Assembly (NCBI GenBank): GCA_017466405.1
Contig: JAFTUF010000041.1
Coordinates: 10,119 to 74,118 of the forward strand
Direction: 5' to 3'
DNA from: Bacteroidales bacterium
GTDB lineage: Bacteria > Bacteroidota > Bacteroidia > Bacteroidales > F082
DNA: 64,000 nucleotides
Part shown: positions 1 through 64,000 of the stretch, piece by piece
Position numbering within the stretch: the first letter of the stretch is position 1
How the letters are laid out: each line of letters begins with the position of its first letter
Translations under genes and position numbers: made by a program
Notes under the pieces: generated by a model
What the model saw: only the letters and a program-made list of their open reading frames with translations
Told to the model about the DNA's origin: nothing
Databases searched by the model: none

Positions 1-580
1 CAACTCCTGGGTCGGTGAGGTTGACGTGTCCGTTTTTGATTTTTTCGGATAATGTGAGCGATGATAAAAACAGAGCGTATTTCGCTTTTCCATACGTACC
101 GAGTTGCGAGAATCGCTTCTTATCCAATTCAAAGAAATGTTCGTCAAGCTTTGAAACTCCGCGTGTTACAGAGACTGTATTGACAATATTGAATTCTTCT
201 TCCATCAAAGGAATCATCAGTTTTGTAAGATATAAAGGTCCAATATAATTAACAGCCACCGTCGTCTCAAAACCGTCTTCGTTGACAGAGAAATCGCGAC
301 AGATAATTCCTGCGTTGTTAAGTAATTTATCAACTTTAAATCCTTGATTCTTAATATTATCAACAAAAGTCTTTATTGAAGAAAGCGAATTCAAATCTAA
401 TTCTAAGATGTTAATCTCAGAATGCGGAAATTGCTTTATCAGATTGTCTCTCTGCGTCTTGGCTTTATTCAGATTACGACATGCCATTATCACAGGCAAA
501 TCCTTTGACAACAACGACCTAACCGCAGCGAGTCCGATACTTCCCGTAGCTCCTGTGACAATTATTTGACTTTTCTCCAT
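1..580 (-). CDS. short-chain dehydrogenase/reductase (SDR), N-terminal part; C-terminus lies beyond the left window edge
   Basis: Not in the ORF track because there is no stop inside the window. Hand translation of the reverse strand from ATG at 580-578 gives MEKSQIIVTGATGSIGLAAVRSLLSKDLPVIMACRNLNKAKTQ..., open to position 1. Rossmann TGxxGxxG, NNAG and YGKAK (YxxxK) motifs are present. The start overlaps the stop of the preceding SDR gene by 19 nt. Confidence 0.8.
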   Translation of the reverse strand, partial: MEKSQIIVTGATGSIGLAAVRSLLSKDLPVIMACRNLNKAKTQRDNLIKQFPHSEINILELDLNSLSSIKTFVDNIKNQGFKVDKLLNNAGIICRDFSVNEDGFETTVAVNYIGPLYLTKLMIPLMEEEFNIVNTVSVTRGVSKLDEHFFELDKKRFSQLGTYGKAKYALFLSSLTLSEKIKNGHVNLTDPGV

Positions 581-1380
581 ATAAAATTTATCAAAGGTTT
601 TGGCAATATCGCAAGTAACGGCGGAAGATAGACGTTCATCGCTCCCGGCGCGACAATCATCTTCTTTCGGAACATCCCTCTAAGTGCTTTTCTCACAAGC
701 CATTGAGGCGTACCTATAAATCCGATTTTAACGCCGAGTTTCAATAACCTAGGATTTAATTTATATAAAGGTGTCGCAATGGCGCCCGGACAAACTGTCG
801 TCACTCCTACCCCATAATCTCTCATCTCATAATACAGTGACTTAGCGAAACTTTTAAGATAAGCCTTTGTAGCAGAATATGTTGTAATGCCAGGGAATGG
901 AAGCCGTGCCGCCATTGAGGAGACTAATATTATACGACCGAATCCTCTTTTCTTCATCTCGTCACCGAAAAGACGGCACATCCTCGATGGCGTCATAACA
1001 TGAAGATTCAGCATAAGTTCCATCTTCTTGTGATATTCGTCGTCTAACTCATGGAAGAAAAACATTCCTGCATTGTTAATCAATATATCAATAATAAGAT
1101 TATTTTCCTTGCAATAATCAAATAGTTGTTGAGCAGCATCTTCTCTCGACAAATCTTGATAACGAGCAATTACATTAACGCCAAATCTATCTTTAAGATT
1201 TAGCGCAACATCTTTCAATTCTTTTTCCTGATTACTAACAATCAGAAGGTTACAACCTGCTTCAGCAAGATATTCTGCGTATAGAAGTCCCATTCCGGAA
1301 CTTGCGCCAGTGATTAAAGCTGTAATATCACGTCCCTGCGATTGTTTTAATTTATCGATATGTTTTCTGAAAGATGTCAT
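562..1380 (-). CDS. short-chain dehydrogenase/reductase (SDR)
   Basis: 272-aa ORF with ALITGASSGMGL (TGxxxGxG), NNAG and YSATKAY (YxxxK). Confidence 0.9.
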   Translation of the reverse strand: MTSFRKHIDKLKQSQGRDITALITGASSGMGLLYAEYLAEAGCNLLIVSNQEKELKDVALNLKDRFGVNVIARYQDLSREDAAQQLFDYCKENNLIIDILINNAGMFFFHELDDEYHKKMELMLNLHVMTPSRMCRLFGDEMKKRGFGRIILVSSMAARLPFPGITTYSATKAYLKSFAKSLYYEMRDYGVGVTTVCPGAIATPLYKLNPRLLKLGVKIGFIGTPQWLVRKALRGMFRKKMIVAPGAMNVYLPPLLAILPKPLINFIWRKVK

Positions 1381-1381
1381 A

Positions 1382-2617
1382 TCATTTGCCTTCCAATTTT
1401 TCTATCTCTTTTTTAAGTCGCTCCGGCATTTTATCTACGCAATGATGGCAACGCATATCTTCGCTATACATTCTCCCGATACAATAATTTGAATGTTTGC
1501 ATGCGCTTCTCGTCACTTCGCCGCTTTGTAATTTGTTAACAAAATCGGTATCATTTATAAGAGCGCGTGCCATTTGGAAAGCAACGAAACCTGAATTAAG
1601 GACTTCTTCCATTTTATCTTTTGAAATCATTCCACCTACATAAATCAACGGAATGTTAAGATTCTCACGGAATTTCTTTGCTGTCTCAAGAAAATAAGCC
1701 TCTTTAAAAGGAATTGGAGGAATAATAAATCTGCCAGCGATTCTGAGTCCGAGTTTAAGCCACCAGAACTTCCACATATTCATGTAGTAAGCCATTGTCT
1801 TTATTGGCATTGCGCCACGCATCACTTCCATAGGAGCCTTGCTGACGAAACCCGCCGAAAGTACGATTGCATGAACGCCGAGTTTTTCCAACTCCTTGGC
1901 AATCAGTATCGCCTCATCGACTTGAATACCCTTTTTCATTCCATCGAACATATTGAGTTTCACCACGACAGCCATATCATCCAAAGCAGCGTCCATTACT
2001 TCTCTGATAACGAGTTTCATGAAACGCATTCTGTTTTCAAGATTACCGCCCCAGATGTCAGTACGATGATTTGTATATGGCGACAAAAACTGACTTATCA
2101 AATAACCATGACCCGCATGAATTTCAACGCAATCGAAGCCAGCTTCACGAGCAAGATTTACAGCTTTTCCAAAGTCTCTGACTGTGTCGAGAATCTCATA
2201 TTCAGTCATTCCTCTCACAAAAGTTGGAGAATAAAGATTGAATCCAGAAGACGCACCCATCGGTTTGCATCCGCAAGTGCTACGATGCGTCATATTACCG
2301 CAATGACCGAGTTGAATTGATGCTTTAGCACCTTCATTATGAATGGCATCTGTGAGTTTTTTCAGTTCTGGGACAATCTCCTCGCGCATCCAGAGCTGCC
2401 CGTCAAAAGAGACGCCGCTACGATTTACAGAGGCGTAGGCTATTGTCGTCATCCCGATTCCGCCTCGCGCCACAGCAGTATGGTAATCGAAGAGTTTCTG
2501 CGACGGACGATTATCCTTGCACATATTTTCAAATGCAGCGGAACGTATCGTCCTGTTTCTTAATTCAATAGGGCCTACCTTACAAGGTGTGAAAATAATA
2601 GAGTTGGTTGTATTCAT
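1382..2617 (-). CDS. Old Yellow Enzyme-type NADH:flavin oxidoreductase with a C-terminal Cys cluster
   Basis: 411 aa. HAGHGYLISQFLSPYTNHRTDIWGG is the OYE/2,4-dienoyl-CoA-reductase TIM-barrel signature. C-terminal cysteines: CKHSNYCIGRMYSEDMRCHHC. There is a 1-nt gap to the downstream SDR. Confidence 0.88.
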   Translation of the reverse strand: MNTTNSIIFTPCKVGPIELRNRTIRSAAFENMCKDNRPSQKLFDYHTAVARGGIGMTTIAYASVNRSGVSFDGQLWMREEIVPELKKLTDAIHNEGAKASIQLGHCGNMTHRSTCGCKPMGASSGFNLYSPTFVRGMTEYEILDTVRDFGKAVNLAREAGFDCVEIHAGHGYLISQFLSPYTNHRTDIWGGNLENRMRFMKLVIREVMDAALDDMAVVVKLNMFDGMKKGIQVDEAILIAKELEKLGVHAIVLSAGFVSKAPMEVMRGAMPIKTMAYYMNMWKFWWLKLGLRIAGRFIIPPIPFKEAYFLETAKKFRENLNIPLIYVGGMISKDKMEEVLNSGFVAFQMARALINDTDFVNKLQSGEVTRSACKHSNYCIGRMYSEDMRCHHCVDKMPERLKKEIEKLEGK

Positions 2618-2624
2618 TGTTGTT

Positions 2625-3389
2625 TTAATATATAAAAGGTATTATTCTCTTAACTTTTTTAGTATCAAGTTCGTCGCCGAATTCTTTCTTATAATTGTCG
2701 TATATCTTAGCGGCGCGTGGAGCGAGATTCGCGAATGTCCACAACGCGAAGACCGCGCCGGAGAGCGACCATGTCAGAACAGCGAAACCGCACCACTCGA
2801 CGAACTCGCCGAAATAATTGGCAGAAGTCACATATCTGAACATTCCTTTTTTAGGAAGGTAATGTTTAGTGTCGCCATGTTTACGTAAGTGTCTGATAAT
2901 GTAGTCAGAATGAATGTTTATAATCATACCAGCGAAAAATATCAAAGTTCCGATTATAAACTGAGGAGTTGTAAGCCAAGAAATGGAATACATATCTTCA
3001 GGAGAGATATAGAAAATCCATCCGCCTTGCATCAATGCATTCAAGACATTGAAAATCACGCCCATCAAAACTACAGACAATGGCATCACGCTTTTTCCTC
3101 TCATCAAAAACGGAAATATAAACGAGCGTTGAAAATAATGTATCTCAAACAAAATCAAAAAGATAAGACAAACCACATTGCTACTTCTTTCAGACAACAG
3201 AGCAAGTATAATCATCACTATAAAAACCGGTGATTCCATCAAAACCCAACCTAATTTATTTGGTATTGACGGTCCCCATTTTTTATTGTAAAAAACGCCA
3301 TAGCCTGCAGTGACGAAATATAAAGCGATGAAAACTATCACCGCTATTATTGTCATTATCAGAAGAAATATGTTAAAATTTTCTAACAT
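2625..3389 (-). CDS. steroid 5-alpha-reductase family membrane protein (3-oxo-5-alpha-steroid 4-dehydrogenase-like)
   Basis: 254 aa, polytopic. The C-terminal NYFGEFVEWCGFAV...APRA...Y...F...RIIPFIY pattern is typical of the SRD5A/DUF1295 family. Confidence 0.8.
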   Translation of the reverse strand: MLENFNIFLLIMTIIAVIVFIALYFVTAGYGVFYNKKWGPSIPNKLGWVLMESPVFIVMIILALLSERSSNVVCLIFLILFEIHYFQRSFIFPFLMRGKSVMPLSVVLMGVIFNVLNALMQGGWIFYISPEDMYSISWLTTPQFIIGTLIFFAGMIINIHSDYIIRHLRKHGDTKHYLPKKGMFRYVTSANYFGEFVEWCGFAVLTWSLSGAVFALWTFANLAPRAAKIYDNYKKEFGDELDTKKVKRIIPFIY

Positions 3390-3390
3390 C

Positions 3391-5217
3391 TTAATTAAAT
3401 GATTGCAAATCAGTCAGTCTTTTATAAACTCCATTTTTAGCGATAAGTTCATCGTGCTTTCCTTGTTCAACGATATTTCCTTTAGCAAGAACGACTATAT
3501 CATCTGCATTTTGAATTGTTGAAAGTCGGTGAGCAATCACGATAGAAGTCCTGTTACTCATCACTTTAGCAAGAGCATCCTGAACTAATTTTTCTGATTC
3601 AGTATCTAAAGAAGATGTCGCTTCGTCGAGAATTAAAATCGGAGGATTTTTCAAAACAGCGCGGGCAATACTCAAACGCTGCCTTTGACCGCCAGAGAGA
3701 TTCATACCTCTGTCGCCGATATATGTGTCGTAACCATTTTCGAGATTCATGATGAAATCGTGAGCGTTAGCGACTTTGGCAGCTTCTATAACTTCTTCAC
3801 GTGTAGCGTTTTCCATTCCGAAAGCGATGTTATTATGAACAGTGTCGTTAAACAAAATGCTCTCCTGACTGACGATTCCCATCAATCCGCGGATGTCGTT
3901 AATCTTGAAATCTCTAATATCTGTGCCGTCAATTGTAATGCTGCCTTCGCAGACATCATAGAAACGCGGCAACAAATCCACCATCGTCGATTTTCCACCG
4001 CCGCTCTCTCCTACCAATGCTATCATCTTACCTTTTTCTACGGTTAAGTTAATATTTTTTAACACATCATCTTTACCGTAACGGAAGACAACATTGTTAT
4101 ATTTGATAGAGTCTTTAAATTCATCAATATTTTTAGCATCAGTTTTCTCATGTATAACTTCATCAGCGTCAAGGATTTCAAAGACGCGTTCTGCAGATGC
4201 CATACCTTTTTGGAGATTATAAAATCCGTGAGAGAACGATTTTGCAGGAGGAATAATCTGCGAGAAGACAACTATATAAGCTATAAAATTAGCAGCAGTG
4301 ATCGTTGTGTCGCCTGATAAAATCAAAGTCGAGCCGAACCAAAGAACCACGGAAATCACTATCGCTGAGAGCAATTCGCTCATAGGAGAACTGAGGTCTC
4401 TTTTTCTGTGAACAAATCTTAACAATTTTGAATATCCTTCGTTTTGTTCTGCGAATTTCTCATTTGTATAATCTATTGCATTGAAAGCCTTTACGATACG
4501 TAAGCCCGAAATCGTCTCTTCAATATTAGCAATAATATTTGCGAGACGAGTCTGACCTTCTTTAGAGTCTTTCTTTAACGATTTTCCAATCTTACCTATT
4601 ATGATACCGCCGATTGGCAGAACACATAGCACAAACAAAGTGAGTTGCCAACTGACGCCGAGCATATAAGCGAAGTAGGCTATTATGGTTATCGGCGACT
4701 TGATAAATACATCCAGATAATTCATAATAGACACTTCAATCTCTTGTAAATCAGTAGTTATCCTTGCGATTATGTCGCCTTTTTTATGTTTGCTATAGAA
4801 TGACAATGGAAGTACCAATATTTTGTTATAAACAGCTGCTCGAAAATCCTTTATCGAGTTGACTCTCACCGACGCCATGTAAAAACTCGCCATATAAGTC
4901 GTGAGATTTCTCAAGAAGAATGCAAATACCAACAAAGCACAAATAAATATCAAAGCTGTCGATTGTCCTTTGTTGATGATTATCGAGCTGATATAATAAT
5001 TCATCGTTTCGATAAGAACGTCAGAACTTAAAGAAAATTCTGGTCTCACCGTGATAAGATTATTTGGATTAAACAAAAGATTGAGAAATGGAACGACCAT
5101 TGAGAATGAGAACAATGAGAATATCGTAGAAAGAATAACGAAAACGATATTCAAAGCGACACTGCCCCAATAAGGTTTCACGAATCCAAGAACTCTATTA
5201 AACTTACTGATTTTCAT
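3391..5217 (-). CDS. ABC exporter, fused permease/ATPase (MsbA-like)
   Basis: 608 aa with an N-terminal 6-TM domain, Walker A GESGGGKST, signature LSGGQRQR and Walker B ILILDEATS. Confidence 0.9.
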   Translation of the reverse strand: MKISKFNRVLGFVKPYWGSVALNIVFVILSTIFSLFSFSMVVPFLNLLFNPNNLITVRPEFSLSSDVLIETMNYYISSIIINKGQSTALIFICALLVFAFFLRNLTTYMASFYMASVRVNSIKDFRAAVYNKILVLPLSFYSKHKKGDIIARITTDLQEIEVSIMNYLDVFIKSPITIIAYFAYMLGVSWQLTLFVLCVLPIGGIIIGKIGKSLKKDSKEGQTRLANIIANIEETISGLRIVKAFNAIDYTNEKFAEQNEGYSKLLRFVHRKRDLSSPMSELLSAIVISVVLWFGSTLILSGDTTITAANFIAYIVVFSQIIPPAKSFSHGFYNLQKGMASAERVFEILDADEVIHEKTDAKNIDEFKDSIKYNNVVFRYGKDDVLKNINLTVEKGKMIALVGESGGGKSTMVDLLPRFYDVCEGSITIDGTDIRDFKINDIRGLMGIVSQESILFNDTVHNNIAFGMENATREEVIEAAKVANAHDFIMNLENGYDTYIGDRGMNLSGGQRQRLSIARAVLKNPPILILDEATSSLDTESEKLVQDALAKVMSNRTSIVIAHRLSTIQNADDIVVLAKGNIVEQGKHDELIAKNGVYKRLTDLQSFN

Positions 5218-5232
5218 TTAATAAAAATTTAA

Positions 5233-5251
5233 AGGGGAACTTTCATCCCCC
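5233..5251 (-). terminator. possible weak terminator/attenuator hairpin after purB
   Basis: GGGGA/TCCCC 5-bp stem with a 7-nt loop, followed on the minus strand by a T-rich stretch. It lies between the purB stop and the ABC exporter start. Confidence 0.35.
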
Positions 5252-5273
5252 TATTAACTATTTAATTATTGAA

Positions 5274-6626
5274 TTATTCAAAACTATAACCCGTATAATT
5301 CTCCGGTGTAATGACATGCATTTCTGCTTTGACAGCATCGCTGACAGGCAACTCGTCAATAAATTTATCTATCGATTCGCGAGTGACTTTTTCATTGGTA
5401 CGAGTCAAACCTTTTAACAATTCGTATGCACCTTCAACTTCTTCACGGCGAAGAATTGTCTGGATTGCTTCAGCCACAACAGCGTAATTATTAAGAAGGT
5501 CGGCACTGAGTTTTTCTTCGTTAAGAATAAGTTTATCAAGACCTTTCAAGAGCGAACTGATAGCAATCATAGTATGAGCCAAAGGCACGCCGACGTTTCT
5601 TGTCACTGTTGAATCGGTAAGGTCGCGTTGCATGCGGCTGATAGGAAGTTTTGCGCTGAGATGTTCGAAAATTGCGTTTGCGAGACCGAGGTTGCCTTCA
5701 GCGTTTTCAAAGTCGATAGGATTGACTTTATGAGGCATTGCCGATGAACCAACTTCGCCAGCTTTGATTTTTTGTTTGAAGTATTCCATTGAAACATATT
5801 GCCATACGTCGCGAGCAAGGTCAATGAGAATTGTATTGATACGTTTTACAGCATCGAAATAAGCAGCCATAAAGTCGTAATGTTCAATCTGAGTTGTTGT
5901 TTGAAGACGTGTAAGTCCTAAATTATTATTGATATAATTGTTAGTGAACTTCTTCCATTCAATTTGAGGATAAGCTATTTTATGAGCGTTCATATTACCT
6001 GTCGCGCCGCCGAATTTAGCGCAGAAAGGAATGTTTTTCAAAGCATTAAGCTGATTATCCAAACGTTCAACGAAAACATAAATCTCTTTGCCGAGGTGAG
6101 TTGGACTTGCAGGCTGTCCGTGAGTATGAGCCAACATAGGAACATCTTTCCATTCTTTAGCCATCTCGAAGAGTTTGTTTCTGAGGTCGTTCATTGCAGG
6201 CAAGAAGATATTTGCGTTAGCGTCTCTCAAAGTTAGAGGCACTGCCACGTTATTAATATCTTGTGATGTCAAACCGAAGTGGATAAACTCTTTAAATTTT
6301 TTAAGATTCAATTCATCGAAGCGGCGTTTCAAGAAATATTCAACCGCCTTCACATCATGATTTGTAACCTTTTCTATATCTTTGATTTCTTGAGCATTCT
6401 CGACTGTAAAGTCGTTATAGAAAGAACGTAATGTCTCAAAATATTTATGATCGAAGTCAGCGAGTTGAGGCAAAGGAAGTTCGCATAAAGCTATAAAATA
6501 TTCAACTTCAACCTTAACACGATAACGAATCAGTGCGAATTCTGAAAAATATTCGTCAAGACCGGCAGCTTTTGAACGGTATCTACCATCAACCGGAGAA
6601 ATTGCTGTAAGAGAATTTAATGTCAT
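5274..6626 (-). CDS. purB: adenylosuccinate lyase
   Basis: 450 aa. Fumarate-lyase signature GSSAMPHKVNP and typical PurB N-terminus SPVDGRY. Confidence 0.95.
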   Translation of the reverse strand: MTLNSLTAISPVDGRYRSKAAGLDEYFSEFALIRYRVKVEVEYFIALCELPLPQLADFDHKYFETLRSFYNDFTVENAQEIKDIEKVTNHDVKAVEYFLKRRFDELNLKKFKEFIHFGLTSQDINNVAVPLTLRDANANIFLPAMNDLRNKLFEMAKEWKDVPMLAHTHGQPASPTHLGKEIYVFVERLDNQLNALKNIPFCAKFGGATGNMNAHKIAYPQIEWKKFTNNYINNNLGLTRLQTTTQIEHYDFMAAYFDAVKRINTILIDLARDVWQYVSMEYFKQKIKAGEVGSSAMPHKVNPIDFENAEGNLGLANAIFEHLSAKLPISRMQRDLTDSTVTRNVGVPLAHTMIAISSLLKGLDKLILNEEKLSADLLNNYAVVAEAIQTILRREEVEGAYELLKGLTRTNEKVTRESIDKFIDELPVSDAVKAEMHVITPENYTGYSFE

Positions 6627-6664
6627 AACTCATTATTTTATGTAAAACGCAAAGATAAAAAAAA

Positions 6665-6693
6665 GTCAACAGACAACAGACAACAGACAACAG
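6665..6693. repeat. heptamer array (CAGACAA)n, family also at 9078-9108, 36865-36895 and 45825-45848
   Basis: gtcaacagacaacagacaacagacaacag read directly. The other copies are near-identical, two of them in reverse orientation. Confidence 0.85.
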
Positions 6694-6709
6694 TTTTTTT
6701 TCAATATTT

Positions 6710-7144
6710 CTAAGTCTCCCAAGCATATAATTTAACACTTTTATTATTTAATTTTATAAAATCAATATTAGACAGATATTTTTCAATATTATCAATATTA
6801 AAATTACAAGATTTAGAATATACCGTTAGATAATCACTATTTGTGTCTGACAATATCATCACGCCTTCTTTTTCGTCGAAAAATTCTATTTTCAATCTCT
6901 TTCTACAAAATAAACTCTTGAACAATATATACATACAATCATCTTTCTTGATTATTTTTGATGAAAATTTCTTTAGCAATTTGTTTCTATCTTCTTTTAT
7001 GCCAACATAAAGTGACTCAAGATTATCTTTATAACCGATTGAAAAATAAAGGAATACTTCAACAAAACACATTTCACGACGGCTGTAAGTCTTGGCGACT
7101 TGATACCATTTTCCCAACAATTGGGAATTAACAATTGATTTCAT
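6710..7144 (-). CDS. hypothetical protein, possibly lipocalin-like
   Basis: 144 aa, very AT-rich. N-terminal GKWYQVAK resembles the bacterial lipocalin GxWYxIAR motif. No signal peptide seen. Confidence 0.45.
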   Translation of the reverse strand: MKSIVNSQLLGKWYQVAKTYSRREMCFVEVFLYFSIGYKDNLESLYVGIKEDRNKLLKKFSSKIIKKDDCMYILFKSLFCRKRLKIEFFDEKEGVMILSDTNSDYLTVYSKSCNFNIDNIEKYLSNIDFIKLNNKSVKLYAWET

Positions 7145-7502
7145 GATTAAATAAATTTAGGTTAATGAATATGGTTCACCTATTCAGGCAAACATTTTTT
7201 AAATAAAGTCATCGATTATTTTCGAGGAGAGCCTCCTCATACTTCACGCTGCAAATATACAAACAAGTAAATTCAAAAGTCAAGAGGTTTTGTAGTATTT
7301 TTCACGGATTTAACATTTCATTTACTATCATTCACTATAATTTTAAGATTTACGTTAATAAAAATTAAGGGGATTTTGAGTTATAAATTGTTCAAAAAAA
7401 TACCTTAATTAATTATCCTTTTAACGAAAAAAATAAGTAAATTCGCAGTTCGGTATTTTTCCCGTTCTTTAGTGAATAATTTATAATTAAAAACATATTA
7501 TC

Positions 7503-8894
7503 ATGAATTACGATGTTATAGTAATAGGCAGTGGACCAGGCGGTTACGTTGCTGCTATCAGAGCTTCACAATTAGGCAAAAAAGTTGCTGTAGTTGAAAA
7601 ATCAGAAATTGGCGGAACATGTTTGAACTGGGGTTGTATTCCTACAAAAGCTCTTTTGAAGAGCGCTCAGGTTTACACATATATGAAACATGCTGAGAAT
7701 TACGGAATCAATGTAGAAGGCGAAGTCAAAGCCGACATGGAAGCCGTCGTTCGTCGCAGCCGTGGCGTTGCAGAAGGCATGAGCAAAGGCGTTCAATATC
7801 TTTTCAAGAAAAACAACGTTGAACTCATTGCAGGTTTCGGTTCACTCACATCAGACAAGAAAGTTAAAGTGGTTGACGCTGAAGGTAATGAAAACATCTA
7901 CGAAGCAGAACACATAATACTTGCAACAGGTTGCAGAGTTCGTCAGTTGCCAGCTCTTCCTATCGACGGCGAAAGAATCATCAGCTACCGTCAAGCTTTG
8001 GTATTAGACAAATTGCCAGAAACAATGTTGGTTGTAGGTTCAGGCGCTATAGGTTCTGAATTCGCATTCTTCTTCACATCAATGGGCGTTAAAGTCACAT
8101 TGGTAGAATTCATGCCAAACATATTACCTGTTGAAGATGAAGAAGTTTCAAAACAAGTAGAACGCTGCTTCAAGAAATTGAAGATGACTGTTATGACAGA
8201 AGCTTCTGTAACAAACGTTGACACAACAGGTGAAAAATGCGTCTGCACAATTGAAACTAAAAAAGGACCTAAAGTCGTTGAAGCTGACATTGTTCTCTCA
8301 GCAGTCGGCGTTCAGACAAACCTCGAAAACCTCGGCCTTGAAGAACTCGGCATCGCTAACGAAAGAGGTAAAATCATCGTTGACGACTATTACAGAACAA
8401 ATGTTGAAGGCGTTTATGCTATCGGCGACATCGTTCACGGACCAGCATTGGCACACAAAGCATCACACGAAGCTATTATCTGCGTAGAGAAATTCTGCGG
8501 CTTAGAACCAGAAAAATTGAATTACAACAATATACCAGGTTGTACGTACATCACTCCAGAAGTTGCATCAGTAGGTCTCACCGAAGCAAAAGCTATAGCA
8601 GCAGGCTATGAAGTGAAAGTCGGTAAATTCCCATTCACAGCATCAGGAAAAGCTTCAGCAGCAGGCAATAAGGACGGATTTATCAAAGTCGTCTTCAACG
8701 CTGCTAACGACGAATGGCTCGGCTGCCACATGGTTGGCGACAACGTAACAGAAATGGTTGCAACAGCAGTTCTCGGACGCGAGTTAGGAGCTAAAGGCCG
8801 CGACATCATCAACACCATCTTCCCTCACCCAACAATGTCGGAAGCTATGATGGAAGCAGCAGCCGCAGCTCACGGCGAAGTGGTACACCTTTAA
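7503..8894 (+). CDS. lpdA: dihydrolipoyl dehydrogenase
   Basis: 463 aa. FAD motif GSGPGGY, redox disulfide GGTCLNWGCIPTK and C-terminal HPTMSE. Confidence 0.95.
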   Translation: MNYDVIVIGSGPGGYVAAIRASQLGKKVAVVEKSEIGGTCLNWGCIPTKALLKSAQVYTYMKHAENYGINVEGEVKADMEAVVRRSRGVAEGMSKGVQYLFKKNNVELIAGFGSLTSDKKVKVVDAEGNENIYEAEHIILATGCRVRQLPALPIDGERIISYRQALVLDKLPETMLVVGSGAIGSEFAFFFTSMGVKVTLVEFMPNILPVEDEEVSKQVERCFKKLKMTVMTEASVTNVDTTGEKCVCTIETKKGPKVVEADIVLSAVGVQTNLENLGLEELGIANERGKIIVDDYYRTNVEGVYAIGDIVHGPALAHKASHEAIICVEKFCGLEPEKLNYNNIPGCTYITPEVASVGLTEAKAIAAGYEVKVGKFPFTASGKASAAGNKDGFIKVVFNAANDEWLGCHMVGDNVTEMVATAVLGRELGAKGRDIINTIFPHPTMSEAMMEAAAAAHGEVVHL

Positions 8895-8897
8895 TTC

Positions 8898-8930
8898 AAT
8901 TGACAATTAACAATTGACAGTTGACAATTA
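8898..8930. repeat. heptamer array (TTGACAA/TTAACAA)n
   Basis: aattgacaattaacaattgacagttgacaatta. Related arrays lie at 22551-22598 and 38749-38782. Confidence 0.8.
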
Positions 8931-8936
8931 AAATTT

Positions 8937-8987
8937 GTAGAGACGTATCAACAATACCATAGAATAGACAAATGTTGATGCGTCTCT
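8937..8987 (+). repeat. REP-like hairpin element GTAGAGACG...CGTCTCT (a second degenerate copy lies at 8994-9037)
   Basis: Arms gagacgtatcaac / gttgatgcgtctc around a loop of about 21 nt. Same family as 19825, 38802, 52637, 53582 and 59182. Confidence 0.85.
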
Positions 8988-9077
8988 TAAAAAACGTGTC
9001 AATGTTTCATACAATAAACAGAACATTGATGCGTCTCAAAAATTGAATAATATCAATCATATAAAGAATATGACAAT

Positions 9078-9108
9078 GACTGTTGTCCGTTGTCTGTTGT
9101 CTGTTGAC
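9078..9108. repeat. heptamer array, reverse copy of the CAGACAA family
   Basis: gactgttgtccgttgtctgttgtctgttgac is the reverse complement of the 6665-6693 type. Confidence 0.85.
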
Positions 9109-9117
9109 TAAATTAAT

Positions 9118-9663
9118 ATGGAAATAATAAAAACTTCGATTGAAGGACTTTTAATAATAAAACCTGACGTTTTCAAGGACGAAAGAGGATATTTTTTTGA
9201 ATCATACAACAAGGAACGTTTTGCAAAAGAAGGACTTGTAATGAACTTCGTACAAGACAATGAGTCGAAGTCGAGCAAGGGCGTTTTGAGAGGTTTGCAT
9301 TTTCAGAAGCCTCCTTTTGCACAAGGCAAACTCGTCAGAGTTGTAAAAGGTTCTGTGATGGACGTAGCCGTTGACCTTAGAAAGAACTCCCCTACTTACG
9401 GAAAATGGGAATCGAGGATTTTAAGTGAAGATAACAAGGAAATGTTCTGGATACCAGAAGGTTTCGCTCACGGATTCGTCACTTTGGAAGATAACACCGT
9501 CTTTACTTATAAATGTACAAACGTCTATAACAAAGAGTCGGAAGGCAGCATTCTTTGGAACGATCCAGATATCGATATAAATTGGAATATTGACAATCCA
9601 ATCCTATCAGAGAAAGACAAGATTTCTCCTTTATTCAAAAACTTTGAAACACCTTTTATATAA
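9118..9663 (+). CDS. rfbC: dTDP-4-dehydrorhamnose 3,5-epimerase
   Basis: 181 aa. DERGYFFE, RGLHFQ and FAHGF are RmlC cupin motifs. Confidence 0.95.
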   Translation: MEIIKTSIEGLLIIKPDVFKDERGYFFESYNKERFAKEGLVMNFVQDNESKSSKGVLRGLHFQKPPFAQGKLVRVVKGSVMDVAVDLRKNSPTYGKWESRILSEDNKEMFWIPEGFAHGFVTLEDNTVFTYKCTNVYNKESEGSILWNDPDIDINWNIDNPILSEKDKISPLFKNFETPFI

Positions 9664-9672
9664 AGCAATAAC

Positions 9673-10701
9673 ATGAAAAACACAAAGATTCTCTTTATAA
9701 TTGCAGCAGCATCTCTAATCGTGATGATTATCGCTGCCTTTACAATGAGTATTATAGCAATAAACACAGCCAACAAAAGACCTGTTTCTTTGGAACAGAT
9801 TGTAGTTCAAAGCAACGACATAGAATTTTGCGACGACATATATTTTGCAGATGAAAGAGTTCCTCTCGAGATGTTCAATATCAGAGAACGTTATGAAAGA
9901 GAGTTGCTTTCCAACACATATTTTCATAGTAACACTATGGTTTTATTAAAACGCTCAAAGCGTTGGTTTCCAGTGATTGAACCTATCTTAAAACAATATA
10001 ACGTCCCAGACGATTTCAAATATCTCTGCGTTATCGAAAGCTATTTAAGCAATGTTGTCTCTCCTGCAGGCGCAGCAGGATTCTGGCAGTTCATGAAAGG
10101 TACAGCCGAAGAATACGGATTGAAAATAAACAAAGAGGTTGATATGCGCTATAACGTTGAGTTAGAGACAGAAGCAGCATGTAAATATTTTCTCAAAGCA
10201 TACGAAAGATTCGGCAGCTGGACATTGGTTGCAGCAGCATATAACGCCGGTTCATCAAGAGTTGCTAAATTCATGAAAGAACAAGGCGCTACTTCTTATT
10301 ACGACCTTCTAATGGCTGAAGAAACAGAACGTTACGTATTCAGAATATTAGCAATCAAAACAATTTTCGAGAATCCAGAAAAATATGGAATATACGTAAG
10401 CGACAAATTATCTTACGAACCTTATAAATATGACATTGTCAAAGTTAACAAAAGCGTAGAAAACTGGGCTGAATTTGCTAAAGATCACGACATAACATAC
10501 AAACTTCTAAAAGTATTTAACCCTTGGCTAAGAAGTAACTCTTTGAAAGTCAAGAAAGGTGAAGTATATGAGATAAAAATCCCAAAGAAACCTTTCAACC
10601 TAACTCATGGTCACGTCATGAATCTAATCGGCGACGAAGATTTTTTACTAAACGATTCCATTTCACAAGAAGATACTGAATATCAAGATGAACTCGATTG
10701 A
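9673..10701 (+). CDS. lytic transglycosylase (SLT domain) membrane-anchored protein
   Basis: 342 aa with an N-terminal TM. VIESYLS...SPAGAAGFWQFM...AAAYNAG are SLT catalytic-domain motifs. The stop overlaps the uvrA start by 14 nt. Confidence 0.85.
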   Translation: MKNTKILFIIAAASLIVMIIAAFTMSIIAINTANKRPVSLEQIVVQSNDIEFCDDIYFADERVPLEMFNIRERYERELLSNTYFHSNTMVLLKRSKRWFPVIEPILKQYNVPDDFKYLCVIESYLSNVVSPAGAAGFWQFMKGTAEEYGLKINKEVDMRYNVELETEAACKYFLKAYERFGSWTLVAAAYNAGSSRVAKFMKEQGATSYYDLLMAEETERYVFRILAIKTIFENPEKYGIYVSDKLSYEPYKYDIVKVNKSVENWAEFAKDHDITYKLLKVFNPWLRSNSLKVKKGEVYEIKIPKKPFNLTHGHVMNLIGDEDFLLNDSISQEDTEYQDELD

Positions 10702-13534
10702 TAAGAATATTTTTTCCGAAGAAGAATTTTTAGAAATTTACGGAGCTAAAGAGAATAATCTCAAAGACATAAGTCTGAAAATTCCACGCGACAAACTCGT
10801 CGTCATCACTGGATTAAGCGGCAGCGGTAAGTCGTCATTAGCTTTCGAGACCATCTATGCTGAAGGTCAAAGAAGATATATGGAATCGATGTCGTCATAC
10901 GCACGTCAATTCATCGGCAATATGGAACGTCCTCAAGTTGACGACATTAAAGGTTTAAGTCCCGTTATATCTATCGAGCAGAAATCCGTAAATAAAAATC
11001 CGCGTTCTACAGTAGGAACAATTACGGAAATATATGATTATCTAAGACTTCTATACGCAAGAGTCGCAGAACCTTTCTCTTACAATACAGGAGAAAAAAT
11101 GGTTCGTTACTCAGAAGAACAAATCTGCGACATAATAATAAAATCATATAAAAACAAAAGAATCAATATCTTAGCACCTGTAGTCAGAGGACGTAAAGGT
11201 CATTACAGAGAATTATTTGAAAACGTACGTCAGCAAGGATTCTTGAAAGTACGCATCGATCGCGAGTTAAGAGAGCTTAGCTACGGAATGCAAGTCGATC
11301 GTTATAAAGTGCATGATATTGAAATTGTTATAGACAGACTTCTTGTTGGCGAAGATAAAAGCAGAATCAACAAAGCTGTCGAGTTAGCATTCAAACATGG
11401 CAAAGGACTGCTGTTCGTTTTGGAAGAAGGACTAAGCGACGTCCGTTATTTCAGCAGACTTCTCATGTGTCCTACAACTGGGCTTTCATATCAAGATCCA
11501 GAACCTAACTCATTCTCTTTCAACTCGCCATACGGTGCTTGTCCGAAATGTAACGGTCTGGGAGAAGTCACTGTTATCGACATGAACAAAATTATTCCCG
11601 ATATGGAAAAGAGTCTTAGAAAAGGCGGACTCGCTCCTATCGGAGAATACAAAAACTCATGGATTTTCAATCAGTTGGAGACATTAGGACTTCATTACGG
11701 CTTCGACTTAGACACACCTTTAAAAGAATTATCTGAAGAAGCATTAAGCGCAATTCTGTATGGAACGAATGAGGCATTCACCGTAACCAAAGAATTGTAT
11801 GGAACAATGTCAACTTTCAGCACGACATTCAACGGAATAATCAGTTTCATTCAAAGTCAGAACGACGAAAACGCTTCCACAACGATAAAACGCTGGGCCG
11901 CAAGTTTCATGAATGAGACACAATGTCCTGAATGTCACGGAGCTCGCTTGAAAAAAGAGTCTTTATATTTCAAAATCAATGACAAAAACATCGCTGAGTT
12001 AGCAGAGATGGACATCGTTAATTTAGCGAAGTGGTTTGAAGAACTGCCTGCTCATCTTAATAAAAAACAAAAAGAAATCGCCACCGATATCTTATCCGAG
12101 ATAAAGAAACGCATTGATTTTCTTCTGAATGTAGGCATCGATTACTTAAACCTCAATCGTCCCGCAAAAAGTTTATCTGGCGGCGAAGCACAACGAATCC
12201 GCCTTGCAACTCAAATCGGATCATTACTCACCGGCATCCTTTACATCTTAGACGAACCAAGTATCGGTTTGCATCAGCGCGATAATCAACGACTTATACA
12301 GTCTTTAAAAGAATTGAGAGACGTCGGGAACTCCATCATCGTTGTTGAACACGACAAAGACACGATGTTAGCTTCAGATTATATCGTCGATATTGGACCT
12401 GCCGCCGGCAAACACGGAGGCGAGATTACTTTTGAAGGAACTCCAAAAGACGTGAAGAAAGGCAAGAGTCTCACCTGCGACTATCTTAACGGCAAGAAAA
12501 AGATAGAAGTACCTAAGAAAAGACGCAAAGCTCGCAATGATGAGTTCCTTATTTTAAAAGGCGCTAAGGGACACAATCTCAAGAATGTAACGTTGAAACT
12601 ACCTTTGGGAGTTATGGTATGTGTCACCGGTGTTTCTGGTTCAGGAAAATCGAGTCTTATAAACGAGACCCTCTACCCTATCCTAAGCAAACACTTCTAC
12701 CGTTCTCTCAAAGAACCACTTGAATATAAATCTATTGAAGGTCTTGAACATATCGACAAAGTTATCGAGATAGATCAAGCACCGATTGGAAGAACGCCGC
12801 GTTCCAACCCAGCGACATACACTAAAGTATTCGACGACATAAGAAAACTTTTCGGTGAATTGCCCGAATCGAAGATCAGAGGTTATAAAGCAGGAAGATT
12901 CTCTTTCAACGTAAAAGGCGGTAGATGTGAGACTTGCTGTGGCGCAGGAGTGCGTGTCATTGAGATGAACTTCCTACCCGACGTACAAGTCGTCTGCGAG
13001 ACATGTCAGGGAAAACGCTACAACAGAGAGACTTTGGAAGTTCGTTATAAGGGAAAATCTATCAATGATGTTTTAAACCTGACTATAAGCGAGGCTCTTA
13101 CATTCTTCGAAAACATACCGAGCATAACACAGAAGATAAAGACTTTGGAAGATGTAGGATTAGGTTATCTCACTTTAGGACAAGCATCTACAACATTGTC
13201 AGGCGGCGAGGCTCAACGCGTCAAGTTAGCGGCTGAACTATCAAAACGCGACACCGGCAAAACGCTTTATATCTTAGACGAACCTACGACAGGACTTCAT
13301 TTTGAAGACATAAAAGTCTTGATGGAAGTACTTAACAAATTGGTTGACAAGGGCAACACCGTCCTTATCATCGAACATAATCTTGATGTGATAAAATTAG
13401 CCGATTATATCATCGATGTCGGTCCTGACGGCGGCGACAAAGGCGGAACCATCATCAGCGAAGGAACGCCAGAACAAATCGTGAAAAAAGGAATCGGTTT
13501 TACAGCTAAGTTTCTGAAAGAAGAACTGGATTGA
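10688..13534 (+). CDS. uvrA: excinuclease ABC subunit A
   Basis: 948 aa. Two ABC modules ([23 protein letters not shown]), LSGGEAQR twice, and zinc-finger CxxC pairs. Confidence 0.97.
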
Positions 13535-13544
13535 AACTGAGAGA

Positions 13545-14885
13545 TTATAGGAATTGGGTATAATAGATTGGCATACAAGTAGTATTACCATCTCTCCTGT
13601 AATCTTTGGTATAAAGCAATATCCTGTCATTTACACGTGATGAAAATTTCTCACAAAAGACATCTAACGACTTATGTGTCTTATATCCAGACGATTTTAC
13701 TTCTATAGGAATTACCTTTGCTCCTTTAGATAATATAAAGTCTATTTCATAATTGTGATTCTTGGTATGTTGAAAGGTGTGGTAAAATAATTCATGTCCG
13801 GCAGACCTTAACATTTGTGCCACAACGTTTTCAAAAATATATCCCAAATTAGTTTCTAATTTATCCGCCAATAATTTTTGATATATAACATTCTCCGTAA
13901 AATCTTTATCCCAAAACGCTAATGTCACAAATAATCCGGTATCTGCTAGATACATCTTATATTTAGTTTTATCAGATGTTAATGACAATCCTACACTCGG
14001 ATCTGATGAATGGTACGAGATATTTACTATCATACTCTCTCTCAATGTTTCTAACAAATCCTGTATTTTTTTCTGTTTAACATTATTTATGATTGTTGTT
14101 GTCTGATAGCGAGATGCATTTTTGCTCAACTCCGATGGTATAGCCCAAAATAAAGAACGTAATTTATTTGAAGGGTCCAATTTATGCAAGTCATCCGCAT
14201 ATAGATTTAAAATACGACGTTTAACAACATCTACTTTCTGCAAGTTATTTGTTTCAATATATTCATTTACAGCCTGTGGCATTCCTCCGACAAGCATATA
14301 CAAACGGAAATTTCTCATCAGATGCCTATTTGTTGCATCGCCTAGAGGTTCCATCTTTTCAAACATCTGTTTTAATAATGTCAAAGTAGAATTGTCACCT
14401 AACGCCAATCTAAATTCCTCGTAATCCATAGGATACATCTGTACACGTTCTTCTTCGCTTGGAATGACTATATTCCTCACATTTTGTTTTATACCAATCA
14501 GAGAACCTGTCTCAATATAATCATAACGACCGTCTTGCACAAGATATTTAATTGCCTGACGTACATTGGGACACAATTGCACTTCATCAAATATAATTAC
14601 CGATTTCCTTTCAATCAACACAACATTATAAATAAGTTGCAATCTCATGAAAAAATAATTCAGATCATACAAATTTGTCTCTATTATATCTTTAGTTTCG
14701 GGATTAAGATTTGCAAAATCTATAAAAATATACGATTGATACTCTCTTTCCGCGAAATGCTTGACCACTGTTGATTTTCCAACACGACGTGCACCTTCAA
14801 TAAGCAATGCTGTTTTTCCTGCAGATTCTTTTTTCCAGTTCAGCATCTTTTTATAAATCTTACGCTCAAATACTCTTCTATTCAT
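13545..14885 (-). CDS. AAA+ ATPase with C-terminal DUF4143-like domain
   Basis: Walker A GARRVGKST and Walker B IIFDEVQ. I use the ATG at 14885 (MNRRVFERKIY) rather than the track start at 14933. Confidence 0.8.
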   Translation of the reverse strand: MNRRVFERKIYKKMLNWKKESAGKTALLIEGARRVGKSTVVKHFAEREYQSYIFIDFANLNPETKDIIETNLYDLNYFFMRLQLIYNVVLIERKSVIIFDEVQLCPNVRQAIKYLVQDGRYDYIETGSLIGIKQNVRNIVIPSEEERVQMYPMDYEEFRLALGDNSTLTLLKQMFEKMEPLGDATNRHLMRNFRLYMLVGGMPQAVNEYIETNNLQKVDVVKRRILNLYADDLHKLDPSNKLRSLFWAIPSELSKNASRYQTTTIINNVKQKKIQDLLETLRESMIVNISYHSSDPSVGLSLTSDKTKYKMYLADTGLFVTLAFWDKDFTENVIYQKLLADKLETNLGYIFENVVAQMLRSAGHELFYHTFQHTKNHNYEIDFILSKGAKVIPIEVKSSGYKTHKSLDVFCEKFSSRVNDRILLYTKDYRRDGNTTCMPIYYTQFL

Positions 14886-14935
14886 AACTACAAAATAATG
14901 TTGCAAAAATACATTTTTAACATTACAAAACAAAC

Positions 14936-15028
14936 AAAAATACCGCTCTCCGCAAAATTTATTTTGTTAAAAATACCGCTCTCCGCAAAATTTATTTTGT
15001 TAAAAATACCGCTCTCCGCAAAATTTAT
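14936..15028. repeat. 33-bp tandem direct repeat, 2.8 copies
   Basis: aaaaataccgctctccgcaaaatttattttgtt at 14936-14968 and 14969-15001, then a partial copy at 15002-15028. The copies are identical, and the array sits just upstream of the AAA ATPase start. Confidence 0.95.
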
Positions 15029-15227
15029 ACATATACCATGAGCGATTCAAGTTCTTCGACATCTTTTAACGTCTTGTTACCGGCATTAAAGACGTAACGC
15101 ACAAACAAACGGAAAGCTGAGTATTTTGTCTCTCCCCAATCTCTTTGGTAATAATTCGGACCTATGTCAAAACTATATATATATTTTTTTTGATAAAATC
15201 GTAGGAGGAAGAAAAGCTATTTAATAA

Positions 15228-16226
15228 TCACCTCAACCTGATATTATCGCCAACATGAAGTATTGTATTCTCATCCATGTCGTTCATTTTGAAGATGGAT
15301 TTTAATTTCACGGCGTAAAGACGAGATACGTGCGACAGTGTCTCTCCTTTTTGTATGGTGTGATATTTATAACGGCGCATTGCCTTGTTTTTCTTAGGTT
15401 CTATATAAATTATCTCATTATCTTTCAAGGTCGTTCGCTTGCCAAGATTATTGTATTTTATAATCTGATAATCATAAATTCCAAGCATATCGGCAAGTTC
15501 ATACACAGTCTCACCTTCTCTTGCATATATGAATTTCACTTTATTATTTTCGCGGATATAACGTTCGTCAGTAGTCTTTCCAACAACTTCAGCGTCAGTG
15601 ATTTTATAAGGAGTATAAATGAGATTGTTATCAGCCTTCTGCTTTTTATCTTTAGTCTTTTGACTCTTTTCTTTCTTATACTTAAACTTACCTTTCACGA
15701 CCATCTGGTCATATTGTGTAAGGTTATAATCCTCAATATGTTTTATCAAGATATTGGCATATACAGGCAGAGTCGCATAACCTGCTTTTTTCAATCCTTT
15801 TGCCCAGCCTTTATAGTCGGTGATTTTCAAGTCGAATAGAAAAGCATAACGCTGACCTTGAGAAAGAAAAATAGAATGATCTCTATAAGAATCTTCAGGA
15901 GAATCATAAACCCGGAAACATTCTCCTTTCTCATCATCGTCGTGATAGGTGCGTTTTCCAGTCCAATCTTTATGACATTTTATTCCGAAATGATTATTGG
16001 ATTTTTTCGCCAACTCGCTGTTTCCATTACCTGATTCTATCAGTCCTTGTGCGAGAGTTATAGATGCCGGTATCTTATATTCCTGCATCTCTCTCATAGC
16101 GACATCTTTATATTTTTCAATATAATCCAAAGCTGCTTTAGACTTATTTTGCGCAAAAACAACGATATTCCACGACAGCATGAATATCATAAATACAAAA
16201 TTTCTAAAGCCTTTAAATTCCATCAA
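15228..16226 (-). CDS. secreted N-acetylglucosaminidase-domain protein with two LysM repeats
   Basis: 332 aa with a signal peptide. Glucosaminidase motif AQGLIESGNGNSELAKKSNNHFGIK. Two C-terminal LysM-like repeats (GETVYELADMLG..., GETLSHVSRLYAV...). Confidence 0.85.
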   Translation of the reverse strand: MMEFKGFRNFVFMIFMLSWNIVVFAQNKSKAALDYIEKYKDVAMREMQEYKIPASITLAQGLIESGNGNSELAKKSNNHFGIKCHKDWTGKRTYHDDDEKGECFRVYDSPEDSYRDHSIFLSQGQRYAFLFDLKITDYKGWAKGLKKAGYATLPVYANILIKHIEDYNLTQYDQMVVKGKFKYKKEKSQKTKDKKQKADNNLIYTPYKITDAEVVGKTTDERYIRENNKVKFIYAREGETVYELADMLGIYDYQIIKYNNLGKRTTLKDNEIIYIEPKKNKAMRRYKYHTIQKGETLSHVSRLYAVKLKSIFKMNDMDENTILHVGDNIRLR

Positions 16227-16343
16227 TATTTTTTTTTGTAAAATTACAAAATAAACGCAAACAATTGCTAAATATTTTTTCTTATTAATACAAGGTGCAT
16301 AAAATCTTTTTTCTTACTTTTGTAGAAATTAAGATTATTGAAT

Positions 16344-16970
16344 ATGGATTATACCATTATTAAGAAATACTTTCCCGAAATTACTGAAAATCAACTATTA
16401 CAATATCAAAAGTTATTACCTCTTTACGAAGATTGGAATAGCAAGATTAACGTCATTTCGCGTAAAGACATGGATAGTTTTTACGAACATCATGTCTTGC
16501 ATTCATTGGCAATCGCCAAATATTTCCCATTATTACCGGGAATGAAAGTGATGGACGTCGGCACTGGCGGCGGTTTCCCGGGAATTCCGTTGGCTATTAT
16601 GTTTCCTCAGACTTCATTCTTACTCGTCGATAGCATAGGCAAAAAAATCAAGGTCGTTCAAGCTGTCGCTGAATCTTTAGGATTACAGAATGTCACTGCA
16701 ATACAAGAACGCGTCGAGAAGGTAAAAGACAAATTCGATGTCATAACAAGTCGTGCTGTGACACGTTTGCCGGAGATAGCCGGTTGGGTTGGAAATAAGT
16801 TACGCATCCACAACGACATAGAAGCTGGCGGCATCTTATATCTAAAAGGCGGCGACATCGAACAAGAGTTACGCGATGTTCCTAAGAACTGGAAACGTAA
16901 ATCCACATCCATAACCAAATGGTATGCAGAGCCTTATTTCGTAGAAAAATATGTAGTTCATTTATATTAA
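16344..16970 (+). CDS. rsmG: 16S rRNA (guanine527-N7)-methyltransferase
   Basis: SAM motif DVGTGGGFPGIPLAI. The track ORF starts at a TTG (16338); the first ATG is at 16344. Confidence 0.9.
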   Translation: MDYTIIKKYFPEITENQLLQYQKLLPLYEDWNSKINVISRKDMDSFYEHHVLHSLAIAKYFPLLPGMKVMDVGTGGGFPGIPLAIMFPQTSFLLVDSIGKKIKVVQAVAESLGLQNVTAIQERVEKVKDKFDVITSRAVTRLPEIAGWVGNKLRIHNDIEAGGILYLKGGDIEQELRDVPKNWKRKSTSITKWYAEPYFVEKYVVHLY

Positions 16971-16988
16971 AATTTAAAAAATCAACTT

Positions 16989-19793
16989 ATGAGAAAGTTC
17001 TTATTATCGTTATTGATTGTCGTAGCATTCGGCATCAATGCATTTGCCCAAATGGCAATGCCAACTCCAATGGACCCTAACGTAAGATACGGAAAATTGG
17101 ACAACGGCTTGACGTATTACATCCGTCACAATGAAAAACCAGACAACAGAGCTGACTTCTACATCGCTCAAAAAGTAGGTTCTGTTCTTGAAGAAGAAAA
17201 CCAACGCGGTTTAGCTCACTTCCTCGAACACATGGCATTCAACGGAACAACAAACCTTCCTGGAATGACATTGAGAAACTACCTCCAAAGCAGAGGTATC
17301 AAATTCGGTGAGAACCTCAACGCTTACACAGCCATCGACCAAACAGTCTATATGGTGACAGAAGTTCCAACAGACCTCCCTGGTTTAGTTGACACTTGCT
17401 TGCTCATCCTCCACGACTGGTCAAGCTTCATCGCTCTTGAAGAAGAAGAAATCGACAACGAACGCGGCGTTATCCTTGAAGAAGAACGCACAACAGGCGG
17501 TGCTAACAGACGCGTCATGGAACAAATCCTTCCTAAGATGTACCCTGGCAGCCCTTACGGCGAACGCCTCCCTATCGGAACAAAAGAAGTCATCGCTAAC
17601 TTCTCATACCAAGATATTCGCGACTACTATCACAAATGGTATCGTCCTGACCTCCAAGGTATCATCATCGTCGGTGACGTCGATGTTGACGCTATCGAAG
17701 CTCGTATCAAAGAAATGTTCGCCGACATTCCTGCTCCTGTAAATCCAGCAACAAGAACACAATTCATGATTGACGACAACGTTGAACCTATCGTAGCTGT
17801 AGCTTCTGACCCAGAACAAACATCTTATCAAATCATGATGTTCAACAAACACGAAGCAACACCAGACTCACTCAAAAACGACGTCAACTATTGGATGGCT
17901 GAATATATCCTTTCTTTGATTTCAGACATGCAAATCAACAGATTACAAGAATTAGTACAAAAACCTAATCCTCCTTTCGTTTATGGTTACAGCTACTATG
18001 GTGATTACTATGTAGCTCCAACAAAAGAAGCTTGGACAAGCGTTGCTGTAGCTAAAGACGTTGAAGGTATCGACGAAGCTATCACAGCAATCGTTGCAGA
18101 AAACAAACGTATGCAACAATACGGTTTCACAGCATCAGAATATGAAAGAGCAAAAGCCGACTTCATGAAATCTATCGAAAGCGCATACAACGAAAGAAAC
18201 AATACTGAAAACAGCAAACTCGTCGATGCTTGCTTGAACCACTTCTTAAGCAACGAACCAATGATGGGCATCGAAACAGAATATATGCTCTATCAACAAA
18301 TTATGCCTAACCTCCCATTAGAAGCTATCAATGCTTTCGCATCACAGCTCATCACAAACGACAACCTCGTCATTACATTGACAGCTCCTCAGAAAGAAGG
18401 CGAAACACTTCCAACAGAAGAAGAATTGTTAGCTATGTATAACAAAGCCAATGCTATGGAAGTAGAACCATACGAAGAAGAAGTATTCGACGGTCCAATA
18501 GTAGCAGAACTTCCTAAACCAGGTAAAATCAAGAAAGAAGCTGTTAACGAAACATTCGGAACAACAGAATGGACACTCAGCAACGGCATGAAAGTCATAT
18601 ACAAACAAACAACTTTCAAAGACGACGAAATCAGAATGAGCGCTTATAGCCCAGGCGGTTTGACAGCTCTTCCACAAGACGATCCTTACACACTCCAAAA
18701 CTTAGGCGACATCATCACATTAGGCGGCGTTGGCGAATTCAGCGCAATCGACCTTCCTAAAGTTCTCGCTGGTAAGAAAGTAAGCGTAACACCTCAAATC
18801 GGAACTTATTCAGAAGGTATGACAGGTTACTGCTCACCTAAAGACTTGGAAACAATGATGCAACTTATCTATTTGTATTTCACAGCTCCACGCGCAGATC
18901 AGGAAGCTTACGAATCAACAATGGAACGTACAAAAGCTATGTTGAAAAACATGGAATTAAACCCAATGATTACATTCTCAGACTCATTGACAAAAATATT
19001 GTACAACGACCACCCATTGAGATTAAGAATGAAAGTTGAAGACTACGACAAAGTTGATTACGCTAAAGCAATGGAAATGTATGAAGATCGTTTCGCAGAT
19101 CCTAACAACTTCACATTCACATTCGTAGGTAACATCGATGTAGAAACATTCAAACCTCTCGTAGAACAATATTTAGCTTCTTTGAAGAAAAACAAACGTA
19201 AAGAAGACTGGAAAGACGTCGGTCTTAGCGTCGCTGAAGGAAACCACGTAGCTCATTTCACAAAAGAAATGCAAGATCCTAAGACATCTGTCTATATGAT
19301 TTACAACGGCGAAATGGAATATAATCTTTATAACCAAGTTTATATGTCAGTTCTTTCTGACATCATGGACATCGTTTATACAAAGACAATCCGTGAGGAA
19401 CAAGGCGGAACATACGGCGTTGGCGTTATGGGTTATGTAGATAACAAACCAACAGATAACTACATGTTCTACATCGCTTTCGATACAAACGACGAAGTTT
19501 ATGCAACATTGATGGACATCGCTAAGGCAGGTCTTAACGATATAGTAACAAACGGTCCACGTCAAGAAGACCTCGACAAAGTATTGGGCAACAAACTCAA
19601 GAAAAGACAAGAACAACTTCAAGAAAACGGATTCTGGACAAATGTCATCACATCTGAAGTAAGAGACAACATCGACGTATTGACAGATTATGAAAACATC
19701 ATCAATGGCGTTACTGTCGAATCAGTTGCTGAATTCGCAAAACAAATCTTGAACGGTAACTTGAAAGAAATAGTTCAACTTCCAGCTAAATAA
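16989..19793 (+). CDS. M16 family (insulinase-like) zinc peptidase, secreted
   Basis: 934 aa with a signal peptide and the inverted zinc motif HFLEH followed by MAFNGT. Confidence 0.9.
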   Translation: MRKFLLSLLIVVAFGINAFAQMAMPTPMDPNVRYGKLDNGLTYYIRHNEKPDNRADFYIAQKVGSVLEEENQRGLAHFLEHMAFNGTTNLPGMTLRNYLQSRGIKFGENLNAYTAIDQTVYMVTEVPTDLPGLVDTCLLILHDWSSFIALEEEEIDNERGVILEEERTTGGANRRVMEQILPKMYPGSPYGERLPIGTKEVIANFSYQDIRDYYHKWYRPDLQGIIIVGDVDVDAIEARIKEMFADIPAPVNPATRTQFMIDDNVEPIVAVASDPEQTSYQIMMFNKHEATPDSLKNDVNYWMAEYILSLISDMQINRLQELVQKPNPPFVYGYSYYGDYYVAPTKEAWTSVAVAKDVEGIDEAITAIVAENKRMQQYGFTASEYERAKADFMKSIESAYNERNNTENSKLVDACLNHFLSNEPMMGIETEYMLYQQIMPNLPLEAINAFASQLITNDNLVITLTAPQKEGETLPTEEELLAMYNKANAMEVEPYEEEVFDGPIVAELPKPGKIKKEAVNETFGTTEWTLSNGMKVIYKQTTFKDDEIRMSAYSPGGLTALPQDDPYTLQNLGDIITLGGVGEFSAIDLPKVLAGKKVSVTPQIGTYSEGMTGYCSPKDLETMMQLIYLYFTAPRADQEAYESTMERTKAMLKNMELNPMITFSDSLTKILYNDHPLRLRMKVEDYDKVDYAKAMEMYEDRFADPNNFTFTFVGNIDVETFKPLVEQYLASLKKNKRKEDWKDVGLSVAEGNHVAHFTKEMQDPKTSVYMIYNGEMEYNLYNQVYMSVLSDIMDIVYTKTIREEQGGTYGVGVMGYVDNKPTDNYMFYIAFDTNDEVYATLMDIAKAGLNDIVTNGPRQEDLDKVLGNKLKKRQEQLQENGFWTNVITSEVRDNIDVLTDYENIINGVTVESVAEFAKQILNGNLKEIVQLPAK

Positions 19794-19794
19794 A

Positions 19795-19825
19795 TTGAAA
19801 ACTTAAAGTTGAAAGTTGAAAGTTG
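19795..19825. repeat. heptamer array (GTTGAAA)n
   Basis: ttgaaaacttaaagttgaaagttgaaagttg. A reverse-oriented relative lies at 59240-59272. Confidence 0.8.
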
Positions 19826-19873
19826 TAGAGACGTACCAATGTAACATAAAAGCAAACACATTGATGCGTCTCT
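19825..19873 (+). repeat. REP-like hairpin element GTAGAGACG...CGTCTCT
   Basis: gtagagacgtaccaatgt ... acattgatgcgtctct, downstream of the M16 peptidase gene. Confidence 0.85.
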
Positions 19874-19911
19874 ATAGTTAGATTGAATTAATAATTTAAA
19901 ACAATATCATC

Positions 19912-21528
19912 ATGACACAAAAGATTCAAACATTACGCGACTCGGCAGCGATGAGATGGATTGCCTTGTTGCTTTTGGCATTTGCGATGTTCTGTTCATA
20001 TATCTTTATGGACATCTTATCGCCTATCAAAGACCTCATGCAATCGACAAGAGGTTGGGATTCCACAGCATTCGGAACAATGCAAGGTTCTGAGACATTC
20101 TTGAACGTATTCGTATTCTTCCTCATCTTCGCAGGTATCATCCTCGACAAGATGGGTGTTCGTTTCACAGCAGTATTGTCGGGCGCTGTTATGCTCGTCG
20201 GCGCTGTCATCAAATGGTACGCTGTATCAGGCAGTTTCATTGGCAGCGGCATGGAAAGATGGTTCACAGAAAACCTCAACTACATTCCATTATTTGACGA
20301 ATTAGGCGTTTCACCATTCTACAGAGGCATGCCTGCTTCAGCAAAGGTCGCAGCTATCGGCTTCATGATTTTCGGTTGCGGCGTTGAGATGGCTGGTATC
20401 ACCGTTTCCCGCGGTATCGTAAAATGGTTCAAAGGTCGTGAAATGGCTTTGGCAATGGGTTCAGAAATGGCATTGGCACGTCTCGGCGTCGCTACATGTA
20501 TGATCTTCTCCCCTATGTTCGCTAACTTAGGCGACAAAGTTGATGTCTCTCGTTCAGTAGCTTTCGGCGTTGTATTGTTATGTATCGCTCTCATCATGTT
20601 CATCGTTTATTTCTTCATGGATAAGAAATTAGATGCACAGACAGGCGAAGCAGAAGAAAAAGACGACCCATTCAAAGTCAGCGACATCGGCAAGATCTTA
20701 TCAAGCTGGGGATTCTGGTTGGTTGCTCTTCTCTGCGTTCTTTATTATTCAGCAATCTTCCCATTCCAAAAATACGCTGTTAACATGTTGCAATGTAACC
20801 TTACATTCACAGAACCTACAGAATTCTGGGCATCTAACGCAGTTACAATTATTCAATACGTGATTATGTTGGTTGTTGCAGCTGGTTCATTCGCAAGCAA
20901 CTTCTCAAAGAACAAAGGCATGAAATATGGTTTAATGGCACTCGCTATCGTCGCTTTGATAGTTTATTGCTATATGGGTTACATGCGCGGTTCAGCAGCT
21001 TCAGTATTCGCAGTATTCCCATTGTTGGCTGTCGCCATCACTCCTATCCTCGGCAACTATGTTGACCACAAAGGAAAAGCAGCTTCAATGTTGATGATTG
21101 GTTCATTATTGCTCATCGTATGCCACCTCACCTTCGCTTTCATTTTACCTATGTTTAAAGGACAAGCTGTCGGCGGTATCATCGTAGCATACGTAACAAT
21201 CTTAGTATTAGGTGCATCATTCTCATTAGTACCTGCAGCATTATGGCCAAGCGTTCCAAAATTAGTTGACGCTAAAGTTATCGGTTCAGCATATTCATTG
21301 ATATTCTGGATTCAAAACATCGGATTATGGTTATTCCCAATGTTAATCGGTAAGATTTTGGACAAGACAAATCCTGGCGTGACAAACCCAGTAGAACAAA
21401 ACTACACATGGGCTTTGGTTATGTTAGCATGTTTAGGCATTGCAGCTCTCATCATCGGAGTTATCTTGAAGAGAGTCGATGCTAAGAAACATTTAGGTTT
21501 GGAATTGCCAAACATCACAGAAGAATAA
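19912..21528 (+). CDS. MFS-type transporter
   Basis: 538 aa, about 12-14 hydrophobic segments in two halves separated by a charged loop (DAQTGEAEEKDDPF). Confidence 0.75.
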   Translation: MTQKIQTLRDSAAMRWIALLLLAFAMFCSYIFMDILSPIKDLMQSTRGWDSTAFGTMQGSETFLNVFVFFLIFAGIILDKMGVRFTAVLSGAVMLVGAVIKWYAVSGSFIGSGMERWFTENLNYIPLFDELGVSPFYRGMPASAKVAAIGFMIFGCGVEMAGITVSRGIVKWFKGREMALAMGSEMALARLGVATCMIFSPMFANLGDKVDVSRSVAFGVVLLCIALIMFIVYFFMDKKLDAQTGEAEEKDDPFKVSDIGKILSSWGFWLVALLCVLYYSAIFPFQKYAVNMLQCNLTFTEPTEFWASNAVTIIQYVIMLVVAAGSFASNFSKNKGMKYGLMALAIVALIVYCYMGYMRGSAASVFAVFPLLAVAITPILGNYVDHKGKAASMLMIGSLLLIVCHLTFAFILPMFKGQAVGGIIVAYVTILVLGASFSLVPAALWPSVPKLVDAKVIGSAYSLIFWIQNIGLWLFPMLIGKILDKTNPGVTNPVEQNYTWALVMLACLGIAALIIGVILKRVDAKKHLGLELPNITEE

Positions 21529-21550
21529 GACGCTGATATCACAATAAAAA

Positions 21551-21582
21551 AAACGGGTGAAATTTGATTCTACCCGTTTTTT
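21551..21582 (+). terminator. intrinsic terminator after the MFS gene
   Basis: aaacgggt ... acccgttt stem followed by a T-run. Confidence 0.8.
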
Positions 21583-21628
21583 GTTTGAAATGTATTATAA
21601 GTAATAATATGAATAAATGCTATAAAAC

Positions 21629-21651
21629 AAAAAAACTCGCTCATCGCGAGT
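21629..21651 (-). terminator. intrinsic terminator after tRNA-Val
   Basis: Minus strand reads actcgc gatga gcgagt followed by ttttttt. Confidence 0.7.
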
Positions 21652-21660
21652 CTTATTTTG

Positions 21661-21735
21661 TGGAAACTACTGGGGTCGAACCAGTGACCTCCTGCTTGTA
21701 AGGCAGGCGCTCTAAACCAACTGAGCTAAGCTTCC
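21661..21735 (-). tRNA. tRNA-Val (anticodon TAC)
   Basis: Reverse complement GGAAGCTTAGCTCAGTTGGTTTAGAGCGCCTGCCTTACAAGCAGGAGGTCACTGGTTCGACCCCAGTAGTTTCCA folds as a cloverleaf with anticodon loop CTTACAA and T-loop GGTTCGA. Confidence 0.92.
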
Positions 21736-21937
21736 ATTAAGTTCAAGAACCTGTTTCCTTGTGTTTTGCGAGTGCAAAGGTACAAAATTATTTCAAACGC
21801 ACAACACTTTTTTCAAAAAAAATTAAATATTTTTTAATCTATAAAAATCAAGTAATTACATCCGTAAAACATATCTTCTAAGATTTCTCATCAAGTTATT
21901 TCTCACAAAATGTCTAAGAAAATCTCTCAATATTTAA

Positions 21938-22358
21938 CGTAAGTTCGATATAAGGAACTATCATATAAACAAGCAACCATCTTCATCAGATGAGTTTCAA
22001 CCCTGAAAGGGTGACAGATAATAGGCAGGTGATGGAGCGTTAGCGGAATCCCTGCTCAAAATGTACCAAGACCAATCAGAGCGCTGTAGGCGCGACAGAA
22101 CAACCAGCACCCATTGATTTTCAATTTTCGACTTCGCAACTTCAAACTAAGTTCTGTCGTCCCTACGGGACTTGGATAATGGAATGCTCTTGTATAGCAG
22201 GCGTTCCGTTCCACTTCACACCTACCTGCTGTCTTACGTCCTTACAGGACTATCTGTTGTCGGATGACATAACGTTTTGTTCTTATTGTTAGCACTTTGA
22301 AGATAAAAAAATCGTTATGTTATTTATTTTTAATGAATTACTATATATCGAACTCACG
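21938..22358. mobile_element. MITE-like multi-hairpin repeat element, full copy with about 15-bp terminal inverted repeats
   Basis: Ends cgtaagttcgatata (21938-21952) and tatatcgaactcacg (22344-22358) are inverted repeats with one mismatch. The interior carries short hairpins ccctgaaaggg, gcgctgtaggcgc, tccctacggga and tccttacagga. A second inverted copy lies at 50667-50934. Confidence 0.75.
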
Positions 22359-22472
22359 TTATTTACTATTTTCATTTTTATCGCTTCTGCATATGAATAA
22401 AAAAATAGGTCGTAACTAATTACAACCTATTTCTTGCATTAACACTTTAGCGAATTACACTAGATAAATCAG

Positions 22473-22544
22473 CAACCCCGCTGGGAATCGAACCCAGATC
22501 TAAGGAACCGGAATCCTTTATTCTATCCGTTGAACTACGGAGCC
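22473..22544 (-). tRNA. tRNA-Arg (anticodon CCG)
   Basis: Reverse complement GGCTCCGTAGTTCAACGGATAGAATAAAGGATTCCGGTTCCTTAGATCTGGGTTCGATTCCCAGCGGGGTTG. Anticodon loop TTCCGGT; T-arm CTGGG TTCGATT CCCAG. The acceptor stem needs three G-U pairs. Confidence 0.75.
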
Positions 22545-22550
22545 GTTTGC

Positions 22551-22598
22551 AACTGACAATTAACAATTATCAGTGTTTATTGTCAGTTGTCAATAATC
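22551..22598. repeat. TTGACAA-family heptamer array / imperfect palindrome
   Basis: aactgacaattaacaattatcag tgtttattgtcagttgtcaataatc, between tRNA-Arg and the T9SS cargo gene. Confidence 0.7.
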
Positions 22599-22619
22599 GG
22601 CAAAGATAAGAATTATTTC

Positions 22620-23960
22620 TTATCTGACAATGTTAATACGTTTTGTTATAATGCCGTTTTCTGTTGTGATACGAACTAAATAAACTCCATCATTGTATTG
22701 AGAAAGGTTGATGATTGCATTGTCATCACCGACATTATTATCATAAACAATTTGTCCTAAAGCATTGATTATAGAGATATGAGTCATGTCTTTAGACTCG
22801 ATATTTAACTGAGCGACTGCAGGATTAGGATAAATCTTTACATCATCGATTTCGTTTTCTTCAACCGAAGTACCATCAATCTTTGCGGTTTGAGGGCAAG
22901 CCATAAAATAATGTTCATAGTCCTTCTCACCTGCATAAACCACTCTCAATGTATATTCGTCGTCGTTTTGAGCCTCATTGTCAATATAAACCTCTTCAGT
23001 AACAAGTTCCGACAAGAGTTCGTCGTTGCGATATAGAACTGCACCAATAACTTCTGTTATCACAGGTTCTTCGTGCATTTCGACGTAAGCACGAATTTGC
23101 CATGTGTAAGCAGGCATTGAGAGCATAGCAAAGTCCATCCATCCGTAGCCTTCATAATAAATCCAGCGACCGTTTGAGTCACCTTGGTCGGCGCAGGCAG
23201 CAGCAGGCTGTTGTCCGTTATAATTCGTAATGACGACCCAAACATTCTGACTTCCGCTTACTTCCACGGATGTACTCAATGCAATTTCCATATAATCTTG
23301 AGAACCTGTTGTTGAAAACTCTTGACTATATAATAAGGTGCCAGGTTCCGAAGAGCCACCTTCATAAATGAAAACCTCGCCGTTGAACGCCTCGCAGTCG
23401 TAGATAGATACCTTTGTGATAGATTGTCCTGCATAATTTGCCACATCTGAAGCAGGAAACATCACAGCCCACTTAAACGACTCGAAGGTAACGCCGTCGA
23501 AAGTGAGACCTACCGGCATAGAGAAATTACCGTCATCATAATGAAGCCAATTGCCTTCTTTAGAATCTTTAGCATCTTTATAAACTGCAGGTAAGGTCCA
23601 ACTAAGGACACCTACATTATTAATCATACCAGCTGTGAAATTTGTAGCCCCGGCGTACAAGTCACAGCTTTTCTTTGTCCATACATAATCAGCACTTTCT
23701 CCTGAGCCATTAGCGAAGACTGGTATAACGGTAGTCTTATATTCCTGTCCGTCAACGAGGTTTTCATGTTGATAGAATAAAGTTGTCAGTTCTTCAGCAA
23801 CCAATTCGCCATCAAGATAAACCTGATACGATGAAGCATCGTTGAGTTCGTCCCACATCGCCCATCCTGTTGGTGAGACATATAAGTTATTGACAGTTTG
23901 TGCATTAAGCGACACCATCGCAAACATACACATAATAATAAAAGTAAATGTTTTTCTCAT
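22620..23960 (-). CDS. secreted protein with type IX secretion (Por) C-terminal sorting domain
   Basis: 446 aa with a signal peptide. C-terminal KIYPNPAVAQLNIES...GVYLVRITTENGIITKRINIVR is a typical T9SS CTD. Confidence 0.85.
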   Translation of the reverse strand: MRKTFTFIIMCMFAMVSLNAQTVNNLYVSPTGWAMWDELNDASSYQVYLDGELVAEELTTLFYQHENLVDGQEYKTTVIPVFANGSGESADYVWTKKSCDLYAGATNFTAGMINNVGVLSWTLPAVYKDAKDSKEGNWLHYDDGNFSMPVGLTFDGVTFESFKWAVMFPASDVANYAGQSITKVSIYDCEAFNGEVFIYEGGSSEPGTLLYSQEFSTTGSQDYMEIALSTSVEVSGSQNVWVVITNYNGQQPAAACADQGDSNGRWIYYEGYGWMDFAMLSMPAYTWQIRAYVEMHEEPVITEVIGAVLYRNDELLSELVTEEVYIDNEAQNDDEYTLRVVYAGEKDYEHYFMACPQTAKIDGTSVEENEIDDVKIYPNPAVAQLNIESKDMTHISIINALGQIVYDNNVGDDNAIINLSQYNDGVYLVRITTENGIITKRINIVR

Positions 23961-23998
23961 AGTTTAATTAAGTTAAATAATAATACAAAGATAATAAA

Positions 23999-24036
23999 AG
24001 TCTAAAGTCGAATGATTAAAGTCTAAAGTTTTTTTT
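23999..24036. repeat. heptamer array (GTCTAAA)n plus T-run
   Basis: agtctaaagtcgaatgattaaagtctaaag tttttttt. Relatives lie at 41741-41764, 47848-47876 and 52529-52565. Confidence 0.8.
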
Positions 24037-24251
24037 GACAACTATCGACTTTTCTTAATACCTATTAATATAATATTCATATTTTCATTAAGATTACGTT
24101 AAAAAGAGATAAAATCGAGATTTTTCTTTATGATGAACTTGACAAAGCGACAAAGACTATTGTAAATTTGCAACAAAAATAAATAACAATTTAGAGAAAG
24201 TTCCGTACATACGCCATTATGTTTTATTGAAAAAAATCATTAATTTTTGTT

Positions 24252-24280
24252 TTTGATTTGTTACAAAATAATTAACTTTG
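24252..24280 (+). promoter_or_regulatory. Bacteroidota-type promoter (TTTG ... TAACTTTG) for RNA copy A
   Basis: The -7 box TAACTTTG at 24273-24280 matches TAnnTTTG. TTTG at 24252-24255 lies 17 nt upstream. Confidence 0.6.
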
Positions 24281-24286
24281 TCGCAG

Positions 24287-24509
24287 ATAAACAAAACATA
24301 ATTTTAATGATATAAAAGGTTTGAAATAGACATATTGAAGTAAGTGTTTGCTTATTGCGAGTGATATTCTGAAAATCGCCAAATTAAAATGAATGACCAC
24401 CGCTGCATTAAGTAAGGCTTCGCACTTTGTGCGGACTTTCTTATTTGCGTGGTCGTGGGCGTTTGGCGATGCCCCAGAATAACGAGTAAGATTGTTTCGC
24501 ACTTTTTTT
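24287..24509 (+). ncRNA. structured RNA / 5' leader, copy A (unclassified family)
   Basis: Conserved core 24320-24509 aligns with 25093-25283. It has nested helices (atcgccaaa/tttggcgat, ttctg/cagaa, gaccac(c)gc/gcgtggtc, cgcac/gtgcg) and ends in ttcgcac + T7. Five compensatory pair changes separate it from copy B. Confidence 0.7.
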
Positions 24510-24539
24510 ATTGTCTAAAATCTAATAAGGAACAACGCC

Positions 24540-24698
24540 ATGACCACTGACGAAATCAAAAACCATATTACCATCTCAGAAGAAACAGAACGTGACAAGA
24601 CCGCTTACGAAAGCAGTGAAGAAATATTCGGAAGGATAACATATTTAGAGACAGAGATTTGTGAAGCCATGTTTGAATTCAAGACCAAGTTTATGTAA
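24540..24698 (+). CDS. small hypothetical ORF (52 aa) downstream of RNA copy A
   Basis: Hand-translated as MTTDEIKNHITISEETERDKTAYESSEEIFGRITYLETEICEAMFEFKTKFM*. The stop lies 1 nt before the next ATG. Below the track length cut-off, with no recognisable motif. Confidence 0.3.
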   Translation: MTTDEIKNHITISEETERDKTAYESSEEIFGRITYLETEICEAMFEFKTKFM

Positions 24699-24699
24699 T

Positions 24700-24969
24700 A
24701 TGGAAGAAATCGCCGAAACTGAAATCAAAGAATTTATTTCAATAATAATTGAAAAGAAGAGGCAGCAGTTAAAAGAATACAACCTCCTCACCCACTCCAT
24801 ATTTCATGAGATGTTCGGCGATTCTGCAGGATTTGAAGGAAGTGATGATAAGAAGAAACAGAATTATTCCGAGATTATTAAATCTATCAACAAGCAGAAA
24901 GAGCTGATAGAAAGGTCGATTGAGTTATTAAAAGTCGCTGAGTCTCCGAGTCTCCGAGTCACCAAGTAA
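24700..24969 (+). pseudogene. hsdS: remnant of a type I R-M specificity subunit (HsdS): conserved coiled-coil regions only, no target-recognition domains
   Basis: From ATG at 24700: ...EKKRQQLKEYNLLTHSIFHEMFGDS... matches the HsdS central conserved helix followed by FxEMFGDP. A second helix QKELIERSIELLK follows. The C-terminus runs into the repeat gtctccgagtctccgagtc. Confidence 0.5.
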
Positions 24970-25022
24970 TTATGGAATTCAGGGACTCGTTTCTGAGGTT
25001 TAAAAATAATATTAAAATTTAT

Positions 25023-25054
25023 TTTGGATTTTAGAATAAAACTAATTACTTTTG
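25023..25054 (+). promoter_or_regulatory. Bacteroidota-type promoter (TTTG-N20-TACTTTTG) for RNA copy B and probably the downstream operon
   Basis: The -7 box TACTTTTG at 25047-25054 and TTTG at 25023-25026. No other TAnnTTTG lies between here and the ATG at 25322. Confidence 0.6.
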
Positions 25055-25059
25055 TCGCA

Positions 25060-25283
25060 AGTAATGAAAAGAGAAATATTATGAAGTAGAATTTTGAAAT
25101 AGACATAATGAAGTAAGTGTTTACTTATTGCCAGTGATGTTCGGAAAATCGCCAAAATGAAGAAATAGTCACTACTGCAATAGGAGATGCTTCGCACCAT
25201 GAGTGCGGACTTTCTTATTTGTGTGACTATAGGCGTTTGGCGATGCCTCCGAATATCAAATAAGGAAGGTTCGCACTTTTTTT
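25060..25283 (+). ncRNA. structured RNA / 5' leader, copy B, immediately upstream of the nine-gene operon
   Basis: Core 25093-25283, paralogous to 24320-24509. Helices agtcac(t)ac/gtgtgact, ttcgg/ccgaa, atcgccaaa/tttggcgat and cgcac/gtgcg. Ends in ttcgcac + T7, 38 nt before the ATG at 25322. Confidence 0.7.
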
Positions 25284-25321
25284 ATTGTGGGTAGTTGTAT
25301 AGAAAAACAAATCTATGTATT

Positions 25322-26674
25322 ATGGAAAAAAGATTTTTACTTGCTTTTTTGCTCATCATCCTTGCAGCTGGATGTAGCAGAAATCCGTCTCGGCAAAGCA
25401 GTGGTAGAGAAAATGTTGAGACAAAAGAAACACTAGAATTAGTTGAAAAAACGGATGTGGAAAATCCAGTAGTTAAACCCACACTCAAAGTCAAACCTGT
25501 AGTAAATATCTACATTGAGAATTCTGGTAGTATGAATGGATTTATAAATAAAACGTCCGAATATCAGGATGCTATTCAAAATATGGTAGTATGGTTAGAA
25601 TACTATTACGATACCGATAATATCAAACTACATTATATCAACGAGCGTGTCATTCTTAAAGAAAAACCAGTAAGTATACCTTTACCAGACTTTGCACAAC
25701 AAATGCTGTCTCCTGTAGAATTTAAATCAAATGGTAATGGCGCATCAACTAATCTTAATAGTATAATAGCGATGATATTAGATCGTACTGACGATAATAC
25801 AATATCTATATTGTTATCAGATAACATTTATTCTATTTCGGGTTCACAAACAGCACCTGTGTTGTTAGCTGAATGTAAAAATAAAACATTACAGGCTTTC
25901 TTGGGAAAAAGCAAGGAACTGAATATGCAACATCAACAAGCTTTATCCACAACAATCATTCAACTACATTCTCAATTTAGTGGTAATTATTGGGATTATA
26001 AACATCCTACTGGAAAAGCATCTCAACAGTTGAATTGTAAGAGACCTTATTATATGTGTGTTATTGGAGTTAATGATTTGATTTCTGATTTTAACAACAA
26101 ATTTAATGTCAATGAAATGAATGGTTACAGAAACAAATACACATTAACAGACATGGAAGAGTTGAATCCTAAATATGGTGTGCTAGTAAACACATATAAG
26201 ACAGGTAGATTTAGGAAAGTAAATGACACAACAATAAGAGAAGCTTCATTAGATGGACGTAAAAACATTTTTGCCTTGGCGATAGCTGTTGATTTGAGTG
26301 AAATACCTCTGAATGATGATGAAAAATGTGATACACGTTTATTTGAAGCAACAGAAGATTATGATATAGAGGAAATTATAAAGATAGATGATGCAACAAT
26401 ATCTCCAGTTGATATGCAAGTGACCAAGAATTGCACACACATAATAAAGGTTTCTACATCAAATAAAACTATTCCTGGTTTTACATTAAAAATGAAAAGA
26501 TTGTTGCCAAATTGGGTGGAAAATACATCATCTGTAGATGATACAAAAATAGGAACTGATACTGAAGAACAAAAACGGACATTTGGTTTAGCATACTTCG
26601 TCAATGGAATAAAAGAAGCATACGACAAAGGAGCTGATAATTATTTTGAAATTAACATTACAGTAAACAAATAA
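25322..26674 (+). CDS. lipoprotein with vWA-like domain (operon gene 1)
   Basis: Start taken at MEKRFLLAFLLIILAAGC (lipobox LAAGC). VVNIYIENSGSMNGFI resembles the vWA beta1-MIDAS motif DxSGSM with E for D, and ISILLSDNIYS resembles the vWA TDG strand. Confidence 0.6.
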   Translation: MEKRFLLAFLLIILAAGCSRNPSRQSSGRENVETKETLELVEKTDVENPVVKPTLKVKPVVNIYIENSGSMNGFINKTSEYQDAIQNMVVWLEYYYDTDNIKLHYINERVILKEKPVSIPLPDFAQQMLSPVEFKSNGNGASTNLNSIIAMILDRTDDNTISILLSDNIYSISGSQTAPVLLAECKNKTLQAFLGKSKELNMQHQQALSTTIIQLHSQFSGNYWDYKHPTGKASQQLNCKRPYYMCVIGVNDLISDFNNKFNVNEMNGYRNKYTLTDMEELNPKYGVLVNTYKTGRFRKVNDTTIREASLDGRKNIFALAIAVDLSEIPLNDDEKCDTRLFEATEDYDIEEIIKIDDATISPVDMQVTKNCTHIIKVSTSNKTIPGFTLKMKRLLPNWVENTSSVDDTKIGTDTEEQKRTFGLAYFVNGIKEAYDKGADNYFEINITVNK

Positions 26675-26684
26675 AAATAAGATT

Positions 26685-27110
26685 ATGATACAAGATTTTA
26701 TTGCAAACATTTACGAACTATGGGGAGCCGCTTATTTTGAAGGTTTCTCTGATGATATGTACAATATCAACGCCTATTTACCTATATTTTTATGGATGAT
26801 TATTTCCATAATTGTTGTAAGTGTAACATATTATTACATAATAAATCATTCGAGATTAAATCGGTGGTATTGGTGGGGATTATTTAATTTGGTCACATCG
26901 TTGTTGAATTTTGGGATAGCATGGGGAGCATCTCATGGAAAATTATTGGATTTATATAATAGTCAAAATATGGATTTCCCATATTCTGCGATGATAGAAT
27001 TTTTCCCATTTGCAGTTATCTGCTTTTGCTGGACATTCGTACTATATTTTGTCTTCTCTATGGTTATAAAATGGGGAAGTAAAAACTGTAAACATTCACC
27101 GTTTTTGTAA
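26685..27110 (+). CDS. small integral membrane protein, 3 predicted TM segments (operon gene 2)
   Basis: 141 aa. Hydrophobic stretches YLPIFLWMIISIIVVSVTYYYII, WYWWGLFNLVTSLLNFGIAWGA and FFPFAVICFCWTFVLYFVFSMVI. Confidence 0.7.
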   Translation: MIQDFIANIYELWGAAYFEGFSDDMYNINAYLPIFLWMIISIIVVSVTYYYIINHSRLNRWYWWGLFNLVTSLLNFGIAWGASHGKLLDLYNSQNMDFPYSAMIEFFPFAVICFCWTFVLYFVFSMVIKWGSKNCKHSPFL

Positions 27111-27127
27111 TTAAAAAAAGTAAAGAT

Positions 27128-28534
27128 ATGAGTAAAGTTTATGTATTTGGAATAGGAGGAACGGGTTCTCGTGTATTGAGATCCTTAACTTTGTTATTAG
27201 CATCAGGTGTTGATTGTGGTAACGACACAATAGTTCCCATAATTATTGATCCAGATGCTTCTGGCGGTGATTTGACAAGAACTGTCTCTCTGATGAGATG
27301 TTATAGTGATATAAGAAAACAACTTGTTTTTGATGGAACAAGTCAAAATGAGTTTTTTAAAACGGAGATAGATCAAGTTGTTCCCGGTTTCCAGTTGCCG
27401 TTAGATAATAAAGTACAAACATTGAAATTTCAAGATTATATGGGAGTAAGTTCTATGACTTCTAATAATCAATGCTTGATGTCAATGTTGTTCTCCGATA
27501 AAAACCTGAGTGCAAATATGAACGTCGGTTTTAAAGGGAATCCAAATATTGGTTCTGTTGTTTTAAATCAGTTTTCTCAATCAGAGGATTTCAAAGCATT
27601 TGCGAACAACTTTCAACAAGGCGATAGAATATTTATTATTAGTTCTATATTTGGAGGAACAGGAGCTAGCGGTTTTCCATTGTTACTTAAAACATTACGT
27701 AGCAATACAAACATTCCAAATTTTGCTTTAATCAACAATGCCATAATAGGTGGAATAACTGTTTTGCCTTATTTTAATGTAAAACAGGATAATAGCAGTG
27801 AAATTGATTCAACCACTTTCATATCAAAAACAAAGTCGGCATTGGCTTATTATGACAAAAATATAAGCGGCAACAATTCTATAGATGCACTATATTATGT
27901 GGCGGATGATATCAATAATGCTTATGATAACCATGAAGGTGGAGGAAATCAAAAGAATGATGCACATATGGTTGAGCTTATTTCAGCCTTAGCTATAATA
28001 GATTTCGTTAATAATATTAACAACAGAATAAATCCAACAATACATAAAGAATTTGGAATTAAAGATTTGCAAAATGGGGCTAATGATGTAATTCTTTCAG
28101 ATTTTGCAAAAGGAACCGAAGATATAATTAAAGATTCTTTGATAAGTATGTTCCTTTTTGCAAAATACAACAATAATTGTTTGGAAAAACAATACGAACA
28201 CCAGCCATGGGCAATAGACAGAAAACTGGATAGAGCGTTCTTTAGAGGCAGTTTCTACAAAAATATAGAAATGATTCAGACTGATTTCTTCGCTTGGTTA
28301 GGGGAATTATCATCTAATAAAAGAAAACTTACCATGTTTGAATTAGGTGATGACTGTGAATTGTTTAAATCAGTTAAAGATTATTCTCCCAAAAAGAGCT
28401 TTGGATTCACAAAAAATTATGCGTTGATTGACAAATGCCTTAATAAACAAGTCCAAAGCGGAACGAATAAGGAACAATTATACATAAACCTATTCTATAG
28501 TGCTTTAAAAGAAGTCGTATCACTAAAATTCTAA
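27128..28534 (+). CDS. tubulin/FtsZ-superfamily-like GTPase (operon gene 3)
   Basis: 468 aa. N-terminal VYVFGIGGTGSRVLRSL matches the FtsZ T1 G-box position. SSIFGGTGASGFPLL is close to the tubulin/FtsZ T4 signature GGGTG(S/T)G. No TM and no FtsZ-type C-terminal tail recognised. Confidence 0.7.
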   Translation: MSKVYVFGIGGTGSRVLRSLTLLLASGVDCGNDTIVPIIIDPDASGGDLTRTVSLMRCYSDIRKQLVFDGTSQNEFFKTEIDQVVPGFQLPLDNKVQTLKFQDYMGVSSMTSNNQCLMSMLFSDKNLSANMNVGFKGNPNIGSVVLNQFSQSEDFKAFANNFQQGDRIFIISSIFGGTGASGFPLLLKTLRSNTNIPNFALINNAIIGGITVLPYFNVKQDNSSEIDSTTFISKTKSALAYYDKNISGNNSIDALYYVADDINNAYDNHEGGGNQKNDAHMVELISALAIIDFVNNINNRINPTIHKEFGIKDLQNGANDVILSDFAKGTEDIIKDSLISMFLFAKYNNNCLEKQYEHQPWAIDRKLDRAFFRGSFYKNIEMIQTDFFAWLGELSSNKRKLTMFELGDDCELFKSVKDYSPKKSFGFTKNYALIDKCLNKQVQSGTNKEQLYINLFYSALKEVVSLKF

Positions 28535-28538
28535 AGTT

Positions 28539-31500
28539 ATGTCTAAAGTTTTCAGATTACATCAGGATAATAATACATTGATTGATTGGCAGCAATCACA
28601 ACCATATAGCACCAATGTTATAAATCAGATAAAAGACCCTAATGGAGCTACTTCAAGAAATGAAATCACTTCAATACCATCACCATTCGCAAGAATAGAC
28701 CTGGTAAAAAGTGCGTTTAAAGAAGTGAATATGTTAGGTCTTGACGGTAATACAATTTACCATAAAATGGTGTCAGATAGTTTGGACATTGGGCAAATAT
28801 TCTTTAATTATCCAAAATTTAAGAATCTTGTAAATGTTGTTTTTTGGGATAAGACTAACGATTTACAAGCTTTAAAGCAATCGACAATAACATCTCATAG
28901 AGTTGTTGGAGAAACACTTGAGATGTATATGCAACAAGATGGCAGTACATATAATTTCAATAATATGCAAAGAATATATATGCTGCAATACATTGGACCT
29001 CAATGCAAGATAAATGATATTATTGGTGCGACATCTCCATGCACATTGTTTTTTAGTTCCGCAAATGATTTATCAAGAATCTCAAATTACATATCCTTTG
29101 ATGGTAATGACAAACCATTTGACAACCAATATCAACCTTTATATAAACGTGATATTGAATATGTCAAATATTTATGTGCTTTAAGAGCATCTTATCCAAT
29201 GTTTGCTGTTGAATTTTCAGAAGTCAATGAATATATAAATCTTACAATAAATAAATTAGGACAAGATATAAATAATCAGGGATTTATTAATCAAATTAGC
29301 ACTTTTGATACTAGTACAATAAATAATTATACCAAACTAGTTGTTAATAACAATAACATTGATGTAATAAATGGCATAACATTATGTGAAGTGCCAAAAG
29401 TTCATGTAAAAAGTGATTTTGAGATTAATTCCACGATATTTGCAGGTGAACAAAAGCCGTTAGTTTTACCGGTTGAAAAAGGCAATCAATATTCTTCGTT
29501 GACTTATACATCTACAGTTTGGAATCCAAACAATTCAGCCCCGTATTTTGACGGCAATCCGTTGGCAAGAAGGACTTTGCCTTCCACAAGTGACGCTCAT
29601 CCATATCTCACAATTAGCGATTTCTTAGAAGATAACATCATTAAGATGCCTTATCGTATGAATGAAAAGGATTATTATGATGGTGGCTTTAACGCAATTA
29701 GTGATGAAAATGAATCATATTTATTGCCATTGAAGAAATTATTTTTTGATTTCTTTACGGTCGACGAGTTATTAGGGACTCTTCCTAACGGACAAAAGAT
29801 GTTCGAGTTTAGAAGTAATGCAGGAGGTATTACTGTAATTTTACGAATTCCTATTCAGAAGAACTATTGTGTTGAGTATAAAAGGATTTATTTGAACAAT
29901 AGTATTGCAGATATTTCAAAGAACTTAGGTGGTGTTATAATCAAGAAATTTGGTCTTGGTATTTTGCCACCCGTTAAGACAGATAATGAACTTTCATATT
30001 ACAGAATAGCGTTATTTGATAAAGGTGATAACAATATTACCTTAACACCATGCATGGGAAAAGATTCTGTTGCTGCTATCAATGTTGTTCATACTCCCAA
30101 AACAAATAAAACATCTGGCGTGGAATCATACATCATTGATAAACATTCTTTTGATAGGATTGAAGTATCAGTTGGTTCAAATATGGCAGTTTTGGTTCCT
30201 ATTTTAAGATCTGCGGTTGGAAATAGGAAATTTACTATTGCCATTGACTTTGGAACTACTAACACTCATATAGAGTACAGTAAAGACAATAATCCATCTT
30301 CTTCATTCTATATCAATACAAATGATATTCAAATCTCAAGATTACATATTGATTATACAGACATTGATATTGATACGTCATTCGACAGATATTTTATTCC
30401 TTCTGTAATTGACGGAGTCGAGTATGGTTATCCAATGAGAACTGTTCTTGCCGAAAGCAATTCAATTAGTTATAATAAACCGGTGTATTCAATGGCTCAT
30501 GCTCATGTTCCATTTAAATATGAGAAAGAAGCTTGTTCAAGATATTATTCTATTAAGACTAACTTAAAATGGTCTAACGAAGAAAGGAAAAGGGTTGAAT
30601 TATATATAGAAAATATTGTTATATTGTTAAGGAACAAAGTTTTGTTAAATGATGGAGACTTATCAAAGACCCAAATTAAATGGTTTTACCCGACAAGTAT
30701 GGTGCAGTATCAGATTGATGGACTGAAGAGAATATGGTGTGACCTATACAAAAAATATTTTGGTAGTGATGTTCAGAATGTTATTGGAATTCCAGAATCG
30801 ATAGCACCTTACAAATATTACAAAACTACACAAGGAGCTCAGTCTAGCGTATTAACAATTGATATTGGAGGTGAAACCAGTGATGTATTTGTAGTTGAAG
30901 ATTCAAAAGCAAAAATGATGTCATCTTTCCGTTTTGCGTCAAACGCAATTTTTGGAGATGCATTCGGATATAATTCTGATAATAATGGTTTCGTATTAGG
31001 GTATCTTGATAAATTCAAAACTATACTTAATGATAATGGATTAAACACATTATCAAATGCTCTTGATGATATTGTAGTTCAGAAAAAATCATCTGACATA
31101 GTTGCATTTTTTTATGCTTTATCCAATAATAAAGAGGTCAAGAAGAAGAATATCACAGCATTGGATTTTCAAGATAAATTATCCAATGACGATTGTTTGA
31201 AATATGTGTTTGTGATGTTCTATACTTCCTTGCTGTATTTTATCGCAAAAGAAATGAAATCAAAGGGACTTAGAATGCCATTGACGATAGCTTTTAGCGG
31301 AAACGGTTCAAATTCTATAAAGATTCTCTCCAATGATACTGTAACATTAAAGAAATATGCACAGATGATATTTGAAGATGTGTATGAAGAAAAATATGCA
31401 AAGGGAGAAATGTTAGATGTAATTTGTGAAGAAAACCCTAAAACCGCAACGTGTAAAGGTGGAATTCTAACAAACAACGATGATGTTGACTTTGATACAG

Positions 31501-31868
31501 ATGAATTAAAATACAATTTGTTAGGAATCAATGCTGTTGATACTATTGACAGTTTTAAGTATAGTGATGTTGACAATAATATCATAAATAAGGTTGTAAA
31601 TCAAGTGGAATCGATGATTGACTATGCCTTGTCTCCTGATAAAATCAAATTTTATATAAAATATTTTGGAGTTAATCAAGGTAAGTCAAATTCCATCAGC
31701 GAATTGACAAAAATTAAACTTCATGAATATGCAAAATCAGCATTAGATGCAAGAAAAGAAGAACTCAAAACATGGAATGCTGATGAAACTTGCAGCTTAG
31801 AAGAAACATTGTTCTTCTATCCTATAATCGGTATGTTAAACAATCTTGCAAGAGAAATAACAAAATAA
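28539..31868 (+). CDS. 1109-aa protein: unknown N-terminal half plus C-terminal actin/Hsp70-like (ASKHA) ATPase (operon gene 4)
   Basis: FTIAIDFGTTNTHIEY (phosphate-1, compare DnaK IDLGTTNS), VLTIDIGGETSDVFVV (phosphate-2 DxGGGTxD) and LTIAFSGNGSNSIKIL (adenosine motif). The first 550 aa or so have no recognisable motif. Confidence 0.75.
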   Translation: MSKVFRLHQDNNTLIDWQQSQPYSTNVINQIKDPNGATSRNEITSIPSPFARIDLVKSAFKEVNMLGLDGNTIYHKMVSDSLDIGQIFFNYPKFKNLVNVVFWDKTNDLQALKQSTITSHRVVGETLEMYMQQDGSTYNFNNMQRIYMLQYIGPQCKINDIIGATSPCTLFFSSANDLSRISNYISFDGNDKPFDNQYQPLYKRDIEYVKYLCALRASYPMFAVEFSEVNEYINLTINKLGQDINNQGFINQISTFDTSTINNYTKLVVNNNNIDVINGITLCEVPKVHVKSDFEINSTIFAGEQKPLVLPVEKGNQYSSLTYTSTVWNPNNSAPYFDGNPLARRTLPSTSDAHPYLTISDFLEDNIIKMPYRMNEKDYYDGGFNAISDENESYLLPLKKLFFDFFTVDELLGTLPNGQKMFEFRSNAGGITVILRIPIQKNYCVEYKRIYLNNSIADISKNLGGVIIKKFGLGILPPVKTDNELSYYRIALFDKGDNNITLTPCMGKDSVAAINVVHTPKTNKTSGVESYIIDKHSFDRIEVSVGSNMAVLVPILRSAVGNRKFTIAIDFGTTNTHIEYSKDNNPSSSFYINTNDIQISRLHIDYTDIDIDTSFDRYFIPSVIDGVEYGYPMRTVLAESNSISYNKPVYSMAHAHVPFKYEKEACSRYYSIKTNLKWSNEERKRVELYIENIVILLRNKVLLNDGDLSKTQIKWFYPTSMVQYQIDGLKRIWCDLYKKYFGSDVQNVIGIPESIAPYKYYKTTQGAQSSVLTIDIGGETSDVFVVEDSKAKMMSSFRFASNAIFGDAFGYNSDNNGFVLGYLDKFKTILNDNGLNTLSNALDDIVVQKKSSDIVAFFYALSNNKEVKKKNITALDFQDKLSNDDCLKYVFVMFYTSLLYFIAKEMKSKGLRMPLTIAFSGNGSNSIKILSNDTVTLKKYAQMIFEDVYEEKYAKGEMLDVICEENPKTATCKGGILTNNDDVDFDTDELKYNLLGINAVDTIDSFKYSDVDNNIINKVVNQVESMIDYALSPDKIKFYIKYFGVNQGKSNSISELTKIKLHEYAKSALDARKEELKTWNADETCSLEETLFFYPIIGMLNNLAREITK

Positions 31869-32641
31869 TGAGTATGAGAAAAGTAATAATATGTATGTTG
31901 ATGGTTTTTGTTTCCATAACAACAATATCTTGTGGTAAAATTAGTCGAAAGGATAAAGTAACACATCCTTCGGAACAATTAAAACAAAAATCAAGAAAAT
32001 CAGAGTCTGGTAATAACCATTTCCTATTGTGGAGCGCATTGATTATTTCTTTGTTTGCTAATGCTGGTTATACCTATGTTTTGTATAACAAAACAAAAGA
32101 ACGTACAGAATCTAGATTACAGAGGTTGAGGAATAATGTCGATAAGTTGGAAAATGATTTTATTTTAGAAAAATCACAACAACATGCAAGAGAAACCACT
32201 CGTAATGGCAGTTCTACTCGATACACATTGATAGACGGCGATATAAACTTAATTGTTGACAGAGTACTTGAATGCATAAACATTGACAAAACCCATGAAA
32301 ATACTTATGATGATGTGGGTAAAAATCCACCGCAACCCAAAACGATAAAGAAATTATATGCCGAAGCAGCTAACAAAGATAATGAGTTTTTTAGAAAGGT
32401 TACAGAATATCAAAGTGAAGACACAATTTATGTTTTGTCATTGATAGATGATAACCGTGCTGAATTTGTTATATGTGATAGCGCCAAAAGCACCATTATA
32501 GGTTGTGAGGATTATTTAAGGAATGTTTGCGATATTATAGGTAGCGGACGCAATATTGAAAATTGTGAACCGGGTATCGCCCAAAAAACAAGCGATGGTT
32601 CTTGGAAGGTTATCGAAAAAGCTAATGTAAAATTCGTGTAA
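31868..32641 (+). CDS. membrane/lipoprotein-like protein with coiled-coil segment (operon gene 5)
   Basis: The ATG at 31868 overlaps the TAA of gene 4 (TAATG). MSMRKVIICMLMVFVSITTISC is a signal/lipobox. Second hydrophobic segment FLLWSALIISLFANAGYTYVLY, then a charged helical region. Confidence 0.6.
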   Translation: MSMRKVIICMLMVFVSITTISCGKISRKDKVTHPSEQLKQKSRKSESGNNHFLLWSALIISLFANAGYTYVLYNKTKERTESRLQRLRNNVDKLENDFILEKSQQHARETTRNGSSTRYTLIDGDINLIVDRVLECINIDKTHENTYDDVGKNPPQPKTIKKLYAEAANKDNEFFRKVTEYQSEDTIYVLSLIDDNRAEFVICDSAKSTIIGCEDYLRNVCDIIGSGRNIENCEPGIAQKTSDGSWKVIEKANVKFV

Positions 32642-32642
32642 A

Positions 32643-34379
32643 ATGGGACACTATTTAATAATAGGAATCATCGTTTTGCTAATTATTGGAGTTCAGATAT
32701 ACTTCTTTAGCAAAACATCAAAAGAGATAAGAAAATTCTCTAACATTTTTCCTAAATCAACAGACAACTTGTATGCTCATGATTCGGAAATTTATGTAAG
32801 AGATTATGAAAATAAGATAGATTACGATATAGATGATAAACTTGATAAATATATCAAGAAACATGATTCAGTTTTTGAAAGAATAATATCGAGCTTAAAT
32901 ACTTATTTGCGAAAAAATAAAGGCGCTGCAAGCGACTATCATCTTATGAAAGATATAGTTGAAAGAAACTGTGATGCCAAAGAAAATGAAATAGATACTC
33001 AAATTCCGACTCCATTATATACAGGTTTGATGGGAACTGTTTTAGGAATCATTGTCGGTGTTGCATTCTTACTTTTTAGTGGTGGATTGTCAGCTTTGTT
33101 GGATAGCAATTATGATTTGATCAATAGCACAACAAATGTAAATGAGATTGTAGGCAGAGAATCTGCACAAGATATTAAAGATGAACATATAATCATCATT
33201 AAAGAAGGTGAATTGATAGATTCTGAACATAAAGCTAGCAAATTGATTGATTATGCGAAGAGAAATAATACCGAAATAAAATTAAAGTCAGATAATTCTG
33301 GAAGTAAAGGTGTTTCAGCTTTATTGAGTGGTATTGCATTAGCAATGATAGCTAGTTTTGTTGGGATTTTGCTTACTACAATAGCGTCATATCGTTTTAA
33401 AGGAGCAAAAAGCAAGGAAGAAGAAGGCAAAGATAAATTCTTAAGTTGGATTCAATCGGAATTGTTGCCGCAATTATCATCCGATGTTTCAGGTACCCTC
33501 GTGAAAATGGGGCAGAATCTCAGAGATTTTAACACTACATTCTCTGAAAATACAAAAGAACTCAGTGCAACATTAGACAAGGTAAATGAATCGTACAGAG
33601 GTCAAGCTGAAGTACTTCAGTCAATAAAAGAATTGAGAATAAATGAAATAGCCACTGCAAACATCACTATTTATGATAAGTTAAAAGATAGTACTCAAGA
33701 ATTAGGAGATGTAACACAACATATTTCAGAATATTCAGAGCAGTTGTCAAAACTTGGAAAGTATCTAAAGAATTCTGAAAAATATCTGATTCAAGTTAAA
33801 GAACTTAACGAGAAACTTGATGAAGGTGAAGAAAGAATGAAAATGATAGAACGACTTGGACAATTCTTTGAGACTGAATTACAACAAATTCAAAATAGAA
33901 AGTCGGAAATGACAAAGGCTGTCGGTATTGTTGATGATGCATTACAAGAAGCTTTAATAAAGATGCAGGAAAATGTCGGCAGACAATTCAATGAACTTGA
34001 AAAATCATCTGCTATACAACAAGACATTCTGCAAGAAAAACTTAAAGAAACGACTGCACTTGTTGATGAACTGAAAAATCTCACAGCAGTTAAAGCAAGT
34101 TTGGATAAAATTGAGAAATCAACTGAAAAAACATCGAATGAGCAAAATAAACGTTTGGACACACTTATATCATCAATAAATATATTAACGTCTGAAATCA
34201 AGAAAGGTAATTCTGTAAATATAGGATTTAATAGCGGTGGTGCTCCCGTAGTAACTAAAAAAATGCCTAAATGGGCAAAAGTGCTGTTAATAATAGGCGG
34301 CTCTTTAGTAAGTCTTACTTGCTTGATAATAATATCTGTTATAGTTCTAAAAGTCCTAAAAGATATAAATATTATTTAA
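32643..34379 (+). CDS. MotA/TolQ/ExbB-like ion-channel protein with long coiled-coil tail and C-terminal TM anchor (ZorA-like; operon gene 6)
   Basis: 578 aa. PLYTGLMGTVLGIIVGVAF and GIALAMIASFVGILLTTIASY resemble the two conserved MotA/ExbB helices (GLLGTVxG; A-x-x-T-T-x-x-G). About 270 aa of heptad-rich sequence follow, then MPKWAKVLLIIGGSLVSLTCLIIISVIVL. Confidence 0.65.
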   Translation: MGHYLIIGIIVLLIIGVQIYFFSKTSKEIRKFSNIFPKSTDNLYAHDSEIYVRDYENKIDYDIDDKLDKYIKKHDSVFERIISSLNTYLRKNKGAASDYHLMKDIVERNCDAKENEIDTQIPTPLYTGLMGTVLGIIVGVAFLLFSGGLSALLDSNYDLINSTTNVNEIVGRESAQDIKDEHIIIIKEGELIDSEHKASKLIDYAKRNNTEIKLKSDNSGSKGVSALLSGIALAMIASFVGILLTTIASYRFKGAKSKEEEGKDKFLSWIQSELLPQLSSDVSGTLVKMGQNLRDFNTTFSENTKELSATLDKVNESYRGQAEVLQSIKELRINEIATANITIYDKLKDSTQELGDVTQHISEYSEQLSKLGKYLKNSEKYLIQVKELNEKLDEGEERMKMIERLGQFFETELQQIQNRKSEMTKAVGIVDDALQEALIKMQENVGRQFNELEKSSAIQQDILQEKLKETTALVDELKNLTAVKASLDKIEKSTEKTSNEQNKRLDTLISSINILTSEIKKGNSVNIGFNSGGAPVVTKKMPKWAKVLLIIGGSLVSLTCLIIISVIVLKVLKDINII

Positions 34380-34380
34380 T

Positions 34381-35058
34381 ATGAAAAAGAATAAAAAAGA
34401 ATCATTCTTTTGGACAAGCTATTCAGATTTGATGACCAGTATGTTTTTTATAATGCTGGTGTTGTTTGTTGTTACAGTAGCCTTGCTTCACAAGGAAATG
34501 GTCAAGATTGGTGAGGAAAGAGAGGCAATGCGTATTGAGAGAGATATTACGCAGGCACAACTTGATAAGATAAAAGAAATTCAGGAGGCAACACAAACCA
34601 TTGATACCACATACTTTAGATTCGATAAAAATTTTAATAGACATACGTTGAGAAACATAACAGTCTCTTTTAATAGATCTAGTTCTAACATAAACGACAT
34701 TCCTCAAGATGTTAGGAATACTTTAGCCGAAGCAGGAAAAGCAATAAGAGAATCTTTGTTAGAAGCACAAAATAAAACTCCGGAAGCAAAATTTTTACTG
34801 ATAATTGAAGGTCAAACATCAAACGATGGTTATGTTGCTAATTACGAGCTCAGTTATAGCAGAGCCCTAAGTCTTGTGAAATTCTGGTCAAGTCAAAAGA
34901 TTTATTTTGACGAAGCAGGTGGTATACATAATTGTGAAGTTATTATTTCAGGTAGCGGAAGGTCTAGTCAATTTAGAGAATTGCCTGATAACAAATATAA
35001 TACTAAAAATCAAAGATTTGTAATTCATATCATTCCAAAGCCGGGAGAAATAAAATGA
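34381..35058 (+). CDS. MotB/OmpA-like stator partner (ZorB-like; operon gene 7)
   Basis: 225 aa. N-terminal FWTSYSDLMTSMFFIMLVLFVV is the MotB-type TM plug with the conserved Asp. C-terminal LLIIEGQTSNDGYVANYELSYSRALSLVKFW is an OmpA-like peptidoglycan-binding motif. Confidence 0.78.
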   Translation: MKKNKKESFFWTSYSDLMTSMFFIMLVLFVVTVALLHKEMVKIGEEREAMRIERDITQAQLDKIKEIQEATQTIDTTYFRFDKNFNRHTLRNITVSFNRSSSNINDIPQDVRNTLAEAGKAIRESLLEAQNKTPEAKFLLIIEGQTSNDGYVANYELSYSRALSLVKFWSSQKIYFDEAGGIHNCEVIISGSGRSSQFRELPDNKYNTKNQRFVIHIIPKPGEIK

Positions 35059-35810
35059 TAAAGAAACTGATATTATGCATTTGCGTACTAGTGCTTTTCT
35101 TTTCTTGTGTAAGAAGACGAGAAGGAGTACATAACTCCAATTCAAGAAATCATTATGCTCAAGAACGAGTTAGAACAAGTAGTAATAGACACAAACCGGT
35201 GAGAACACAAGAAACCAGTCCGATTCAACCTGTAAATAGGGCGGATAACAAAATATTAAATGGTTCTCAGATATTTGAAAAATACAACCCTGCAGTTTTT
35301 ATGATTTTTACTTCTGACGGGTGGAACGATTATCAAGGTTCTGGCTTCTTTGTCACGTCATCTGGAATTGGTGTTAGCAATTATCATGTTTTTGAAGGTA
35401 CGACAGTCGGGTATGAAACAATTAAATTATCAAATGGACAAACATATAAAATAAGAAATGTCATCGCTAAGAGTAAAGATGATGATTTCATTGTGTTTCA
35501 GGTAGAATCTAAAGGAGTTTCGTTTAAATATATACCTATGGGAATAAAGAATCCAAAAGTAGGCGAAAAAGTCTATACAATAGGCAGTCCGTTAGGTTTG
35601 GAAAACACATTCTCGTCAGGAGAAATTTCACAGTTGAGAGAGGATAATTTAATTCAAATCAATGCTCCTATAGATCATGGCAGTAGTGGTGGTGCACTTA
35701 TAAATGAATATGGAGAAGTCATTGGCATTACTACAGCAGGCATAGGAAGTTCAGGAGCAAACCTAAATTTTGCAGTTGATATTGATGTTGTGAGACCGTA
35801 TGTGAGATGA
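35055..35810 (+). CDS. lipoprotein trypsin-like (S1/DegP-fold) serine protease (operon gene 8)
   Basis: ATGA overlap with gene 7. Lipobox LVLFFSC. Catalytic triad context SNYHVFEG (His), DDDFIVFQV (Asp) and DHGSSGGALIN (Ser). Confidence 0.82.
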   Translation: MIKKLILCICVLVLFFSCVRRREGVHNSNSRNHYAQERVRTSSNRHKPVRTQETSPIQPVNRADNKILNGSQIFEKYNPAVFMIFTSDGWNDYQGSGFFVTSSGIGVSNYHVFEGTTVGYETIKLSNGQTYKIRNVIAKSKDDDFIVFQVESKGVSFKYIPMGIKNPKVGEKVYTIGSPLGLENTFSSGEISQLREDNLIQINAPIDHGSSGGALINEYGEVIGITTAGIGSSGANLNFAVDIDVVRPYVR

Positions 35811-35880
35811 AAAAGTTTAGAAATCCTTGAACTAATATTAATATTTATATATCAATGAAGATTCTAAATAATAACCTATT

Positions 35881-36261
35881 ATGAAAACATTTCTCAAAAT
35901 ATTAGCATTCGCTATCTCTATCCCATTGTTTATTTCGGCAACTCCAATAGATTCACAAGATACTGAGACTTACACTATCTATAAAATTTATGAAAAGATT
36001 GAACTCGACAATGGTTCAAAAGTCATTGATAGTTGGGGCAATGTCGAAGATGCAAAAGCCGTTTTGGTTCCAACTGAAATAGACCGCGGAAGATATAGTA
36101 TCGAAATTACACGCATCAGCAGTAACTTGTATCAGATATGCGGAACATCGCTCTATATTGAAACAAAATACTGCTATGAATACGCTACGAGAGAAGAGGT
36201 GCTTTTAAACATCACATCTACTTTCGGATATGACCTCGGAGAAGTGATTTTCTTTGATTGA
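35881..36261 (+). CDS. small secreted protein, unknown function (operon gene 9)
   Basis: 126 aa with signal peptide MKTFLKILAFAISIPLFISA. No motif recognised. It lies 70 nt after gene 8. Confidence 0.55.
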   Translation: MKTFLKILAFAISIPLFISATPIDSQDTETYTIYKIYEKIELDNGSKVIDSWGNVEDAKAVLVPTEIDRGRYSIEITRISSNLYQICGTSLYIETKYCYEYATREEVLLNITSTFGYDLGEVIFFD

Positions 36262-36381
36262 AGTTCTAAAAAAAATATGATGGAATGGCACATTGCCAAA
36301 AAGTTATAATATCAATACATTTTTTCGAGAAAAATTATTTCAATGTGATTAAATTGCACGTAAATTCCGATTGTAACAAAC

Positions 36382-36418
36382 AAAAAAAGCACTAACATAT
36401 TCGTGTTATATTAGTGCT
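36382..36418 (-). terminator. intrinsic terminator of ssrA
   Basis: Minus strand reads aagcactaa ... ttagtgctt followed by ttttttt. Confidence 0.8.
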
Positions 36419-36443
36419 TATTCGTGGATAAAATCCATTAGGG

Positions 36444-36842
36444 GGTGGAGCTGGAGGGAGTCGAACCCTCGTCCAAACAAGGAACACCCATGCTTTCTAC
36501 ATGCTTATTTTGTTGTTGTTTTTCGAATCATGCAAGGAAACAAACACCCTAAACATAACCTTATCTCCTAAACTTCGCTATGCGGCCGGAGCTTCCGCAT
36601 CGCTATCCCGAAATTGATGAGCACCTCGTACCCGGACCGGAATCAGGAAAGTCCATCCGCGAGATGTCCCGTTCATCCACCTTGTGGACGAATTAAGCTT
36701 CAATCTACTGTGCTTCGATTAAGCAGCGAGAGCGTAGTTATTTTCGCCAATTAATTTTTCGCAGCCAAGATTTATGAGCTTCACTGCAAGGCTCAGCATG
36801 CTTACATGACCATTCTACAAGCTGTCAAAACCGGTCAACCCC
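36444..36842 (-). ncRNA. ssrA: tmRNA
   Basis: The reverse complement starts GGGGTTGACCGGTTTTGACAGC and ends GGACGAGGGTTCGACTCCCTCCAGCTCCACC. G3-U70 in the acceptor stem. Tag reading frame GGCGAAAATAACTACGCTCTCGCTGCTTAA encodes GENNYALAA*. Confidence 0.95.
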
Positions 36843-36864
36843 AGATTTCAATGAACAAATCTAT

Positions 36865-36895
36865 GTCAACGGACAACAGACAACTGTCAACAGAC
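36865..36895. repeat. CAGACAA-family heptamer array
   Basis: gtcaacggacaacagacaactgtcaacagac, just upstream of ssrA. Confidence 0.8.
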
Positions 36896-37141
36896 TTCGT
36901 CCATACAATACAACCCAATGACATTTTTGGAATTGCAAAGGTACACTTTTTTTGATTACCCTTGATATTTAACAAGTATTATTTTTTATTGTTTTATGAA
37001 CTTGTTCGTTGAATAGTTTTAACCACAGATTACACTGATTATCACTGATTCAATTTTTTATAACTGTCTACGAATTGACACAAATTGGCACGAATTACAT
37101 GTTACAGATTTGTGTTTCATTAGTGAGATTAGTGGTCAGAA

Positions 37142-38305
37142 CTAATTCATTAGCGGCTGCACATATTTCCTCACATCGTCTCCACCGATTTTGTTTCCGC
37201 ATAAAATTACAAGTCTTTCTATGACATTATGCAGTTCGCGGATGTTACCTGTCCAGCGATATTTTTGCAGTTCTTCTATCGCATCTTGTGTAAAGACAGG
37301 GACTTGTTTTCCCATCTCTGATGAAATATTCTCGACAAAATAATTTATCAACTCTGGAATGTCGTCCAACCTATCGCGTAACGGCGGCACATTGATAATT
37401 ATCACACTCAGACGATGATATAGGTCTTCCCTGAAGTTACCTTTCTGTATCTCTTCTTTGAGATTCTTATTCGTGGCAGCTATGATTCTCACATTGACAT
37501 TTATCTCGCTCTCTCCTCCTACCCTCGTTATCTTGTTTTCTTGTAATGCTCTCAACACCTTAGCCTGAGCCGAGAGACTCATATCGCCTATCTCATCTAA
37601 AAACAGAGTCCCGTTATTGGCGAGTTCAAAGTCGCCTTTTTTCATCTTAATCGCTGAAGTGAACGAGCCTTTCTCATGACCAAACAACTGACTTTCTATC
37701 AACTCCGATGGTATCGCAGCACAGTTAACTTCTATGAAAGGTGCGTAGGAACGATTGCTCATCTCATGAAGACGACGTGCAACGAGTTCTTTTCCAGTGC
37801 CATTCTCGCCTTCTATAAGAACTCTGGCATTCGTCGGCGCTACCTTATCTATAATATCTAGAACCTCATTCATCGCAGCAGAACTTCCAATCATCTCATA
37901 CTTGCGACTGACGACTTTCTTCAAGGCTTTCGTCTCCGACATAAGTTTTGATTTGTCGAGAGCATTACGCAAAGTAATGAGCATTCTGTTTAAATCCGGC
38001 GGTTTAGAAATATAATCGAAGGCACCTTTTTTTATTGCCTCAACGGCGGTCTCTATAGTGCCATGACCAGAAATCATTATTATCGGTGCTTCGCTAATCT
38101 TCTTTGCTTCCTCAAGAAACTCTATGCCGTCCATCTGAGGCATTTTGATGTCGCACAATATCGCATCATATTCATTTTCTTTTACTAAAGGAAGTGCTTC
38201 AATAGCAGATGAAGCGTCATCAACTTGATATTGTTCGTGTTCTAAAATCTCACGCAGTATGCGTCGGATAGCAGCTTCGTCGTCAATTACTAAAATCTTT
38301 GCCAT
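37142..38305 (-). CDS. sigma-54-dependent response regulator (REC + AAA+), apparently lacking a C-terminal HTH
   Basis: REC domain ILVIDDE...DIKMP. Walker A GENGTGKEL, GAFTGA-variant GSFTSA, and FREDLYHRL. The protein ends about 20 aa after the AAA+ module. ATG at 38305; the track start at 38311 is a TTG. Confidence 0.85.
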   Translation of the reverse strand: MAKILVIDDEAAIRRILREILEHEQYQVDDASSAIEALPLVKENEYDAILCDIKMPQMDGIEFLEEAKKISEAPIIMISGHGTIETAVEAIKKGAFDYISKPPDLNRMLITLRNALDKSKLMSETKALKKVVSRKYEMIGSSAAMNEVLDIIDKVAPTNARVLIEGENGTGKELVARRLHEMSNRSYAPFIEVNCAAIPSELIESQLFGHEKGSFTSAIKMKKGDFELANNGTLFLDEIGDMSLSAQAKVLRALQENKITRVGGESEINVNVRIIAATNKNLKEEIQKGNFREDLYHRLSVIIINVPPLRDRLDDIPELINYFVENISSEMGKQVPVFTQDAIEELQKYRWTGNIRELHNVIERLVILCGNKIGGDDVRKYVQPLMN

Positions 38306-38307
38306 AA

Positions 38308-38745
38308 TCAATATTTTGGAGTGAGACGCATTTTCTTTGACTTGTAATTAATAATAGCCTGATATTTCTTCATCAAGTCGCCGCCAAGGACACCGTCGAT
38401 AGGTGGAAGTTTTATCATAGCGTACGAATTGTTGATATTCGACAAATCCATTGCTACAGCCTGATAATTATTTATCTTTAAATCACCAAAACTTAATTCT
38501 TTTATGGTGAATATAAAACTTGAAATATCAGTTCCACCTATTCCAGCAGAGAGTCCTTCTTTCTCGGAAAACTCGGTATCATCAGCAAACGTCAATATTC
38601 TTTCTTTGTCGAAGACAGTCCTCGAAGCTCCGGTATCTACGACAAAACGAGCTTTCTTATTATTTATCAGACCTTCCGCAACGAGATGAAATCCATCACC
38701 CTCGATGTTTATAATATTAATAGGTATTTCTATGTAGCGACGCAT
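38308..38745 (-). CDS. retropepsin-like (clan AA) aspartic protease
   Basis: FVVDTGASRTVF (D-T-G-A) and GVLGGDLM. ATG at 38745; the track start is a TTG. Confidence 0.75.
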   Translation of the reverse strand: MRRYIEIPINIINIEGDGFHLVAEGLINNKKARFVVDTGASRTVFDKERILTFADDTEFSEKEGLSAGIGGTDISSFIFTIKELSFGDLKINNYQAVAMDLSNINNSYAMIKLPPIDGVLGGDLMKKYQAIINYKSKKMRLTPKY

Positions 38746-38748
38746 AAA

Positions 38749-38782
38749 CAATTTACAATTGACAGTTTACAATTAACAATTA
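38749..38782. repeat. TTGACAA-family heptamer array
   Basis: caatttacaattgacagtttacaattaacaatt. Confidence 0.75.
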
Positions 38783-38801
38783 AATAAATCAGAATCTATC
38801 T

Positions 38802-38857
38802 GAGACGTATCAATTACATATTGTTTATAATTAATGGTGTAATTGGTGCGTCTCTAC
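38802..38857 (-). repeat. REP-like hairpin element GAGACG...CGTCTCTAC
   Basis: gagacgtatcaattaca ... tgtaattggtgcgtctctac. Confidence 0.85.
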
Positions 38858-38861
38858 CTAA

Positions 38862-39569
38862 TTAAAAGTTCGGTTTCAAGGCATATTTATGATAGAACTC
38901 TTCTATTATCGCGACGGCTTCTTCCACAGTGTCAACGACATGGAAAATATCAAAATCGCTTTCGCTTACCATTCCTTCTTCGAGCAGGGTGTTTTTAAAC
39001 CAGTCGTTGATAGGTTGCCAATATTCCTTTCCGACCATGATAATAGGGAAAGATACGAGTTTGTGAGTCTGTATCAACGTTATAGCTTCGAAGAGTTCGT
39101 CCAATGTACCGAAGCCTCCAGGGAACGCGATGAATCCTTGGGCGTAGCGCATAAACATAGTCTTTCTTACATAGAAGAAGTCGAAGTTGATGCTTTTATC
39201 GGCGTCGATGAAGTCGTTAGGACGTTGTTCATGAGGAAGGACAATGTTGAGACCTACGCTTTTTCCGCCTCCAAAGTGAGCTCCTTTATTACCGGCTTCC
39301 ATAATTCCAGGACCGCCGCCGGTGATGATACCGAAGCCTTTTTTCACCAAGAGGTATGCGGTCTCTTCTGCCATCTTATAATATTTATTGTCTGGTTTTG
39401 TACGTGCCGAACCAAATATCGCCACGCAAGGTCCTATCTTAGAGAGAGTTTCATAACCAGTGACAAATTCTGACATTATTTTAAACACTGACCATGAGTC
39501 TTGCGACTTGATTTCTGTCCAGTTCTTTTCTTCAAAAGCTTCTCTTATTTTAGATTCGTCGATGTTCAT
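38862..39569 (-). CDS. LOG/TIGR00730-family Rossmann protein (nucleotide 5'-monophosphate nucleosidase-like)
   Basis: GGGPGIMEA and PGGFGTLDEL motifs. Confidence 0.88.
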   Translation of the reverse strand: MNIDESKIREAFEEKNWTEIKSQDSWSVFKIMSEFVTGYETLSKIGPCVAIFGSARTKPDNKYYKMAEETAYLLVKKGFGIITGGGPGIMEAGNKGAHFGGGKSVGLNIVLPHEQRPNDFIDADKSINFDFFYVRKTMFMRYAQGFIAFPGGFGTLDELFEAITLIQTHKLVSFPIIMVGKEYWQPINDWFKNTLLEEGMVSESDFDIFHVVDTVEEAVAIIEEFYHKYALKPNF

Positions 39570-39637
39570 TGCATACGATTTTAATGTAATTTACAAAGAT
39601 AACAATTTATCACGAAAAATATTACAAGAAAACAGAA

Positions 39638-40075
39638 TTAAAATTGTTTTATGGCACGACATTCCTTCGCATTATAAACAGCAATGCTAAGATAAGAATT
39701 ATAATCTTTAGTGTTTTGAGTAAAAAAGGCCCCACATTTTAATTTGTTTGCGAGAACATATTGAATATTATCCTCCATATCATCTTCTTCCATAAGCATC
39801 GATCTGTTGATATCATCTTTGGTAAAATCAATAATATCAACCTTAGCAAGGATATTACCTACATAATCTTTTATCTGATTCTTGTTTATTTTATGATGCT
39901 GAAAAATAGATACAAATTGAGCAATACTCAAAGAAGAGACATAAATCTTTTTACCAATTAATGATGTAAGATAATTCCAGCATCTTCTTTCATCTTCATA
40001 CTTTTTATCATTCGAGTATGCTCCTACTAGTATATTGGTATCAATAAAAATATGGTTTTGGTTCGATTTCATCAT
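39638..40075 (-). CDS. PIN-domain protein (VapC-like toxin)
   Basis: 145 aa. N-terminal IFIDTNILV with the acidic Asp, and later acidic residues (MEEDDMEDN). ATGA overlap with the upstream small ORF. Confidence 0.7.
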   Translation of the reverse strand: MMKSNQNHIFIDTNILVGAYSNDKKYEDERRCWNYLTSLIGKKIYVSSLSIAQFVSIFQHHKINKNQIKDYVGNILAKVDIIDFTKDDINRSMLMEEDDMEDNIQYVLANKLKCGAFFTQNTKDYNSYLSIAVYNAKECRAIKQF

Positions 40076-40242
40076 AATATTATACTTCTATACCTCTCTA
40101 ATTCCTGTTCATTAAAAAGTTCCATATAATTCCAAGCCCATACCTTCAAAGCCAAATCTGTAACACGTTCTTTCTTCAACTCAGCTTTCTGAAGAAGAAG
40201 ATTTATCATCTCCTCCTGTAATTTCTTTTCTTGTGTGCTCAT
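40072..40242 (-). CDS. small protein (56 aa), putative antitoxin partner of the PIN protein
   Basis: Hand-translated as MSTQEKKLQEEMINLLLQKAELKKERVTDLALKVWAWNYMELFNEQELERYRSIIL*. ATGA overlaps at both ends. Below the track cut-off. Confidence 0.55.
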   Translation of the reverse strand: MSTQEKKLQEEMINLLLQKAELKKERVTDLALKVWAWNYMELFNEQELERYRSIIL

Positions 40243-40454
40243 GACCATTCCTCCTTATGCGCGTTATTGTAGTCTATTATCGGTTTGAAATATTCATATT
40301 CTTCTTCAGTGAGAAGATCTAAATTGTTCATCGACCATCTTATTAAAGCTCGATTAATAACATCTGATTTTTTTGTGCCTGTTTTCTTGAGTAGCACCTC
40401 TATAGCCTCATCGACTAACTCTTTCGATTTTTTAATTTCTTCTTTAGTTGCCAT
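40239..40454 (-). CDS. small protein (71 aa), paralog of the 56-aa ORF
   Basis: From ATG at 40454: MATKEEIKKSKELVDEAIEVLLKKTGTKKSDVINRALIRWSMNNLDLLTEEEYEYFKPII... It shares the pattern (V)xxxAL..W....(L)..E.E.E.(Y/F)..II with the 56-aa ORF. Confidence 0.55.
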   Translation of the reverse strand: MATKEEIKKSKELVDEAIEVLLKKTGTKKSDVINRALIRWSMNNLDLLTEEEYEYFKPIIDYNNAHKEEWS

Positions 40455-40621
40455 AAATTTAATTTTTGCCTTGTGTTGCAAATGTAAACATAATAAATCA
40501 TTTACGAAACATATAACAATAATATTTTTGCAACAAATTTGATTTTTCTAAATTATTACAGAAATATGATGTTTTTGTCTTAAAATTAATTAACAATTAG
40601 CACCAAACAAAAAAAGGAGCG

Positions 40622-41707
40622 TCAAGCTCCTTTCTCCTTAATCATAACATCGATGGCCCCGACGCCGAATTTCATTATCGATGCCATTCTGTTGCTTGTA
40701 TTATCATAATGTTTCAACTCCTCGATGATGGCGTTCTTCAAAACTCCGTTGCCTACACCGTGAATGAATGTCACCTTGTCGTATTCATTGGCGATGGCAC
40801 TTTCCAACATCTTCTTGAAATAATTTATCTGTGTCCTGAAAATATCGTTGCTCGACATTCCGAGAATATTATCCACCAGCTCTCCGATATGAAGATCCAC
40901 TATTGCCTCACCTGGCGCTGTCTGATGGCGGTCGATGGCTGTTTTCTCTTTAACGAGTTTCTGATTAGCAACGACTTTCTTATTATCTTCTTTCATCAAT
41001 TTTGTAAAATCGACATCCGTTCCTTTAAGAGCGATGACACTCGACAATTTTATCATCACGGCTTTCTCGCCAAGAACACCCGACTCGACATAGCTGCCGT
41101 CTTTAAAGAAACGACTACTTCTCAAAGAAAAAGGCGCATGCAAAGGATGATATACAAAGTCGGCTTCTTCTTGAGTGAGAAGAACCTGGATATAACCTTC
41201 GCACCAATATTCGATATCATCGCGGGAGATTGACTCTATCACGACCTTAGAATGAGGAGCGACGCTGCCATAATCGACGTTGATATATTTCTCTTCTTCC
41301 TTGATATTGAAGCTATATAAAGTATCTGCCTCAGTATGATTTATGAGAACCACGTCGAGCAGACCTGTCAGAAGCCACTGCTGATCTTGAGGCACGAAGG
41401 CAAGATATAATCCTTCTTCTTCGGCATTACGTCCAAAACGACGCAAAGTGCTCTTACGCGCAGCTTCGTTTTCTTTTTCTTCAATAATCTGTTTCTGCTG
41501 TATCTCTTTCTGAACATTGTCAACGACTTGCTGTCTTCTGTCAGGTTGTGAACGGAAATCCAAGACCAAGTCGCTCATCAAAACAGGAATATCAAAACCA
41601 TCTTCTATCGTCACCTCTACCATTCTGGTATCAATAATTTTCTTCACCACGCCACCGCCTGTAGCGTTAAGAAAATTCACTTTATCACCTACTTGAAACT
41701 TTTCCAT
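40622..41707 (-). CDS. Smr-domain protein (DUF2027-like N-terminus)
   Basis: 361 aa. The C-terminal DLHIGELV...FIHGVGNGVLKNAIIEELK is an Smr domain pattern. Confidence 0.75.
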   Translation of the reverse strand: MEKFQVGDKVNFLNATGGGVVKKIIDTRMVEVTIEDGFDIPVLMSDLVLDFRSQPDRRQQVVDNVQKEIQQKQIIEEKENEAARKSTLRRFGRNAEEEGLYLAFVPQDQQWLLTGLLDVVLINHTEADTLYSFNIKEEEKYINVDYGSVAPHSKVVIESISRDDIEYWCEGYIQVLLTQEEADFVYHPLHAPFSLRSSRFFKDGSYVESGVLGEKAVMIKLSSVIALKGTDVDFTKLMKEDNKKVVANQKLVKEKTAIDRHQTAPGEAIVDLHIGELVDNILGMSSNDIFRTQINYFKKMLESAIANEYDKVTFIHGVGNGVLKNAIIEELKHYDNTSNRMASIMKFGVGAIDVMIKEKGA

Positions 41708-41740
41708 TGTTTTAAAATTTATATTGCAAAGATAAGAAAA

Positions 41741-41764
41741 GTCTAAAGTCGAAAGATGAAAGAC
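41741..41764. repeat. GTCTAAA-family heptamer array
   Basis: gtctaaagtcgaaagatgaaagac. Confidence 0.7.
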
Positions 41765-41863
41765 AAAAGATTTTTAGGGAATACATCTAAAAAAATTCTT
41801 TCATATTTTCAGTTTATTCATAGTGGTTTTTATTAACTTTGCGAAACAATTTAAATTGAGGAT

Positions 41864-42643
41864 ATGACGAAGGAAATATTTATAGATTTGTTAAGGAATG
41901 CTGTTGTCAATGAATTTGAAAAACACATAAGTACTGATAATGGAGAATGGATTGTAAAAGGTTTTATAGACATATACAAAAACATCTACACGATTTCATC
42001 TGACACCAAAGTAATCTCCAAAATCATTGAGCTCTATATCTTTCCTAAGATCTTGGAATTTGCAAATAAAAACAATTTAGAAATTGAATTAACCAAAGAA
42101 CAGAATTTTTATCCTGACATAACATTTAAAGATAACGAAGGAAACCTTTTCGCTGTTGATTTGAAAAGCAGTTACAGAAAAAACGAAAGTCACATCAACG
42201 GCATGACATTGGGCGCATTCACTGGATATTTTCGCGACAGAAATAGTTTAAAAAACATAACTCACCCCTACAACGATTATAAAGCTCATATCGTCCTTGG
42301 CGTCATTTACGATTCTGTATTGGATATAGATGAAAGGAAATCTTATTCTATAGAACAATTATCAGATATAACTTCTGTGATTAGAAATTTTCAGTTTTTT
42401 GTTCAAGAAAAATGGAAAATTGCTACGGACAGACCAGGCAGTGGCAACACGAAAAATATAGGTTCTGTCAGTAACATCAATGATTTGATAAACGGCAAAG
42501 GTGTATTCGCAGAGTTGGGAGAAGACATTTTTAATGATTATTGGATGTACTATTTAACCACGGATATGGCAAAAATGGCTGAACTTCCCAAACCATTCTA
42601 CAGAAACATTACCGAATATAAGCAATTCAAAAACATAGAATAA
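41864..42643 (+). CDS. EcoRV-family type II restriction endonuclease
   Basis: 259 aa. SSDTKVISKIIELY, EQNFYPDITF...FAVDLKSSY (PD...D-x-K) and FVQEKWKIATDRPGSGNTKNIGS align closely with my recollection of EcoRV (GSDTKVLSTIFELF; QQNHYPDFTL...IAIDIKTTY; FLQDKWVIAGDLAGSGNTTNIGS). Confidence 0.85.
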   Translation: MTKEIFIDLLRNAVVNEFEKHISTDNGEWIVKGFIDIYKNIYTISSDTKVISKIIELYIFPKILEFANKNNLEIELTKEQNFYPDITFKDNEGNLFAVDLKSSYRKNESHINGMTLGAFTGYFRDRNSLKNITHPYNDYKAHIVLGVIYDSVLDIDERKSYSIEQLSDITSVIRNFQFFVQEKWKIATDRPGSGNTKNIGSVSNINDLINGKGVFAELGEDIFNDYWMYYLTTDMAKMAELPKPFYRNITEYKQFKNIE

Positions 42644-43711
42644 ATGGATTCCCAACTTTCATTGTTTGCAGAAGTTATTCCAACTAAAGCTAAGTTTCCC
42701 TCCACACGATATCAGGGCAGCAAACTGAAATTCGTCGACTGGATTTGGCAATGTATAAAAGATATTCCTTTTTATACGATGTTAGATGCCTTTGGAGGAA
42801 CCGGATGTATTTCCTTTAAAATGAAAGAAGAAGGGAAAAAAGTAACCTACAACGACATTCTTCCTTTTAACCATATTATCGGGAAAGCCTTAATCGAAAA
42901 CAATAGTACGTTGTTATCAGATTATGATATCGAAAACATTTTAAGAATTCATAAGGATATATCATATCCTGACTTTATCGAAAAAACTTTCAAAGACATT
43001 TACTATACTGACGAAGAGAACCATTGGCTTGACATTGTGACAACCAATATTAAGTTTATGGACGATGAATACAAACAGGCAATAGCCTATTTCGCACTGT
43101 TTCAATCATGTATTATAAAACGACCATATAATTTATTTCACAGAAAGAATTTATATGTTCGGATGCAAGATGTAAAAAGAAGCTTTGGCAATAAAAAGAC
43201 ATGGGACACTCCATTTGAAACGCATTTCCGTAAATTTGTTCAAGAAGCAAATTCAGCTGTTTTCAGCAACAATGGGTCATGTGTTTCGATAAATCAGAAT
43301 GTATTCGACATCAATCAGAAGTTCGATTTGATTTATATTGACACACCATATATCAATAGCGACGGAATTGGAATCGATTATGCTGACTTTTATCATTTTT
43401 TAGACGGACTTACAAACTACGACACATGGAGCTCTCAGATTGATTATAGCAGCAAACATCTACGATTAAAGAGAACCCCCAATGATTGGAATAATTCTGA
43501 AACTATTTACAATGCTTTTGAAAATTTATTCGGTAAATTTTCAGATTCCATCTTGGTTATCTCTTATCGTTCAAATGGAATCCCGACAATTGAAGAACTT
43601 ACTGATATGTTAAAGAAAAACGGAAAAGACGTTAAAATTTATCAAAGTTCCGAAATAAAATACGTATTAAGCAACAAACAATCTAATGAAGTTTTAATTG
43701 TAGCTCAGTAA
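42644..43711 (+). CDS. Dam-class (D12) N6-adenine DNA methyltransferase
   Basis: N-terminal RYQGSKLKFVDWI, SAM motif DAFGGTGC, catalytic IYIDTPY (DPPY variant). The ATG directly follows the endonuclease TAA. Confidence 0.88.
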   Translation: MDSQLSLFAEVIPTKAKFPSTRYQGSKLKFVDWIWQCIKDIPFYTMLDAFGGTGCISFKMKEEGKKVTYNDILPFNHIIGKALIENNSTLLSDYDIENILRIHKDISYPDFIEKTFKDIYYTDEENHWLDIVTTNIKFMDDEYKQAIAYFALFQSCIIKRPYNLFHRKNLYVRMQDVKRSFGNKKTWDTPFETHFRKFVQEANSAVFSNNGSCVSINQNVFDINQKFDLIYIDTPYINSDGIGIDYADFYHFLDGLTNYDTWSSQIDYSSKHLRLKRTPNDWNNSETIYNAFENLFGKFSDSILVISYRSNGIPTIEELTDMLKKNGKDVKIYQSSEIKYVLSNKQSNEVLIVAQ

Positions 43712-43715
43712 TCCT

Positions 43716-44696
43716 ATGAATCGTCGTTTCAATAGTTATAACTCTTATTTTGTAAAGAATTTCGGAGGCAGAGTGCAGAAGATAAGCATCGACGCCGGCT
43801 TCAGCTGTCCTAACCGTGATGGCAAGATAAGCACCGGCGGTTGTTCTTTCTGCCGTAACGATGCCTTCAATCCTTCATATTGTCGTCCCGAAAAAAGCAT
43901 CCGTCAGCAGATTGAAGAAGGCATTGAGTTTCATCAGAGACGTTATCGCCGCGCAAAAAAATATCTCGCTTACTTCCAGCCTTACAGCAACACATATAAA
44001 GGTGTAAATGAGTTAGAAAAAATTTACAGACAAGCTCTCGAAGTAGAAGGCGTCATCGGCATCGTAGTCGGGACACGCCCTGATTGCATAGACGAAGATA
44101 AATTATCTTTGTTAAAGGAAATTAACAAATCACATTATGTGATGATGGAATATGGAGTAGAGTCGGTATATAACGAGACATTAAAAAGAATTAATCGAGG
44201 TCACGATTTCGAGACTGCCAAGAAAGCGATACATCTCACTCACGAATACGGACTGCCTTGCGGAGCTCATTTCATCTTCGGACTGCCAGGAGAATCAAGA
44301 GAGATGATGATAAAGTCAGCCGACATAATATCAGAGCTTCCTCTCACGACAGTAAAATTTCATCAGCTGCAGATATTCAAAGACACACTTATGGCAGAAG
44401 AATATCTCAACAAACCAGAAGCGTTTCATCTTTTTACATTAGAAGATTATATCGAGTTCGTGATTGACTTCACCGAACGACTGAATCCGGATTTCGTCAT
44501 AGAACGTTTCGCCGGTGAGGTTCCGCCTCGCTTCCTTATTTCAGAGCCTTGGATGAATCTTCGTTACGACGAAGTGCTTAATCTCATTGAAAAAAGAATG
44601 AAAGAACGAAAAAGTTTTCAGGGAAAACTTTTTAGGAGAGCGGGAGCGGGAATGGGAACGGGAGCGGGAGCGGGATTTGAGGACGGGATTATTTAA
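43716..44696 (+). CDS. radical SAM protein (TIGR01212-like)
   Basis: CPNRDGKISTGGCSFC cluster. The last 20 codons or so (RRAGAGMGTGAGAGFEDGII) are encoded by the G-rich repeat, so the native C-terminus is uncertain. Confidence 0.85.
   Translation: MNRRFNSYNSYFVKNFGGRVQKISIDAGFSCPNRDGKISTGGCSFCRNDAFNPSYCRPEKSIRQQIEEGIEFHQRRYRRAKKYLAYFQPYSNTYKGVNELEKIYRQALEVEGVIGIVVGTRPDCIDEDKLSLLKEINKSHYVMMEYGVESVYNETLKRINRGHDFETAKKAIHLTHEYGLPCGAHFIFGLPGESREMMIKSADIISELPLTTVKFHQLQIFKDTLMAEEYLNKPEAFHLFTLEDYIEFVIDFTERLNPDFVIERFAGEVPPRFLISEPWMNLRYDEVLNLIEKRMKERKSFQGKLFRRAGAGMGTGAGAGFEDGII
44637..44688 (+). repeat. G-rich dispersed repeat (GGGAGCGGG/GGGAACGGG units)
   Basis: gagcgggagcgggaatgggaacgggagcgggagcgggatttgaggacggga. 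The inverted partner lies at 45121-45229, and a third copy at 53003-53066. Confidence 0.9.
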
Positions 44697-45081
44697 TTCT
44701 ATTACTTACTTTTTTAACTATACTTATTAATATCTTGATTATTCTTGTGCAATCTTTTATTAATGAATCTGCTTCTGTCTCTGTTATATAAGAACTATCT
44801 TTGAGTAATTTCAGCCAAAATTCTGTTTCACTGGCTTCTTTCAAGGCAATATTGACTTTACTAAGATAATCAGCATCTGATTGAGGATATTTTGATTCAT
44901 ATAAATTGGCACCAATACTCGTTCCTGACTTCAATATCTGTTTGGATATTACATCATCTTTATTTGAGAATCGCAGACTTCTATACAGAGCTACAATTCT
45001 TTTAGCAAAATCAAAAGTCAAATCATGAATTCTCATAGACTGCTTCTCTTCTTCAGAAGCGAAAATATTTTTTGTGTTCAT
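44689..45081 (-). CDS. four-helix-bundle protein (23S rRNA intervening-sequence protein family)
   Basis: IHDLTFDFAKRIVALYRSL...ILKSGTSIGANLYES...ALKEASETEFWLKLL is the family signature. Start set at ATG 45081, because the upstream 33 codons of the track ORF are encoded by the repeat. Confidence 0.85.
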   Translation of the reverse strand: MNTKNIFASEEEKQSMRIHDLTFDFAKRIVALYRSLRFSNKDDVISKQILKSGTSIGANLYESKYPQSDADYLSKVNIALKEASETEFWLKLLKDSSYITETEADSLIKDCTRIIKILISIVKKVSNRIK

Positions 45082-45120
45082 ATATTTAAATTTTTGGTTA
45101 ATAACAAAACATTCTAATTC

Positions 45121-45229
45121 GTTCCCATCTCCCATTCCCCACTCTAACCCGCTCTCATCACCCATCCCCGTTCCCAACACCCGTCCCCGCTCTCATCACC
45201 CGTCCCCGCTCTCAACTCCCGTTCCCAAC
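45121..45229 (-). repeat. G-rich dispersed repeat (C-rich on the plus strand), inverted relative to 44637-44688
   Basis: gttcccatctcccattccccactctaacccgctctcatcacccatccccgttcccaacacccgtccccgctctcatcacccgtccccgctctcaactcccgttcccaac. Confidence 0.9.
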
Positions 45230-45732
45230 ATCTGTCTCTGCCATTCAAAAAGCGCCACTGCGGCTGCATGACTTACGTTCAATGAGCGTGTCGGTCCTGG
45301 AACTGGAATATATACAATCTTATCGCATTGCCTAAGAATCTCCTCTCTTATGCCACGACTTTCGTTTCCTACCACAAAAGCGACATCTCTCGGCAAATCG
45401 CAGTCGTAGATACACTCAGCATCGTCGGAGGTCTCGATAGCGACAATCTTCTTTTCGCCGACAATCTTCCTCAAATCATCGTCTTCTGTATAATACCATT
45501 TTATGTTATCCTTACTGCTTGCAGCGGCTTTCTTCACTTTAGAAAGACTATGCGTAGGTGCGACACCGAGGAAACACATCTCCGAAGCCCCGATATTATC
45601 TGCCAAACGAATCATTGAACCCATATTGTCGGGAGTCAGCAGATGGTCGGCGATGACGATAGGCTTAGGGATATTATCATAAATCTTCTCAGGATGAGTT
45701 TCTTTAAACAGATCGTTAGATTTTATATACAT
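45196..45732 (-). CDS. TrmH/SpoU-family RNA 2'-O-methyltransferase
   Basis: FVVGNESRGI and IPVPGPTRSLNVSHAAAVALFEW. The C-terminal approx 11 aa (MLGTGVESGDG) are encoded by the G-rich repeat. Confidence 0.88.
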   Translation of the reverse strand: MYIKSNDLFKETHPEKIYDNIPKPIVIADHLLTPDNMGSMIRLADNIGASEMCFLGVAPTHSLSKVKKAAASSKDNIKWYYTEDDDLRKIVGEKKIVAIETSDDAECIYDCDLPRDVAFVVGNESRGIREEILRQCDKIVYIPVPGPTRSLNVSHAAAVALFEWQRQMLGTGVESGDG

Positions 45733-45775
45733 GGCAAAATTTATTTACCTGCAAATTTAATATTAATATGTAAAC

Positions 45776-45810
45776 AAAAAAGCGACCTTAATTAAAAGAT
45801 CGCTTTTTAA
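45776..45810 (-). terminator. intrinsic terminator after T9SS cargo gene A
   Basis: Minus strand reads aaaaagcgatc ttttaattaag gtcgcttttttg. Confidence 0.75.
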
Positions 45811-45824
45811 ATCTATCAGACACC

Positions 45825-45848
45825 GACTGTTGTCCGTTGTCTGTTGTC
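45825..45848. repeat. CAGACAA-family heptamer array (reverse)
   Basis: gactgttgtccgttgtctgttgtc. Confidence 0.8.
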
Positions 45849-45851
45849 ATC

Positions 45852-47720
45852 TTATTTAGCAACAACAACACGTTGTAATGATTCTTGACCTGCGTTGTCA
45901 ACGATGTTGAAGAAGTAAACTCCGTTTTCGTATGAGCTCATATCAACAATATTGTTATCGTTTTTAACAACGTTCACCAATTGACCAACTGAGTTGTAAA
46001 CTGCGATGTAGTCGATGTTTTCACCTTCTACCATAACAGCGCCTGTTGTTGGGTTAGGATATACGTTATAAGCGTTGCTTAACACTTCGTTAACATTACC
46101 GCCAGTGATTGTGAGTGTAAGAGGAATCTCAATTGTTGGGTTTGCCGGGTCGTTTGTAACGAATTTAACCACTGATTCATAAACGCCTTCATCGAGACCG
46201 ATAGAGCTGAGGGTTAATGTGATTTCATCTGATGCACCAATTGCCAATGTTCCGTTTGTCTTGCTTAATGTTGCGTAGCCTGCTGGCACAGGAGCGCCTT
46301 GGCAAAGCATTGCGAGACACCAGTTACCGTAGTCGCTGCCAGCGTCTTCTGTGATTGAACGGAATGCGCCATTGTTTTGACGATATAAATCACCTTGACC
46401 TTGAACAGCCTGTGCTCCGTCTAAGTTCATCGCAATACCATTGACAGCTGCTGTTACTTCAATTGCTACATAAACATCAAAGCCTGTCAAAGCAACTGGT
46501 TCGTCAAATTCAACTAAAGTATAGTCGTTGTATGTAATAGCGTCTTGAGAAATTGTTTTCTCTGCTAAGATTTCTCCTGGCATACCATTGACACCTTGAC
46601 CGTAGATACGGAAAATAACGTCAGTACCTGGTTCTAAGATTGGCAATATTTCATCTTGATTATTATTGTTAATCCATTCAAAGAAAGCGTACATAGCGTG
46701 AGTGATGTAAGTGCCTGTCACAGCGTTGCCGTATGCTGTTGCTGGGAACAGAGCTGCCATTTCGAATGTGACAGGGCTTGTTGAGTTCCATCCTAAACCT
46801 TTTGGATTGTTGATAGCATCAGAAGCGTATGAGATAGGATTTTGTTGGTTTCCGCCAGGGCCTACTCCGTAGTCAACCCATGCTGAATATTCAGCGATTG
46901 AAGTACCAGTATTTTCGATGTTGATATCGACTTCTGTCATTTCTACGTCTTGAGGAAGTCCTTCTGCAATTTCATTTGGAGTGATGACTAATGCAGCAGC
47001 TGTTTCGCCACCTATTCTAGAAAACTTGACGTTATCTAAGTAGAACTCTGATGTAGCAGCGTCTTTTGGAGGATAGAATCCCATAGCGTCGAGTTGACGG
47101 TTGCTGCCTGTACCTTGAACGCCCAAGCTCCATTGCCATTCATTGACTTTCACTTCTGAAGCGTCTGGTGCTGTGTAATAAAATTGAGCGAGGTCAGCGT
47201 CAGTGTTGACAACGAGACGGAAGTGCATCCATTCGTCATAAACACATTCAAATTGTTCGTCGATATTAGCACCTACGGCATGACCTTCGCCTGGAGCTGG
47301 TGTTTGATAGTCAGCCATGTGAAGGTGAGCTTCCATTGCCCATTCTGAGTCGATAGATTCGAATTTGTGAAGTGCGTTGAAATAGCCGTTCTTTCCTTCT
47401 GGAATCAAAATGTCTAATTCAATTTCATAAACGCCTGCTTGTACGCCGCCGAGGTCTAACACTTGGTCGTTACCGAAAGTTAAATGTGCACATTTGTTTC
47501 CGTCATATTCTGCTATGACGCCGTCTTCTGCAGAACCTGGATAATATGACCAAGTGGTCCACCAGTTGTTACCTAATGCATTTGCTCCTTGAGCAAGTTT
47601 GTCACCAACAGTGTAAGCTGAGAAATCGTCTTCGATTAAGACAACAGCTTCGTCTTGAGCCTTTACGTTGCCAGCAAATAAAAACAAGGCAACTAACACA
47701 AGTAAAGATACTTTTTTCAT
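45852..47720 (-). CDS. T9SS-secreted protein, paralog A
   Basis: 622 aa with a signal peptide and the C-terminal sorting domain NVYPNPTTGAVMVEGENIDYIAVYNSVGQLV...VYFFNIVDNAGQESLQRVVVAK. Confidence 0.85.
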   Translation of the reverse strand: MKKVSLLVLVALFLFAGNVKAQDEAVVLIEDDFSAYTVGDKLAQGANALGNNWWTTWSYYPGSAEDGVIAEYDGNKCAHLTFGNDQVLDLGGVQAGVYEIELDILIPEGKNGYFNALHKFESIDSEWAMEAHLHMADYQTPAPGEGHAVGANIDEQFECVYDEWMHFRLVVNTDADLAQFYYTAPDASEVKVNEWQWSLGVQGTGSNRQLDAMGFYPPKDAATSEFYLDNVKFSRIGGETAAALVITPNEIAEGLPQDVEMTEVDINIENTGTSIAEYSAWVDYGVGPGGNQQNPISYASDAINNPKGLGWNSTSPVTFEMAALFPATAYGNAVTGTYITHAMYAFFEWINNNNQDEILPILEPGTDVIFRIYGQGVNGMPGEILAEKTISQDAITYNDYTLVEFDEPVALTGFDVYVAIEVTAAVNGIAMNLDGAQAVQGQGDLYRQNNGAFRSITEDAGSDYGNWCLAMLCQGAPVPAGYATLSKTNGTLAIGASDEITLTLSSIGLDEGVYESVVKFVTNDPANPTIEIPLTLTITGGNVNEVLSNAYNVYPNPTTGAVMVEGENIDYIAVYNSVGQLVNVVKNDNNIVDMSSYENGVYFFNIVDNAGQESLQRVVVAK

Positions 47721-47811
47721 TTTTGATTTGTTTAAAATAATGATTAATTATAGTTTAATTTATACTTTGCAAATATAGCACATTTATGGAAACCCCAGCA
47801 TATAAAAGCAA

Positions 47812-47847
47812 ACAAAAAAAGCGACCTTAAAAAAGATCGCTTTTTAT
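47812..47847 (-). terminator. intrinsic terminator after T9SS cargo gene B
   Basis: aaaaaaagcgacc ttaaaaaa gatcgcttttt. The stem is flanked by A/T runs on both sides. Confidence 0.7.
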
Positions 47848-47877
47848 CTTTAGTCTTTCGACTTTAGCCTCTAGTCA

Positions 47878-49758
47878 TTATTTAGCAACAACAACGCGTT
47901 GTAATGATTCTTGACCTGCATTGTCAACGATGTTGAAGAAGTAAACTCCGTTTTCGTATGAGCTCATATCAACAACATTTGTTTCGTTTTTAACAACGTT
48001 TACTAATTGACCAACTGAGTTGTAAACTGCGATGTAGTCGATGTTTTCACCTTCTACCATAACAGCACCTGTTGTTGGGTTAGGATATACGTTGTATGTA
48101 TTGCTTAATACTTCGTTAACATTGTCACCATCAACTACGAGTGTGAGAGGAATTTCAACTGTTGGGTTAGCTGGGTCGTTTGTAACGAATTTAACAGCTG
48201 CTTCGTATGTTTCGCCAGCATCAAGACCGATTGTGCTTAAGTTAACTGTAACTTCATCTGAGCCACCGATTGGCAAAGAACCGTATGTTTTGTTCAATGT
48301 TGCATAGCCACCTTCTACTGGAGTACCTTCGCAGAGCATTGCAAGGCACCAGTTACCATTGTTAGCACCCATATCTTCATTAAGTGATGAGTATGCGCCA
48401 CCATTTTGACGGATTAAGTCACCATAACCCATAACTGCTTGACCTGAACCATCTAAGTTCATGATACAACCACCAACAGCTGCTGTCATTTCAACTGCAA
48501 CATATACATCATAACCTGTCAATGCTACTGGTTCGTCAAATTCAACTAATGTATATTGATCCCAGATGATTTCATTTTGAGAGATAGTTTTTTCAGCTAA
48601 AACTCTACCTGGGTTACCATTACGGCCTTGTTCATAAATACGGAAGATAATATCTGTACCTGGTTCAAATGTTGGTGATGGTTCTTGAGTTGTTTGATCA
48701 ACCCATTGGAAGAATGCGTACATAGCTCCTGTGATGTATGTACCCATGACTGAGTTACCGTAAGATGTAGCTGGATATAAAGCTGCCAATTCAAAGTTGA
48801 TAGCTTGTTCTGCAGTCCATGTGATTAAAGATGGATTTTGAACAGGATCAACAGCGTAAGAAATGATTTCTTCAGGACCGTTAGCTGAACCCACACCGTA
48901 GTCAACCCATGCTGAGTAGTCACCGATTGATGTACCTTCGTTTTCAATGCTGATAGTTACAGATGCCATATCGTCAGCAGCAACTGTTTCGTTGATTTCA
49001 CCTGGATTGAATACTAATTCAGCAGCTGTTTCACCACCGATTCTTGTGCATTTGAAGTTGTCGAGGTAGTATTCTGAACCTGCATCTGGAGGGAAGAAGT
49101 CCATAGCGTCTAATTCACGACCTACTGTGTTTTCACCGAAGCTGTCTAAGCTCCATTGCCATTCGCAAACCTTTACTTCATCGTTACCTGGAGTTGAGTA
49201 GTAATATTGAGCAAGGTCAGCGTCTGTGTCAACGTGGAGACGGAAGTGCATCCATTCATCATAGATAGCAGCAACATCACCTGTACCATTGCTACCAGCG
49301 TGAACTGTACCATGACCTGGAGCGTATGTGCTGTTTTGTCCGTCGTTTGTCATGTGTAAATAAGCTTGCATAGCCCATTTTGAATTACCACCGTTGAATT
49401 TGTGAAGAATGTTGAAATAACCATGGCTTCCATTAGGAACCAAAATATCAAATTCAAGGTCATAAACACCTGATTGTGCACCACCGAGCATAAGAACTTG
49501 GTCGTTACCTTCTGTTAAATGAGCACATTTGTTACCATTTAAGTCAACGATAACACCGTCTTCGTCAGAACCTGGAGCATTTGACCATGTTGTCCACCAA
49601 TCTATACCAGCTGCTACAGCCCCTTGTGCGAGCTTGTTACCAACTGTGTAAGCTTCGAAGTCGTCATCAATCAAAACTTCAACTTCGTCTTGAGCTTTTA
49701 CTACGTTGCCAATGAATAAGAACATAGCAACTAACATAAGTAAAGAATACTTTTTCAT
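47878..49758 (-). CDS. T9SS-secreted protein, paralog B
   Basis: 626 aa, collinear with paralog A. The CTD is nearly identical at nucleotide level. Confidence 0.85.
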   Translation of the reverse strand: MKKYSLLMLVAMFLFIGNVVKAQDEVEVLIDDDFEAYTVGNKLAQGAVAAGIDWWTTWSNAPGSDEDGVIVDLNGNKCAHLTEGNDQVLMLGGAQSGVYDLEFDILVPNGSHGYFNILHKFNGGNSKWAMQAYLHMTNDGQNSTYAPGHGTVHAGSNGTGDVAAIYDEWMHFRLHVDTDADLAQYYYSTPGNDEVKVCEWQWSLDSFGENTVGRELDAMDFFPPDAGSEYYLDNFKCTRIGGETAAELVFNPGEINETVAADDMASVTISIENEGTSIGDYSAWVDYGVGSANGPEEIISYAVDPVQNPSLITWTAEQAINFELAALYPATSYGNSVMGTYITGAMYAFFQWVDQTTQEPSPTFEPGTDIIFRIYEQGRNGNPGRVLAEKTISQNEIIWDQYTLVEFDEPVALTGYDVYVAVEMTAAVGGCIMNLDGSGQAVMGYGDLIRQNGGAYSSLNEDMGANNGNWCLAMLCEGTPVEGGYATLNKTYGSLPIGGSDEVTVNLSTIGLDAGETYEAAVKFVTNDPANPTVEIPLTLVVDGDNVNEVLSNTYNVYPNPTTGAVMVEGENIDYIAVYNSVGQLVNVVKNETNVVDMSSYENGVYFFNIVDNAGQESLQRVVVAK

Positions 49759-49893
49759 AATGTTAAATTTTAATAATACATTTAATTAATAGTCTATTTT
49801 ACAGAACGCAAATATAATGGATTTTTTTATCTTAAGTAATATTTTTTCAAAAAATTTTATCTATCAAAACAATTATTATTTTTGCAAAAATAT

Positions 49894-49920
49894 GTAGGGA
49901 CGTATCGCATACGTCCGGTA
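49894..49920. repeat. minimal REP-like hairpin variant (GTAGGGACGTAT CGC ATACGTCC)
   Basis: gtagggacgtatcgcatacgtccggta. It lies inside the 5' extension of the track ORF at 49882. Confidence 0.6.
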
Positions 49921-49929
49921 AAAGGGAAA

Positions 49930-50628
49930 ATGAAAAATTACGAACATATATTCTTCGATCTCGACAATACGCTGTGGGATTTCGACAAGAGTTCCATCTT
50001 GGCGTTCGATAAGATTTTTGATTTATTTCATCTTACAGATTACGGCATTCCAAGTGCGAAAGAGTTTCATAAGACTTATTTCACTTATAACAATCAGCTC
50101 TGGGAACAATATCGTCAAGGAAAGATTGATAAGGATTTTCTGAAAATTGAGCGTTTTAGATTGCCTTTGAAAGATTACGGCATCTATGACGAGAATCTCG
50201 CTCACGAATTAGGTGAGAGTTATACCGACTACGCGGCTCGTTTGGTGGCTTTAGTACCTAACACAATGGAAATCCTTACTTATCTCAAAAACAAAGGTTA
50301 CAAGCTACACCTTATTACTAATGGATTTCTTGAAGTTCAGACCATCAAGATGCAGGCTTCCGGCCTAGATAAATTTATTGACGTTTCCATCATCTCTGAA
50401 GAAGTAGGTTTCAAGAAACCCGACCACAGAATCTTCTATAAAGCAATTGAGAAAGTAGGAGGTTCAATAGATAACAGCGTCATGATTGGCGATGATTTGT
50501 CTGTTGACATTCTTCCTGCCAAGGAAATCGGTATGTTTCATATCTATTTTAACAGAAAACAAATCCCGCATAATGAGACATTAGATTGTGAGATAAAAGA
50601 CCTTATTGAAATAAAGAATTATATTTAA
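49930..50628 (+). CDS. HAD-superfamily hydrolase (YjjG-like nucleotidase subfamily)
   Basis: The ATG at 49930 gives MKNYEHIFFDLDNTLWDF (DxDxT motif I). LITNG (motif II) and MIGDDLSVDI (motif IV). Confidence 0.85.
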   Translation: MKNYEHIFFDLDNTLWDFDKSSILAFDKIFDLFHLTDYGIPSAKEFHKTYFTYNNQLWEQYRQGKIDKDFLKIERFRLPLKDYGIYDENLAHELGESYTDYAARLVALVPNTMEILTYLKNKGYKLHLITNGFLEVQTIKMQASGLDKFIDVSIISEEVGFKKPDHRIFYKAIEKVGGSIDNSVMIGDDLSVDILPAKEIGMFHIYFNRKQIPHNETLDCEIKDLIEIKNYI

Positions 50629-50666
50629 AAATGAGAATCTGAAAAAAAGTTAGAATTTTATCAGAT

Positions 50667-50934
50667 AACAAACAGTCCTGTAAGGACGTAAGACAACAGG
50701 CAGGTGTGAAGTGAAACGGAACGCCTGCTAAACAAGAGCATCCCATCATCCTAGTCCCGTAGGGACGAGAGAACTGTCGCGCCTACAGCGCTCTGATTGG
50801 TCTTGGTTCATTTTAAGCAGGGATTCCGCTAACGCTCCATCGCCTGCCTATTTTCTGCCACCCTTTCAGGGTTAATTTTCATCTAATGAAGATTATTGCT
50901 TTATTACTTGATAGTCCCTTATATCGAACTCACG
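50667..50934. mobile_element. MITE-like multi-hairpin repeat, second (inverted, one-ended) copy
   Basis: The reverse complement aligns with 21938-22265, including cgtgagttcgatataagggactatca, ccctgaaagggtg, gagcgctgtaggcgcgacag, gtccctacgggac and cgtccttacaggac. It lacks the roughly 50-bp insert seen at 22097-22150 and lacks the other terminal repeat. Confidence 0.75.
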
Positions 50935-50967
50935 ATATTTAAATATTTCTCAGTTTTTCAGATTTTA

Positions 50968-51627
50968 TCAAAAATGAGCCAGCACGCTAATCTTACCTCT
51001 GACCTTGTCGCCTATTTTCACATTGACTTTAGCGTCTAATGGAAGGAAGAAATCGACGCGAGAACCGAAGCGTATCAATCCGAACTCCTCTCCTACTTTA
51101 GCAGTAGCGCCTTTATCGACATTGCATATTATACGTCGCGCCATCACACCGGCAATCTGACGGAACAAGACTTCTCTTCCTTGCTCGTCTTTAACAACCA
51201 AAGTGTTGCGTTCGTTCAACTCAGACGACTTAGGATTTATGGCAAACAATTTCTTGCCTGGATGATATTTATAATAACTCACGATGCCATTGATAGGAAA
51301 CCAATTGACGTGAACATTATAAGCTGACATAAAAATTGATATTTGTATTCTCTTATCGTGAAAATATTCTTTTTCCTCGACTTCTTCTATCACAACGACT
51401 TCGCCGTCAGCTGCCGACACTATAGCGTCTTTTTCTATAGTTGTCGTTCTGTTGGTCGGCACTCTGAAGAACGTGATACTCCATATAAATATAGCGAGAG
51501 GAATGAGACAGATTAACAATTGGAGCCACAGCAGTTTAGGCACAAAGAAAAAAATCAACGCTACTATTATTACAGCGATAACAAACACTGTAGAGATGAC
51601 TCCGTAACCTTTTTTATGAATGTACAT
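50968..51627 (-). CDS. psd: phosphatidylserine decarboxylase proenzyme
   Basis: 219 aa with N-terminal TMs and a self-cleavage context FGSRVDFFLP. Confidence 0.88.
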   Translation of the reverse strand: MYIHKKGYGVISTVFVIAVIIVALIFFFVPKLLWLQLLICLIPLAIFIWSITFFRVPTNRTTTIEKDAIVSAADGEVVVIEEVEEKEYFHDKRIQISIFMSAYNVHVNWFPINGIVSYYKYHPGKKLFAINPKSSELNERNTLVVKDEQGREVLFRQIAGVMARRIICNVDKGATAKVGEEFGLIRFGSRVDFFLPLDAKVNVKIGDKVRGKISVLAHF

Positions 51628-51639
51628 GATTTTGTCGAA

Positions 51640-52479
51640 TTAAATTAATAATAGGTAAATGAAGACGAACGGCATCGCCATGAACGTAGCGTCGAAGCGG
51701 TCTAATATCCCACCATGACCAGGAATGATGTTACCAGAATCTTTCACTCCTGCATATCTCTTCATCATAGACTCCGTCAGGTCGCCGAGCGTACCGAAAA
51801 GCACAACGCCTAATGCGAGGAAAAGAACCTGAAGTTCGCTGATAAGATTATCGAAGAAAAATACGTTCAATACAAAACGATTGATAAAATATGCGAACAA
51901 CATTGTAAACACAGCGCCGCCGATACTGCCTTCGATGGTTTTCTTAGGAGATATTCTTGGACATAACTTATGACGTCCTATCGCGCTTCCTGTGAGATAA
52001 GCGAAAATGTCGTTGACCCAAATCAAGATGGATGCGAATATCAGAAGAATCCAGCCGTTATCGGTTCCTATAAGATTCTCATTATAGAACTGCATCATGA
52101 TTCCGCATGGCAAAGCGACGAAAATCATCGAGAGCCACGACGCTCCTACCACACTGACGTAATCGTGTTTCTTGGAGAACAATGCAATCAATAATGGTAT
52201 ATTGAAAAATATAGGAGCGATATAAATACCACTTTCGATAGAATCTGAATTCATTGAGAAAATCGTGAGAAAGACATACAACATCACAGAGCAGCATCCC
52301 ACAATATTTTTCAAAGGTTTATTCTCGCCGTGAGGGAAAAGGTTGGCAATCTCAGAAGAACCTATCATCACCACACACAAAAGCATCAAGGCAGCTGTAT
52401 ATTTACCTAATATAATACTTCCAATAACAACTATCACAAACAAGGCACCAAAGACAGTCCTCTTCCAAAAATTACCCAT
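51640..52479 (-). CDS. cdsA: phosphatidate cytidylyltransferase
   Basis: SMMKRYAGVKDSGNIIPGHGGILDRFD is the CdsA signature. Polytopic. Confidence 0.92.
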   Translation of the reverse strand: MGNFWKRTVFGALFVIVVIGSIILGKYTAALMLLCVVMIGSSEIANLFPHGENKPLKNIVGCCSVMLYVFLTIFSMNSDSIESGIYIAPIFFNIPLLIALFSKKHDYVSVVGASWLSMIFVALPCGIMMQFYNENLIGTDNGWILLIFASILIWVNDIFAYLTGSAIGRHKLCPRISPKKTIEGSIGGAVFTMLFAYFINRFVLNVFFFDNLISELQVLFLALGVVLFGTLGDLTESMMKRYAGVKDSGNIIPGHGGILDRFDATFMAMPFVFIYLLLI

Positions 52480-52528
52480 TTTTATACTTAAATGATTATA
52501 AATAAATAATTTTGCAAATATAATAAAA

Positions 52529-52627
52529 AGACTAAAGTCTATAGTCTAAAGTCTAAAGTTTTTTTCAAATAATTCTTATATTCTCAATTTCTCATTTTTT
52601 CAGTTTCTCAGTTTTTCAGTTTCTCAG
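52529..52627. repeat. two adjacent heptamer arrays (GTCTAAA)n and (TTTCTCAG)n
   Basis: agactaaagtctatagtctaaagtctaaag at 52529-52558 and ttctcaatttctcattttttcagtttctcagtttttcagtttctcag at 52581-52627. Confidence 0.8.
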
Positions 52628-52636
52628 ATTCTAACA

Positions 52637-52659
52637 AGACGTATGCGATACGTCTCTAC
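52637..52659 (-). repeat. minimal REP-like hairpin AGACGTAT GCG ATACGTCT CTAC
   Basis: Read directly. The arms are the same as in the long elements, but there is no internal loop segment. Confidence 0.75.
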
Positions 52660-52672
52660 GAAAGAGCAGTTA

Positions 52673-53548
52673 TCAAAACTTCACAGCTATTCCAAGTCCG
52701 TAATTTGTAGTTATAGGTTGTATTTCAACGTTTGTGACATTACCTATTTTCTCATTGAATTTAACGACGCCTCTACCTATGAAATATCCTAATGCTGCGC
52801 CCACTATCACGTCGGAAGCCCAGTGTTCCTTGCTAATCACACGTCCGACAGAAGTCGCTGTCGCTAATGAATATGAGACTATCCCGACCCAAGTCTTATC
52901 AGGATAGAAACCTGCCACCGTCGATGCCAAGGCAAAGGCTCGCATCGAATGACCAGAAGCAAACGACGTACTTTCAAAAGTCGCGAAAGGACCTAACCAT
53001 TGTTGGGAGTTGGGGACGGGATTTGGGGACGGGGTGTCGAATGGGGAGTTGGGGACGGGAGTTGGGCGCATGCGGCAGGTCAAGACTTTGATTCCAGCGG
53101 AAGCGACTTCGGCATAGATAAAACTCTGCAATGCCGCCAACGACACATTCCTCAACCTACAATCTTTATTTATTGCGCTGATGGCGTAAGTCAATGCTAT
53201 TGACGGAACTATGAATAGTTCTTCTCCAAAAACATCAGAATATTGAGAAATCGTATTCGATTGAGAATCTGTGAATGTTTTGTTGACATAATTGTAAATT
53301 TCATCATCGTAAATAAAAGATAAAGTCGCTGCAGCAGCTACTCCTCCGAAGACAGTCCAATCTTTCCAGTCGTAATGCAAAGGCTGAGCGAGAACCGTCA
53401 ATCCTGAATTCCAATATGATTTAAGATACGACTTGCTCAATAAGGTTTCACACTTTGAGTTTGACTCTGACTTTGTACTTTGTGCCAAAGACAGCTGACC
53501 ACCGACAACCGTCAACAGAAATAATATGAGGAAAAACCTTTTCATCAA
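52673..53548 (-). CDS. PAP2-family phosphatase, secreted/membrane, carrying an in-frame G-rich repeat insertion
   Basis: PAP2 motifs KVLTCRMRP, SFASGHS and GRVISKEHWASDV. The segment TPVPNSPFDTPSPNPVPNS between motifs 1 and 2 is encoded by the repeat at 53003-53066. Confidence 0.85.
   Translation of the reverse strand: MMKRFFLILFLLTVVGGQLSLAQSTKSESNSKCETLLSKSYLKSYWNSGLTVLAQPLHYDWKDWTVFGGVAAAATLSFIYDDEIYNYVNKTFTDSQSNTISQYSDVFGEELFIVPSIALTYAISAINKDCRLRNVSLAALQSFIYAEVASAGIKVLTCRMRPTPVPNSPFDTPSPNPVPNSQQWLGPFATFESTSFASGHSMRAFALASTVAGFYPDKTWVGIVSYSLATATSVGRVISKEHWASDVIVGAALGYFIGRGVVKFNEKIGNVTNVEIQPITTNYGLGIAVKF
53003..53066 (+). repeat. G-rich dispersed repeat copy inside the PAP2 gene
   Basis: gttgggagttggggacgggatttggggacggggtgtcgaatggggagttggggacgggagttggg. 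Confidence 0.9.
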
Positions 53549-53579
53549 TTCATAATTCTTAATTCATAATTCATAATTG
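53549..53579. repeat. heptamer array (TTCATAA)n
   Basis: ttcataattcttaattcataattcataattg. Confidence 0.75.
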
Positions 53580-53581
53580 AT

Positions 53582-53642
53582 GAGACGCAGCAATTACGTT
53601 ACGTATTGTTAAATTTCATCGGTGTAATTGATACGTCTCTAC
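53582..53642 (-). repeat. REP-like hairpin element GAGACG...CGTCTCTAC
   Basis: gagacgcagcaattac ... gtaattgatacgtctctac. Confidence 0.85.
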
Positions 53643-53673
53643 TGGAGGACACATTCAATGTGTCCGTACATTG

Positions 53674-54456
53674 TTAATTCTTTTTCGCCATATCCCAAAG
53701 CTCATTCATCTCATCCAAGCTCATGTCAACGAGCGATTTTCCCATCTCGCGAGCCTTCTCCTCGACGAAGTTAAAACGGCTTCTGAATTTCTTGTTAGCG
53801 ATTTCGAGAGCGTCCATCGGATTGACTTTTATGAAACGAGAGTAATTGACAAGAGTAAACATAAGGTCTCCAAATTCTTCCGTTACTCGTTCCTTGCTTC
53901 CCGTTCCAGCTCCCATATTATCAACTTCTTCTTTCAACTCACCTATCTCCTCCTCGACCTTTTCCCAAACCTGTTCCTTATTTTCCCAGTCGAATCCTAC
54001 GCCAGATGCTTTCTCTTGCATGCGATAAGCCTTCACCAAGTCAGGCAGGGCGTTAGGAACTCCTCCGAGAACGCTTCTGTTATGTTCTTTCGTAAGTTTT
54101 ATCTTCTCCCAATTGTCGGCAACTTCTTCTGCGTTTTTCACCGAAGTGTCGCCAAAAACATGAGGATGACGAATTATCAATTTTTCGCAAATTCCATTTA
54201 TAACATCGTCGATGGTGAAGAGATTTCTGTCTTCCGCGATACGGGAATAAAAAACGATATGCATTATAATATCACCAAGTTCTTTCTTAACATCTTGATA
54301 ATCTTCATCGACAATCGCCTGACTCAACTCAAACACTTCTTCAATAGTAAGATGGCGCAGACTCTCGATAGTCTGTTTTCTATCCCAAGGACACTCCACG
54401 CGAAGTCGGTCCATAATATCCAATAATCTTTGGAAAGCTTCTAAACTTTTGTTCAT
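53674..54456 (-). CDS. mazG: nucleoside triphosphate pyrophosphohydrolase
   Basis: 260 aa with two MazG repeats: EEVFELSQAI...ELGDIIMHIVF and EEIGELKEEV...EFGDLMFTLVN. Confidence 0.92.
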   Translation of the reverse strand: MNKSLEAFQRLLDIMDRLRVECPWDRKQTIESLRHLTIEEVFELSQAIVDEDYQDVKKELGDIIMHIVFYSRIAEDRNLFTIDDVINGICEKLIIRHPHVFGDTSVKNAEEVADNWEKIKLTKEHNRSVLGGVPNALPDLVKAYRMQEKASGVGFDWENKEQVWEKVEEEIGELKEEVDNMGAGTGSKERVTEEFGDLMFTLVNYSRFIKVNPMDALEIANKKFRSRFNFVEEKAREMGKSLVDMSLDEMNELWDMAKKN

Positions 54457-54716
54457 GTAATTTTATTTTTATGCAAAGATAGTTATTTTTGGCTATCAGA
54501 CGTCAGCAATTAGTTTCTAAATAATTATAAACAGTATTCAACTATATCAACGAGTTATGATAATGTAAATAATTATCTAAAAAAACTTGTAAATTAGAAA
54601 TAAAAACACCAAATTTGCAGGATAATTGCAGTTCTATCGTCAACGACACTAAACCATAGAGCTCTCTTATAGTTACAAAAATTATTAGCATAAAAAAACT
54701 TTAAAAATTAATCCGT

Positions 54717-55157
54717 ATGAAAAAATCAATTACAAAATTGTGTACCGTTTTATTGATGTTCTCAGCAATAATCTTAAGTAGCTGTAATCCAAGAGACAAA
54801 GAATTAGAATGGCACGTAATAGTCACAAACGACACTAATGAAGAACTTTACGTCGAGCCGGAAAGCGACGACACAGGCTTTGCTGTAACTATTTATCCAA
54901 CATATTCCTACTCAATGATTAACCAAAGAATTTATAGAGAAAGAAATCAAGACACACCAAGCGAAGAAAGCATCGTTCACCTATTGGAACTATGGAACAT
55001 TTATCGTTTGGTTGATGGTGAAAAACAATATTTGCCAAGAAACTATTACAATTCTTCCTCCGACTTTGAAATGTCAATCACAGAGGAAAGATTTTGGGAC
55101 AACGTTAATCTGATAGATTATAGATTGAACGTAACAGAAGAAATGTTTGAAGAATAA
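54717..55157 (+). CDS. small lipoprotein, unknown function
   Basis: 146 aa with lipobox ILSSC. Confidence 0.6.
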   Translation: MKKSITKLCTVLLMFSAIILSSCNPRDKELEWHVIVTNDTNEELYVEPESDDTGFAVTIYPTYSYSMINQRIYRERNQDTPSEESIVHLLELWNIYRLVDGEKQYLPRNYYNSSSDFEMSITEERFWDNVNLIDYRLNVTEEMFEE

Positions 55158-55201
55158 CATCATAACATCTAATCTGCAAACGACTATTTCTTAAACACAA
55201 T

Positions 55202-56362
55202 ATGAAAAGACACAATTATTTTTTGGTAATTTTGTGCTTCCTCCTTATTAATATACTTACAATTTCGGAAGCAGCTGCCGGCAACAAAAAAGAAGGCGGC
55301 AACAGCACATTCTCCATCGATTCTTTGATGAAAAACGTAGAAGTCGATTTCAGACTCAATTATGGTTTTTATATGCACCATCATTACGAGATGGAAGGCT
55401 ACAGAGCTCACTTCCCGATGTTTGAGCTTTCGTTGCAGAAACAGACCTACGGAAAATCATATTGGCAGTCGTGTTTCAATTATCCTGCTGTCGGCGTGAC
55501 ATTTTTCGCTTCCGGCATGGGTAATATTGATGTCTTAGGAAAAGCTTTCGCGCTTTATCCGTACATCTACTTCCCTTTCATCAAGAGCAAGACGACGAAC
55601 TTCGGAATACGTTTCGGTCTGGGCTTAGGCTATCTCACCGAACATTACAACCACATCGAGAACCCATATAATATATGTATAGGCTCCTCGCTCAACGCCG
55701 CTGCCAGCATAACGTTCGACATCTCACATCATTTCTCCGACAGATTCAAGATGTCTATCTTCGGCGGACTTCAGCACTTCTCCAACGGCTGCACCTCGGA
55801 ACCTAACAAAGGTACCAATGTGATAAAAGGCGGTATCAGCGCTGCTTACATGATTAACGAGCCTGTACCTTATATAAATCCTGCTCAACTTAAGGAAAAA
55901 ACCACTCTCGAATATCTCAAAGAGTTCAGACCTGAATTATACGTCGGATTGTCGTACGGTTACAAGAGAATCGACTATCTTCAAAAGGACTACACTTCCG
56001 TGTATGACCTCGAGATATACGTCATGGAACAAATTGCACGACTCTTCAAGTTAGGTGTCGGCTTCGACTTGGTGTACGACAGCAACGACATTCTCCGCAA
56101 CATCAGAAACGGCGTTGAATGGACCACTACTCAGATAATGAATCCTGGAGTTCATGTTGCGGGAGAGCTGCTTATGGGAAAGACATCGTTTATGTTCGTG
56201 GTAGGAAAACATCTCGGAGAATATATGCACACCAAAGAAAACTATCAACGACTTGGACTTAAGATAGAGTTCCTCAACCATTTCTACGGAAAAGTAACTC
56301 TCAACGTACATCAATGGCATATAGCAGATTATCTCGGTTTCGGCTTAGGTTTCAAATTATAA
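55202..56362 (+). CDS. acyloxyacyl hydrolase / PagL-like lipid A deacylase, copy 1
   Basis: 386 aa with a signal peptide and QHFSNG (His-x-Ser-Asn catalytic motif of PagL-like beta-barrels). Confidence 0.7.
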   Translation: MKRHNYFLVILCFLLINILTISEAAAGNKKEGGNSTFSIDSLMKNVEVDFRLNYGFYMHHHYEMEGYRAHFPMFELSLQKQTYGKSYWQSCFNYPAVGVTFFASGMGNIDVLGKAFALYPYIYFPFIKSKTTNFGIRFGLGLGYLTEHYNHIENPYNICIGSSLNAAASITFDISHHFSDRFKMSIFGGLQHFSNGCTSEPNKGTNVIKGGISAAYMINEPVPYINPAQLKEKTTLEYLKEFRPELYVGLSYGYKRIDYLQKDYTSVYDLEIYVMEQIARLFKLGVGFDLVYDSNDILRNIRNGVEWTTTQIMNPGVHVAGELLMGKTSFMFVVGKHLGEYMHTKENYQRLGLKIEFLNHFYGKVTLNVHQWHIADYLGFGLGFKL

Positions 56363-56379
56363 TATTTAAGAAAAGTATC

Positions 56380-57165
56380 ATGAAAAAGCATATATTAAAA
56401 AAACTTTCAATTTTCAGTTTCCAACTTTCAATTCTAGCATTATTGCTGTCATCATGCGAGCCTGCCCCTTGGACAAACGGCAAAGCTGTAACGGAGACGC
56501 GTTGGTTCGATGAGCCAATCAGCGCGATACATGTTTATCACGACATTGATGTCACTTTGATTGAAGCCGATACATTCAGAATCGAAATCACGACGGGCGA
56601 AAACCTTATGGAGAAAATCACAAGTAATGTAGAAGACGGCATTTTATATTTAAAGAACGAAAACATTCGCAACTGGATTAGAAGCTACGATTATCCTTTG
56701 GATGTAAAAGTCTATCACAACGGCATCACACGTATCAATTATGAGTCGTGGGGTGATTTGGTATCTGAGGGTTATATCAGTCAAGACACTATCGATCATT
56801 TTGATTTAGATGTAAAACACGGTTCTGGTCATATCGGCATCCACCTCAACTGCAAAACCTTAAACATAATATCACGCGACGGAACTGCCAAGATTGTCGT
56901 TAGCGGATCTTCAGACTATACCGACATCTACCACAATGCAAGAAACGACATTCAAACAATAGGATTAGAATCCAAAGACGCATCTGCTAAAGTATATTAC
57001 GAAGGCTCTATCATTGTTAATTGCACAAACAAATTAGACGCTTTGATTGACAACTTCGGCAGCATCTACTACAACAGCAATGTAAGAGAACTTAACGACA
57101 GCATAACTTATAGCCCTGTTCCTAATTCAAGAGGTGTTATTGAACCTTACGATTTCTTCAATTGA
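56380..57165 (+). CDS. GIN-domain (DUF2807-like) lipoprotein, copy 1
   Basis: The ATG at 56380 gives MKKHILKKLSIFSFQLSILALLLSSC (lipobox), then IHVYHDIDVTLIEADTFRIEITTGENLMEKITSNVEDGILYLKNEN. Confidence 0.6.
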   Translation: MKKHILKKLSIFSFQLSILALLLSSCEPAPWTNGKAVTETRWFDEPISAIHVYHDIDVTLIEADTFRIEITTGENLMEKITSNVEDGILYLKNENIRNWIRSYDYPLDVKVYHNGITRINYESWGDLVSEGYISQDTIDHFDLDVKHGSGHIGIHLNCKTLNIISRDGTAKIVVSGSSDYTDIYHNARNDIQTIGLESKDASAKVYYEGSIIVNCTNKLDALIDNFGSIYYNSNVRELNDSITYSPVPNSRGVIEPYDFFN

Positions 57166-57248
57166 TACATTATAATTTATAGATAAATTTACAAATAGTT
57201 CGGTGATTTTTGCCAACTTTTTAATAAAAGAATTGTTAGTTTTGTATT

Positions 57249-58388
57249 ATGAAAAACTACGTAATACACATACTAACATTCTTTTTTTTGATTGTTTTCT
57301 CACAGAACGATGTCGTTGCAGAAACAAAAAAAGACAAATCCTTCTCCATCGACTCTTTGATGAGAAACACCGAAATCGACTTTAGAACCAGCTATGGTTT
57401 TTACGCTCATCATCATTTCGAGATGAGTTCCTACTCGGCCCATTTTCCGATGTTCGAACTTTCATTACAGCAACAGACTTACGGGAAATCATCTTGGCAA
57501 TCATACTTCAACTATCCAATCATAGGTTTTACAGCTTTCTACTCCGACTTAGGAAATATTGACATAATGGGAAAAGCCTACGCCATCTATCCTTTCATCA
57601 ATTTTCCTTTCAACAAAAGTAAAGTCAACACCTTCGGACTCAGATTCGGTGTAGGTCTCGGATATATCACAGAGAAATTCGACCACGTCAGAAATTACCA
57701 TAATATCTCTATAGGTAGCAATTTCAACGCAGCCATAAACCTGACACTCGAATACAAACGCCTTATCTCTGAAAGATTCAGAATCTCAGTCTTCGCAGGA
57801 CTGACACATTTCTCCAACGGATGTTCCAACTATCCTAACAACGGAATCAACATCATCAATGCCGGAGCCGGCCTGACTTATCTCATAAACGAGCCTCAGA
57901 AATTCATCCCAAAGAAAATCAATACTGAAGATTATCTAAGAACAGTAGATCTCGATTATTATCTCGGAATGTCGTTCGGCATCAAAAGAATTGAATATGC
58001 TCAGAAAGAAAACATCGGTGTCTATCATCTTGACTTCTACATCATGGACAGAATCAGTAATTTGAGCAAGGTTGGAATTGGCTTAGATTTGGTTTATGAC
58101 GCTACCGACAATATTTCAATAATAGACGATTACGACAATCAGAAGTTTACATTTATGGAAATGCTGAAACCTGGCATCAGCTTAACCTACGAACTTATGA
58201 TGAGCGACGTCTCATTCCTTTTCAACTTCGGCTATCATCCTTACGGGCTCGACATGAGCTATGGACGCTGGTATCAGAAGATTGGAATGAAAGTCAATGT
58301 CGGAGAATACATCTACGGAAAAATCACACTTAACACACATTTCGGCGTCGCCGATTTCATTGGTTTCGGAATAGGAGTAAGATTATGA
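57249..58388 (+). CDS. acyloxyacyl hydrolase / PagL-like lipid A deacylase, copy 2
   Basis: 379 aa, collinear with 55202-56362 (FSIDSLM.N.E.DFR..YGFY.HHH.EM..Y.AHFPMFELSLQ.QTYGKS.WQS.FNYP; THFSNG). Confidence 0.7.
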   Translation: MKNYVIHILTFFFLIVFSQNDVVAETKKDKSFSIDSLMRNTEIDFRTSYGFYAHHHFEMSSYSAHFPMFELSLQQQTYGKSSWQSYFNYPIIGFTAFYSDLGNIDIMGKAYAIYPFINFPFNKSKVNTFGLRFGVGLGYITEKFDHVRNYHNISIGSNFNAAINLTLEYKRLISERFRISVFAGLTHFSNGCSNYPNNGINIINAGAGLTYLINEPQKFIPKKINTEDYLRTVDLDYYLGMSFGIKRIEYAQKENIGVYHLDFYIMDRISNLSKVGIGLDLVYDATDNISIIDDYDNQKFTFMEMLKPGISLTYELMMSDVSFLFNFGYHPYGLDMSYGRWYQKIGMKVNVGEYIYGKITLNTHFGVADFIGFGIGVRL

Positions 58389-59137
58389 AAAGATTTATTA
58401 TAATAGCGCTCATATTAATATCATGTGTTTCTTGCAAGAAAGCACCTCTGACAAACGGAGATATAGTGTCGAGAACTACAGAGCTATCCTCATTCAATAC
58501 CATTAATATATATGACAATATTGACGTGAATCTAATCAAGTCCGATACCTTCAAAATAGAAATCACTACGGGCGATAATTTGATAGAAAACATCGTCTGC
58601 GAAGTTGCCGACAGCATTTTGACTTTAAGAAACGAAAACATTATGAATTGGATAAGAAGCTACGACTATCCTTTAAGTGCCAACATTTATTTCAAAGACG
58701 ATATAAAGAAGATTTATTACGAATCGGTAGGACATTTAAAATCTGACGACTATATCTGTGACGACACGCTTTCAAATTTGACACTGACTTTGATGCAAGG
58801 CTCTGGCGACATTAACCTAAGATTCAACTGCCGTTCATTCAGTCTGTTCTCCAACGACAAATGTACAAATAAGATAAATCTGGAAGGAAAATCTTCTTAT
58901 GGCACCATAAATCAGAGAGGATTAGGACCGATATATGCTGAAGAAATGTCATGCAGGAATTTATCAGTTCATTCCACCGATGTCAACGATATATACGTGA
59001 ATTGTCGGGACAATCTCAGCGTTCAGATTTATCATAGCGGCAACGTATATTACAAAGGGCATCCGGAGATAAACTTGTATATTGCTCCGAATGCCCGAGG
59101 TAAACTTGTTTCAATTGACTCTGACTTTGACAATTGA
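58385..59137 (+). CDS. GIN-domain (DUF2807-like) lipoprotein, copy 2
   Basis: 250 aa with lipobox LISCVSC. INIYDNIDVNLIKSDTFKIEITTGDNLIENIVCEVADSILTLRNEN parallels copy 1. ATGA overlap with the upstream gene. Confidence 0.6.
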   Translation: MKRFIIIALILISCVSCKKAPLTNGDIVSRTTELSSFNTINIYDNIDVNLIKSDTFKIEITTGDNLIENIVCEVADSILTLRNENIMNWIRSYDYPLSANIYFKDDIKKIYYESVGHLKSDDYICDDTLSNLTLTLMQGSGDINLRFNCRSFSLFSNDKCTNKINLEGKSSYGTINQRGLGPIYAEEMSCRNLSVHSTDVNDIYVNCRDNLSVQIYHSGNVYYKGHPEINLYIAPNARGKLVSIDSDFDN

Positions 59138-59181
59138 CTCTGACAACGACTAAATAATTGTCAATTATTAACTTCTATTGA

Positions 59182-59237
59182 GAAGACGTGGCAATTACAT
59201 ATTGTTTGTTTCTAAGGTGTAATTGAAACGTCTCTAC
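59182..59237 (-). repeat. REP-like hairpin element GAAGACG...CGTCTCTAC
   Basis: gaagacgtggcaattaca ... gtgtaattgaaacgtctctac, followed by the heptamer array ttttcaactttcaattttcaactttcaattta (59240-59272). Confidence 0.85.
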
Positions 59238-59272
59238 AGATTTTCAACTTTCAATTTTCAACTTTCAATTTA

Positions 59273-60745
59273 TCAATACGCTCTTGCGAATATCACGCGA
59301 CGTTTTGAAGGTTGACCTGAATAGATGCATTTTCCATCTTCGAAGTCGTCGTCCAAAGGAATGCAGCGTATTGTAGCTTTTGTTTCTTCCTTAATCTTTT
59401 GTTCTGTCTCTGGAGTGCCGTCCCAGTGAGCATATACGAACATACTATTCTCGATTTGTTCTTTGAACTCTTCCCAAGTATCAGCTTTGACAGTTCTTGA
59501 CTGACGGAAGTCGAGAGCTTTTTGGTAGATGTTATTTTGAATCTCGTCGAGGAGGTTTGTGATATAATCTTCGATATTATCTATTGTGATAGTATTCTTC
59601 TCGAGAGTATCGCGGCGAGCTATTTCCACCGAGTTATTTTCCACGTCGCGAGGACCTGCTGCTATACGTACCGGCACGCCTTTGAGTTCCCATTCAGCGA
59701 ATTTGAATCCAGGCTTTTGAGTATCGCGGTCGTCGAACTTCACGCGCATTCTTCTGTTTTCGAGGCGTTTCTTAAGTTCGTTGCAGTAGTTAGCCACTGT
59801 TTCTCTTTGTTCGTCTGTTTTATAGATAGGGACGATAACCACTTCTATAGGAGCGATTTTTGGAGGAAGCACGAGGCCGTTGTCGTCGGAGTGAGCCATA
59901 ATGAGAGCACCCATCAAACGAGTTGAGACGCCCCATGAGGTAGCCCATACATATTCCAATTTATTTTCCTTGTTCAAGAATTTCACGTCGAAAGCCTTAG
60001 CGAAGTTCTGAGCCAAGAAGTGAGAGGTACCAGCTTGCAGAGCCTTACCATCTTGCATCATAGCCTCGATACAGAATGTCTCTTCAGCGCCGGCGAAGCG
60101 TTCGTTAGCAGATTTGATACCGCGGATGACAGGGAGAGCCATATATTTCTCAGCGAACTCTGAATAAACATCAAGCATCTTTCTTGCTTCAGCCATAGCC
60201 TCTTCTTTTGTAGCGTGAGCTGTGTGACCTTCTTGCCAGAGGAACTCAGCGGTACGGAGGAACAAACGAGTACGCATTTCCCAACGCACCACGTTAGCCC
60301 ATTGATTAACCAATATAGGGAGGTCTCTGTAACTCTTAATCCAGTTGCGATATGTATCCCAAATGATTGTTTCTGAAGTAGGACGTACTATAAGTTCTTC
60401 TTCGAGTTTTGCTTCAGGGTCAACGACGACTCCCGAGCCGTTGGGATTATTCTTAAGACGGTAGTGAGTCACAACAGCGCATTCTTTAGCGAAGCCTTCA
60501 ACGTGGCTTGCTTCTTTGCTGAAGAAACTCTTTGGAATGAACAAGGGGAAATAAGCGTTGACGTGACCTGTGTCTTTAAACATTTTGTCGAGAGCGTCGT
60601 GCATGAACTCCCAAATTGCATATCCGTAAGGTTTGATAACCATACAACCTCTAACAGCAGAATTTTCTGCCAAGTCAGCTTTAGTTACAAGATCATTATA
60701 CCACTGGGAATAATTTTCTTGACGAGATGTTAATTCTTTTGCCAT
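59273..60745 (-). CDS. proS: proline--tRNA ligase (archaeal/eukaryotic-like type)
   Basis: Start at ATG 60745 ([19 protein letters not shown]). Class II motifs FRCE-like [27 protein letters not shown] and a C-terminal Y. Confidence 0.93.
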
Positions 60746-60832
60746 CGTTATTTTGGTATAGTATTTGTATATTTTTACGCATGCAAAAATAAAAAAAAAT
60801 TGCATGTATTCATAACTTTAAATAGTATAAAA

Positions 60833-62101
60833 ATGAACCGATTTAAATTTTTTATCATTGCTGCGATTGCGCTGCTAACATCTTGCTCAACAAGCAACAA
60901 CGTTATTAAAGACGATGCATACTATTCTCCTTTCGACAAAGAAAGCCAATCAAACAAAGAGTTAGTTGTATCAAACAATGGAACCTTCAACACCGCAATG
61001 ATAAGCAGCAACTCACAATACGACTACCAATCGTATTACAGTGAAGACGCGACACAAGAATCAAAAGCTGAACCTCTATACGAAAAGACAGAAACCGTCA
61101 CCGACACCAACGGCGTCGTTTACACAAGCACAGAGATTTATTATGACGAGAACTATCTCGGAAAGAACTCCGGAGGATATCCAGAAGATAACTACGACTA
61201 TTATTACGACGATGATGAAGAAAGCGGCTACTACGACGGAGGTAACACCAGCATTTACTTCGGCATAGGATTCCCTTACGGTGTTTATGCAGGCTTCGGC
61301 TATGGATACCCTTACTATTATTCATCGTATTATAATTGGTATTATGACTGGTGGTGGACTCCTTATTACTATAGTCCGTTCTATTATCCATACTATTATT
61401 ATCCTTATTATCCAATTTATCCTTCGTATCCTCCTTATAACCCAGGAGGTCATCATCCTCATCCAGGAGGTGGCGGTTTAAATCCAAATGGACCAAGACC
61501 TGGCGGAGGCGGATTACACGTAGCTAACAACAGCAACCGCCCATCGTCGGCAGGACTGAATGTCACAAGCAATAGAAACGGAAATGTCACTCCATCAGCA
61601 GCGTCAAGACCTACAAGTGCTGCAAGAGCCGAGAACAGACCTACAAGTTCATCAAGACCTTCAAGCAGTTCTATCAGCACAACAACACCTCGCATGACAG
61701 CTAACGAAAGAGTATCCAATGCTCAAAACAGATATAACAGACCTTCAAGTACAAGCAGCAGCAGTTCCGTAAGACCATCGTCATCATCAGACCGTAAGAC
61801 TTATACTCCTGCTAACAGCAACAGACAGGTTCGTTCAAGTTCAGAATATGTAAGACCTAATTCAAGTTCTTCATCAGAAAGAAACAACAATTCAATCAAT
61901 GTAAGAAGCAACAACACCAACAACAGAAGCTCATCCAACATCAACAGATCGAGCAGCAACAGCAGCCAAAGAAGCAGTTCGAGCATCAGCCGACCAAGCA
62001 GCGGCTCAACAAGAAGCAGCGGAAGCTTTAACAGCGGAGGCTCAAGAGGTGGCAGCATCGGCGGTGGCGGCGGTGCAAGAGTTGGTGGCGCAAGAAGATA
62101 A
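60833..62101 (+). CDS. lipoprotein with Tyr/Trp/Pro-rich core and Ser/Arg/Asn-rich low-complexity tail
   Basis: The ATG at 60833 gives MNRFKFFIIAAIALLTSC (lipobox). Core GFGYGYPYYYSSYYNWYYDWWWTPYYYSPFYYPYYYYPYYPIYPSYPPYNPGGHHPHPGGGG, then about 200 aa of S/R/N/P repeats ending GGGGARVGGARR. Confidence 0.6.
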   Translation: MNRFKFFIIAAIALLTSCSTSNNVIKDDAYYSPFDKESQSNKELVVSNNGTFNTAMISSNSQYDYQSYYSEDATQESKAEPLYEKTETVTDTNGVVYTSTEIYYDENYLGKNSGGYPEDNYDYYYDDDEESGYYDGGNTSIYFGIGFPYGVYAGFGYGYPYYYSSYYNWYYDWWWTPYYYSPFYYPYYYYPYYPIYPSYPPYNPGGHHPHPGGGGLNPNGPRPGGGGLHVANNSNRPSSAGLNVTSNRNGNVTPSAASRPTSAARAENRPTSSSRPSSSSISTTTPRMTANERVSNAQNRYNRPSSTSSSSSVRPSSSSDRKTYTPANSNRQVRSSSEYVRPNSSSSSERNNNSINVRSNNTNNRSSSNINRSSSNSSQRSSSSISRPSSGSTRSSGSFNSGGSRGGSIGGGGGARVGGARR

Positions 62102-62119
62102 AGACAAAAACCAACAATT

Positions 62120-63571
62120 ATGAAAAAGTTATTTTTGATATTATTAGCAATTGTGCCTTTCTGCATCCAAGCCCAGAACATCAATGATGTCTATAGTGTC
62201 TCGACATCATACTACCAAGGCACAGCAAAGAGCATGGCAATGGGCAATGCAATGGGTGCCGTTGGTCAGGATTTCTCCTCCATCAGCATCAACCCTGCTG
62301 GCTTGGGACTATTCAGAAAACCAACATTTACGTTCACGCCTTCTATAATAACGACTTACACAAAGTCAGAGTTGAACGGTGAACTAGCGACAGAATCAAA
62401 AGCGAAACTGTCGGTAAACAATTTCGGTTATGTAGGCATTAACAACAAAGAAAAGAATGTGGTTAACTGGGCATTCGGAATGAATAGAACCAACAACTAT
62501 AACAACAGTATCTATGTTAACGCCTATAACGGAGACAATTCTCTAATAGATGCCTATCTGTGGGAAATAGCAGAAAACAACATCCTTAACAATGTTGAAT
62601 TAGAGCAATACTCCCCCACTTACATTTATCCTTTATGGGAAACATATCTCATCAACTTAGAAAGCGACGGAGGTTTGTCATCACCTGTTCCTATGGGTGG
62701 ATTAAGACAACTTAAAGGCGTCAACTCATGGGGCGGCACTAACGAATGGACTGTAACATCAAGCGTCAACTTCAACGACAGAATCTTTTTAGGCTTTTCT
62801 ATTAACATGCCTTACGTATATAACAGAAAAGTAAGCGACTACAAAGAAGATTTCTCAACAGAAACGTATAATAACTACTGGCTGCAAGAAGAAGTGATGT
62901 CAACCACAGGTTGGGGTGTCAACGGAAAAGTCGGCATCATTGCATATCCAGCACGTTGGATTCGTCTCGGCGCTTCGGTCCACACTCCTACATTATACGA
63001 ACTAACCGACAGCTGGAGAACAGAAACCATTGCCAATTTGGATGAATATAGAATTTACGAAAGTTTTGTTGTACCAACATCCTACTTCAGATATTCTATG
63101 ATGACACCTTGGAGACTCAACGGCAGCGCTGCCTTGATTTTCGGCAACTACGGAATGTTGACAGCCGACTATGAATACGTAGATTACAGACAGATAATGT
63201 TAGCAGCCGATGAATATGACTACACTATGTACAATCAAGGTATCAGAAACACATTCAGCCCAACGATGAATCTTAGAATCGGTACCGAATGGCGTTATCA
63301 GAACTATTGCTTCAGAGGCGGTTACGCATTCTATGGAAGTCCATACGGAATAACAGAAACGGATTATAGAAGAAATGCATTTTCCTGCGGCATCGGCTAC
63401 ACACAACATTTCCTAACAATAGATTTCGCTTACGTATATACACTTCAAAATCACAACTATAATTTATATTCACAATACACAAGCTATTACGACATCGCTC
63501 CTAACTTAATAGTGGATGAAAGAACCAATATGCATAACTTGGTCGTTTCATTAAAATTCCGGTTAAATTAA
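62120..63571 (+). CDS. outer-membrane beta-barrel protein (FadL/PorV-like architecture)
   Basis: 483 aa with a signal peptide ending IQAQ. N-terminal AMGNAMGAVGQDFSSISINPAGLG, alternating aromatic beta-strand pattern, and a C-terminal ...LVVSLKFRLN ending typical of OM barrels. Confidence 0.6.
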   Translation: MKKLFLILLAIVPFCIQAQNINDVYSVSTSYYQGTAKSMAMGNAMGAVGQDFSSISINPAGLGLFRKPTFTFTPSIITTYTKSELNGELATESKAKLSVNNFGYVGINNKEKNVVNWAFGMNRTNNYNNSIYVNAYNGDNSLIDAYLWEIAENNILNNVELEQYSPTYIYPLWETYLINLESDGGLSSPVPMGGLRQLKGVNSWGGTNEWTVTSSVNFNDRIFLGFSINMPYVYNRKVSDYKEDFSTETYNNYWLQEEVMSTTGWGVNGKVGIIAYPARWIRLGASVHTPTLYELTDSWRTETIANLDEYRIYESFVVPTSYFRYSMMTPWRLNGSAALIFGNYGMLTADYEYVDYRQIMLAADEYDYTMYNQGIRNTFSPTMNLRIGTEWRYQNYCFRGGYAFYGSPYGITETDYRRNAFSCGIGYTQHFLTIDFAYVYTLQNHNYNLYSQYTSYYDIAPNLIVDERTNMHNLVVSLKFRLN

Positions 63572-63590
63572 AAACGAGCATACAAAAAAA

Positions 63591-63620
63591 TAGAGGCATC
63601 TTTTCAGGTGCCTCTATTTA
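63591..63620. terminator. bidirectional terminator hairpin between convergent genes
   Basis: tagaggc atcttttcaggt gcctcta flanked by an A-run and a T-rich run. Confidence 0.7.
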
Positions 63621-63637
63621 TATTGAGTAATTTAAAA

Positions 63638-64000
63638 TCAATTGTTGTTGTACATACCAACGATATCCTCATCTATCAAGATACGTCCGCAATATTCACA
63701 AACGATGATTTTCTTGTGCATACGGATGTCTAATTGGTGCTGTGGTGGGATTTTGTTGAAGCAACCGCCACAAGCGTCACGTTCAATCTTAACAACTGCC
63801 AAACCGTTACGTGCATTTTTTCTGATGCGTTTGTATGCTGTAAGAAGACGCTCTTCAATAAGTTGTTCACTTTCTTTTGAACGAGCGATGAGTTCTTCTT
63901 CTTCTTTTTCTGTTTCTTCAACTATTGAAGAGAGTTCGCTTTTCTTAAGTTCTAAATCGCCTTTACGTTCTTCAAGACGTGCTTTAGTGTCTTCCAAAGA
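63638..64000 (-). CDS. zinc-ribbon/coiled-coil protein (COG1579-like), C-terminal part; N-terminus beyond the right edge
   Basis: Coiled-coil followed by CGGCFNKIPPQ...CEYCGRIL (C4 zinc ribbon). The frame is open to the window edge. Confidence 0.7.
   Translation of the reverse strand, partial: SLEDTKARLEERKGDLELKKSELSSIVEETEKEEEELIARSKESEQLIEERLLTAYKRIRKNARNGLAVVKIERDACGGCFNKIPPQHQLDIRMHKKIIVCEYCGRILIDEDIVGMYNNN

Follow-up and report, generated by a model that had tools for sequence, protein, structure and literature searches.

A widely distributed leader RNA of Bacteroidota with a long rod and a predicted transcription terminator as alternative folds

The window analysed here (the whole stretch of DNA, 64 kb of a Bacteroidales bacterium) contains two promoter-plus-leader units, copies A and B, which represent a widely distributed family of structured leader RNAs that, judging from their sequences, can fold alternatively into a long rod or into a transcription terminator. 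We consider it fairly probable that each copy is a promoter-proximal, cis-acting leader working as a two-state transcription attenuator of the unit behind it. The leader family has apparently been undescribed previously: full-text literature searches by core sequence and by topic, which included Weinberg 2017, the 50-genomes paper and the B. thetaiotaomicron transcriptome paper, retrieved no description of it.

Results

Two promoter-plus-leader units in the window

Copies A and B can be aligned over about 280 nt including their promoters, with a mean column identity of 85% in the pairwise alignment (83% and 90% identity for the repeat families D7 and D10), and a covariance model search of the 64 kb found these two copies only. 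The conserved core of the leader comprises about 185 nt, while the whole leader, counted from the putative start site, which for copy A probably lies near 24287-24290, is about 220 nt long. The parts of copy A and of the unit behind it are as follows.

24233..24514, plus strand: whole unit of promoter, leader RNA and U-run (covariance model match 24328-24512, 205.7 bits)
24246..24280, plus strand: promoter with upstream TTTG repeats and the -7 box TAACTTTG at 24273-24280 (from the sequence)
24329..24336, plus strand: conserved box GACAUAUU (conserved column block in alignments A3 and A7)
24339..24356, plus strand: P0, the 5' hairpin AGUAAGU-GUUU-GCUUAUU (85-92% paired; double changes in 7/7 pairs)
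24365..24383, plus strand: 5' strand of the lower rod, with H1 (UAUUCUG), the loop GAAA and H2 (AUCGCCAAA) (covariation analysis)
24395..24403, plus strand: 5' strand of H3, GACCAC(C)GC (covariation; four compensatory changes relative to copy B)
24409..24425, plus strand: segment 2, 5' strand of the upper rod and putative antiterminator strand, UAAGUAAGG-CUUCGCAC (covariation, duplex energies)
24429..24445, plus strand: segment 3, 3' strand of the upper rod, GUGCGGAC-UUUCUUAUU (covariation, duplex energies)
24447..24454, plus strand: 3' strand of H3, GCGUGGUC (covariation)
24458..24481, plus strand: 3' strand of the lower rod, with GGCG, H2 UUUGGCGAU (24462-24470), GCCCC and H1 CAGAAUA (covariation)
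24484..24509, plus strand: segment 4, composed of the tail GAGUAAGAUUGUUUCGCAC (24484-24502) and U7 (24503-24509) (energy of the 3:4 duplex)
24540..24969, plus strand: two small ORFs, 24540-24698 (52 aa) and 24700-24969 (89 aa) (ORF list)

Copy B is built in the same order and precedes a longer operon.

25008..25288, plus strand: whole unit (covariance model match 25101-25286, 199.7 bits)
25022..25054, plus strand: promoter with upstream TTTG and the -7 box TACTTTTG at 25047-25054 (from the sequence)
25102..25129, plus strand: box GACAUAAU (25102-25109) and hairpin P0 (25112-25118 with 25123-25129) (covariance model match, folding)
25138..25156, plus strand: 5' strand of the lower rod, with H1 (UGUUCGG), GAAA and H2 AUCGCCAAA (25148-25156) (covariance model match, folding)
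25167..25228, plus strand: upper part, with H3 (25167-25175 with 25221-25228), segment 2 (25181-25197) and segment 3 (25203-25219) (alignment, folding, covariance model match)
25232..25255, plus strand: 3' strand of the lower rod, with GGCG, UUUGGCGAU (25236-25244), GCCUC and the 3' strand of H1 (covariance model match, folding)
25258..25283, plus strand: segment 4, composed of the tail AAAUAAGGAAGGUUCGCAC (25258-25276) and U7 (25277-25283) (folding)
25322..35810, plus strand: operon of about 10.5 kb (the leader-plus-operon arrangement recurs in loci L032 and L034)

The -7 boxes stand where the sequence-only reading of this DNA had placed its promoters, and the ends it had described as ttcgcac followed by T7 were found at 24509 and 25283, with ATG codons 30 and 38 nt past them (24540 and 25322). 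Its compensatory changes between the copies also proved correct: in H3, GACCAC(C)GC/GCGTGGTC (24395-24403 with 24447-24454) becomes AGTCAC(T)AC/GTGTGACT (25167-25175 with 25221-25228) through four double substitutions that all keep pairing, and a fifth change turns TTCTG/CAGAA into TTCGG/CCGAA. Folding energies of the plus strand were -62.5 kcal/mol for copy A and -67.9 kcal/mol for copy B (z-scores of -4.4 and -5.8, respectively), and none of 200 shuffled sequences folded equally well in either case; the minus strand folded more weakly (-45.6 and -50.2 kcal/mol, respectively).

Extent and covariation of the family

Copies A and B are not just a local paralogue pair; they are members of a large family residing on prophages and genomic islands. 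About 170 instances were recovered, more than 110 of them distinct. They come from many families of Bacteroidota, from over 100 contigs of IMG/VR and from a few MAGs of Kiritimatiellia and Lentisphaerae, and the cultured carriers include Segatella cerevisiae DSM 100619 (L040), Mediterranea massiliensis (L041), Butyricimonas muris (L024) and Alistipes hominis (L049). RNAalifold, run on a plain MAFFT alignment, retrieved H1 and H2 as well as the hairpin at the tip, and indicated 13 covarying pairs. In the main alignment, which was fitted to the covariance model, 94.3% of the cells in the 69 model-aligned members can pair, as compared with 68.4% after shuffling and 33-44% when the strands are slid, and double changes occur in 38 of the 48 pairs (in 6 of 7 for H1). 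The structured leader proposed earlier from the two copies is upheld by this helix covariation far beyond them. G-U plus U-G combinations outnumber A-C plus C-A ones by 268 to 27 in the family alignment, and the folded strand is therefore that of the plus-strand RNA.

The promoter-proximal position claimed for the two copies holds family-wide. The Bacteroidota -7 box TAnnTTTG was detected upstream of 84 of 108 members, as against 5 of 108 in a control region between the element and the gene, and in Bacteroides-type members the box GACAUAUU follows the -7 box by 4-5 nt, which makes it the likely 5' end of the RNA. An ORF starts on the same strand within 250 nt past the U-run in 93 of 99 members, the median gap being 50 nt and the gap sometimes being as short as about 10 nt, so that a separate promoter would not fit into the shorter gaps. 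In the first copy of L051, the gene after the leader lies on the opposite strand.

The earlier statement that the fold belongs to no named RNA family also stands: a search against Rfam 15 at gathering thresholds returned nothing in the region for the window and 18 further loci, and at E ≤ 10 chance-level matches alone appeared for the window, L065 and L047. Nor did the phages in GenBank or the plasmids in PLSDB yield a useful match by BLAST.

Competition between the rod and the terminator helix

The pairing partner common to segments 2 and 4 is segment 3. Its duplex with the tail (3:4) had a mean energy of -22.6 kcal/mol for cognate as compared with -11.2 kcal/mol for non-cognate combinations, 55 of 62 cognate pairings falling within the top 5%, and the corresponding values for the rod duplex (2:3) were -21.0 and -12.4 kcal/mol. 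The 1:4 pairing, which served as a negative control, gave no signal in the cognate versus non-cognate comparison, and the 1:2 pairing, an alternative in which the 3' strand of P0 joins the 5' strand of the upper rod, was weakly supported by the same duplex energy test. Because segment 4 nearly duplicates segment 2 and adjoins U7, the 3:4 helix is predicted to be an intrinsic terminator; since the tail both co-varies with and pairs to segment 3 of the upper rod, rod and terminator would be mutually exclusive. The helix reaches U7 in both copies, and U-rich runs are present across alignments A3 and A5. The loop of the predicted terminator, of about 40-45 nt, is unusually large. The competing duplicated segments (TTCGCAC and AGTAAG), in which the mark of a switch or attenuator had been seen earlier, are part of this conserved, co-varying terminator versus antiterminator alternative. 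The CTTATT that had been described as the single partner of AGTAAG is in fact present twice per copy, in the 3' strand of P0 (24351-24356 in copy A) and in the upper rod (24440-24445).

A second conformer concerns the lower rod. The 3' strand of H2 can be enclosed in a small alternative hairpin, GGC[GUUUGGCGAU]GCC, in which GGC (24458-24460) pairs with GCC (24471-24473), and this closing pair is incompatible with H2. In alignment A7 and in the second copy of L032, GGCG...GAUGCC and GGUG...GAUACC covary, the change being found in several lineages and U-G intermediates being present.

Of 101 distinct members, 96 contained the rod in their unconstrained minimum-energy fold and 4 the terminator. 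When the 5' strand of H2 was blocked in silico at GAAAAUCGCCAAA, the terminator appeared in 50 of the 101, at a mean cost of 9.3 kcal/mol; with GAAAAUCGCCAAA made unpairable, the minimum-energy fold of copy B changed to the 3:4 terminator, while copy A did not flip. The rod is very stable, and switching should therefore need either kinetic control or a strong binder. As far as comparison of sequences can tell, both folds are under selection and the element occupies a leader position; the features expected of an attenuator, namely this position, a helix ending at the U-run and an exclusive alternative helix, were all found.

The invariant helix H2

The 9-bp helix H2 (AUCGCCAAA/UUUGGCGAU) displayed no change in any of 69 sequences, most members having been gathered with patterns that fix the H2 core; it was also invariant in 16 distinct sequences picked via a neighbouring protein gene and not via the RNA, and its 5' strand remained nearly invariant when the 3' core alone served as the query. 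The long-range helix previously called invariant in two copies is thus invariant across phyla. A second AUCGCCAAA site occurs in the downstream mRNA of 9 of 123 members, confined to Prevotella and Alloprevotella, and matches to the core in trans within the window were at chance level (15 against 14.7 expected). Among clustered ORFs within about 5 kb of the element no linked regulator gene was found, the clusters representing prophage backbone genes.

Genes behind the leaders and their carriers

Both small ORFs behind copy A are kept in L032, and the 89-aa one, the product of which has a weak similarity to the central helix of Type I HsdS, also in L044. The operon behind copy B encodes, in order, a lipoprotein (450 aa), a membrane protein (141 aa), a tubulin/FtsZ-like protein (468 aa), proteins of 1109 and 257 aa, ZorA-like (578 aa) and ZorB-like (225 aa) proteins and a trypsin-like protease (251 aa). 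Across the family, exported proteins make up 61% of the downstream genes, and the others include restriction-modification enzymes, Mrr, BrxA and HTH proteins; BspA-type LRR proteins, outer-membrane proteins, adhesins, lipoproteins and BREX and Zorya-like systems are also found among the cargo. In several cases the downstream ORF is longer than 1000 aa, and many leaders precede one short gene only (80-170 aa). The first downstream genes match 36 unrelated Pfam families without a common pathway, and there is hence no obvious signal for the leader to sense. A specific tie to defence systems was considered and rejected, as PADLOC matches were few and defence genes form only part of the cargo. The cargo also includes prophage morons in the interval that separates the lysis genes from the integrase; in L065 the distance from the element to the integrase, which is situated beyond the cargo, is 2.3 kb.

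Discussion

Proposed mechanism

According to the attenuator reading that we prefer, in the read-through state the leader would form one long rod, the lower part of which (H1, the 9-bp H2 and H3) would clamp the upper hairpin of segments 2 and 3. The tail and the U-run would then be left without a hairpin, and RNA polymerase should therefore proceed into the ORF 30-38 nt further on. In the termination state, segment 3 would switch partner to segment 4, the 3' tail; H2 would release its 3' strand, which would form the small hairpin closed by GGC/GCC, and a short RNA of about 220 nt would be released. The energy calculations suggest that the rod is the thermodynamic ground state; on that premise a trans-acting macromolecule is favoured, which would capture one strand of H2 or the small hairpin and thereby trigger termination. 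A suitable effector would be a protein, or a factor associated with RNA polymerase, that occurs in all host phyla, and the invariant H2, together with the loops beside it (GAAA, GGCG and GCCUC), is presumably the sensor. The promoter and leader would make up a portable cassette that drives the accessory cargo carried by prophages and genomic islands, most of it genes for exported surface proteins and for defence. A bolder proposal, which we offer as a tentative possibility, is that of an orphan sensor RNA, either a new class of riboswitch or the RNA half of an RNA-protein antitermination system, which would place mobile-element cargo under one cellular signal across Bacteroidota and some PVC bacteria, with the AUCGCCAAA/UUUGGCGAU helix as the receptor.

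Among known systems, the leaders governed by BglG/SacY (RAT), PyrR, TRAP and HutP are comparable in that an intrinsic terminator competes with an alternative helix in the 5' leader and that a short conserved RNA site is the likely dock of the trans-acting factor which decides between them. They share, however, no homology in sequence or structure with the present family, which has no linked regulator, precedes unrelated targets and is carried mainly by prophages and genomic islands; their site is a small hairpin overlapping the terminator, while here it is a 9-bp helix clamping a rod of about 130 nt. Attenuation by a leader peptide was rejected, since no short ORF is conserved: after H2, copy A offers 8 codons and copy B 3 codons, and close relatives such as L039 have no ATG at this position. 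A retron msr-msd or another reverse transcriptase-associated RNA was likewise discarded, no reverse transcriptase domain being found in the window operon or in the downstream genes of the family.

Alternative explanations

A riboswitch, in which a small molecule such as a second messenger or a global metabolite would flip the two-state leader by binding to the conserved lower rod, seems unlikely to us. Its core is indeed conserved in sequence across phyla and flanked by the usual terminator/antiterminator expression platform; as in riboswitch and T-box platforms, an upstream strand is repeated in a 3' segment, covariation is seen in both folds and the U-run stands just before the ORF. Moreover, second-messenger riboswitches can precede heterogeneous genes for surface proteins and phage functions. 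The conserved nucleotides nevertheless form a plain Watson-Crick helix with small loops, without a junction or pocket, no aptamer or specifier is recognisable or matched in Rfam at E ≤ 10 beyond chance level, and the 36 unrelated Pfam families downstream amount to an incoherent regulon with no metabolic theme in place of a coherent gene set. Rather unlikely, too, is a site of processive antitermination or elongation-factor loading, where the rod, or the non-template DNA of the core, would modify RNA polymerase or recruit a NusG paralogue and so carry transcription past the leader terminator and the terminators inside long foreign operons. The put sites of HK022, EAR RNA, LoaP leaders and the RfaH ops/JUMPstart element offer parallels, being cis elements that head acquired or surface-structure operons and phage genes, and the LoaP-controlled leaders combine a conserved hairpin with a leader terminator, such as is present here. 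The element stands before horizontally acquired genes and before long operons (about 10.5 kb in the window), which agrees with this explanation; the invariant core suggests a universal machine as its reader, and the core GGCGUUUGGCGAUG may bear a loose resemblance to the ops sequence (GGCGGTAGCGTG). Yet those elements are smaller and differently folded, the EAR and JUMPstart families of Rfam are unmatched, and the element has no linked gene of the NusG type; processivity is unneeded for the many targets that consist of one short gene (80-170 aa), and the covariation between the tail and segment 3, the dominant feature of the leader, would be left unexplained.

An independent small RNA gene, whose terminated product of about 200 nt would act in trans while downstream transcription would be incidental, we regard as improbable. 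In favour of it are the element's own promoter and terminator-like end, its occurrence in prophages, the copy in L051 with no same-strand gene behind it, and the second AUCGCCAAA site as a possible target in the downstream mRNA of some lineages; against it, 93 of 99 members directly precede a same-strand ORF with no intervening promoter, and no more than 9 of 123 members, from two genera, have the target-like site. Immunity RNAs of the P4 CI (seqA/seqB/seqC) and P1/P7 c4 type would be a special case, being prophage leader RNAs with one segment complementary to two others and with premature termination. In these phages, however, a processed small RNA hits repeated target sites and controls phage replication or antirepressor genes, whereas here all three segments lie inside one 185-nt leader and the genes are cargo and not phage regulators; there is no sequence match, and neither C4 nor the other phage RNA families of Rfam match. 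6S RNA is similar in its length (about 185-200 nt), mostly rod-shaped fold, wide distribution and own promoter and terminator, but it was rejected: the internal loops of our leader are small and a large central bubble is absent, its rod has a competitor in the tail, copies occur in tandem, in prophages and before variable genes, and the Rfam 6S and 6S-Flavo families (RF00013/RF01685) are unmatched. Least of all do we expect a DNA-level element, that is, a quasi-palindrome with the inverted repeats ATCGCCAAA/TTTGGCGAT serving as a recombination site, either an attC-like cassette boundary or an inverton. Integron attC sites are also imperfect palindromes with a conserved core and a variable but structurally conserved centre, a different gene beside each copy and signs of exchange at the core. 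In the present family, contigs L106 and L109 are exact chimeras with the junction within GGGCGTTTGGCGATGCCT, in L242 the reverse complement of the 3' arm replaces the 5' arm and a deletion is present as well, and tandem units before different genes look like a cassette array. On the contrary, G-U exceeds A-C by 268:27 and about 170 instances share one orientation, which speaks for folding of one RNA strand and not for inversion; a DNA site would have no use for a promoter, a U-run, a co-varying tail or the polarity of the ORFs, upstream of which the element stands; and the core is unlike the attC R boxes (RYYYAAC/GTTRRRY), with neither IntI nor any other recombinase linked. The inverton variant was rejected, because all full-length instances have one orientation by their G-U content and the sole aberrant contig, L242, is rearranged and deleted.

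Significance

Bacteroidota dominate the human and ruminant gut, and to our knowledge few of their cis-regulatory RNAs have been described beyond the classic riboswitches. The leader family, abundant, strongly covarying and absent from Rfam 15, spans many families of Bacteroidota, two PVC classes and more than 100 viral contigs. Its 9-bp core, which can be used as bait for the effector, provides a clear experimental handle, and the leader may become a portable regulatory part for the engineering of Bacteroides. The conserved core also appears to serve as a joint for cargo swaps between phages. The leader heads genes that decide phage resistance and cell-surface identity, and a common switch before such genes would mean that lysogenic conversion and defence are controlled at a level not seen before.

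The Two Leader Copies in the Window

Copy A and copy B, the two promoter-plus-leader-RNA units of the window, are 85% identical, with the promoter region lying within the alignment, and a covariance-model search of the window detected these two copies only.

24233-24514, +, copy A
24273-24280, +, -7 box of copy A, TAACTTTG
24509, +, ttcgcac + T7 end of copy A
24540, +, ATG downstream of copy A
25008-25288, +, copy B
25047-25054, +, -7 box of copy B, TACTTTTG
25283, +, ttcgcac + T7 end of copy B
25322, +, ATG downstream of copy B

The sequence-only reading had described the pair as paralogous structured RNA leaders; every string it quoted was found in its place by sequence check, and alignment of copy A with copy B confirmed its five compensatory changes, so that the observation as a whole was borne out. 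Four double substitutions convert GACCAC(C)GC/GCGTGGTC of copy A into AGTCAC(T)AC/GTGTGACT of copy B, and a fifth converts TTCTG/CAGAA into TTCGG/CCGAA. The plus strands of the copies fold at -62.5 and -67.9 kcal/mol (z -4.4 and -5.8), the minus strand folding clearly more poorly in both.

Distribution of the Leader Family

A scan of one genome per GTDB species with the pattern GAAAATCGCCAAA-N65-95-TTTGGCGATGCC returned 64 loci. Bacteroidota hosts included Prevotella, Alloprevotella, Segatella, Bacteroidaceae, Mediterranea, Alistipes, Rikenellaceae, Muribaculaceae, Butyricimonas, Odoribacter, Paludibacter, Azobacteroides, Lentimicrobiaceae, Fluviicola, Roseivirgaceae and Lewinellaceae; five Kiritimatiellia and Lentisphaerae MAGs (the PVC versions) were also among the matches. 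With its GC-rich sequence and no Bacteroidota promoter box, the PVC element looks host-adapted rather than a binning artefact. In the PVC loci L003, L012, L047 and L050, the U-rich run that follows the tail is paired to purine-rich sequence, e.g., AAAAGAAAGG, just 5' of the start codon, and the extra hairpin so formed could mask a ribosome-binding site.

Viral contigs of IMG/VR contributed well over 100 additional instances. Most members were gathered by patterns fixing the core; model R1, built from 12 close relatives, recovers all of them together with additional tandem copies in two loci (L032 and L051). The covariance-model and homologue search thus placed the pair in a large family with helices covarying beyond the two copies, and its earlier interpretation as a switch or attenuator also held. 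No Rfam 15 family matched the leader at gathering thresholds or at E<=10, in line with the earlier failure to recognise a named fold, and a literature search found no description of the leader family.

Position of the Leader and Genes Downstream

The Bacteroidota -7 motif TAnnTTTG is situated 30-170 nt 5' of helix H2 in 84 of 108 distinct members, whereas a stretch of the same size on the 3' side of the element has it in 5 of 108. In 93 of 99 members the U-run is followed within 250 nt by the start of an ORF on the same strand, the gap having a median of 50 nt and being about 10 nt in some. With a promoter motif upstream and a same-strand ORF so close, the downstream genes must be transcribed through the element.

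The first downstream genes are highly diverse. They encode BspA-type LRR, outer-membrane and T9SS-tailed proteins, a Bor-like lipoprotein and an S8 peptidase, defence proteins (HsdM, HSDR_N-type nucleases of phrog_4225, Mrr, BrxA, DNA methylases, MADS-system proteins), as well as RodA, a penicillin-binding protein and HTH proteins; the N-terminus is signal-peptide- or lipoprotein-like in 61% of 92 distinct first products, versus 12-15% in a crude ORF background. The order in the prophage contig L065 runs from a tail protein and an Amidase_3 endolysin through a 163-aa lipoprotein, the RNA, an HSDR_N nuclease and a lipoprotein to a tyrosine integrase; this is where a temperate phage classically carries its morons.

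Distant relatives of this prophage (L253-L255, L259-L261, L265, L246, L251, L256-L258) have another small unit at the leader position, in which a promoter and a short hairpin precede UUGCGUUGAA(A/U) and a U-run terminator hairpin; the direct repeat TTTGTTGCT-N5-TTTGTTGCT comes next, and the unit may represent another leader or small RNA family.

The genes around the two copies in the window are the following.

21661-21735 and 22473-22544, -, two tRNA genes
24540-24969, +, two small overlapping ORFs (52 aa and 89 aa) behind copy A
25322-35810, +, 10.5-kb operon behind copy B, starting with a lipoprotein and a small membrane protein, and including a tubulin/FtsZ-like GTPase (Pfam Tubulin, 4e-5, below cut-off), a 1109-aa protein (no family match), a 257-aa protein, a ZorA-like MotA/ExbB protein, a ZorB-like protein and a trypsin-like protease
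36443-36842, -, tmRNA gene

Both ORFs behind copy A are conserved at the protein level in L032 (2703-3085, minus strand), and the 89-aa one, the product of which shows a weak match to the central helical part of Type I HsdS subunits, in L044 as well (47-74% identity). The two-leader layout is the same in L032, and the same operon follows a single leader in L034, at least its first genes recurring in both loci; the operon may encode a conflict system not described before, Zorya-related or cytoskeletal. The tRNA and tmRNA genes bracket the 24-36 kb segment with both leaders and the operon, an arrangement usual for islands at tRNA or tmRNA hot spots; in the window, no integrase was detected between these genes.

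Other repeats were also recorded in the window. A dispersed 60-nt repeat with AAAGTCTAAAGTC motifs and a T-run end occurs at 23975-24034, 41716-41775 and 52505-52564; one of the three occupies the divergent intergenic region immediately 5' of copy A, where on the minus strand it has a TAnnTTTG box facing a gene for a 446-aa secreted protein. Short dispersed repeats are of the AATTGACAGTTGACAATT type (8905-8951, 19793-19839, 38750-38796, 53547-53593) and the ACATTGATGCGTCTC type (9023-9065, 19858-19900), and two tandem units of ~2 kb at 45852-49650, 72-91% identical, look like a paralogous gene pair.

RNA Structure and Covariation

From 5' to 3', the leader is built as follows.

5' end: conserved GACAUAUU box
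Small hairpin P0
Lower rod: helix H1, variable in sequence with strong covariation
Lower rod: loop GAAA after H1
Lower rod: helix H2, AUCGCCAAA/UUUGGCGAU, 9 bp, never varying
Lower rod: A/U-rich asymmetric loop facing GGCG, then helix H3
Upper hairpin formed by segments 2 and 3 (5' and 3' strands of the upper rod), then the returning rod strands
3' end: tail (segment 4) and U-run

RNAalifold, run on a plain MAFFT alignment of 65 sequences, recovered H1, H2 and the tip hairpin with 13 covarying pairs. In the main, model-based alignment of 69 sequences, paired cells made up 94.3%, versus 68.4% when shuffled and 33-44% when slid, both-sided changes were found in 38 of 48 pairs (over 819 cells), and the observed covariation score was reached by none of 500 shuffles; this alignment was fitted to the model, a limitation tempered by the MAFFT/RNAalifold result, by alignment-free duplex energies and by an H2-independent sample. 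G-U and U-G pairs numbered 268 versus 27 A-C and C-A, an excess indicating that the plus strand is the folded one and that the element is no symmetric DNA palindrome.

Competing Folds

The sequence of the tail, directly 5' of the U-run, nearly repeats that of segment 2 and is complementary to segment 3. Both pairings were tested alignment-free by duplex energies: the 3:4 duplex averaged -22.6 kcal/mol with a member's own segment 3 versus -11.2 kcal/mol with those of unrelated members, the cognate pairing being within the top 5% in 55 of 62 cases, and the 2:3 rod duplex behaved alike (-21.0 cognate versus -12.4 kcal/mol non-cognate). The control pairing of segment 1, the 3' strand of P0, with segment 4 gave no signal, and pairing of the same strand with segment 2, a possible upstream link of the chain, was weakly supported. 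Cognate-specific 3:4 pairing together with the U-run argues for a conserved predicted intrinsic terminator, with a large loop, competing with the upper rod; judging from these sequence comparisons, two mutually exclusive folds are both under selection. GGCG...GAUGCC changes jointly to GGUG...GAUACC in several lineages, U-G intermediates being present. These positions flank the 3' strand of H2 and can pair only when H2 is open, giving a small hairpin GGC[GUUUGGCGAU]GCC, which is present in the predicted terminator fold of copy B; their covariation supports the putative second conformer.

Among 101 distinct members, the rod was part of the unconstrained minimum-energy fold in 96, the terminator in 4. 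When GAAAAUCGCCAAA was made unpairable, the terminator formed in 50 of the 101 at a mean cost of 9.3 kcal/mol; in the window, copy B switches and copy A does not. Since the unconstrained folds are mostly rods, the rod, i.e., read-through, would be the ground state. For termination, something would then have to bind one strand of H2, or the control would be kinetic, a direction of regulation that we infer.

The Invariant Helix H2

Because the search patterns fixed H2, an H2-independent sample was drawn via a neighbouring protein gene, namely relatives of the 163-aa lipoprotein gene located 5' of the element in Bacteroides-type prophages. The RNA was found ~70 nt after this gene in 40 of 65 such loci, and AUCGCCAA(A/U)/UUUGGCGAU was unchanged in all 16 distinct sequences, while H1, H3 and the upper rod varied. 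A query with the 3' core alone yielded true matches nearly all of which had GAAAATCGCCAA(A/T) as the 5' partner. A helix that never varies beside freely covarying ones points to sequence-specific recognition of H2.

A second copy of the H2 5' strand is present in the mRNA 3' of the U-run in Alloprevotella (L001, L011, L030, L054, L063) and Prevotella (L010, L016, L026, L031, L037), to which it is restricted (9 of 123 members). In Alloprevotella it also takes in the 5' strand of H1 (GUUCCUGAAAAUCGCCAAA), and in several of these loci it is complementary to the member's own H1 3' strand. In L001, L030 and L063 the spacer between the U-run and the second AUCGCCAAA site, 5' of an HTH gene, is made of short tandem repeats of variable length (GAGTACA-type and ACTCACT/ACTAACT-type).

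Exchange at the DNA Level and Alternative Functions

L106 and L109, IMG/VR contigs from different samples, match L066 at 100% identity upstream of GGGCGTTTGGCGATGCCT and L095, likewise at 100%, downstream, the junction falling inside this conserved core, and an HSDR_N nuclease gene is swapped in for the Mrr gene. Such exact chimeras imply that cargo was exchanged at the core, leaving H1 mismatched, and recombination between phages apparently uses the core as its joint. In L242 (~2971-3160) the 3' arm, in exact reverse complement (GGTATCGCCAAACACCTGACAGCCCACAAGGAAAATGCCCACG), takes the place of the 5' arm, and the leader is deleted up to the U-run, with the same nuclease gene downstream; template switching at the palindrome could account for this, as could inversion plus deletion there, and the result amounts to a natural deletion mutant of the leader. 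That the element serves as a DNA recombination site is nevertheless highly improbable, a DNA-level function being disfavoured by the wobble asymmetry and the single orientation, and the chimeras and L242 look like by-products of a conserved quasi-palindrome.

As to the effector of the leader RNA, we favour a macromolecule that would read the invariant helix, a small-molecule ligand being unlikely. A processive-antitermination role appears slightly less likely still, and we would give even less credence to a trans-acting small RNA, given so many members with an ORF close behind. The leaders probably constitute a new, widespread family, borne by mobile elements and acting in cis as terminator/antiterminator switches.

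Follow-up and report, generated by a model that had tools for sequence, protein, structure and literature searches.

Several described systems couple an ion-driven motor unit or a cytoskeletal NTPase to processes in the bacterial cell envelope. The Zorya systems of types I-III consist of the ZorAB pair plus ZorCD, ZorE or ZorFG, and in AglRQS-MreB a stator works with an actin-fold protein. The stator homologues TolQR and ExbBD power periplasmic and outer-membrane processes (PMC12505986). The FtsZl1 operons, which are uncharacterised and have been predicted to act in membrane remodelling, encode a very divergent GTPase resembling FtsZ and tubulin together with OmpA-domain partners and other proteins that are membrane-bound or secreted (Makarova and Koonin, 2010, PMC2875224). 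Here, we describe a gene cassette with features of each of these systems, found in a stretch of 64,000 nucleotides from a Bacteroidales bacterium (contig JAFTUF010000041.1), which is referred to below as the window. An earlier note on this DNA recognised no named system in it, and the cassette indeed corresponds to none of the named systems in PADLOC, NCBIfam, PHROG or the literature.

Gene Content and Conserved Core

The cassette comprises nine co-directional ORFs (25322-36261, + strand), with intergenic spacings from g1 to g9 of 10, 17, 4, -1, 1, 1, -4 and 70 nt, a layout that agrees exactly with the coordinates and spacings given in the earlier note. The motifs which that note quoted for g1, g3, g4 and g7 were likewise found, most of them without variation among homologues.

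24421-24518, + strand, second, weaker copy of the leader RNA (CM R1 match)
25195-25292, + strand, structured RNA leader (CM R1 match)
25322-26674, + strand, g1, ORF of 450 aa, lipoprotein
26685-27110, + strand, g2, ORF of 141 aa, small integral membrane protein
27128-28534, + strand, g3, ORF of 468 aa, predicted tubulin-fold GTPase
28539-31868, + strand, g4, ORF of 1109 aa, predicted actin-fold ATPase
31868-32641, + strand, g5, ORF of 257 aa, bitopic membrane protein
32643-34379, + strand, g6, ORF of 578 aa, MotA/ExbB-family protein
34381-35058, + strand, g7, ORF of 225 aa, MotB-family protein
35055-35810, + strand, g8, ORF of 251 aa, trypsin/HtrA-like protease lipoprotein
35881-36261, + strand, g9, ORF of 126 aa, small secreted protein

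Relatives of g3 occur in 583+ species, nearly all Bacteroidota, and the order g1-g2-g3-g4-g5-g6-g7 recurs in >580 species, again nearly all Bacteroidota, in 80+ independent loci, which is more than chance would give. Among 61 loci with enough sequence, g1 and g2 are each present in 59, g4 in 60, and g5 and g6 each in 57, while g7 was found in 48 by ORF calling and in 5 more by tblastn. The proposal that all nine genes form one unit holds for g1-g7, but not for g9, while g8 is one option in a variable position. What is conserved is a core of seven genes, g1-g7, with a variable slot of exported hydrolases after g7. This core itself consists of separable modules: cyanobacteria carry g1-g5 without stator or hydrolases, and the stator module g6/g7 is missing from a few Bacteroidota loci, so the rest of the core does not need the stator.

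The slot holds a serine or aspartic protease, often together with nucleases or lysozyme, and most of its products carry signal peptides or lipoboxes. The effectors are distributed as follows.

Trypsin-like protease, 31 loci
Retropepsin-like protease, 20 loci
Endonuclease_NS, 13 loci
SNase, 7 loci
EEP, 6 loci
GH25, 1 locus

In the window, the slot is occupied by g8, an exported trypsin/HtrA-like serine protease with a lipobox (FFSC) and the active-site motif GSSGG; its earlier description as a trypsin-like lipoprotein is borne out by Pfam Trypsin_2 (6e-22), and its NCBIfam matches of the Do/HtrA type lie below their cut-offs. The product of g9 has a signal peptide and is without a family match in Pfam, PADLOC, NCBIfam or PHROG. 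With a homologue in only one other locus (L065) of ~85, it is lineage-specific cargo, possibly a partner or inhibitor of the protease.

Leader RNA

Upstream of g1 lies an RNA (25195-25292; CM R1 57.8 bits, E=1.3e-8) with two nested helices closed by a U-tract, the 3' end of which is 30 nt before the g1 start. Of the 17 pairs in the family alignment (A9), 13 carry compensatory changes, and pairing extends to 92.9% of cells, compared with 40-53% in slid controls; the surrounding region (25090-25290) has a fold z of -8.6. The RNA precedes g1 in ~30 loci overall; in other loci, 24 of the 33 CM R1 matches are followed by g1 at a distance of 27-370 nt. Rfam contains no match. This RNA, terminator-like in structure and supported by covariation, is probably a conditional terminator or attenuator. 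The second copy (CM R1 44.9 bits, E=6.6e-6), a long hairpin with a fold z of -4.2, is contained in a direct repeat of ~195 nt (24320-24514 and 25093-25288, 83-90% identity). Downstream of it, two short ORFs (24541-24969) occupy the area in which an hsdS remnant had been suggested, and no Pfam family is found there (24661-24969) at E<=1e-3.

Tubulin-Fold and Actin-Fold NTPases

The AlphaFold2 model of g3 (pLDDT 84, pTM 0.89) has tubulins, CetZ and FtsZ as its best Foldseek matches (prob 1.0), in agreement with the fold that was originally read from its motifs. Its Pfam scores for Tubulin (24.3 bits) and Tubulin_2 (21.1 bits, cut-off 27 bits) are both under the cut-off, and the residues G8-G13 of the T1 motif GIGGTGS and G176-G182 of the T4 motif GGTGASG are invariant. 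The g3 protein is a predicted cytoplasmic GTPase of the tubulin/FtsZ superfamily and a member of a short family, separate from FtsZl1, with 2179 clusters at 50% identity.

For the AlphaFold2 model of g4 (pLDDT 86, pTM 0.74), Foldseek also bears out the proposed ASKHA half: the C-terminal half (~560-1000) matches MreB, the Hsp70 NBD, actin and ParM (1e-8 to 1e-6). The phosphate-1, phosphate-2 and adenosine motifs are intact, with D570, G572, T573 and N575 invariant in DFGTTNT and D775, G777, G778, T780 and D782 invariant in DIGGETSD. The protein is predicted to be cytoplasmic and its C-terminal half to be an actin/Hsp70-fold ATPase domain; cyanobacterial relatives have Pfam FtsA domain matches. 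The N-terminal half, which is α/β after a disordered stretch, resembles nothing known. The disordered N-terminus includes an invariant peptide (T44 S45 x P47 S48 P49 F50 A51 R52 x D54 L55) that could be a docking motif. In some genomes, g3 and g4 are naturally fused (a Rosetta-stone arrangement), and the two proteins therefore probably form one complex.

A Stator Pair Related to ZorAB

The g6 protein is of the MotA/ExbB family, with three TM helices, a tail of ~290 residues with matches to long helices or coiled coils, and a TM anchor at the C-terminus (550-568). It scores 19.2 bits for Pfam MotA_ExbB, under the 22.9 cut-off, and 1.3e-5 for PADLOC ZorA2, and its relatives match the ZorA1/2/3 models down to 3e-9. 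The g7 protein is of the MotB family, with a single TM segment that has an invariant Asp16 at its cytoplasmic end (motif YSDLMT) and an OmpA-like peptidoglycan-binding domain with the motif N..LS..RA. It matches PADLOC ZorB1 (5.9e-15), and the best PDB match of its family profile is the Shewanella type I ZorB (8VVN_B, 5e-16), followed by E. coli ZorB (8QYD_F, 4e-9) and then flagellar MotB (1e-5); against NCBIfam ZorB1 it scores 33.8 bits, the cut-off being 400. The PADLOC models and PDB profile matches agree with the earlier comparison to ZorA/ZorB, and g6/g7 are nearest to the ZorA/ZorB stator of Zorya.

Lipoprotein and Membrane Components

The extracytoplasmic lipoprotein g1 (lipobox AAGC, Cys18) has a MIDAS-like motif, E66-x-x-x-S70...D167, that is invariant, as are E66, S70 and M71 in ENSGSM. 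Its assignment as a vWA protein was not upheld beyond this motif, as the window protein has neither a Pfam nor a PDB profile match and Pfam vWA is found in 1 of 33 relatives (E=0.039). Across its family g2 has ~3 TM segments, and it is without a match in Pfam, PADLOC and NCBIfam. In the bitopic g5, an N-terminal signal or lipobox precedes an extracytoplasmic segment that differs in length and sequence between loci, followed by a TM helix (residues ~38-236 across the family), a coiled-coil region in the cytoplasm and a C-terminal domain that is conserved. No other component evolves as fast, and g5 is hypervariable; tblastn finds it in only ~10 of 80 loci, but by position a homologue is recognised in 57 of the 61 loci with enough sequence.

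Comparison With Described Systems

With Zorya, the cassette shares an adjacent MotA-like/MotB-like pair and its occurrence as mobile accessory cargo. The g7 protein resembles ZorB in its peptidoglycan-binding domain, its conserved TM Asp and its best solved relatives (8VVN and 8QYD), and g6 resembles ZorA in its long helical C-terminal tail and its matches to the ZorA1/2/3 models. However, the tail of g6 finishes in a TM helix, the pair is accompanied by a lipoprotein, two membrane proteins, a GTPase of tubulin fold and an ATPase of actin fold, and the effectors are exported hydrolases, whereas those of Zorya are cytoplasmic nucleases or helicases. PADLOC detects no ZorC, ZorD, ZorE, ZorF or ZorG, the first three as previously noted, and the cassette falls outside Zorya types I-III; g1-g5 match none of the PADLOC defence and candidate models.

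The FtsZl1 operons, which the earlier note named as the nearest kin, contain a different tubulin-like family. The similarity consists of the type of gene content and a weak Tubulin_2 signal in g3 and its relatives. FtsZl1 proteins are ~900-1100 aa long and contain a coiled coil as well as a helical C-domain, both of which g3 lacks at 468 aa, and the Bacteroides member BACCAC_02057 (913 aa) is encoded in an unrelated three-gene operon; g3 scores below the Tubulin_2 cut-off, and the cassette falls outside these operons. It is without a P-loop GTPase, a kinase or a verified vWA protein, and its actin-fold ATPase, ZorA-like subunit and hydrolase slot have no counterpart in the FtsZl1 system. A tubulin-fold GTPase adjoining, and sometimes fused to, an actin-fold ATPase is reminiscent of FtsZ-FtsA, but g3-g4 are accessory and mobile, not the cell-division pair; g4 is three times larger than FtsA and has its own N-terminal half without known likeness. 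An ion-driven MotAB-family unit tied to envelope work or an actin-like cytoskeleton also occurs in TolQR-Pal, ExbBD-TonB and AglRQS-MreB, but g7 is nearer to ZorB in sequence, no TolA/TonB-like partner is recognised and the gene content is different.

Distribution and Genomic Context

The distribution of the cassette is patchy, also within clades, and the neighbouring genes differ between loci. Integrases or relaxases are frequent neighbours, some loci have a tyrosine integrase and a relaxase directly upstream, and eleven IMG/VR contigs carry the cassette. In the window, the composition is AT-rich as described before, with a G+C of 0.31-0.33 at 24-36 kb against 0.39-0.40 in the flanks, and a tmRNA gene (36443-36842, - strand), reported earlier as ssrA, lies 182 nt past g9. 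The nearby EcoRV-type endonuclease (41864-42643, 1e-106) and PIN protein (39638-40075) were both found again. Across loci, support for the suggested defence-island context is weak: some loci lie among R-M, TA, WYL or Fic genes, the flanks consist mainly of heterogeneous housekeeping genes with integrases, relaxases and a few R-M or TA genes, and a census of 144 flanking genes gave no strong defence-island enrichment. A host T9SS substrate, a Por_Secre_tail protein, is encoded at 22620-23960.

Proposed Function

Swaps of non-homologous effectors around a fixed core are typical of conflict systems. Since such swaps, here of exported effectors, are seen in the cassette, since it is mobile (low G+C, integrase/relaxase, IMG/VR contigs, patchy distribution), since R-M, TA, WYL or Fic genes surround some of its loci, and since g5 is hypervariable and the leader probably regulatory, we tentatively favor, at somewhat less than even confidence, a new, horizontally mobile, envelope-spanning conflict system of Bacteroidota, most likely directed against phages or other invaders. 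Observations that run against this reading are the lack of PADLOC matches for g1-g5, the lack of strong enrichment in the flanks, the several loci among housekeeping genes and the absence of the stator module from the cyanobacterial version and from a few Bacteroidota loci. Moreover, Zorya nucleases act in the cytoplasm whereas the effectors here are exported, and a periplasmic nuclease or protease has no obvious way to stop a phage.

Exported and lipoprotein hydrolases are a typical cargo class of Bacteroidota vesicles, and all effectors here are of this kind. The main rival, which we consider rather unlikely, is a membrane-remodelling or vesicle machine, in which NTPases of the g3/g4 type would deform the inner membrane or envelope, the stator would power or anchor the process, and lipoprotein hydrolases would be released or delivered, for example in outer-membrane vesicles, for scavenging nutrients or attacking competitors. 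Such a machine would extend the idea of Makarova and Koonin, who forecast a membrane-remodelling role for FtsZ-like operons that include OmpA-domain partners (PMC2875224); the tubulin-fold and actin-fold pair recalls membrane constriction by FtsZ-FtsA, the stator homologues TolQR and ExbBD drive periplasmic and outer-membrane processes (PMC12505986), and many loci are found among housekeeping genes. However, a patchy, mobile-element-borne cassette with foreign-looking G+C fits accessory conflict cargo better than physiological export, the stator is nearest to Zorya and not to Tol or Exb, basic residues come after the lipobox of g8, where a surface-export signal would be acidic, and a connection to T9SS or to known vesicle genes is lacking.

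That cyanobacteria and some Bacteroidota loci have g1-g5 but neither g6/g7 nor hydrolases, and that extra genes sometimes lie between g5 and g6, would also be expected if two independent modules merely travelled together, a 'cytoskeletal' g1-g5 and a Zorya-like minimal defence of stator and exported hydrolase. This is improbable, as both parts are found together in the same order in 57 of the 61 Bacteroidota loci with enough sequence, the stop and start codons at the g4-g5-g6-g7-g8 junctions of the window overlap or are 1 nt apart, within the cassette a single leader RNA is present, upstream of g1 only, and no g6-g7-protease set standing by itself turned up among the loci compared here. Very unlikely, and the least probable of these readings, is an accessory for surface motility, adhesion or secretion, in which the stator would move a cytoskeletal track, as in AglRQS-MreB gliding or the GldLM/T9SS motor. 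The stator beside an actin-fold protein parallels AglRQS-MreB and the host has the T9SS substrate mentioned above, but the cassette occurs in gut Bacteroidales that are non-motile, its distribution within clades is patchy, all its products lack a T9SS sorting domain (Pfam), and a motility system would not be expected to carry nucleases, proteases and lysozyme as variable cargo.

As a conflict system, the cassette would place three modules behind one regulated promoter, with the leader RNA keeping the operon off until needed. Upon local damage to the cell wall, g7 would bind peptidoglycan, the ion channel would open and g6 would turn, as in Zorya. The g6 tail, tethered to the membrane by its own C-terminal helix, would pass the motion on to the two NTPases g3 and g4, and these would assemble together with g2 and g5 at this place on the inner membrane. 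The direction of signalling, a 5:2 stoichiometry, filament formation and a contact of g6 with g3/g4 are assumptions of this model. The state of the complex would then be relayed across the membrane by g5 and g1, so that the exported protease, with nucleases or lysozyme where present, is licensed and may either break down parts of the invader in the periplasm or bring about autolysis of the infected cell.

Organization of the Cassette in the Window

The nine genes g1 to g9 are co-directional at 25322-36261, with junctions of 10, 17, 4, -1, 1, 1, -4, and 70 nt, in exact agreement with the earlier note, and the products of g3 and g4 are 100% identical to IJZ06_06235 and IJZ06_06240 of a Bacteroidales MAG. 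The AT-rich composition remarked on before is borne out by a G+C content of 0.31-0.33 over 24-36 kb vs. 0.39-0.40 in both flanks.

Features flanking the cassette in the window
22620-23960, minus strand, Por_Secre_tail protein of 446 aa with a C-terminal type IX secretion system (T9SS) sorting domain
24541-24699 and 24700-24969, ORFs with an HsdS-like 'LFHEMFGD' stretch, bracketed by the copies of the leader repeat
36443-36842, minus strand, tmRNA gene, beginning 182 nt past g9
37142-38311, minus strand, sigma-54 response regulator, overlapping the next gene by 4 nt
38308-38751, minus strand, retropepsin-like Asp protease, cytoplasmic-looking
38862-39569, minus strand, SLOG/LOG-family protein
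39638-40075, minus strand, PIN protein
40622-41707, minus strand, DUF2027/Smr protein
41864-42643, plus strand, EcoRV-type endonuclease, followed by two ORFs at 42644-43711 and 43716-44696

The ssrA gene does adjoin the operon, and the EcoRV-like endonuclease and PIN genes of the earlier note are both present, lying together with the SLOG/LOG gene 2.5-6 kb downstream of the cassette. An ssrA-integrated island bounded by att repeats was considered and rejected, as the tmRNA 3' end has no repeat within 20-37 kb, the drop in G+C itself being real. The proposed hsdS remnant was not confirmed: the two ORFs at 24541-24969 carry the HsdS-like stretch and have no Pfam match. The sorting-domain protein implies that the host possesses a T9SS, and this domain occurs in none of the cassette proteins. 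A 21-nt motif (TTTTGCGAGTGCAAAGGTACA-like) has 86% identical copies at 21764-21784 and 36925-36945, directly upstream of a minus-strand tRNA-Val gene and of the tmRNA gene, and may be a shared promoter element of stable RNA genes. Promoter and terminator scans (sigma-70) were uninformative for Bacteroidota.

A Seven-Gene Core With a Variable Hydrolase Slot

The conservation of gene neighborhoods was assessed at 61 loci with enough flanking sequence, and g1-g7 recur there as one unit, each core gene being found in most of the loci.

Core genes at the 61 loci, and tblastn identity to the window protein
g1: 59 loci; 21-35%
g2: 59 loci
g3: 42-54%
g4: 60 loci; 32-53%
g5-like: 57 loci; usually undetectable
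g6: 57 loci; 26-43%
g7: 48 loci by ORF calling plus 5 by tblastn; 31-58%

The slot after g7 varies between loci. It holds a protease in 49 of 67, of the trypsin-like (31 in total) or the unrelated retropepsin-like aspartic type (20). About 20 loci add or substitute nucleases of the Endonuclease_NS, SNase, or EEP type, and a GH25 lysozyme is added in one; a signal peptide or lipobox is present in nearly all of these enzymes. In the window the slot is filled by g8, which Pfam assigns to the trypsin type and which has sub-threshold NCBIfam matches of the HtrA type, in keeping with the lipoprotein protease described before. The small secreted protein g9 recurs in one other locus only. Because the content of the slot varies and g9 recurs once, the real unit is a seven-gene core plus an exported-hydrolase slot; of the nine-gene unit put forward earlier the core g1-g7 is conserved, and what follows g7 varies.

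Among the envelope components, g2 is a membrane protein with about three TM segments and g5 is bitopic, with a variable outer segment and an internal TM helix that lies anywhere from residue ~38 to ~236 among loci. The lipoprotein g1 had been read as vWA-like. A vWA-domain partner with a MIDAS motif belongs to the FtsZl1 operons (Makarova and Koonin, 2010; PMC2875224). Its E66/S70/D167 (E-x-x-x-S...D) residues are invariant, and the motif alone is conserved: g1 has no Pfam match, Pfam VWA matches one of 33 relatives at E=0.039, and a profile search of PDB sequences gave no match; the vWA identity is unsupported by these searches.

Predicted Tubulin-Like and Actin-Like NTPases

The 468-aa g3 scores below the cut-offs of both Pfam Tubulin (24.3 vs. 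33 bits) and Tubulin_2 (21.1 vs. 27 bits). Its AlphaFold model (pLDDT 84, pTM 0.89) is matched by Foldseek to tubulin, CetZ, and FtsZ with a probability of 1.0 and E-values of 1e-5 to 1e-4, the TM-scores being low (0.24-0.40), and 34 relatives all keep the T1 (GIGGTG) and T4 (GGTGASG) loops unchanged. On this model g3 has a tubulin-type GTPase fold, as the earlier note had supposed from its motifs. Members of the tubulin/FtsZ superfamily polymerize in a GTP-dependent manner with the T7 loop acting in trans; no equivalent of T7 could be assigned with confidence in g3.

No Pfam or PDB sequence match was found for the 1109-aa g4. The C-terminal half of its AlphaFold model (pLDDT 86, pTM 0.74) forms an actin/Hsp70-fold domain, with MreB, the Hsp70 nucleotide-binding domain, actin, and ParM as best Foldseek matches (1e-8 to 1e-6). 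ASKHA/actin-like ATPases consist of two RNase-H-like subdomains with phosphate-1 (DxG), phosphate-2 (DxGG), and adenosine (GxG) motifs, and the corresponding residues of g4 (D570/G572/T573, D775/G777/G778/T780/D782, and S920/G921/G923) are all invariant. The predicted structure thus upholds the ASKHA/actin-like ATPase half claimed before, and PF14450 (FtsA) is recorded for cyanobacterial g4 relatives. The N-terminal half gave no Foldseek match in the PDB or BFVD; residues 44-55 form an invariant peptide within a disordered segment. One cyanobacterial relative, P0424, carries a fused Ser/Thr kinase domain.

A profile search with the g3 family over 1.84 billion representative proteins yielded 2179 clusters, two of which are end-to-end g3+g4 fusions of 1554 aa (P0364) and 1534 aa (P0379), each combining a g3-like tubulin domain and a full g4-like protein in one polypeptide. 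The two share only 28-32% identity with the g4 of the window and are also distinct from one another, which suggests that the fusions are independent or ancient, and they argue for a complex of g3 and g4. As these polypeptides are known from protein sequences alone, gene-calling read-through is a caveat.

The Stator Pair and Its Relation to Zorya

A stator pair resembling ZorA and ZorB had been proposed for g6 and g7, and the profile searches agree. The closest characterized relatives of g7 are ZorB proteins: it matches PADLOC ZorB1 at 5.9e-15, and its family profile finds in the PDB the ZorB chains 8VVN_B (5e-16), from the type I system of Shewanella (PMC11890865), and 8QYD_F (4e-9), the E. 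coli ZorB, followed by flagellar MotB (1e-5). The TM residue Asp16 is invariant and the OmpA-type N..LS..RA motif is conserved. Since g7 reaches only 33.8 bits with the NCBIfam ZorB1 equivalog (cut-off 400), it is a relative rather than an orthologue. For g6, PADLOC ZorA2 matches at 1.3e-5, as it does 9 of 35 relatives, and other ZorA1/2/3 models match 1-7 relatives each, down to 3e-9. The protein has three N-terminal TM segments, a helical tail of ~290 residues, and a further TM segment at the C-terminus. With Pfam MotA_ExbB it reaches 19.2 bits, under the cut-off of 22.9, and its profile found only coiled-coil noise in the PDB. Overall, g6 fits the description of ZorA (MotA/ExbB family, long C-terminal helical tail) weakly. 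Of the features of MotAB/ExbBD-type 5:2 motors, A5B2 complexes that conduct ions through the B-subunit Asp, the pair conserves only this Asp and the TM layout.

The pair therefore resembles ZorA/ZorB in its TM Asp, PG-binding domain, and long helical tail, whereas the cassette lacks ZorC+ZorD, ZorE, or ZorF+ZorG: in line with the earlier note, no PADLOC model of ZorC, D, E, F, or G was matched by any of the nine proteins at E<=0.1. Membership of Zorya types I-III was rejected, as the type-defining partners are missing and g7 stays far below the ZorB equivalog threshold.

Comparison With FtsZl1 Operons and Other Described Systems

Membership of the FtsZl1 (Tubulin_2) operons, which the earlier note named as the nearest precedent, was rejected. 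Likenesses exist in that both combine a divergent tubulin-like GTPase with envelope partners, and the C-terminal domain of g7 matches OmpA/MotB PG-binding domains. The divergent P-loop GTPase and Ser/Thr kinase partners of the FtsZl1 operons are, however, absent from g1-g9 in Pfam and NCBIfam scans. The only Bacteroidales member of the published list is BACCAC_02057 of B. caccae (913 aa), and the 'B. capillosus' entries are ~1100 aa long (PMC2875224); these are other proteins in other operons than the cassette. Membership of g3 itself was rejected as well, because its 468 aa contain no coiled coil, its Tubulin_2 score is sub-threshold, and it is not in the list. Two distant loci, at L001:20844-21407 (Paludibacter) and L096:943-1773, encode next to the cassette proteins of ~278 aa whose zinc-finger region is of the DnaJ type (CXXCXGXG), which recall the DnaJ-Cys-rich fusions noted near FtsZl1 genes (Makarova and Koonin, 2010; PMC2875224).

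The view that no described system is present was sustained by scans of the nine proteins with PADLOC, Pfam, NCBIfam, and PHROGs. Filing the cassette under a PADLOC candidate system was rejected, as the matches were limited to generic ZorA/ZorB, trypsin, and weak tubulin models. In open-access papers and bioRxiv we found no description of the cassette, no work tying ZorAB-like stators to tubulin- or actin-like proteins, and no experimental data on phage resistance.

Distribution and Mobility

Scanning genomes with the g3 alignment turned up relatives in at least 583 species, which among the matches listed belong to Bacteroidales, Flavobacteriales, and Cytophagales, with a single MAG from Leptospiraceae besides; cassette hosts include gut and rumen Bacteroidales and marine Flavobacteriia. 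Among the carriers that can be cultivated are Paludibacter propionicigenes WB4 (Palpr_2047 locus), Parabacteroides distasonis An897, Lepagella muris, and Flavobacterium/Maribacter strains. Five loci (L023, L030, L060, L064, L065) come from MAGs labeled Oscillibacter, Sphaerochaetaceae, Clostridiaceae, Acetatifactor, and Methanomethylophilaceae. Their cassettes are typical of the Bacteroidales type, at 45-49% g3 identity. Given the shared gene order and identities of 45-50%, such MAGs with labels from other phyla probably contain mis-binned contigs, which is likelier than cross-phylum transfer.

Plasmids and chromosomes of cyanobacteria (Picosynechococcus, Synechocystis, Snowella) carry a g1-g2-g3-g4-g5-like array of about 441, 166, 502, 1086, and 399 aa, without stator and without hydrolases. 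Examples are L099 (Picosynechococcus plasmid NZ_CP016489.1), L101 (Synechocystis sp. LKSZ1), and L102; in L101 g3 and g4 are separated by a Uma2 endonuclease gene. At a few Bacteroidota loci g6/g7 are replaced by other genes.

Signs of mobility recur. In a Parabacteroides-type locus g1 is immediately preceded by genes for a MobA/VirD2 relaxase and a tyrosine integrase, and integrases are found upstream of the cassette in other loci. Eleven IMG/VR contigs carry the cassette, of which at least one type looks like a mobilizable integrative element rather than a phage. GenBank phages gave no match, PHROGs held no matching family except for the protease, and a plasmid search matched a 1.77-Mb Prevotella replicon besides the cyanobacterial plasmids. 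The neighborhoods vary, some with WYL, HepT/MNT, Fic, and HsdM genes, some with integrase, HTH, and WYL_2 genes, others plain housekeeping. The proposed defense island is weakly supported across loci: EcoRV-type, PIN, and SLOG/LOG genes are near in the window, and a Pfam census of 144 flanking genes was equivocal, a strong defense signal being absent. A DUF6804 membrane protein of ~100 aa adjoins the cassette in 14 loci (e.g., L003:7949-8242, L014:18513-18827, L019, L069, L072), directly upstream of g1 or after the hydrolases, and is absent from the window.

A Candidate Leader RNA

Upstream of g1 the window contains a ~195-nt direct repeat in two copies 774 nt apart, with 83-90% identity; a TAnnTTTG box of the Bacteroidota type precedes each by ~40 nt.

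Leader features in the window
24273-24280 and 25047-25054, TAnnTTTG boxes
24320-24514 and 25093-25288, repeat copies
24421-24518 and 25195-25292, covariance-model matches to the leader element, one in each copy

Folding yields long hairpins for both copies (z=-8.6 before g1, z=-4.2 for the upstream copy). Across loci, a shared ~100-nt element upstream of g1 consists of two nested helices, which enclose conserved internal sequence, with a U-tract behind them (e.g., L067:8114-8227, L018:8084-8197, and L097:8096-8205, among loci L008-L097). Of the 17 pairs predicted by RNAalifold, 13 show compensatory changes; pairing holds in 92.9% of cells vs. 40-53% with partners slid by 1-3 columns, and the observed covariation was reached in 0 of 500 shuffles. 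The covariance model has 33 matches in 1.7 Mb of loci, 24 of which lie on the same strand 27-370 nt upstream of g1, one before the g1 of a distant variant with 34% g3 identity. No match was found in Rfam 15. The leader is a candidate for a new cis-regulatory RNA family specific to the cassette, and, judging by where it lies and how it is shaped, it may be a conditional terminator of the 5' leader.

Proposed Working and Alternative Readings

In the proposed scheme, a wall-anchored, ion-driven g6/g7 unit would sense or power an envelope event, and the membrane-tethered tail of g6 would couple it to an assembly of g3 and g4 that g2 and g5 keep at the membrane; the exported proteases and nucleases would be controlled jointly by this stator-NTPase assembly and the g1 lipoprotein. 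We consider an anti-invader role the most likely, if tentatively, because of the Zorya-type stators, the swapping of effectors, and the mobile carriage. The main rival is a machine for vesicle formation or hydrolase export, to which all effectors being exported and the many loci outside defense islands point; we think it rather unlikely. The stator-less cyanobacterial and Bacteroidota loci imply that the cytoskeletal core (g1-g5) and the stator-effector module are separable, and in Bacteroidota the two are almost always joined; that they are two co-travelling modules seems improbable to us, and an accessory of motility or secretion very much more so.

The cassette is real and widespread, and as far as the searches tell it is without earlier description. 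Conservatively, it can be placed as a variant of Zorya-like stator systems and FtsZ-like envelope operons, and the chance of its representing a new class of machine is substantial. Possible, though on balance doubtful, is the fullest version, an envelope machine class without earlier recognition in which an FtsZ/FtsA-like pair of tubulin-fold GTPase and actin-fold ATPase is mechanically coupled to a Zorya-type rotary ion motor and controls exported proteases and nucleases, as an immune or envelope-excision/vesiculation device with its own riboregulatory leader, and in which the five-gene core, being common to cyanobacteria, is older than and separable from the motor.

Significance

If true, the principle known from Zorya, a wall-anchored ion motor serving as infection sensor, would be carried over to different downstream machinery, and tubulin-like and actin-like NTPases would for the first time be seen to work with a stator unit in a setting other than cell division and motility. 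The modules each offer clear targets for point mutants, the g3-g4 fusions predict a complex, and a natural stator-less version is available for comparison with the full cassette, while the covariation-supported leader RNA may reveal the signal that turns the system on. Hundreds of Bacteroidota species carry the cassette, and any part it plays in phage resistance, in vesicle production, or in competition would matter to microbiome ecology and to phage therapy.

Follow-up and report, generated by a model that had tools for sequence, protein, structure and literature searches.

What does a tubulin-like GTPase do outside a cell-division cluster, and with which partners? The question arises from a 64,000-nt window of a Bacteroidales bacterium (GTDB F082; GCA_017466405.1, contig JAFTUF010000041.1, 10,119 to 74,118 of the forward strand). 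In this window, an earlier note made from the sequence had proposed a divergent tubulin/FtsZ-superfamily protein without division context. Here, the gene (g3) was found to encode a genuine member of that superfamily, paired with an actin-fold protein and embedded in an operon of envelope, stator-like and hydrolase genes.

Layout of the operon

The 468-aa open reading frame and the two motifs quoted for it were present as claimed, and the strand opposite is crowded with stops. It is the third gene of an operon with the order g1, g2, g3, g4, g5, g6, g7, and g8, all on the forward strand (Table 1). The products are mostly membrane or periplasmic proteins. The block has a GC content of 0.29 to 0.33, compared with 0.36 to 0.44 for the flanks, and is adjoined by the tmRNA gene. 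Neither dcw genes nor ftsZ were found in the 64-kb window, so the statement that g3 lies outside a cell-division context held. None of the ten ORFs of the operon carries a Walker A motif. Beyond ZorA/B-like matches and the protease domain, PADLOC called no known defense system at the locus.

Two copies of a rod-like structured RNA precede the operon; copy 2 has a minimum free energy z-score of -7.5, and the RNA has no match in Rfam. A covariance model matched 5' of g1 in about 9 operons, and double changes were seen in 44 of 56 base pairs. The copy next to g1 is probably an operon leader or regulatory RNA.

Table 1. Features of the g1-g8 locus (window coordinates)
Feature	Position	Strand	Basis or remark
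Structured RNA, copy 1, ahead of small ORFs	24325..24519	+	Same RNA as copy 2
Rod-like structured RNA (~195 nt), copy 2, directly 5' of g1	25098..25293	+	86% identity to copy 1
g1, lipoprotein of about 450 aa	25322..26674	+	Signal peptide, lipobox LAAGC; probable ATG start at 25322, read from the sequence
g2, 141-aa membrane protein	26685..27110	+	At least two hydrophobic segments
g3, 468-aa divergent tubulin/FtsZ-fold protein	27128..28534	+	ATG-initiated ORF, Pfam, homologs, AF2, Foldseek
T1 loop of g3, GIGGTG (residues 8-13)	27149..27166	+	G10, G11, and G13 invariant to 22% identity
T3 loop of g3, VGFKGNPNIG (residues 133-142)	27524..27553	+	hhalign versus GAGANPEVG of E. coli FtsZ
T4 signature of g3, SIFGGTGASGFP (residues 173-184)	27644..27679	+	Aligned to FtsZ GMGGGTGTGAAP and the CetZ T4 loop
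Candidate T7-like segment of g3, PTIHKEFGI, with Glu308	28031..28057	+	Spacing and conservation
g4, 1109-aa partner; C-terminal half of actin/MreB/Hsp70 (ASKHA) ATPase fold	28539..31868	+	AF2, Foldseek, motifs
ASKHA core of g4 (about residues 556-1000)	30204..31538	+	Motifs, profile match, Foldseek
g5, variable membrane or lipoprotein gene	31868..32641	+	Start codon (ATG, 31868) overlapping the stop of g4
g6, ZorA/MotA-like membrane protein	32643..34379	+	PADLOC, Pfam, PDB, hhalign
g7, ZorB/MotB-like stator subunit	34381..35058	+	PADLOC; transmembrane Asp motif YSDLMT, D16
g8, exported trypsin/HtrA-like serine protease	35055..35810	+	Pfam Trypsin_2, E 6e-22; lipobox FFSC

g3 is a very divergent member of the tubulin/FtsZ superfamily

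The only Pfam families matched by g3 were Tubulin (PF00091; 24.3 bits, E 4e-5, profile positions 2-140 of 190) and Tubulin_2 (PF13809; 21.1 bits, E 2e-4), below the cut-off of 33 and the gathering score of 27, respectively. The latter match was limited to the T4-S5 part (model positions 147-210). All 35 aligned homologs matched both families, with Tubulin_2 always at E<0.01 (best, 2.6e-8), and a cyanobacterial relative cleared the Tubulin_2 threshold with 40.8 bits. By sequence, g3 matched CetZ and FtsZ of the PDB over T3-T4. When the AF2 model of g3 (pLDDT 85, pTM 0.90) was compared with the PDB by Foldseek, the top matches were tubulin, gamma-tubulin, and CetZ (probability 0.99-1.0). The TM-scores were low (0.2-0.4) because the match is confined to the N-terminal domain. 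In a library of viral structures, the model found phage tubulin, FtsZ, and PhuZ. Thus, the structure prediction and Foldseek check suggested in the earlier note returned a tubulin fold and not a generic Rossmann or P-loop protein, and its assignment of g3 to the superfamily was borne out.

A glycine-rich motif arising by chance on a Rossmann-like or P-loop protein was considered as a rival source of these matches. The subthreshold Pfam scores would agree with this, as would an hhalign comparison with one FtsZ sequence that was not significant by itself and a short-chain dehydrogenase at rank 45 of the Foldseek list. However, 44 of the top 45 PDB matches were of the tubulin family, the viral library independently gave the same superfamily, five separate loops agreed in order and register, and the Walker A motif of a P-loop protein was lacking. 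The Foldseek results from both libraries and the 35 of 35 homologs effectively refute a chance motif, to which we attach next to no credence.

Two motifs, VYVFGIGGTGSRVL (residues 4-17) and SSIFGGTGASGFPLL (residues 172-186), are invariant over the g3 family, which comprises 1861 clusters at 50% identity. The first contains the T1 loop, whose counterpart in FtsZ is GVGGGG. The second contains the family-invariant T4 loop FGGTGASG (175-182), with one glycine fewer than the consensus GGGTG(S/T)G. The T2 (IIIDPD, 38-43), T3, T5 (VLPYF, 212-216), and T6 (YYVADD, 256-261) loops are present in the expected order. Residues of T1, T2, T3, T4, and T5 are invariant down to 22% identity, and those invariant in T3 within the family are G134, F135, G137, P139, and G142. 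Both hhalign and HMMER aligned T3 and T4; S5 and S6 were in register with E. coli FtsZ in a low-confidence hhalign extension, and reliable alignment stops at S6. Since g3 retains T1 to T6, GTP binding is most likely, and we regard g3 with high confidence as a tubulin-fold GTP-binding protein.

The spacing of T1 and T4, which the earlier note had taken as expected, is in fact atypical: 168 residues in g3 versus 85 in E. coli FtsZ (G20 to G105) and about 130 in tubulin. A conserved insert that separates H2 from T3 (residues 64-130; about 65 residues) accounts for the extra length. Among the solved structures, CetZ (PDB 4b45 and 3zid), tubulin, and gamma tubulin were the best matches by T4-region sequence and by fold, and they share with g3 a GTPase domain of Rossmann type that includes T1 to T6. 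However, identity is 10 to 16%, the TM-scores are as low as given above, and g3 has no FtsZ/tubulin-type GTPase-activating domain at its C terminus. CetZ governs archaeal cell shape, and we know of no link between CetZ and stators or hydrolases.

The C-terminal half and polymerization

In the AF2 model, the C-terminal half of g3 is helical, unlike FtsZ_C, for which Pfam gave no match in g3; the longest predicted helix has about 23 residues. As modeled, the FtsZ/tubulin C-terminal domain is replaced by a predicted helical domain of g3's own, and the canonical longitudinal polymer interface may therefore be missing. The earlier note had recognized neither a C-terminal peptide nor a T7 loop. The peptide is indeed absent, as g3 ends in ...VVSLKF inside a helix. 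The canonical T7 motif NxDxxD/E is absent as well, but a T7-like position can be proposed by spacing and conservation at Glu308. At least 90% of sequences keep E308, which lies within HKEFG, and G310 does not vary among close homologs. The segment comes after an H7-like helix (281-296), and E308 lies 48 residues beyond D260 of T6, as against 47 for D212 relative to N165 in E. coli FtsZ. This position would be the hypothetical counterpart of T7.

These features raise the alternative that g3 is a nucleotide-binding but nonpolymerizing, possibly nonhydrolyzing, regulatory or scaffold subunit, i.e., a GTP switch or dimerization module for which g4 is the engine. The lack of an FtsZ_C- or Tubulin_C-like domain, the low TM-scores to polymer-forming tubulins, and the missing canonical T7 all point in this direction, as do the obligate pairing and occasional fusion with g4 described below. 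In addition, T6-H7 and the C-terminal domain of g3 are not alignable to FtsZ, in likeness to the FtsZl1 (FtsZ-like 1) proteins, whose T6-H7 was not alignable by Makarova and Koonin (2010; PMC2875224). Against the alternative stand the near-invariance of Glu308 at T7-like spacing and a conservation of T3 and T4 as strict as in active FtsZ. Moreover, members of the superfamily can polymerize via new interfaces, as TubZ and PhuZ do. We therefore consider a nonpolymerizing g3 quite improbable as the explanation of the locus. GTP hydrolysis and polymerization are activities that we infer for g3, and filament formation seems less likely than not.

The tubulin fold, the phage tubulin and PhuZ among the structural matches, and distant relatives on cyanobacterial plasmids, one of them about 10 kb from parA/parB, would suit a DNA- or plasmid-segregating tubulin of the TubZ/PhuZ type. 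However, no TubR-like, DNA-binding, or centromere partner was found in the window operon, no phage relative was matched by sequence, and the Bacteroidota genes are chromosomal and locked in an operon whose other genes encode membrane, stator, and hydrolase proteins. A spare division protein, in turn, is at odds with the lack of nearby dcw genes, of the C-terminal peptide, and of FtsZ_C; g3 plays no part in division. Both possibilities are extremely remote.

Obligate pairing with an actin-fold protein

In all 72 loci, g4 lies directly 3' of g3 (median distance, 5 nt), and the two genes are translationally coupled. No Pfam family matched any of the g4 homologs, and the N-terminal region of about 550 residues has no recognized fold. 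In contrast, the AF2 model (pLDDT 83) retrieved MreB, ParM, and the Hsp70 nucleotide-binding domain (NBD) by Foldseek, with E-values down to 7e-8 and others below 1e-5 (probability 1.0; target-normalized TM-score of about 0.5). The ASKHA motifs DFGTTNT, PESIAPY (PESxAPY in the family), DIGGETSD (DIGGxTxD), and FSGNGS are invariant in the alignment of g4 homologs and cover the phosphate-1, connect-1, phosphate-2, and adenosine motifs that mark an ASKHA protein with its two RNase-H-like subdomains. A profile search matched the Hsc70 NBD weakly, at phosphate-2. In the proteins P0240 and P0265, a g3-like domain and g4 are fused. g3 very probably acts in complex with g4, and its role as the cytoplasmic partner of g4 is the best explanation of these data.

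The closest familiar case of tubulin- and actin-superfamily genes side by side is FtsZ-FtsA, whose products, as presumably those of g3 and g4, bind each other at the membrane. However, the gene order is reversed here, and the dcw context, FtsZ_C, and the C-terminal peptide are missing. In addition, g4 is three times as large as FtsA and has the 550-residue N-terminal region without a recognized fold noted above. We know of no description of an FtsZ-FtsA fusion.

Envelope proteins, a stator-like pair, and a variable exported hydrolase

g1 was found upstream in all 75 loci, with E75, S79, and D176 invariant. Its ExSxS...SD motif makes it a possible vWA-like candidate as read from the sequence; Pfam and PDB profile searches found no vWA domain in it. 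g2 was found by BLAST at the conserved position in 69 of 81 loci, and cyanobacterial plasmids have a counterpart of about 155 aa at this position. g5 is more variable; BLAST recovered it from just 16 of the 83 loci, and its relatives range from 208 to 387 aa.

g6 has four hydrophobic segments, an ~300-residue coiled-coil tail, and a transmembrane segment at the C terminus. It matched ZorA2 in PADLOC (E 1.3e-5), MotA_ExbB in Pfam (E 1e-3), and PDB 8vvn, a MotA/TolQ/ExbB domain protein (E 0.024), and its relatives match ZorA at 1e-6; the ZorA-like assignment is weak in every single test. g7 matched ZorB1 in PADLOC across nearly its full length (E 6e-15; five relatives, 1e-10 to 1e-14), with an NCBIfam ZorB1 score of 33.8 against a cut-off of 400. 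The Asp motif is kept in 60 of 61 homologs, and relatives of g7 gave weak Pfam OmpA and MotB_plug matches. A single N-terminal transmembrane segment with the conserved Asp and an OmpA-like peptidoglycan-binding domain, which characterize the B subunit of 5:2 MotAB/ExbBD-type ion-driven stators, are thus both found in g7. From these sequence features, g6 and g7 are best explained as a putative ZorA-like/ZorB-like, peptidoglycan-anchored, ion-driven stator.

The terminal position of the operon is occupied by different hydrolases. Across the loci, a trypsin-like protease as in g8 was found in 35, a retropepsin-like Asp protease in 11, and an Endonuclease_NS protein in 6; an SNase and a transglutaminase-like protein (by motif) also occur. 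The terminal hydrolases of the other loci all have signal or lipoprotein leaders.

The resemblance to Zorya is considerable. g7 fits the ZorB models nearly full-length with the conserved Asp, g6 combines a MotA-type membrane domain with a very long coiled-coil tail as ZorA does, and a hydrolase effector gene lies downstream in an accessory genomic island. However, the ZorC/ZorD, ZorE, or ZorF/ZorG components that accompany ZorAB in Zorya types I-III had no PADLOC match here, and the similarity to ZorA is weak. The additional C-terminal transmembrane segment of g6, the exported lipoprotein effectors in place of the cytoplasmic nucleases of Zorya, and the added tubulin-fold and actin-fold NTPases are further differences. 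The obligate actin-fold partner together with the ZorAB-like stator, both absent from the earlier note, is the most informative feature of the locus.

Relationship to the FtsZl1 operons

FtsZl1 proteins (Pfam Tubulin_2, PF13809) were predicted as tubulin homologs in 2010; FtsZl families carry T1-T4 inserts such as that of g3, and the majority architecture of FtsZl1 comprises an FtsZ-like domain, a coiled coil of extended length, and an alpha-helical C-terminal domain, in about 900 to 1100 aa (Makarova and Koonin, PMC2875224). g3 resembles them in its divergent tubulin-fold N-terminal domain with T1, a GGTG-type T4, and T1-T4 inserts, without FtsZ_C, and outside dcw. The layout of g1-g8 also parallels FtsZl1 operons (supplementary file 5, PMC2875224), such as that on plasmid 2 of Deinococcus deserti, with genes for proteins of ~420 and ~110 aa, for FtsZl1, for MotA-like and OmpA/MotB-like proteins, and a large gene that is variable. 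The MotA-like proteins of the two operons are homologs (hhalign, 88% for g6 versus the D. deserti protein). The MotA-like (B7) and OmpA/MotB-like (COG1360) components of FtsZl1 operons are matched by g6 and g7, respectively; the vWA part was not found in g1.

There are also differences. g3 has 468 aa versus about 900 to 1100 and lacks the coiled coil and the long C-terminal region; a separate 1100-aa actin-fold protein, g4, stands where that region is, and no similarity was found between the two. For PF13809, g3 scored 21 bits in T4-S5 only, whereas Deide_2p00780, the classical FtsZl1 protein of D. deserti plasmid 2, scored 235 bits over the full model. The g3 family profile aligned with Deide_2p00780, a single-sequence target of low power, with an hhalign E-value of 0.008 and a probability of 5%, again in T4-S5 only. 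The window operon also lacks an associated P-loop GTPase or protein kinase. In general, g3 is best explained as a short (~470 aa) subfamily at the periphery of the FtsZl1/Tubulin_2 group, and the window operon is likely an FtsZl1-like system. The closeness to this group that the earlier note had considered is thus supported by Pfam, the cyanobacterial relative, the operon layout, and the homologous MotA-like partner. In the literature searched, no experiment on any FtsZl1-like protein was found.

Distribution and a possible conflict role

g3-family genes were found in more than 550 species, mostly Bacteroidota, in one operon type. The distribution is patchy, with matches in at least 557 species genomes among 185,579. 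Members of the subfamily occur in the cultured organisms Paludibacter propionicigenes, Bacteroides vicugnae, Lepagella muris, and several Flavobacterium species. The g3-g4 pair is also found on the cyanobacterial plasmids. Some relatives neighbor integrases and WYL, Fic, MNT/HepT, HsdM, and Schlafen-like genes. The patchiness, the low-GC block beside the tmRNA gene, the plasmid relatives, and the effector switching are hallmarks of conflict systems; several loci are flanked by ordinary housekeeping genes, which counts against a defense reading.

A precedent is offered by the DO-GTPase/GAP1-N2 conflict systems, in which tubulin proteins occur with vWA/membrane proteins and variable effectors and which were read as NTP-dependent thresholding devices in biological conflict (Kaur, Burroughs, Iyer, and Aravind 2020, PMC7159879). 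The window operon shares the tubulin-domain protein, the membrane proteins, and the variable effectors with them, and HSP70-fold proteins appear in their sister systems. However, these systems are defined by one or two TRAFAC-clade DO-GTPases and GAP1, neither of which is in the window operon (for GAP1, presumably so); no GTPase model of Pfam, NCBIfam, or PADLOC matched there. They occur in Firmicutes and Actinobacteria, their tubulins have coiled coils, and no MotAB-like stator was described. Their tubulin and HSP70 themes do not overlap, whereas the window operon has both together.

With Zorya and the NTPase-switch systems of Kaur et al. (2020) as analogies, we lean slightly toward a conflict or defense system that is coupled to a proton motor and would use the tubulin-like and actin-like NTPases as a cytoplasmic switch. 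The stator and the periplasmic lipoproteins would sense a perturbation of the envelope, such as phage attack, and the signal would travel via the long ZorA-like tail to the tubulin-like/actin-like pair. The pair may then assemble or switch in a GTP- and ATP-dependent manner and thereby set the threshold for, or license, the hydrolase effector. The direction of signaling may be as outlined, and whether the operon has a defense or conflict role at all appears evenly balanced. A point against the switch is that the effectors are exported lipoproteins, whereas the proposed NTPases are cytoplasmic. It is also conceivable, if tentatively, that the family represents a widespread, previously unrecognized anti-phage or anti-mobile-element system of Bacteroidota, related to others in Cyanobacteria and the Deinococcus FtsZl1 operons. 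In it, a Zorya-like, proton-driven stator would be coupled to the two NTPases, whose nucleotide-dependent co-assembly would be the decision point for unleashing exported nucleases or proteases.

Alternatively, the operon may encode a housekeeping machine for membrane remodeling or envelope work without an immune role, i.e., a membrane scaffold of the tubulin-like and actin-like proteins powered by the MotAB-like pair and serving, for example, vesicles, envelope maintenance, or the export or activation of hydrolases. This agrees with the published reading of FtsZl1 operons as membrane remodeling (Makarova and Koonin, PMC2875224), with the predominance of membrane and periplasmic products, with loci that have housekeeping neighbors only, with the export of the effectors, and with the lack of a system call by PADLOC. 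It does not easily account for the patchy distribution and the low-GC island beside the tmRNA gene, for nucleases and unrelated proteases swapping at one position, or for relatives on plasmids and near integrases, toxin-antitoxin pairs, and restriction-modification genes. In addition, g7 fits ZorB defense models (PADLOC and NCBIfam ZorB1), whereas its flagellar MotB-type Pfam matches are weak. An envelope machine is therefore unlikely in our view, and the conflict-system switch is retained as the preferred reading.

Implications

The g3 genes form a compact subfamily at the edge of FtsZl1 with a sharply conserved set of partners, and it is unusual for a tubulin-fold and an actin-fold NTPase to be obligately paired and occasionally fused. 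Through its ZorAB-like stator, the operon joins two problems, namely, the function of FtsZl1 and the way Zorya-type motors signal to cytoplasmic partners. The cultured hosts of the subfamily are possibly genetically workable. If the immune reading is true, the FtsZl1 branch of the tubulin superfamily would gain its first function, and the operon would be the first immune system based on polymerizing folds of the tubulin-like and actin-like types. It would also add a large unannotated defense family for gut Bacteroidales, in which phage-host biology matters to microbiome work. If the operon encodes an envelope machine instead, it would still represent a new use of both cytoskeletal folds.

A tubulin/FtsZ relative outside any cell division context

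The protein under study, g3, is encoded by an ORF of 468 codons with an ATG start, opposite which the reverse strand is closed in that frame. The exact protein also occurs in a Bacteroidales MAG (P0001), annotated as "hypothetical protein". The two motifs quoted in the earlier note were confirmed at residues 4 to 17 (VYVFGIGGTGSRVL) and 172 to 186 (SSIFGGTGASGFPLL), and both were kept, together with an MSK(V/L/I)Y start, in every homolog examined. Only two Pfam families matched g3, each below threshold: Tubulin (PF00091; E value, 4e-5; 24.3 bits, with a cut-off of 33) and Tubulin_2 (PF13809; E value, 2e-4; 21.1 bits, with a cut-off of 27). Both matches recurred in 35 of 35 aligned homologs, with best E values of 2e-6 and 2.6e-8, respectively. 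Among PDB sequences, phmmer and hmmsearch with g3 retrieved CetZ and FtsZ only, in the T3-T4 region and with marginal E values. Since PDB sequence searches with g3, its family profile, and its 1,109-aa partner g4 gave nothing beyond marginal matches, a fold search was needed.

The AlphaFold2 model of g3, built from a 35-sequence alignment, was confident (mean pLDDT, 85.3; pTM, 0.90). In a Foldseek search of the PDB, tubulin-family chains occupied 44 of the 45 top ranks, including beta-tubulin, CetZ2 (4b45), gamma-tubulin, CetZ (3zid), and Odin tubulin, with probabilities of 0.94 to 1.0 and E values of 3e-4 to 7e-3. Phage tubulin, FtsZ, and PhuZ were retrieved from a viral structure library. 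The TM-scores were low (0.2 to 0.4) because the match was limited to the N-terminal domain. A generic Rossmann or P-loop fold, or best profile matches to unrelated families, which the earlier note had named as evidence against its reading, was not the outcome with Pfam or Foldseek, and a motif search found no Walker A motif. With the tubulin fold retrieved by structure prediction and Foldseek, g3 is a tubulin/FtsZ relative; the original finding is real and its interpretation essentially right. Its placement outside a division context also held, as neither division nor cell wall genes lie nearby and ftsZ is absent from the window.

Nucleotide-binding loops and the C-terminal half of g3

The loops of g3 were mapped against the sequence of E. 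coli FtsZ by means of conserved alignment columns and the order of secondary-structure elements in the model.

Putative loop correspondence between g3 and E. coli FtsZ
Element	g3 (residues)	E. coli FtsZ
S1-T1	FGIGGTGSR (7-15)	GVGGGGGN
S2-T2	IIIDPD (38-43)	AVNTD
T3	GFKGNPNIG (134-142)	GAGANPEVG
S4-T4	IISSIFGGTGASGFP (170-184)	IAAGMGGGTGTGAAP
S5-T5	ITVLPYF (210-216)	VVTKPF
S6-T6	LYYVADD (255-261)	LITIPND

When the g3 family profile was aligned to E. coli FtsZ with hhalign, the alignment was reliable over T3-T4 only (E value, about 0.1); a low-confidence extension kept S5, H5, and S6 in the same register, and global mode gave no usable alignment. Motif order, spacing, and conservation are therefore the basis for mapping T5 to T7. 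Invariant residues comprised G10, G11, G13, D41, D43, G134, F135, G137, P139, G142, S173 to G179, G182, P184, P214, and Y215, even when cyanobacterial relatives of 22 to 26% identity were included. Because these loop residues are invariant, g3 very likely still binds nucleotide. The T1-T4 spacing, which had been described as the expected one, is 168 residues in g3 versus 85 in FtsZ. The greater distance is due to a conserved insert at residues 64 to 130; inserts of this kind are a stated property of FtsZl families (PMC2875224).

Past S6, residues G271, Q275, N277, and E283 are invariant and A279 and H280 nearly so; the 16-residue helix at 281 to 296 was taken as H7. It is followed by the segment PTIHKEFGI, in which Glu308 is conserved in at least 90% of the sequences. 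From Asp260 of T6 to Glu308 there are 48 residues, and from Asn165 to the catalytic T7 Asp212 of E. coli FtsZ there are 47. From this spacing and conservation, we propose Glu308 as a candidate T7 residue, where no synergy loop had been recognized before. In the model, residues 297 to 468 are mainly helical and resemble neither FtsZ_C nor Tubulin_C; as already remarked in the earlier note, a C-terminal tethering peptide is not evident.

A conserved operon and an actin-fold partner

The g3 gene is third in a tight codirectional block, in which the genes from g2 to g8 are -4 to +17 nt apart.

Features of the window and of related loci (handles beginning with L)
Feature	Position	Strand	Description
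tRNA-Val	21661-21735	-	same flank as tRNA-Arg
tRNA-Arg	22473-22544	-	one flank of operon block
446-aa protein	22620-23960	-	Por_Secre_tail
Operon block	24000-36300		about 12 kb
Structured RNA, copy 1	24325-24519	+	86% identical to copy 2
Small ORF	24541-24700	+	possibly not a gene
Small ORF	24661-24969	+	possibly not a gene
Structured RNA, copy 2	25098-25293	+	86% identical to copy 1
g1	25322-26674	+	lipoprotein
g2	26685-27110	+	small membrane protein
g3	27128-28534	+	tubulin-like protein
g4	28539-31868	+	1,109 aa
g4 residues 1-47	28539-28679	+	predicted disordered
g5	31868-32641	+	variable
g6	32643-34379	+	four hydrophobic segments, coiled coil of about 300 residues
g7	34381-35058	+	stator subunit, ZorB-like
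g8	35055-35810	+	lipoprotein, trypsin/HtrA-like protease (Trypsin_2; E value, 6e-22)
126-aa ORF	35881-36261	+	N-terminal hydrophobic leader
tmRNA (ssrA)	36443-36842	-	other flank of operon block
Structured RNA, L004	7940-8134
Structured RNA, L010	6855-7048, 7579-7772
Structured RNA, L080	7894-8088
Structured RNA, L013	2009-2197
Structured RNA, L071	934-1107
Structured RNA, L012	7842-8079
Structured RNA, L019	90-277
LRV gene, L090	116013-118592		D. deserti plasmid 2, 859 aa

Linkage was assessed by BLAST of six-frame ORFs in 83 related loci, counting only those with enough flanking sequence. Directly downstream of g3, g4 was found in 72 of 72 loci, with a median gap of 5 nt. The lipoprotein gene g1, with an invariant E-x-S-x-S...SD pattern, lay upstream in 75 of 75 loci and g2 in 69 of 81, while g6 and g7 lay downstream in 58 of 62 and 53 of 61 loci, respectively.

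No Pfam domain was found in any of 2,597 g4 homologs. Their alignment contains four invariant motifs, DFGTTNT (570 to 576), PESxAPY (752 to 758), DIGGxTxD (775 to 782), and FSGNGS (919 to 924), which are those of the actin/Hsp70 (ASKHA) superfamily known as phosphate-1, connect-1, phosphate-2, and adenosine. With an AF2 model of g4 (pLDDT, 83), Foldseek retrieved MreB, ParM, the nucleotide-binding domains of Hsp70/DnaK, and Arps, with E values from 7e-8, a probability of 1.0, and a target-normalized TM-score of about 0.5 over roughly 450 columns. The N-terminal 550 or so residues had no fold match. Residues 1 to 47 are predicted to be disordered (pLDDT below 50) yet hold the invariant peptide EITSIPSPFARIDL. 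The conserved N-terminal peptide at residues 40 to 60 reads ITSIPSPFARIDLVK, with E42, I43, T44, S45, P47, P49, F50, A51, R52, D54, and L55 invariant. This stretch is among the most conserved of the protein and directly follows the tubulin-like domain in natural fusions, and it is a plausible candidate for a docking element.

In two such fusions, P0240 (1,534 aa) and P0265 (1,611 aa), the tubulin-like domain is followed by a full-length g4 homolog. A g4 homolog also lies behind the tubulin-like gene on cyanobacterial plasmids (hhalign, 97%; E value, 1e-10). Constant adjacency, translational coupling, and fusion argue strongly that g3 and g4 function as a single complex.

The stator pair

The product of g7 matched the PADLOC ZorB models over nearly its full length (E value, 6e-15), as did five relatives (1e-10 to 1e-14). 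In 60 of 61 homologs, the N-terminal membrane helix keeps a [YFW]xD[LM][ML][TS] motif, including the Asp that in MotB-type proteins carries the ion. Matches of g6 were weak but concordant (ZorA2, 1e-5 to 1e-6; MotA_ExbB, 1e-3). Its PDB profile search was dominated by coiled-coil matches, the sole relevant one being 8vvn, a MotA/TolQ/ExbB domain protein (E value, 0.024). ZorC to ZorG were not found in the operon with PADLOC, and the system is therefore not Zorya type I to III. For g1 to g5, PADLOC and NCBIfam yielded no named system.

Comparison with published tubulin-like systems

Makarova and Koonin described FtsZl1 in 2010 as long proteins in which an FtsZ-like domain is combined with a coiled coil and a helical domain; their genes share operons with those for vWA, OmpA-like, GTPase, and membrane proteins, and a membrane-remodeling role was proposed (PMC2875224). 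The Cyanothece 8802 operon encodes vWA, FtsZl1, B7 membrane, and COG1360 MotB proteins, and the supplementary table lists for the D. deserti plasmid 2 operon proteins of 421 and 108 aa, FtsZl1 (1,070 aa), "MotA/TolQ/ExbB" (411 aa), OmpA (200 aa), and a protein of 859 aa (PMC2875224). The D. deserti MotA-like protein is a homolog of g6 (hhalign, 88%; E value, 3e-6). The C-terminal region of D. deserti FtsZl1, which scored 235 bits against Tubulin_2, is unrelated to g4, and similarity between the tubulin domains was marginal (E value, 0.008; T4-S5). Instead of a coiled-coil FtsZl1, the window encodes a short tubulin-like protein and a separate actin-fold giant. Thus, the system is a distinct variant of the FtsZl1-plus-stator theme. 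With regard to the suggested membership in the FtsZl1/Tubulin_2 group, g3 is a peripheral, short FtsZl1-like homolog that scores below the Pfam thresholds and has no coiled coil.

With its E-x-S-x-S...SD pattern, g1 was expected to be the vWA protein of FtsZl1 operons, but this was not confirmed: 22 members had no Pfam match, the PDB profile search was empty, and there was no similarity to the D. deserti protein. A search of the operon for the kinases and the P-loop "new GTPase" known from FtsZl1 and DO-GTPase systems found none. In the D. deserti operon, the gene behind the MotA/OmpA pair encodes a leucine-rich-repeat-variant (LRV) protein and no hydrolase, so the terminal position varies in long-FtsZl1 systems too.

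Themes of tubulin/vWA and of HSP70 were described by Kaur et al. (2020) for the DO-GTPase/GAP1 conflict systems found in Firmicutes and Actinobacteria (PMC7159879); unlike these, the window operon has no GTPase of that kind. For tubulin-like proteins with Zorya, MotAB, or defense, the literature search returned only these 2010 and 2020 comparative-genomics papers, and no description of the g3 subfamily, its actin-fold partner, or a Zorya-like stator link was found.

Size and spread of the family

When 1.84 billion cluster representatives were searched exhaustively with HMMER, 1,861 clusters matched at an E value of ≤1e-3 and 534 at ≤1e-30. Of the GTDB species, each represented by a single genome, at least 557 have a relative, and the best 80 of these were nearly all Bacteroidota (Bacteroidales, Flavobacteriales, and Marinilabiliales), including the cultured Paludibacter propionicigenes, Bacteroides vicugnae, Lepagella muris, Flavobacterium akiainvivens, and Maribacter ulvicola. 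Remoter relatives (27 to 29% identity) are carried by cyanobacterial plasmids; one clears the Tubulin_2 threshold with 40.8 bits and is named "tubulin-like domain-containing protein" by NCBI. In 50,697 phage records, tblastn gave zero matches.

Among L019, L020, L032, L040, and L069, contigs with the same or nearly the same operon of Bacteroidales type come from MAGs labeled Bacilli, Oscillibacter, Sphaerochaetaceae, and Bacillota; L019 (Bacteroidales) and L020 (Bacilli) gave identical results. These wrong-phylum copies most likely reflect metagenome binning contamination rather than cross-phylum spread. Just upstream of the operon block, the 446-aa protein carries a type IX secretion C-terminal sorting domain (Por_Secre_tail; E value, 6e-13), which confirms the Bacteroidota origin of the window.

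A structured RNA upstream of g1

Just upstream of g1 lies a rod-like structured RNA of about 195 nt that ends in a U-run (MFE z-score, -7.5). Nothing in Rfam matched it, even at an E value of ≤1. With a covariance model, it was located ahead of g1, on the coding strand, in about nine operons, whose tubulin-like proteins are only 45 to 86% identical to g3. In the alignment, which was fitted to the model and hence leans towards the structure, 93.9% of cells were paired and 44 of 56 pairs had double compensatory changes, versus 10 to 15 in slid controls. A plus-strand RNA is favored by the G-U pairs and by the strand scores, 208 bits for plus and 26 for minus. It is possibly a leader, attenuator, or sRNA of the system. 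Between the copies, a 102-aa ORF has a counterpart in the close relative L010 only (52% identical).

Variable effectors, genomic setting, and proposed function

The last gene of the operon is interchangeable: it encodes a trypsin-like protease in 35 loci, a retropepsin-like DTGA aspartic protease in 11, Endonuclease_NS in 6, SNase in 1, and, by motif assignment only, a transglutaminase-like protein in 2. All products have a signal or lipoprotein leader. The gene g5 is likewise variable among loci. The 126-aa ORF behind g8 had no family match, and its conservation is confined to the two closest relatives (L004, 87%; L010, 77%); its product may partner the protease as an accessory protein or an inhibitor.

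The operon block has a GC content of 0.29 to 0.33, with positive GC skew, and its flanks 0.36 to 0.44. tmRNA genes are a classic insertion site for islands, and the block looks like an island acquired at an ssrA-adjacent site. The neighborhoods of eight loci with precomputed annotation are anecdotal evidence: two adjoin a tyrosine integrase with WYL, HTH, and Fic genes, one lies within an obvious defense island (WYL-WCX, MNT/HepT, VbhA/Fic, HsdM, and Schlafen/AlbA_2 ATPase), others are near ParE, HSDR_N_2, or DUF4160/DUF2442, and two have housekeeping neighbors. Plasmid-borne relatives also exist.

The variable terminal gene and g5, the low-GC, tmRNA-flanked block, its neighbors, and the plasmids are typical of conflict or defense modules, which leads us to favor a Zorya-like logic. 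The peptidoglycan-anchored, ion-driven stator and the periplasmic lipoproteins would sense envelope damage, and the signal would pass through the long g6 tail to g3 and g4 in the cytoplasm. By assembling or switching in a GTP- and ATP-dependent way, this g3-g4 module would set the threshold, and the exported hydrolase would be the effector. The weak point of this reading is topological, in that cytoplasmic NTPases would have to control periplasmic enzymes. A nonimmune envelope or membrane-remodeling machine, although less likely, is a substantial alternative to the Zorya-like reading that these conflict-module features favor. What is new over the earlier note is the placement of g3 as a short, peripheral FtsZl1-like homolog, its candidate T7 glutamate, and its fixed association, across hundreds of Bacteroidota, with an actin-fold partner lacking annotation and a ZorAB-like stator, accompanied by exported effectors that vary.
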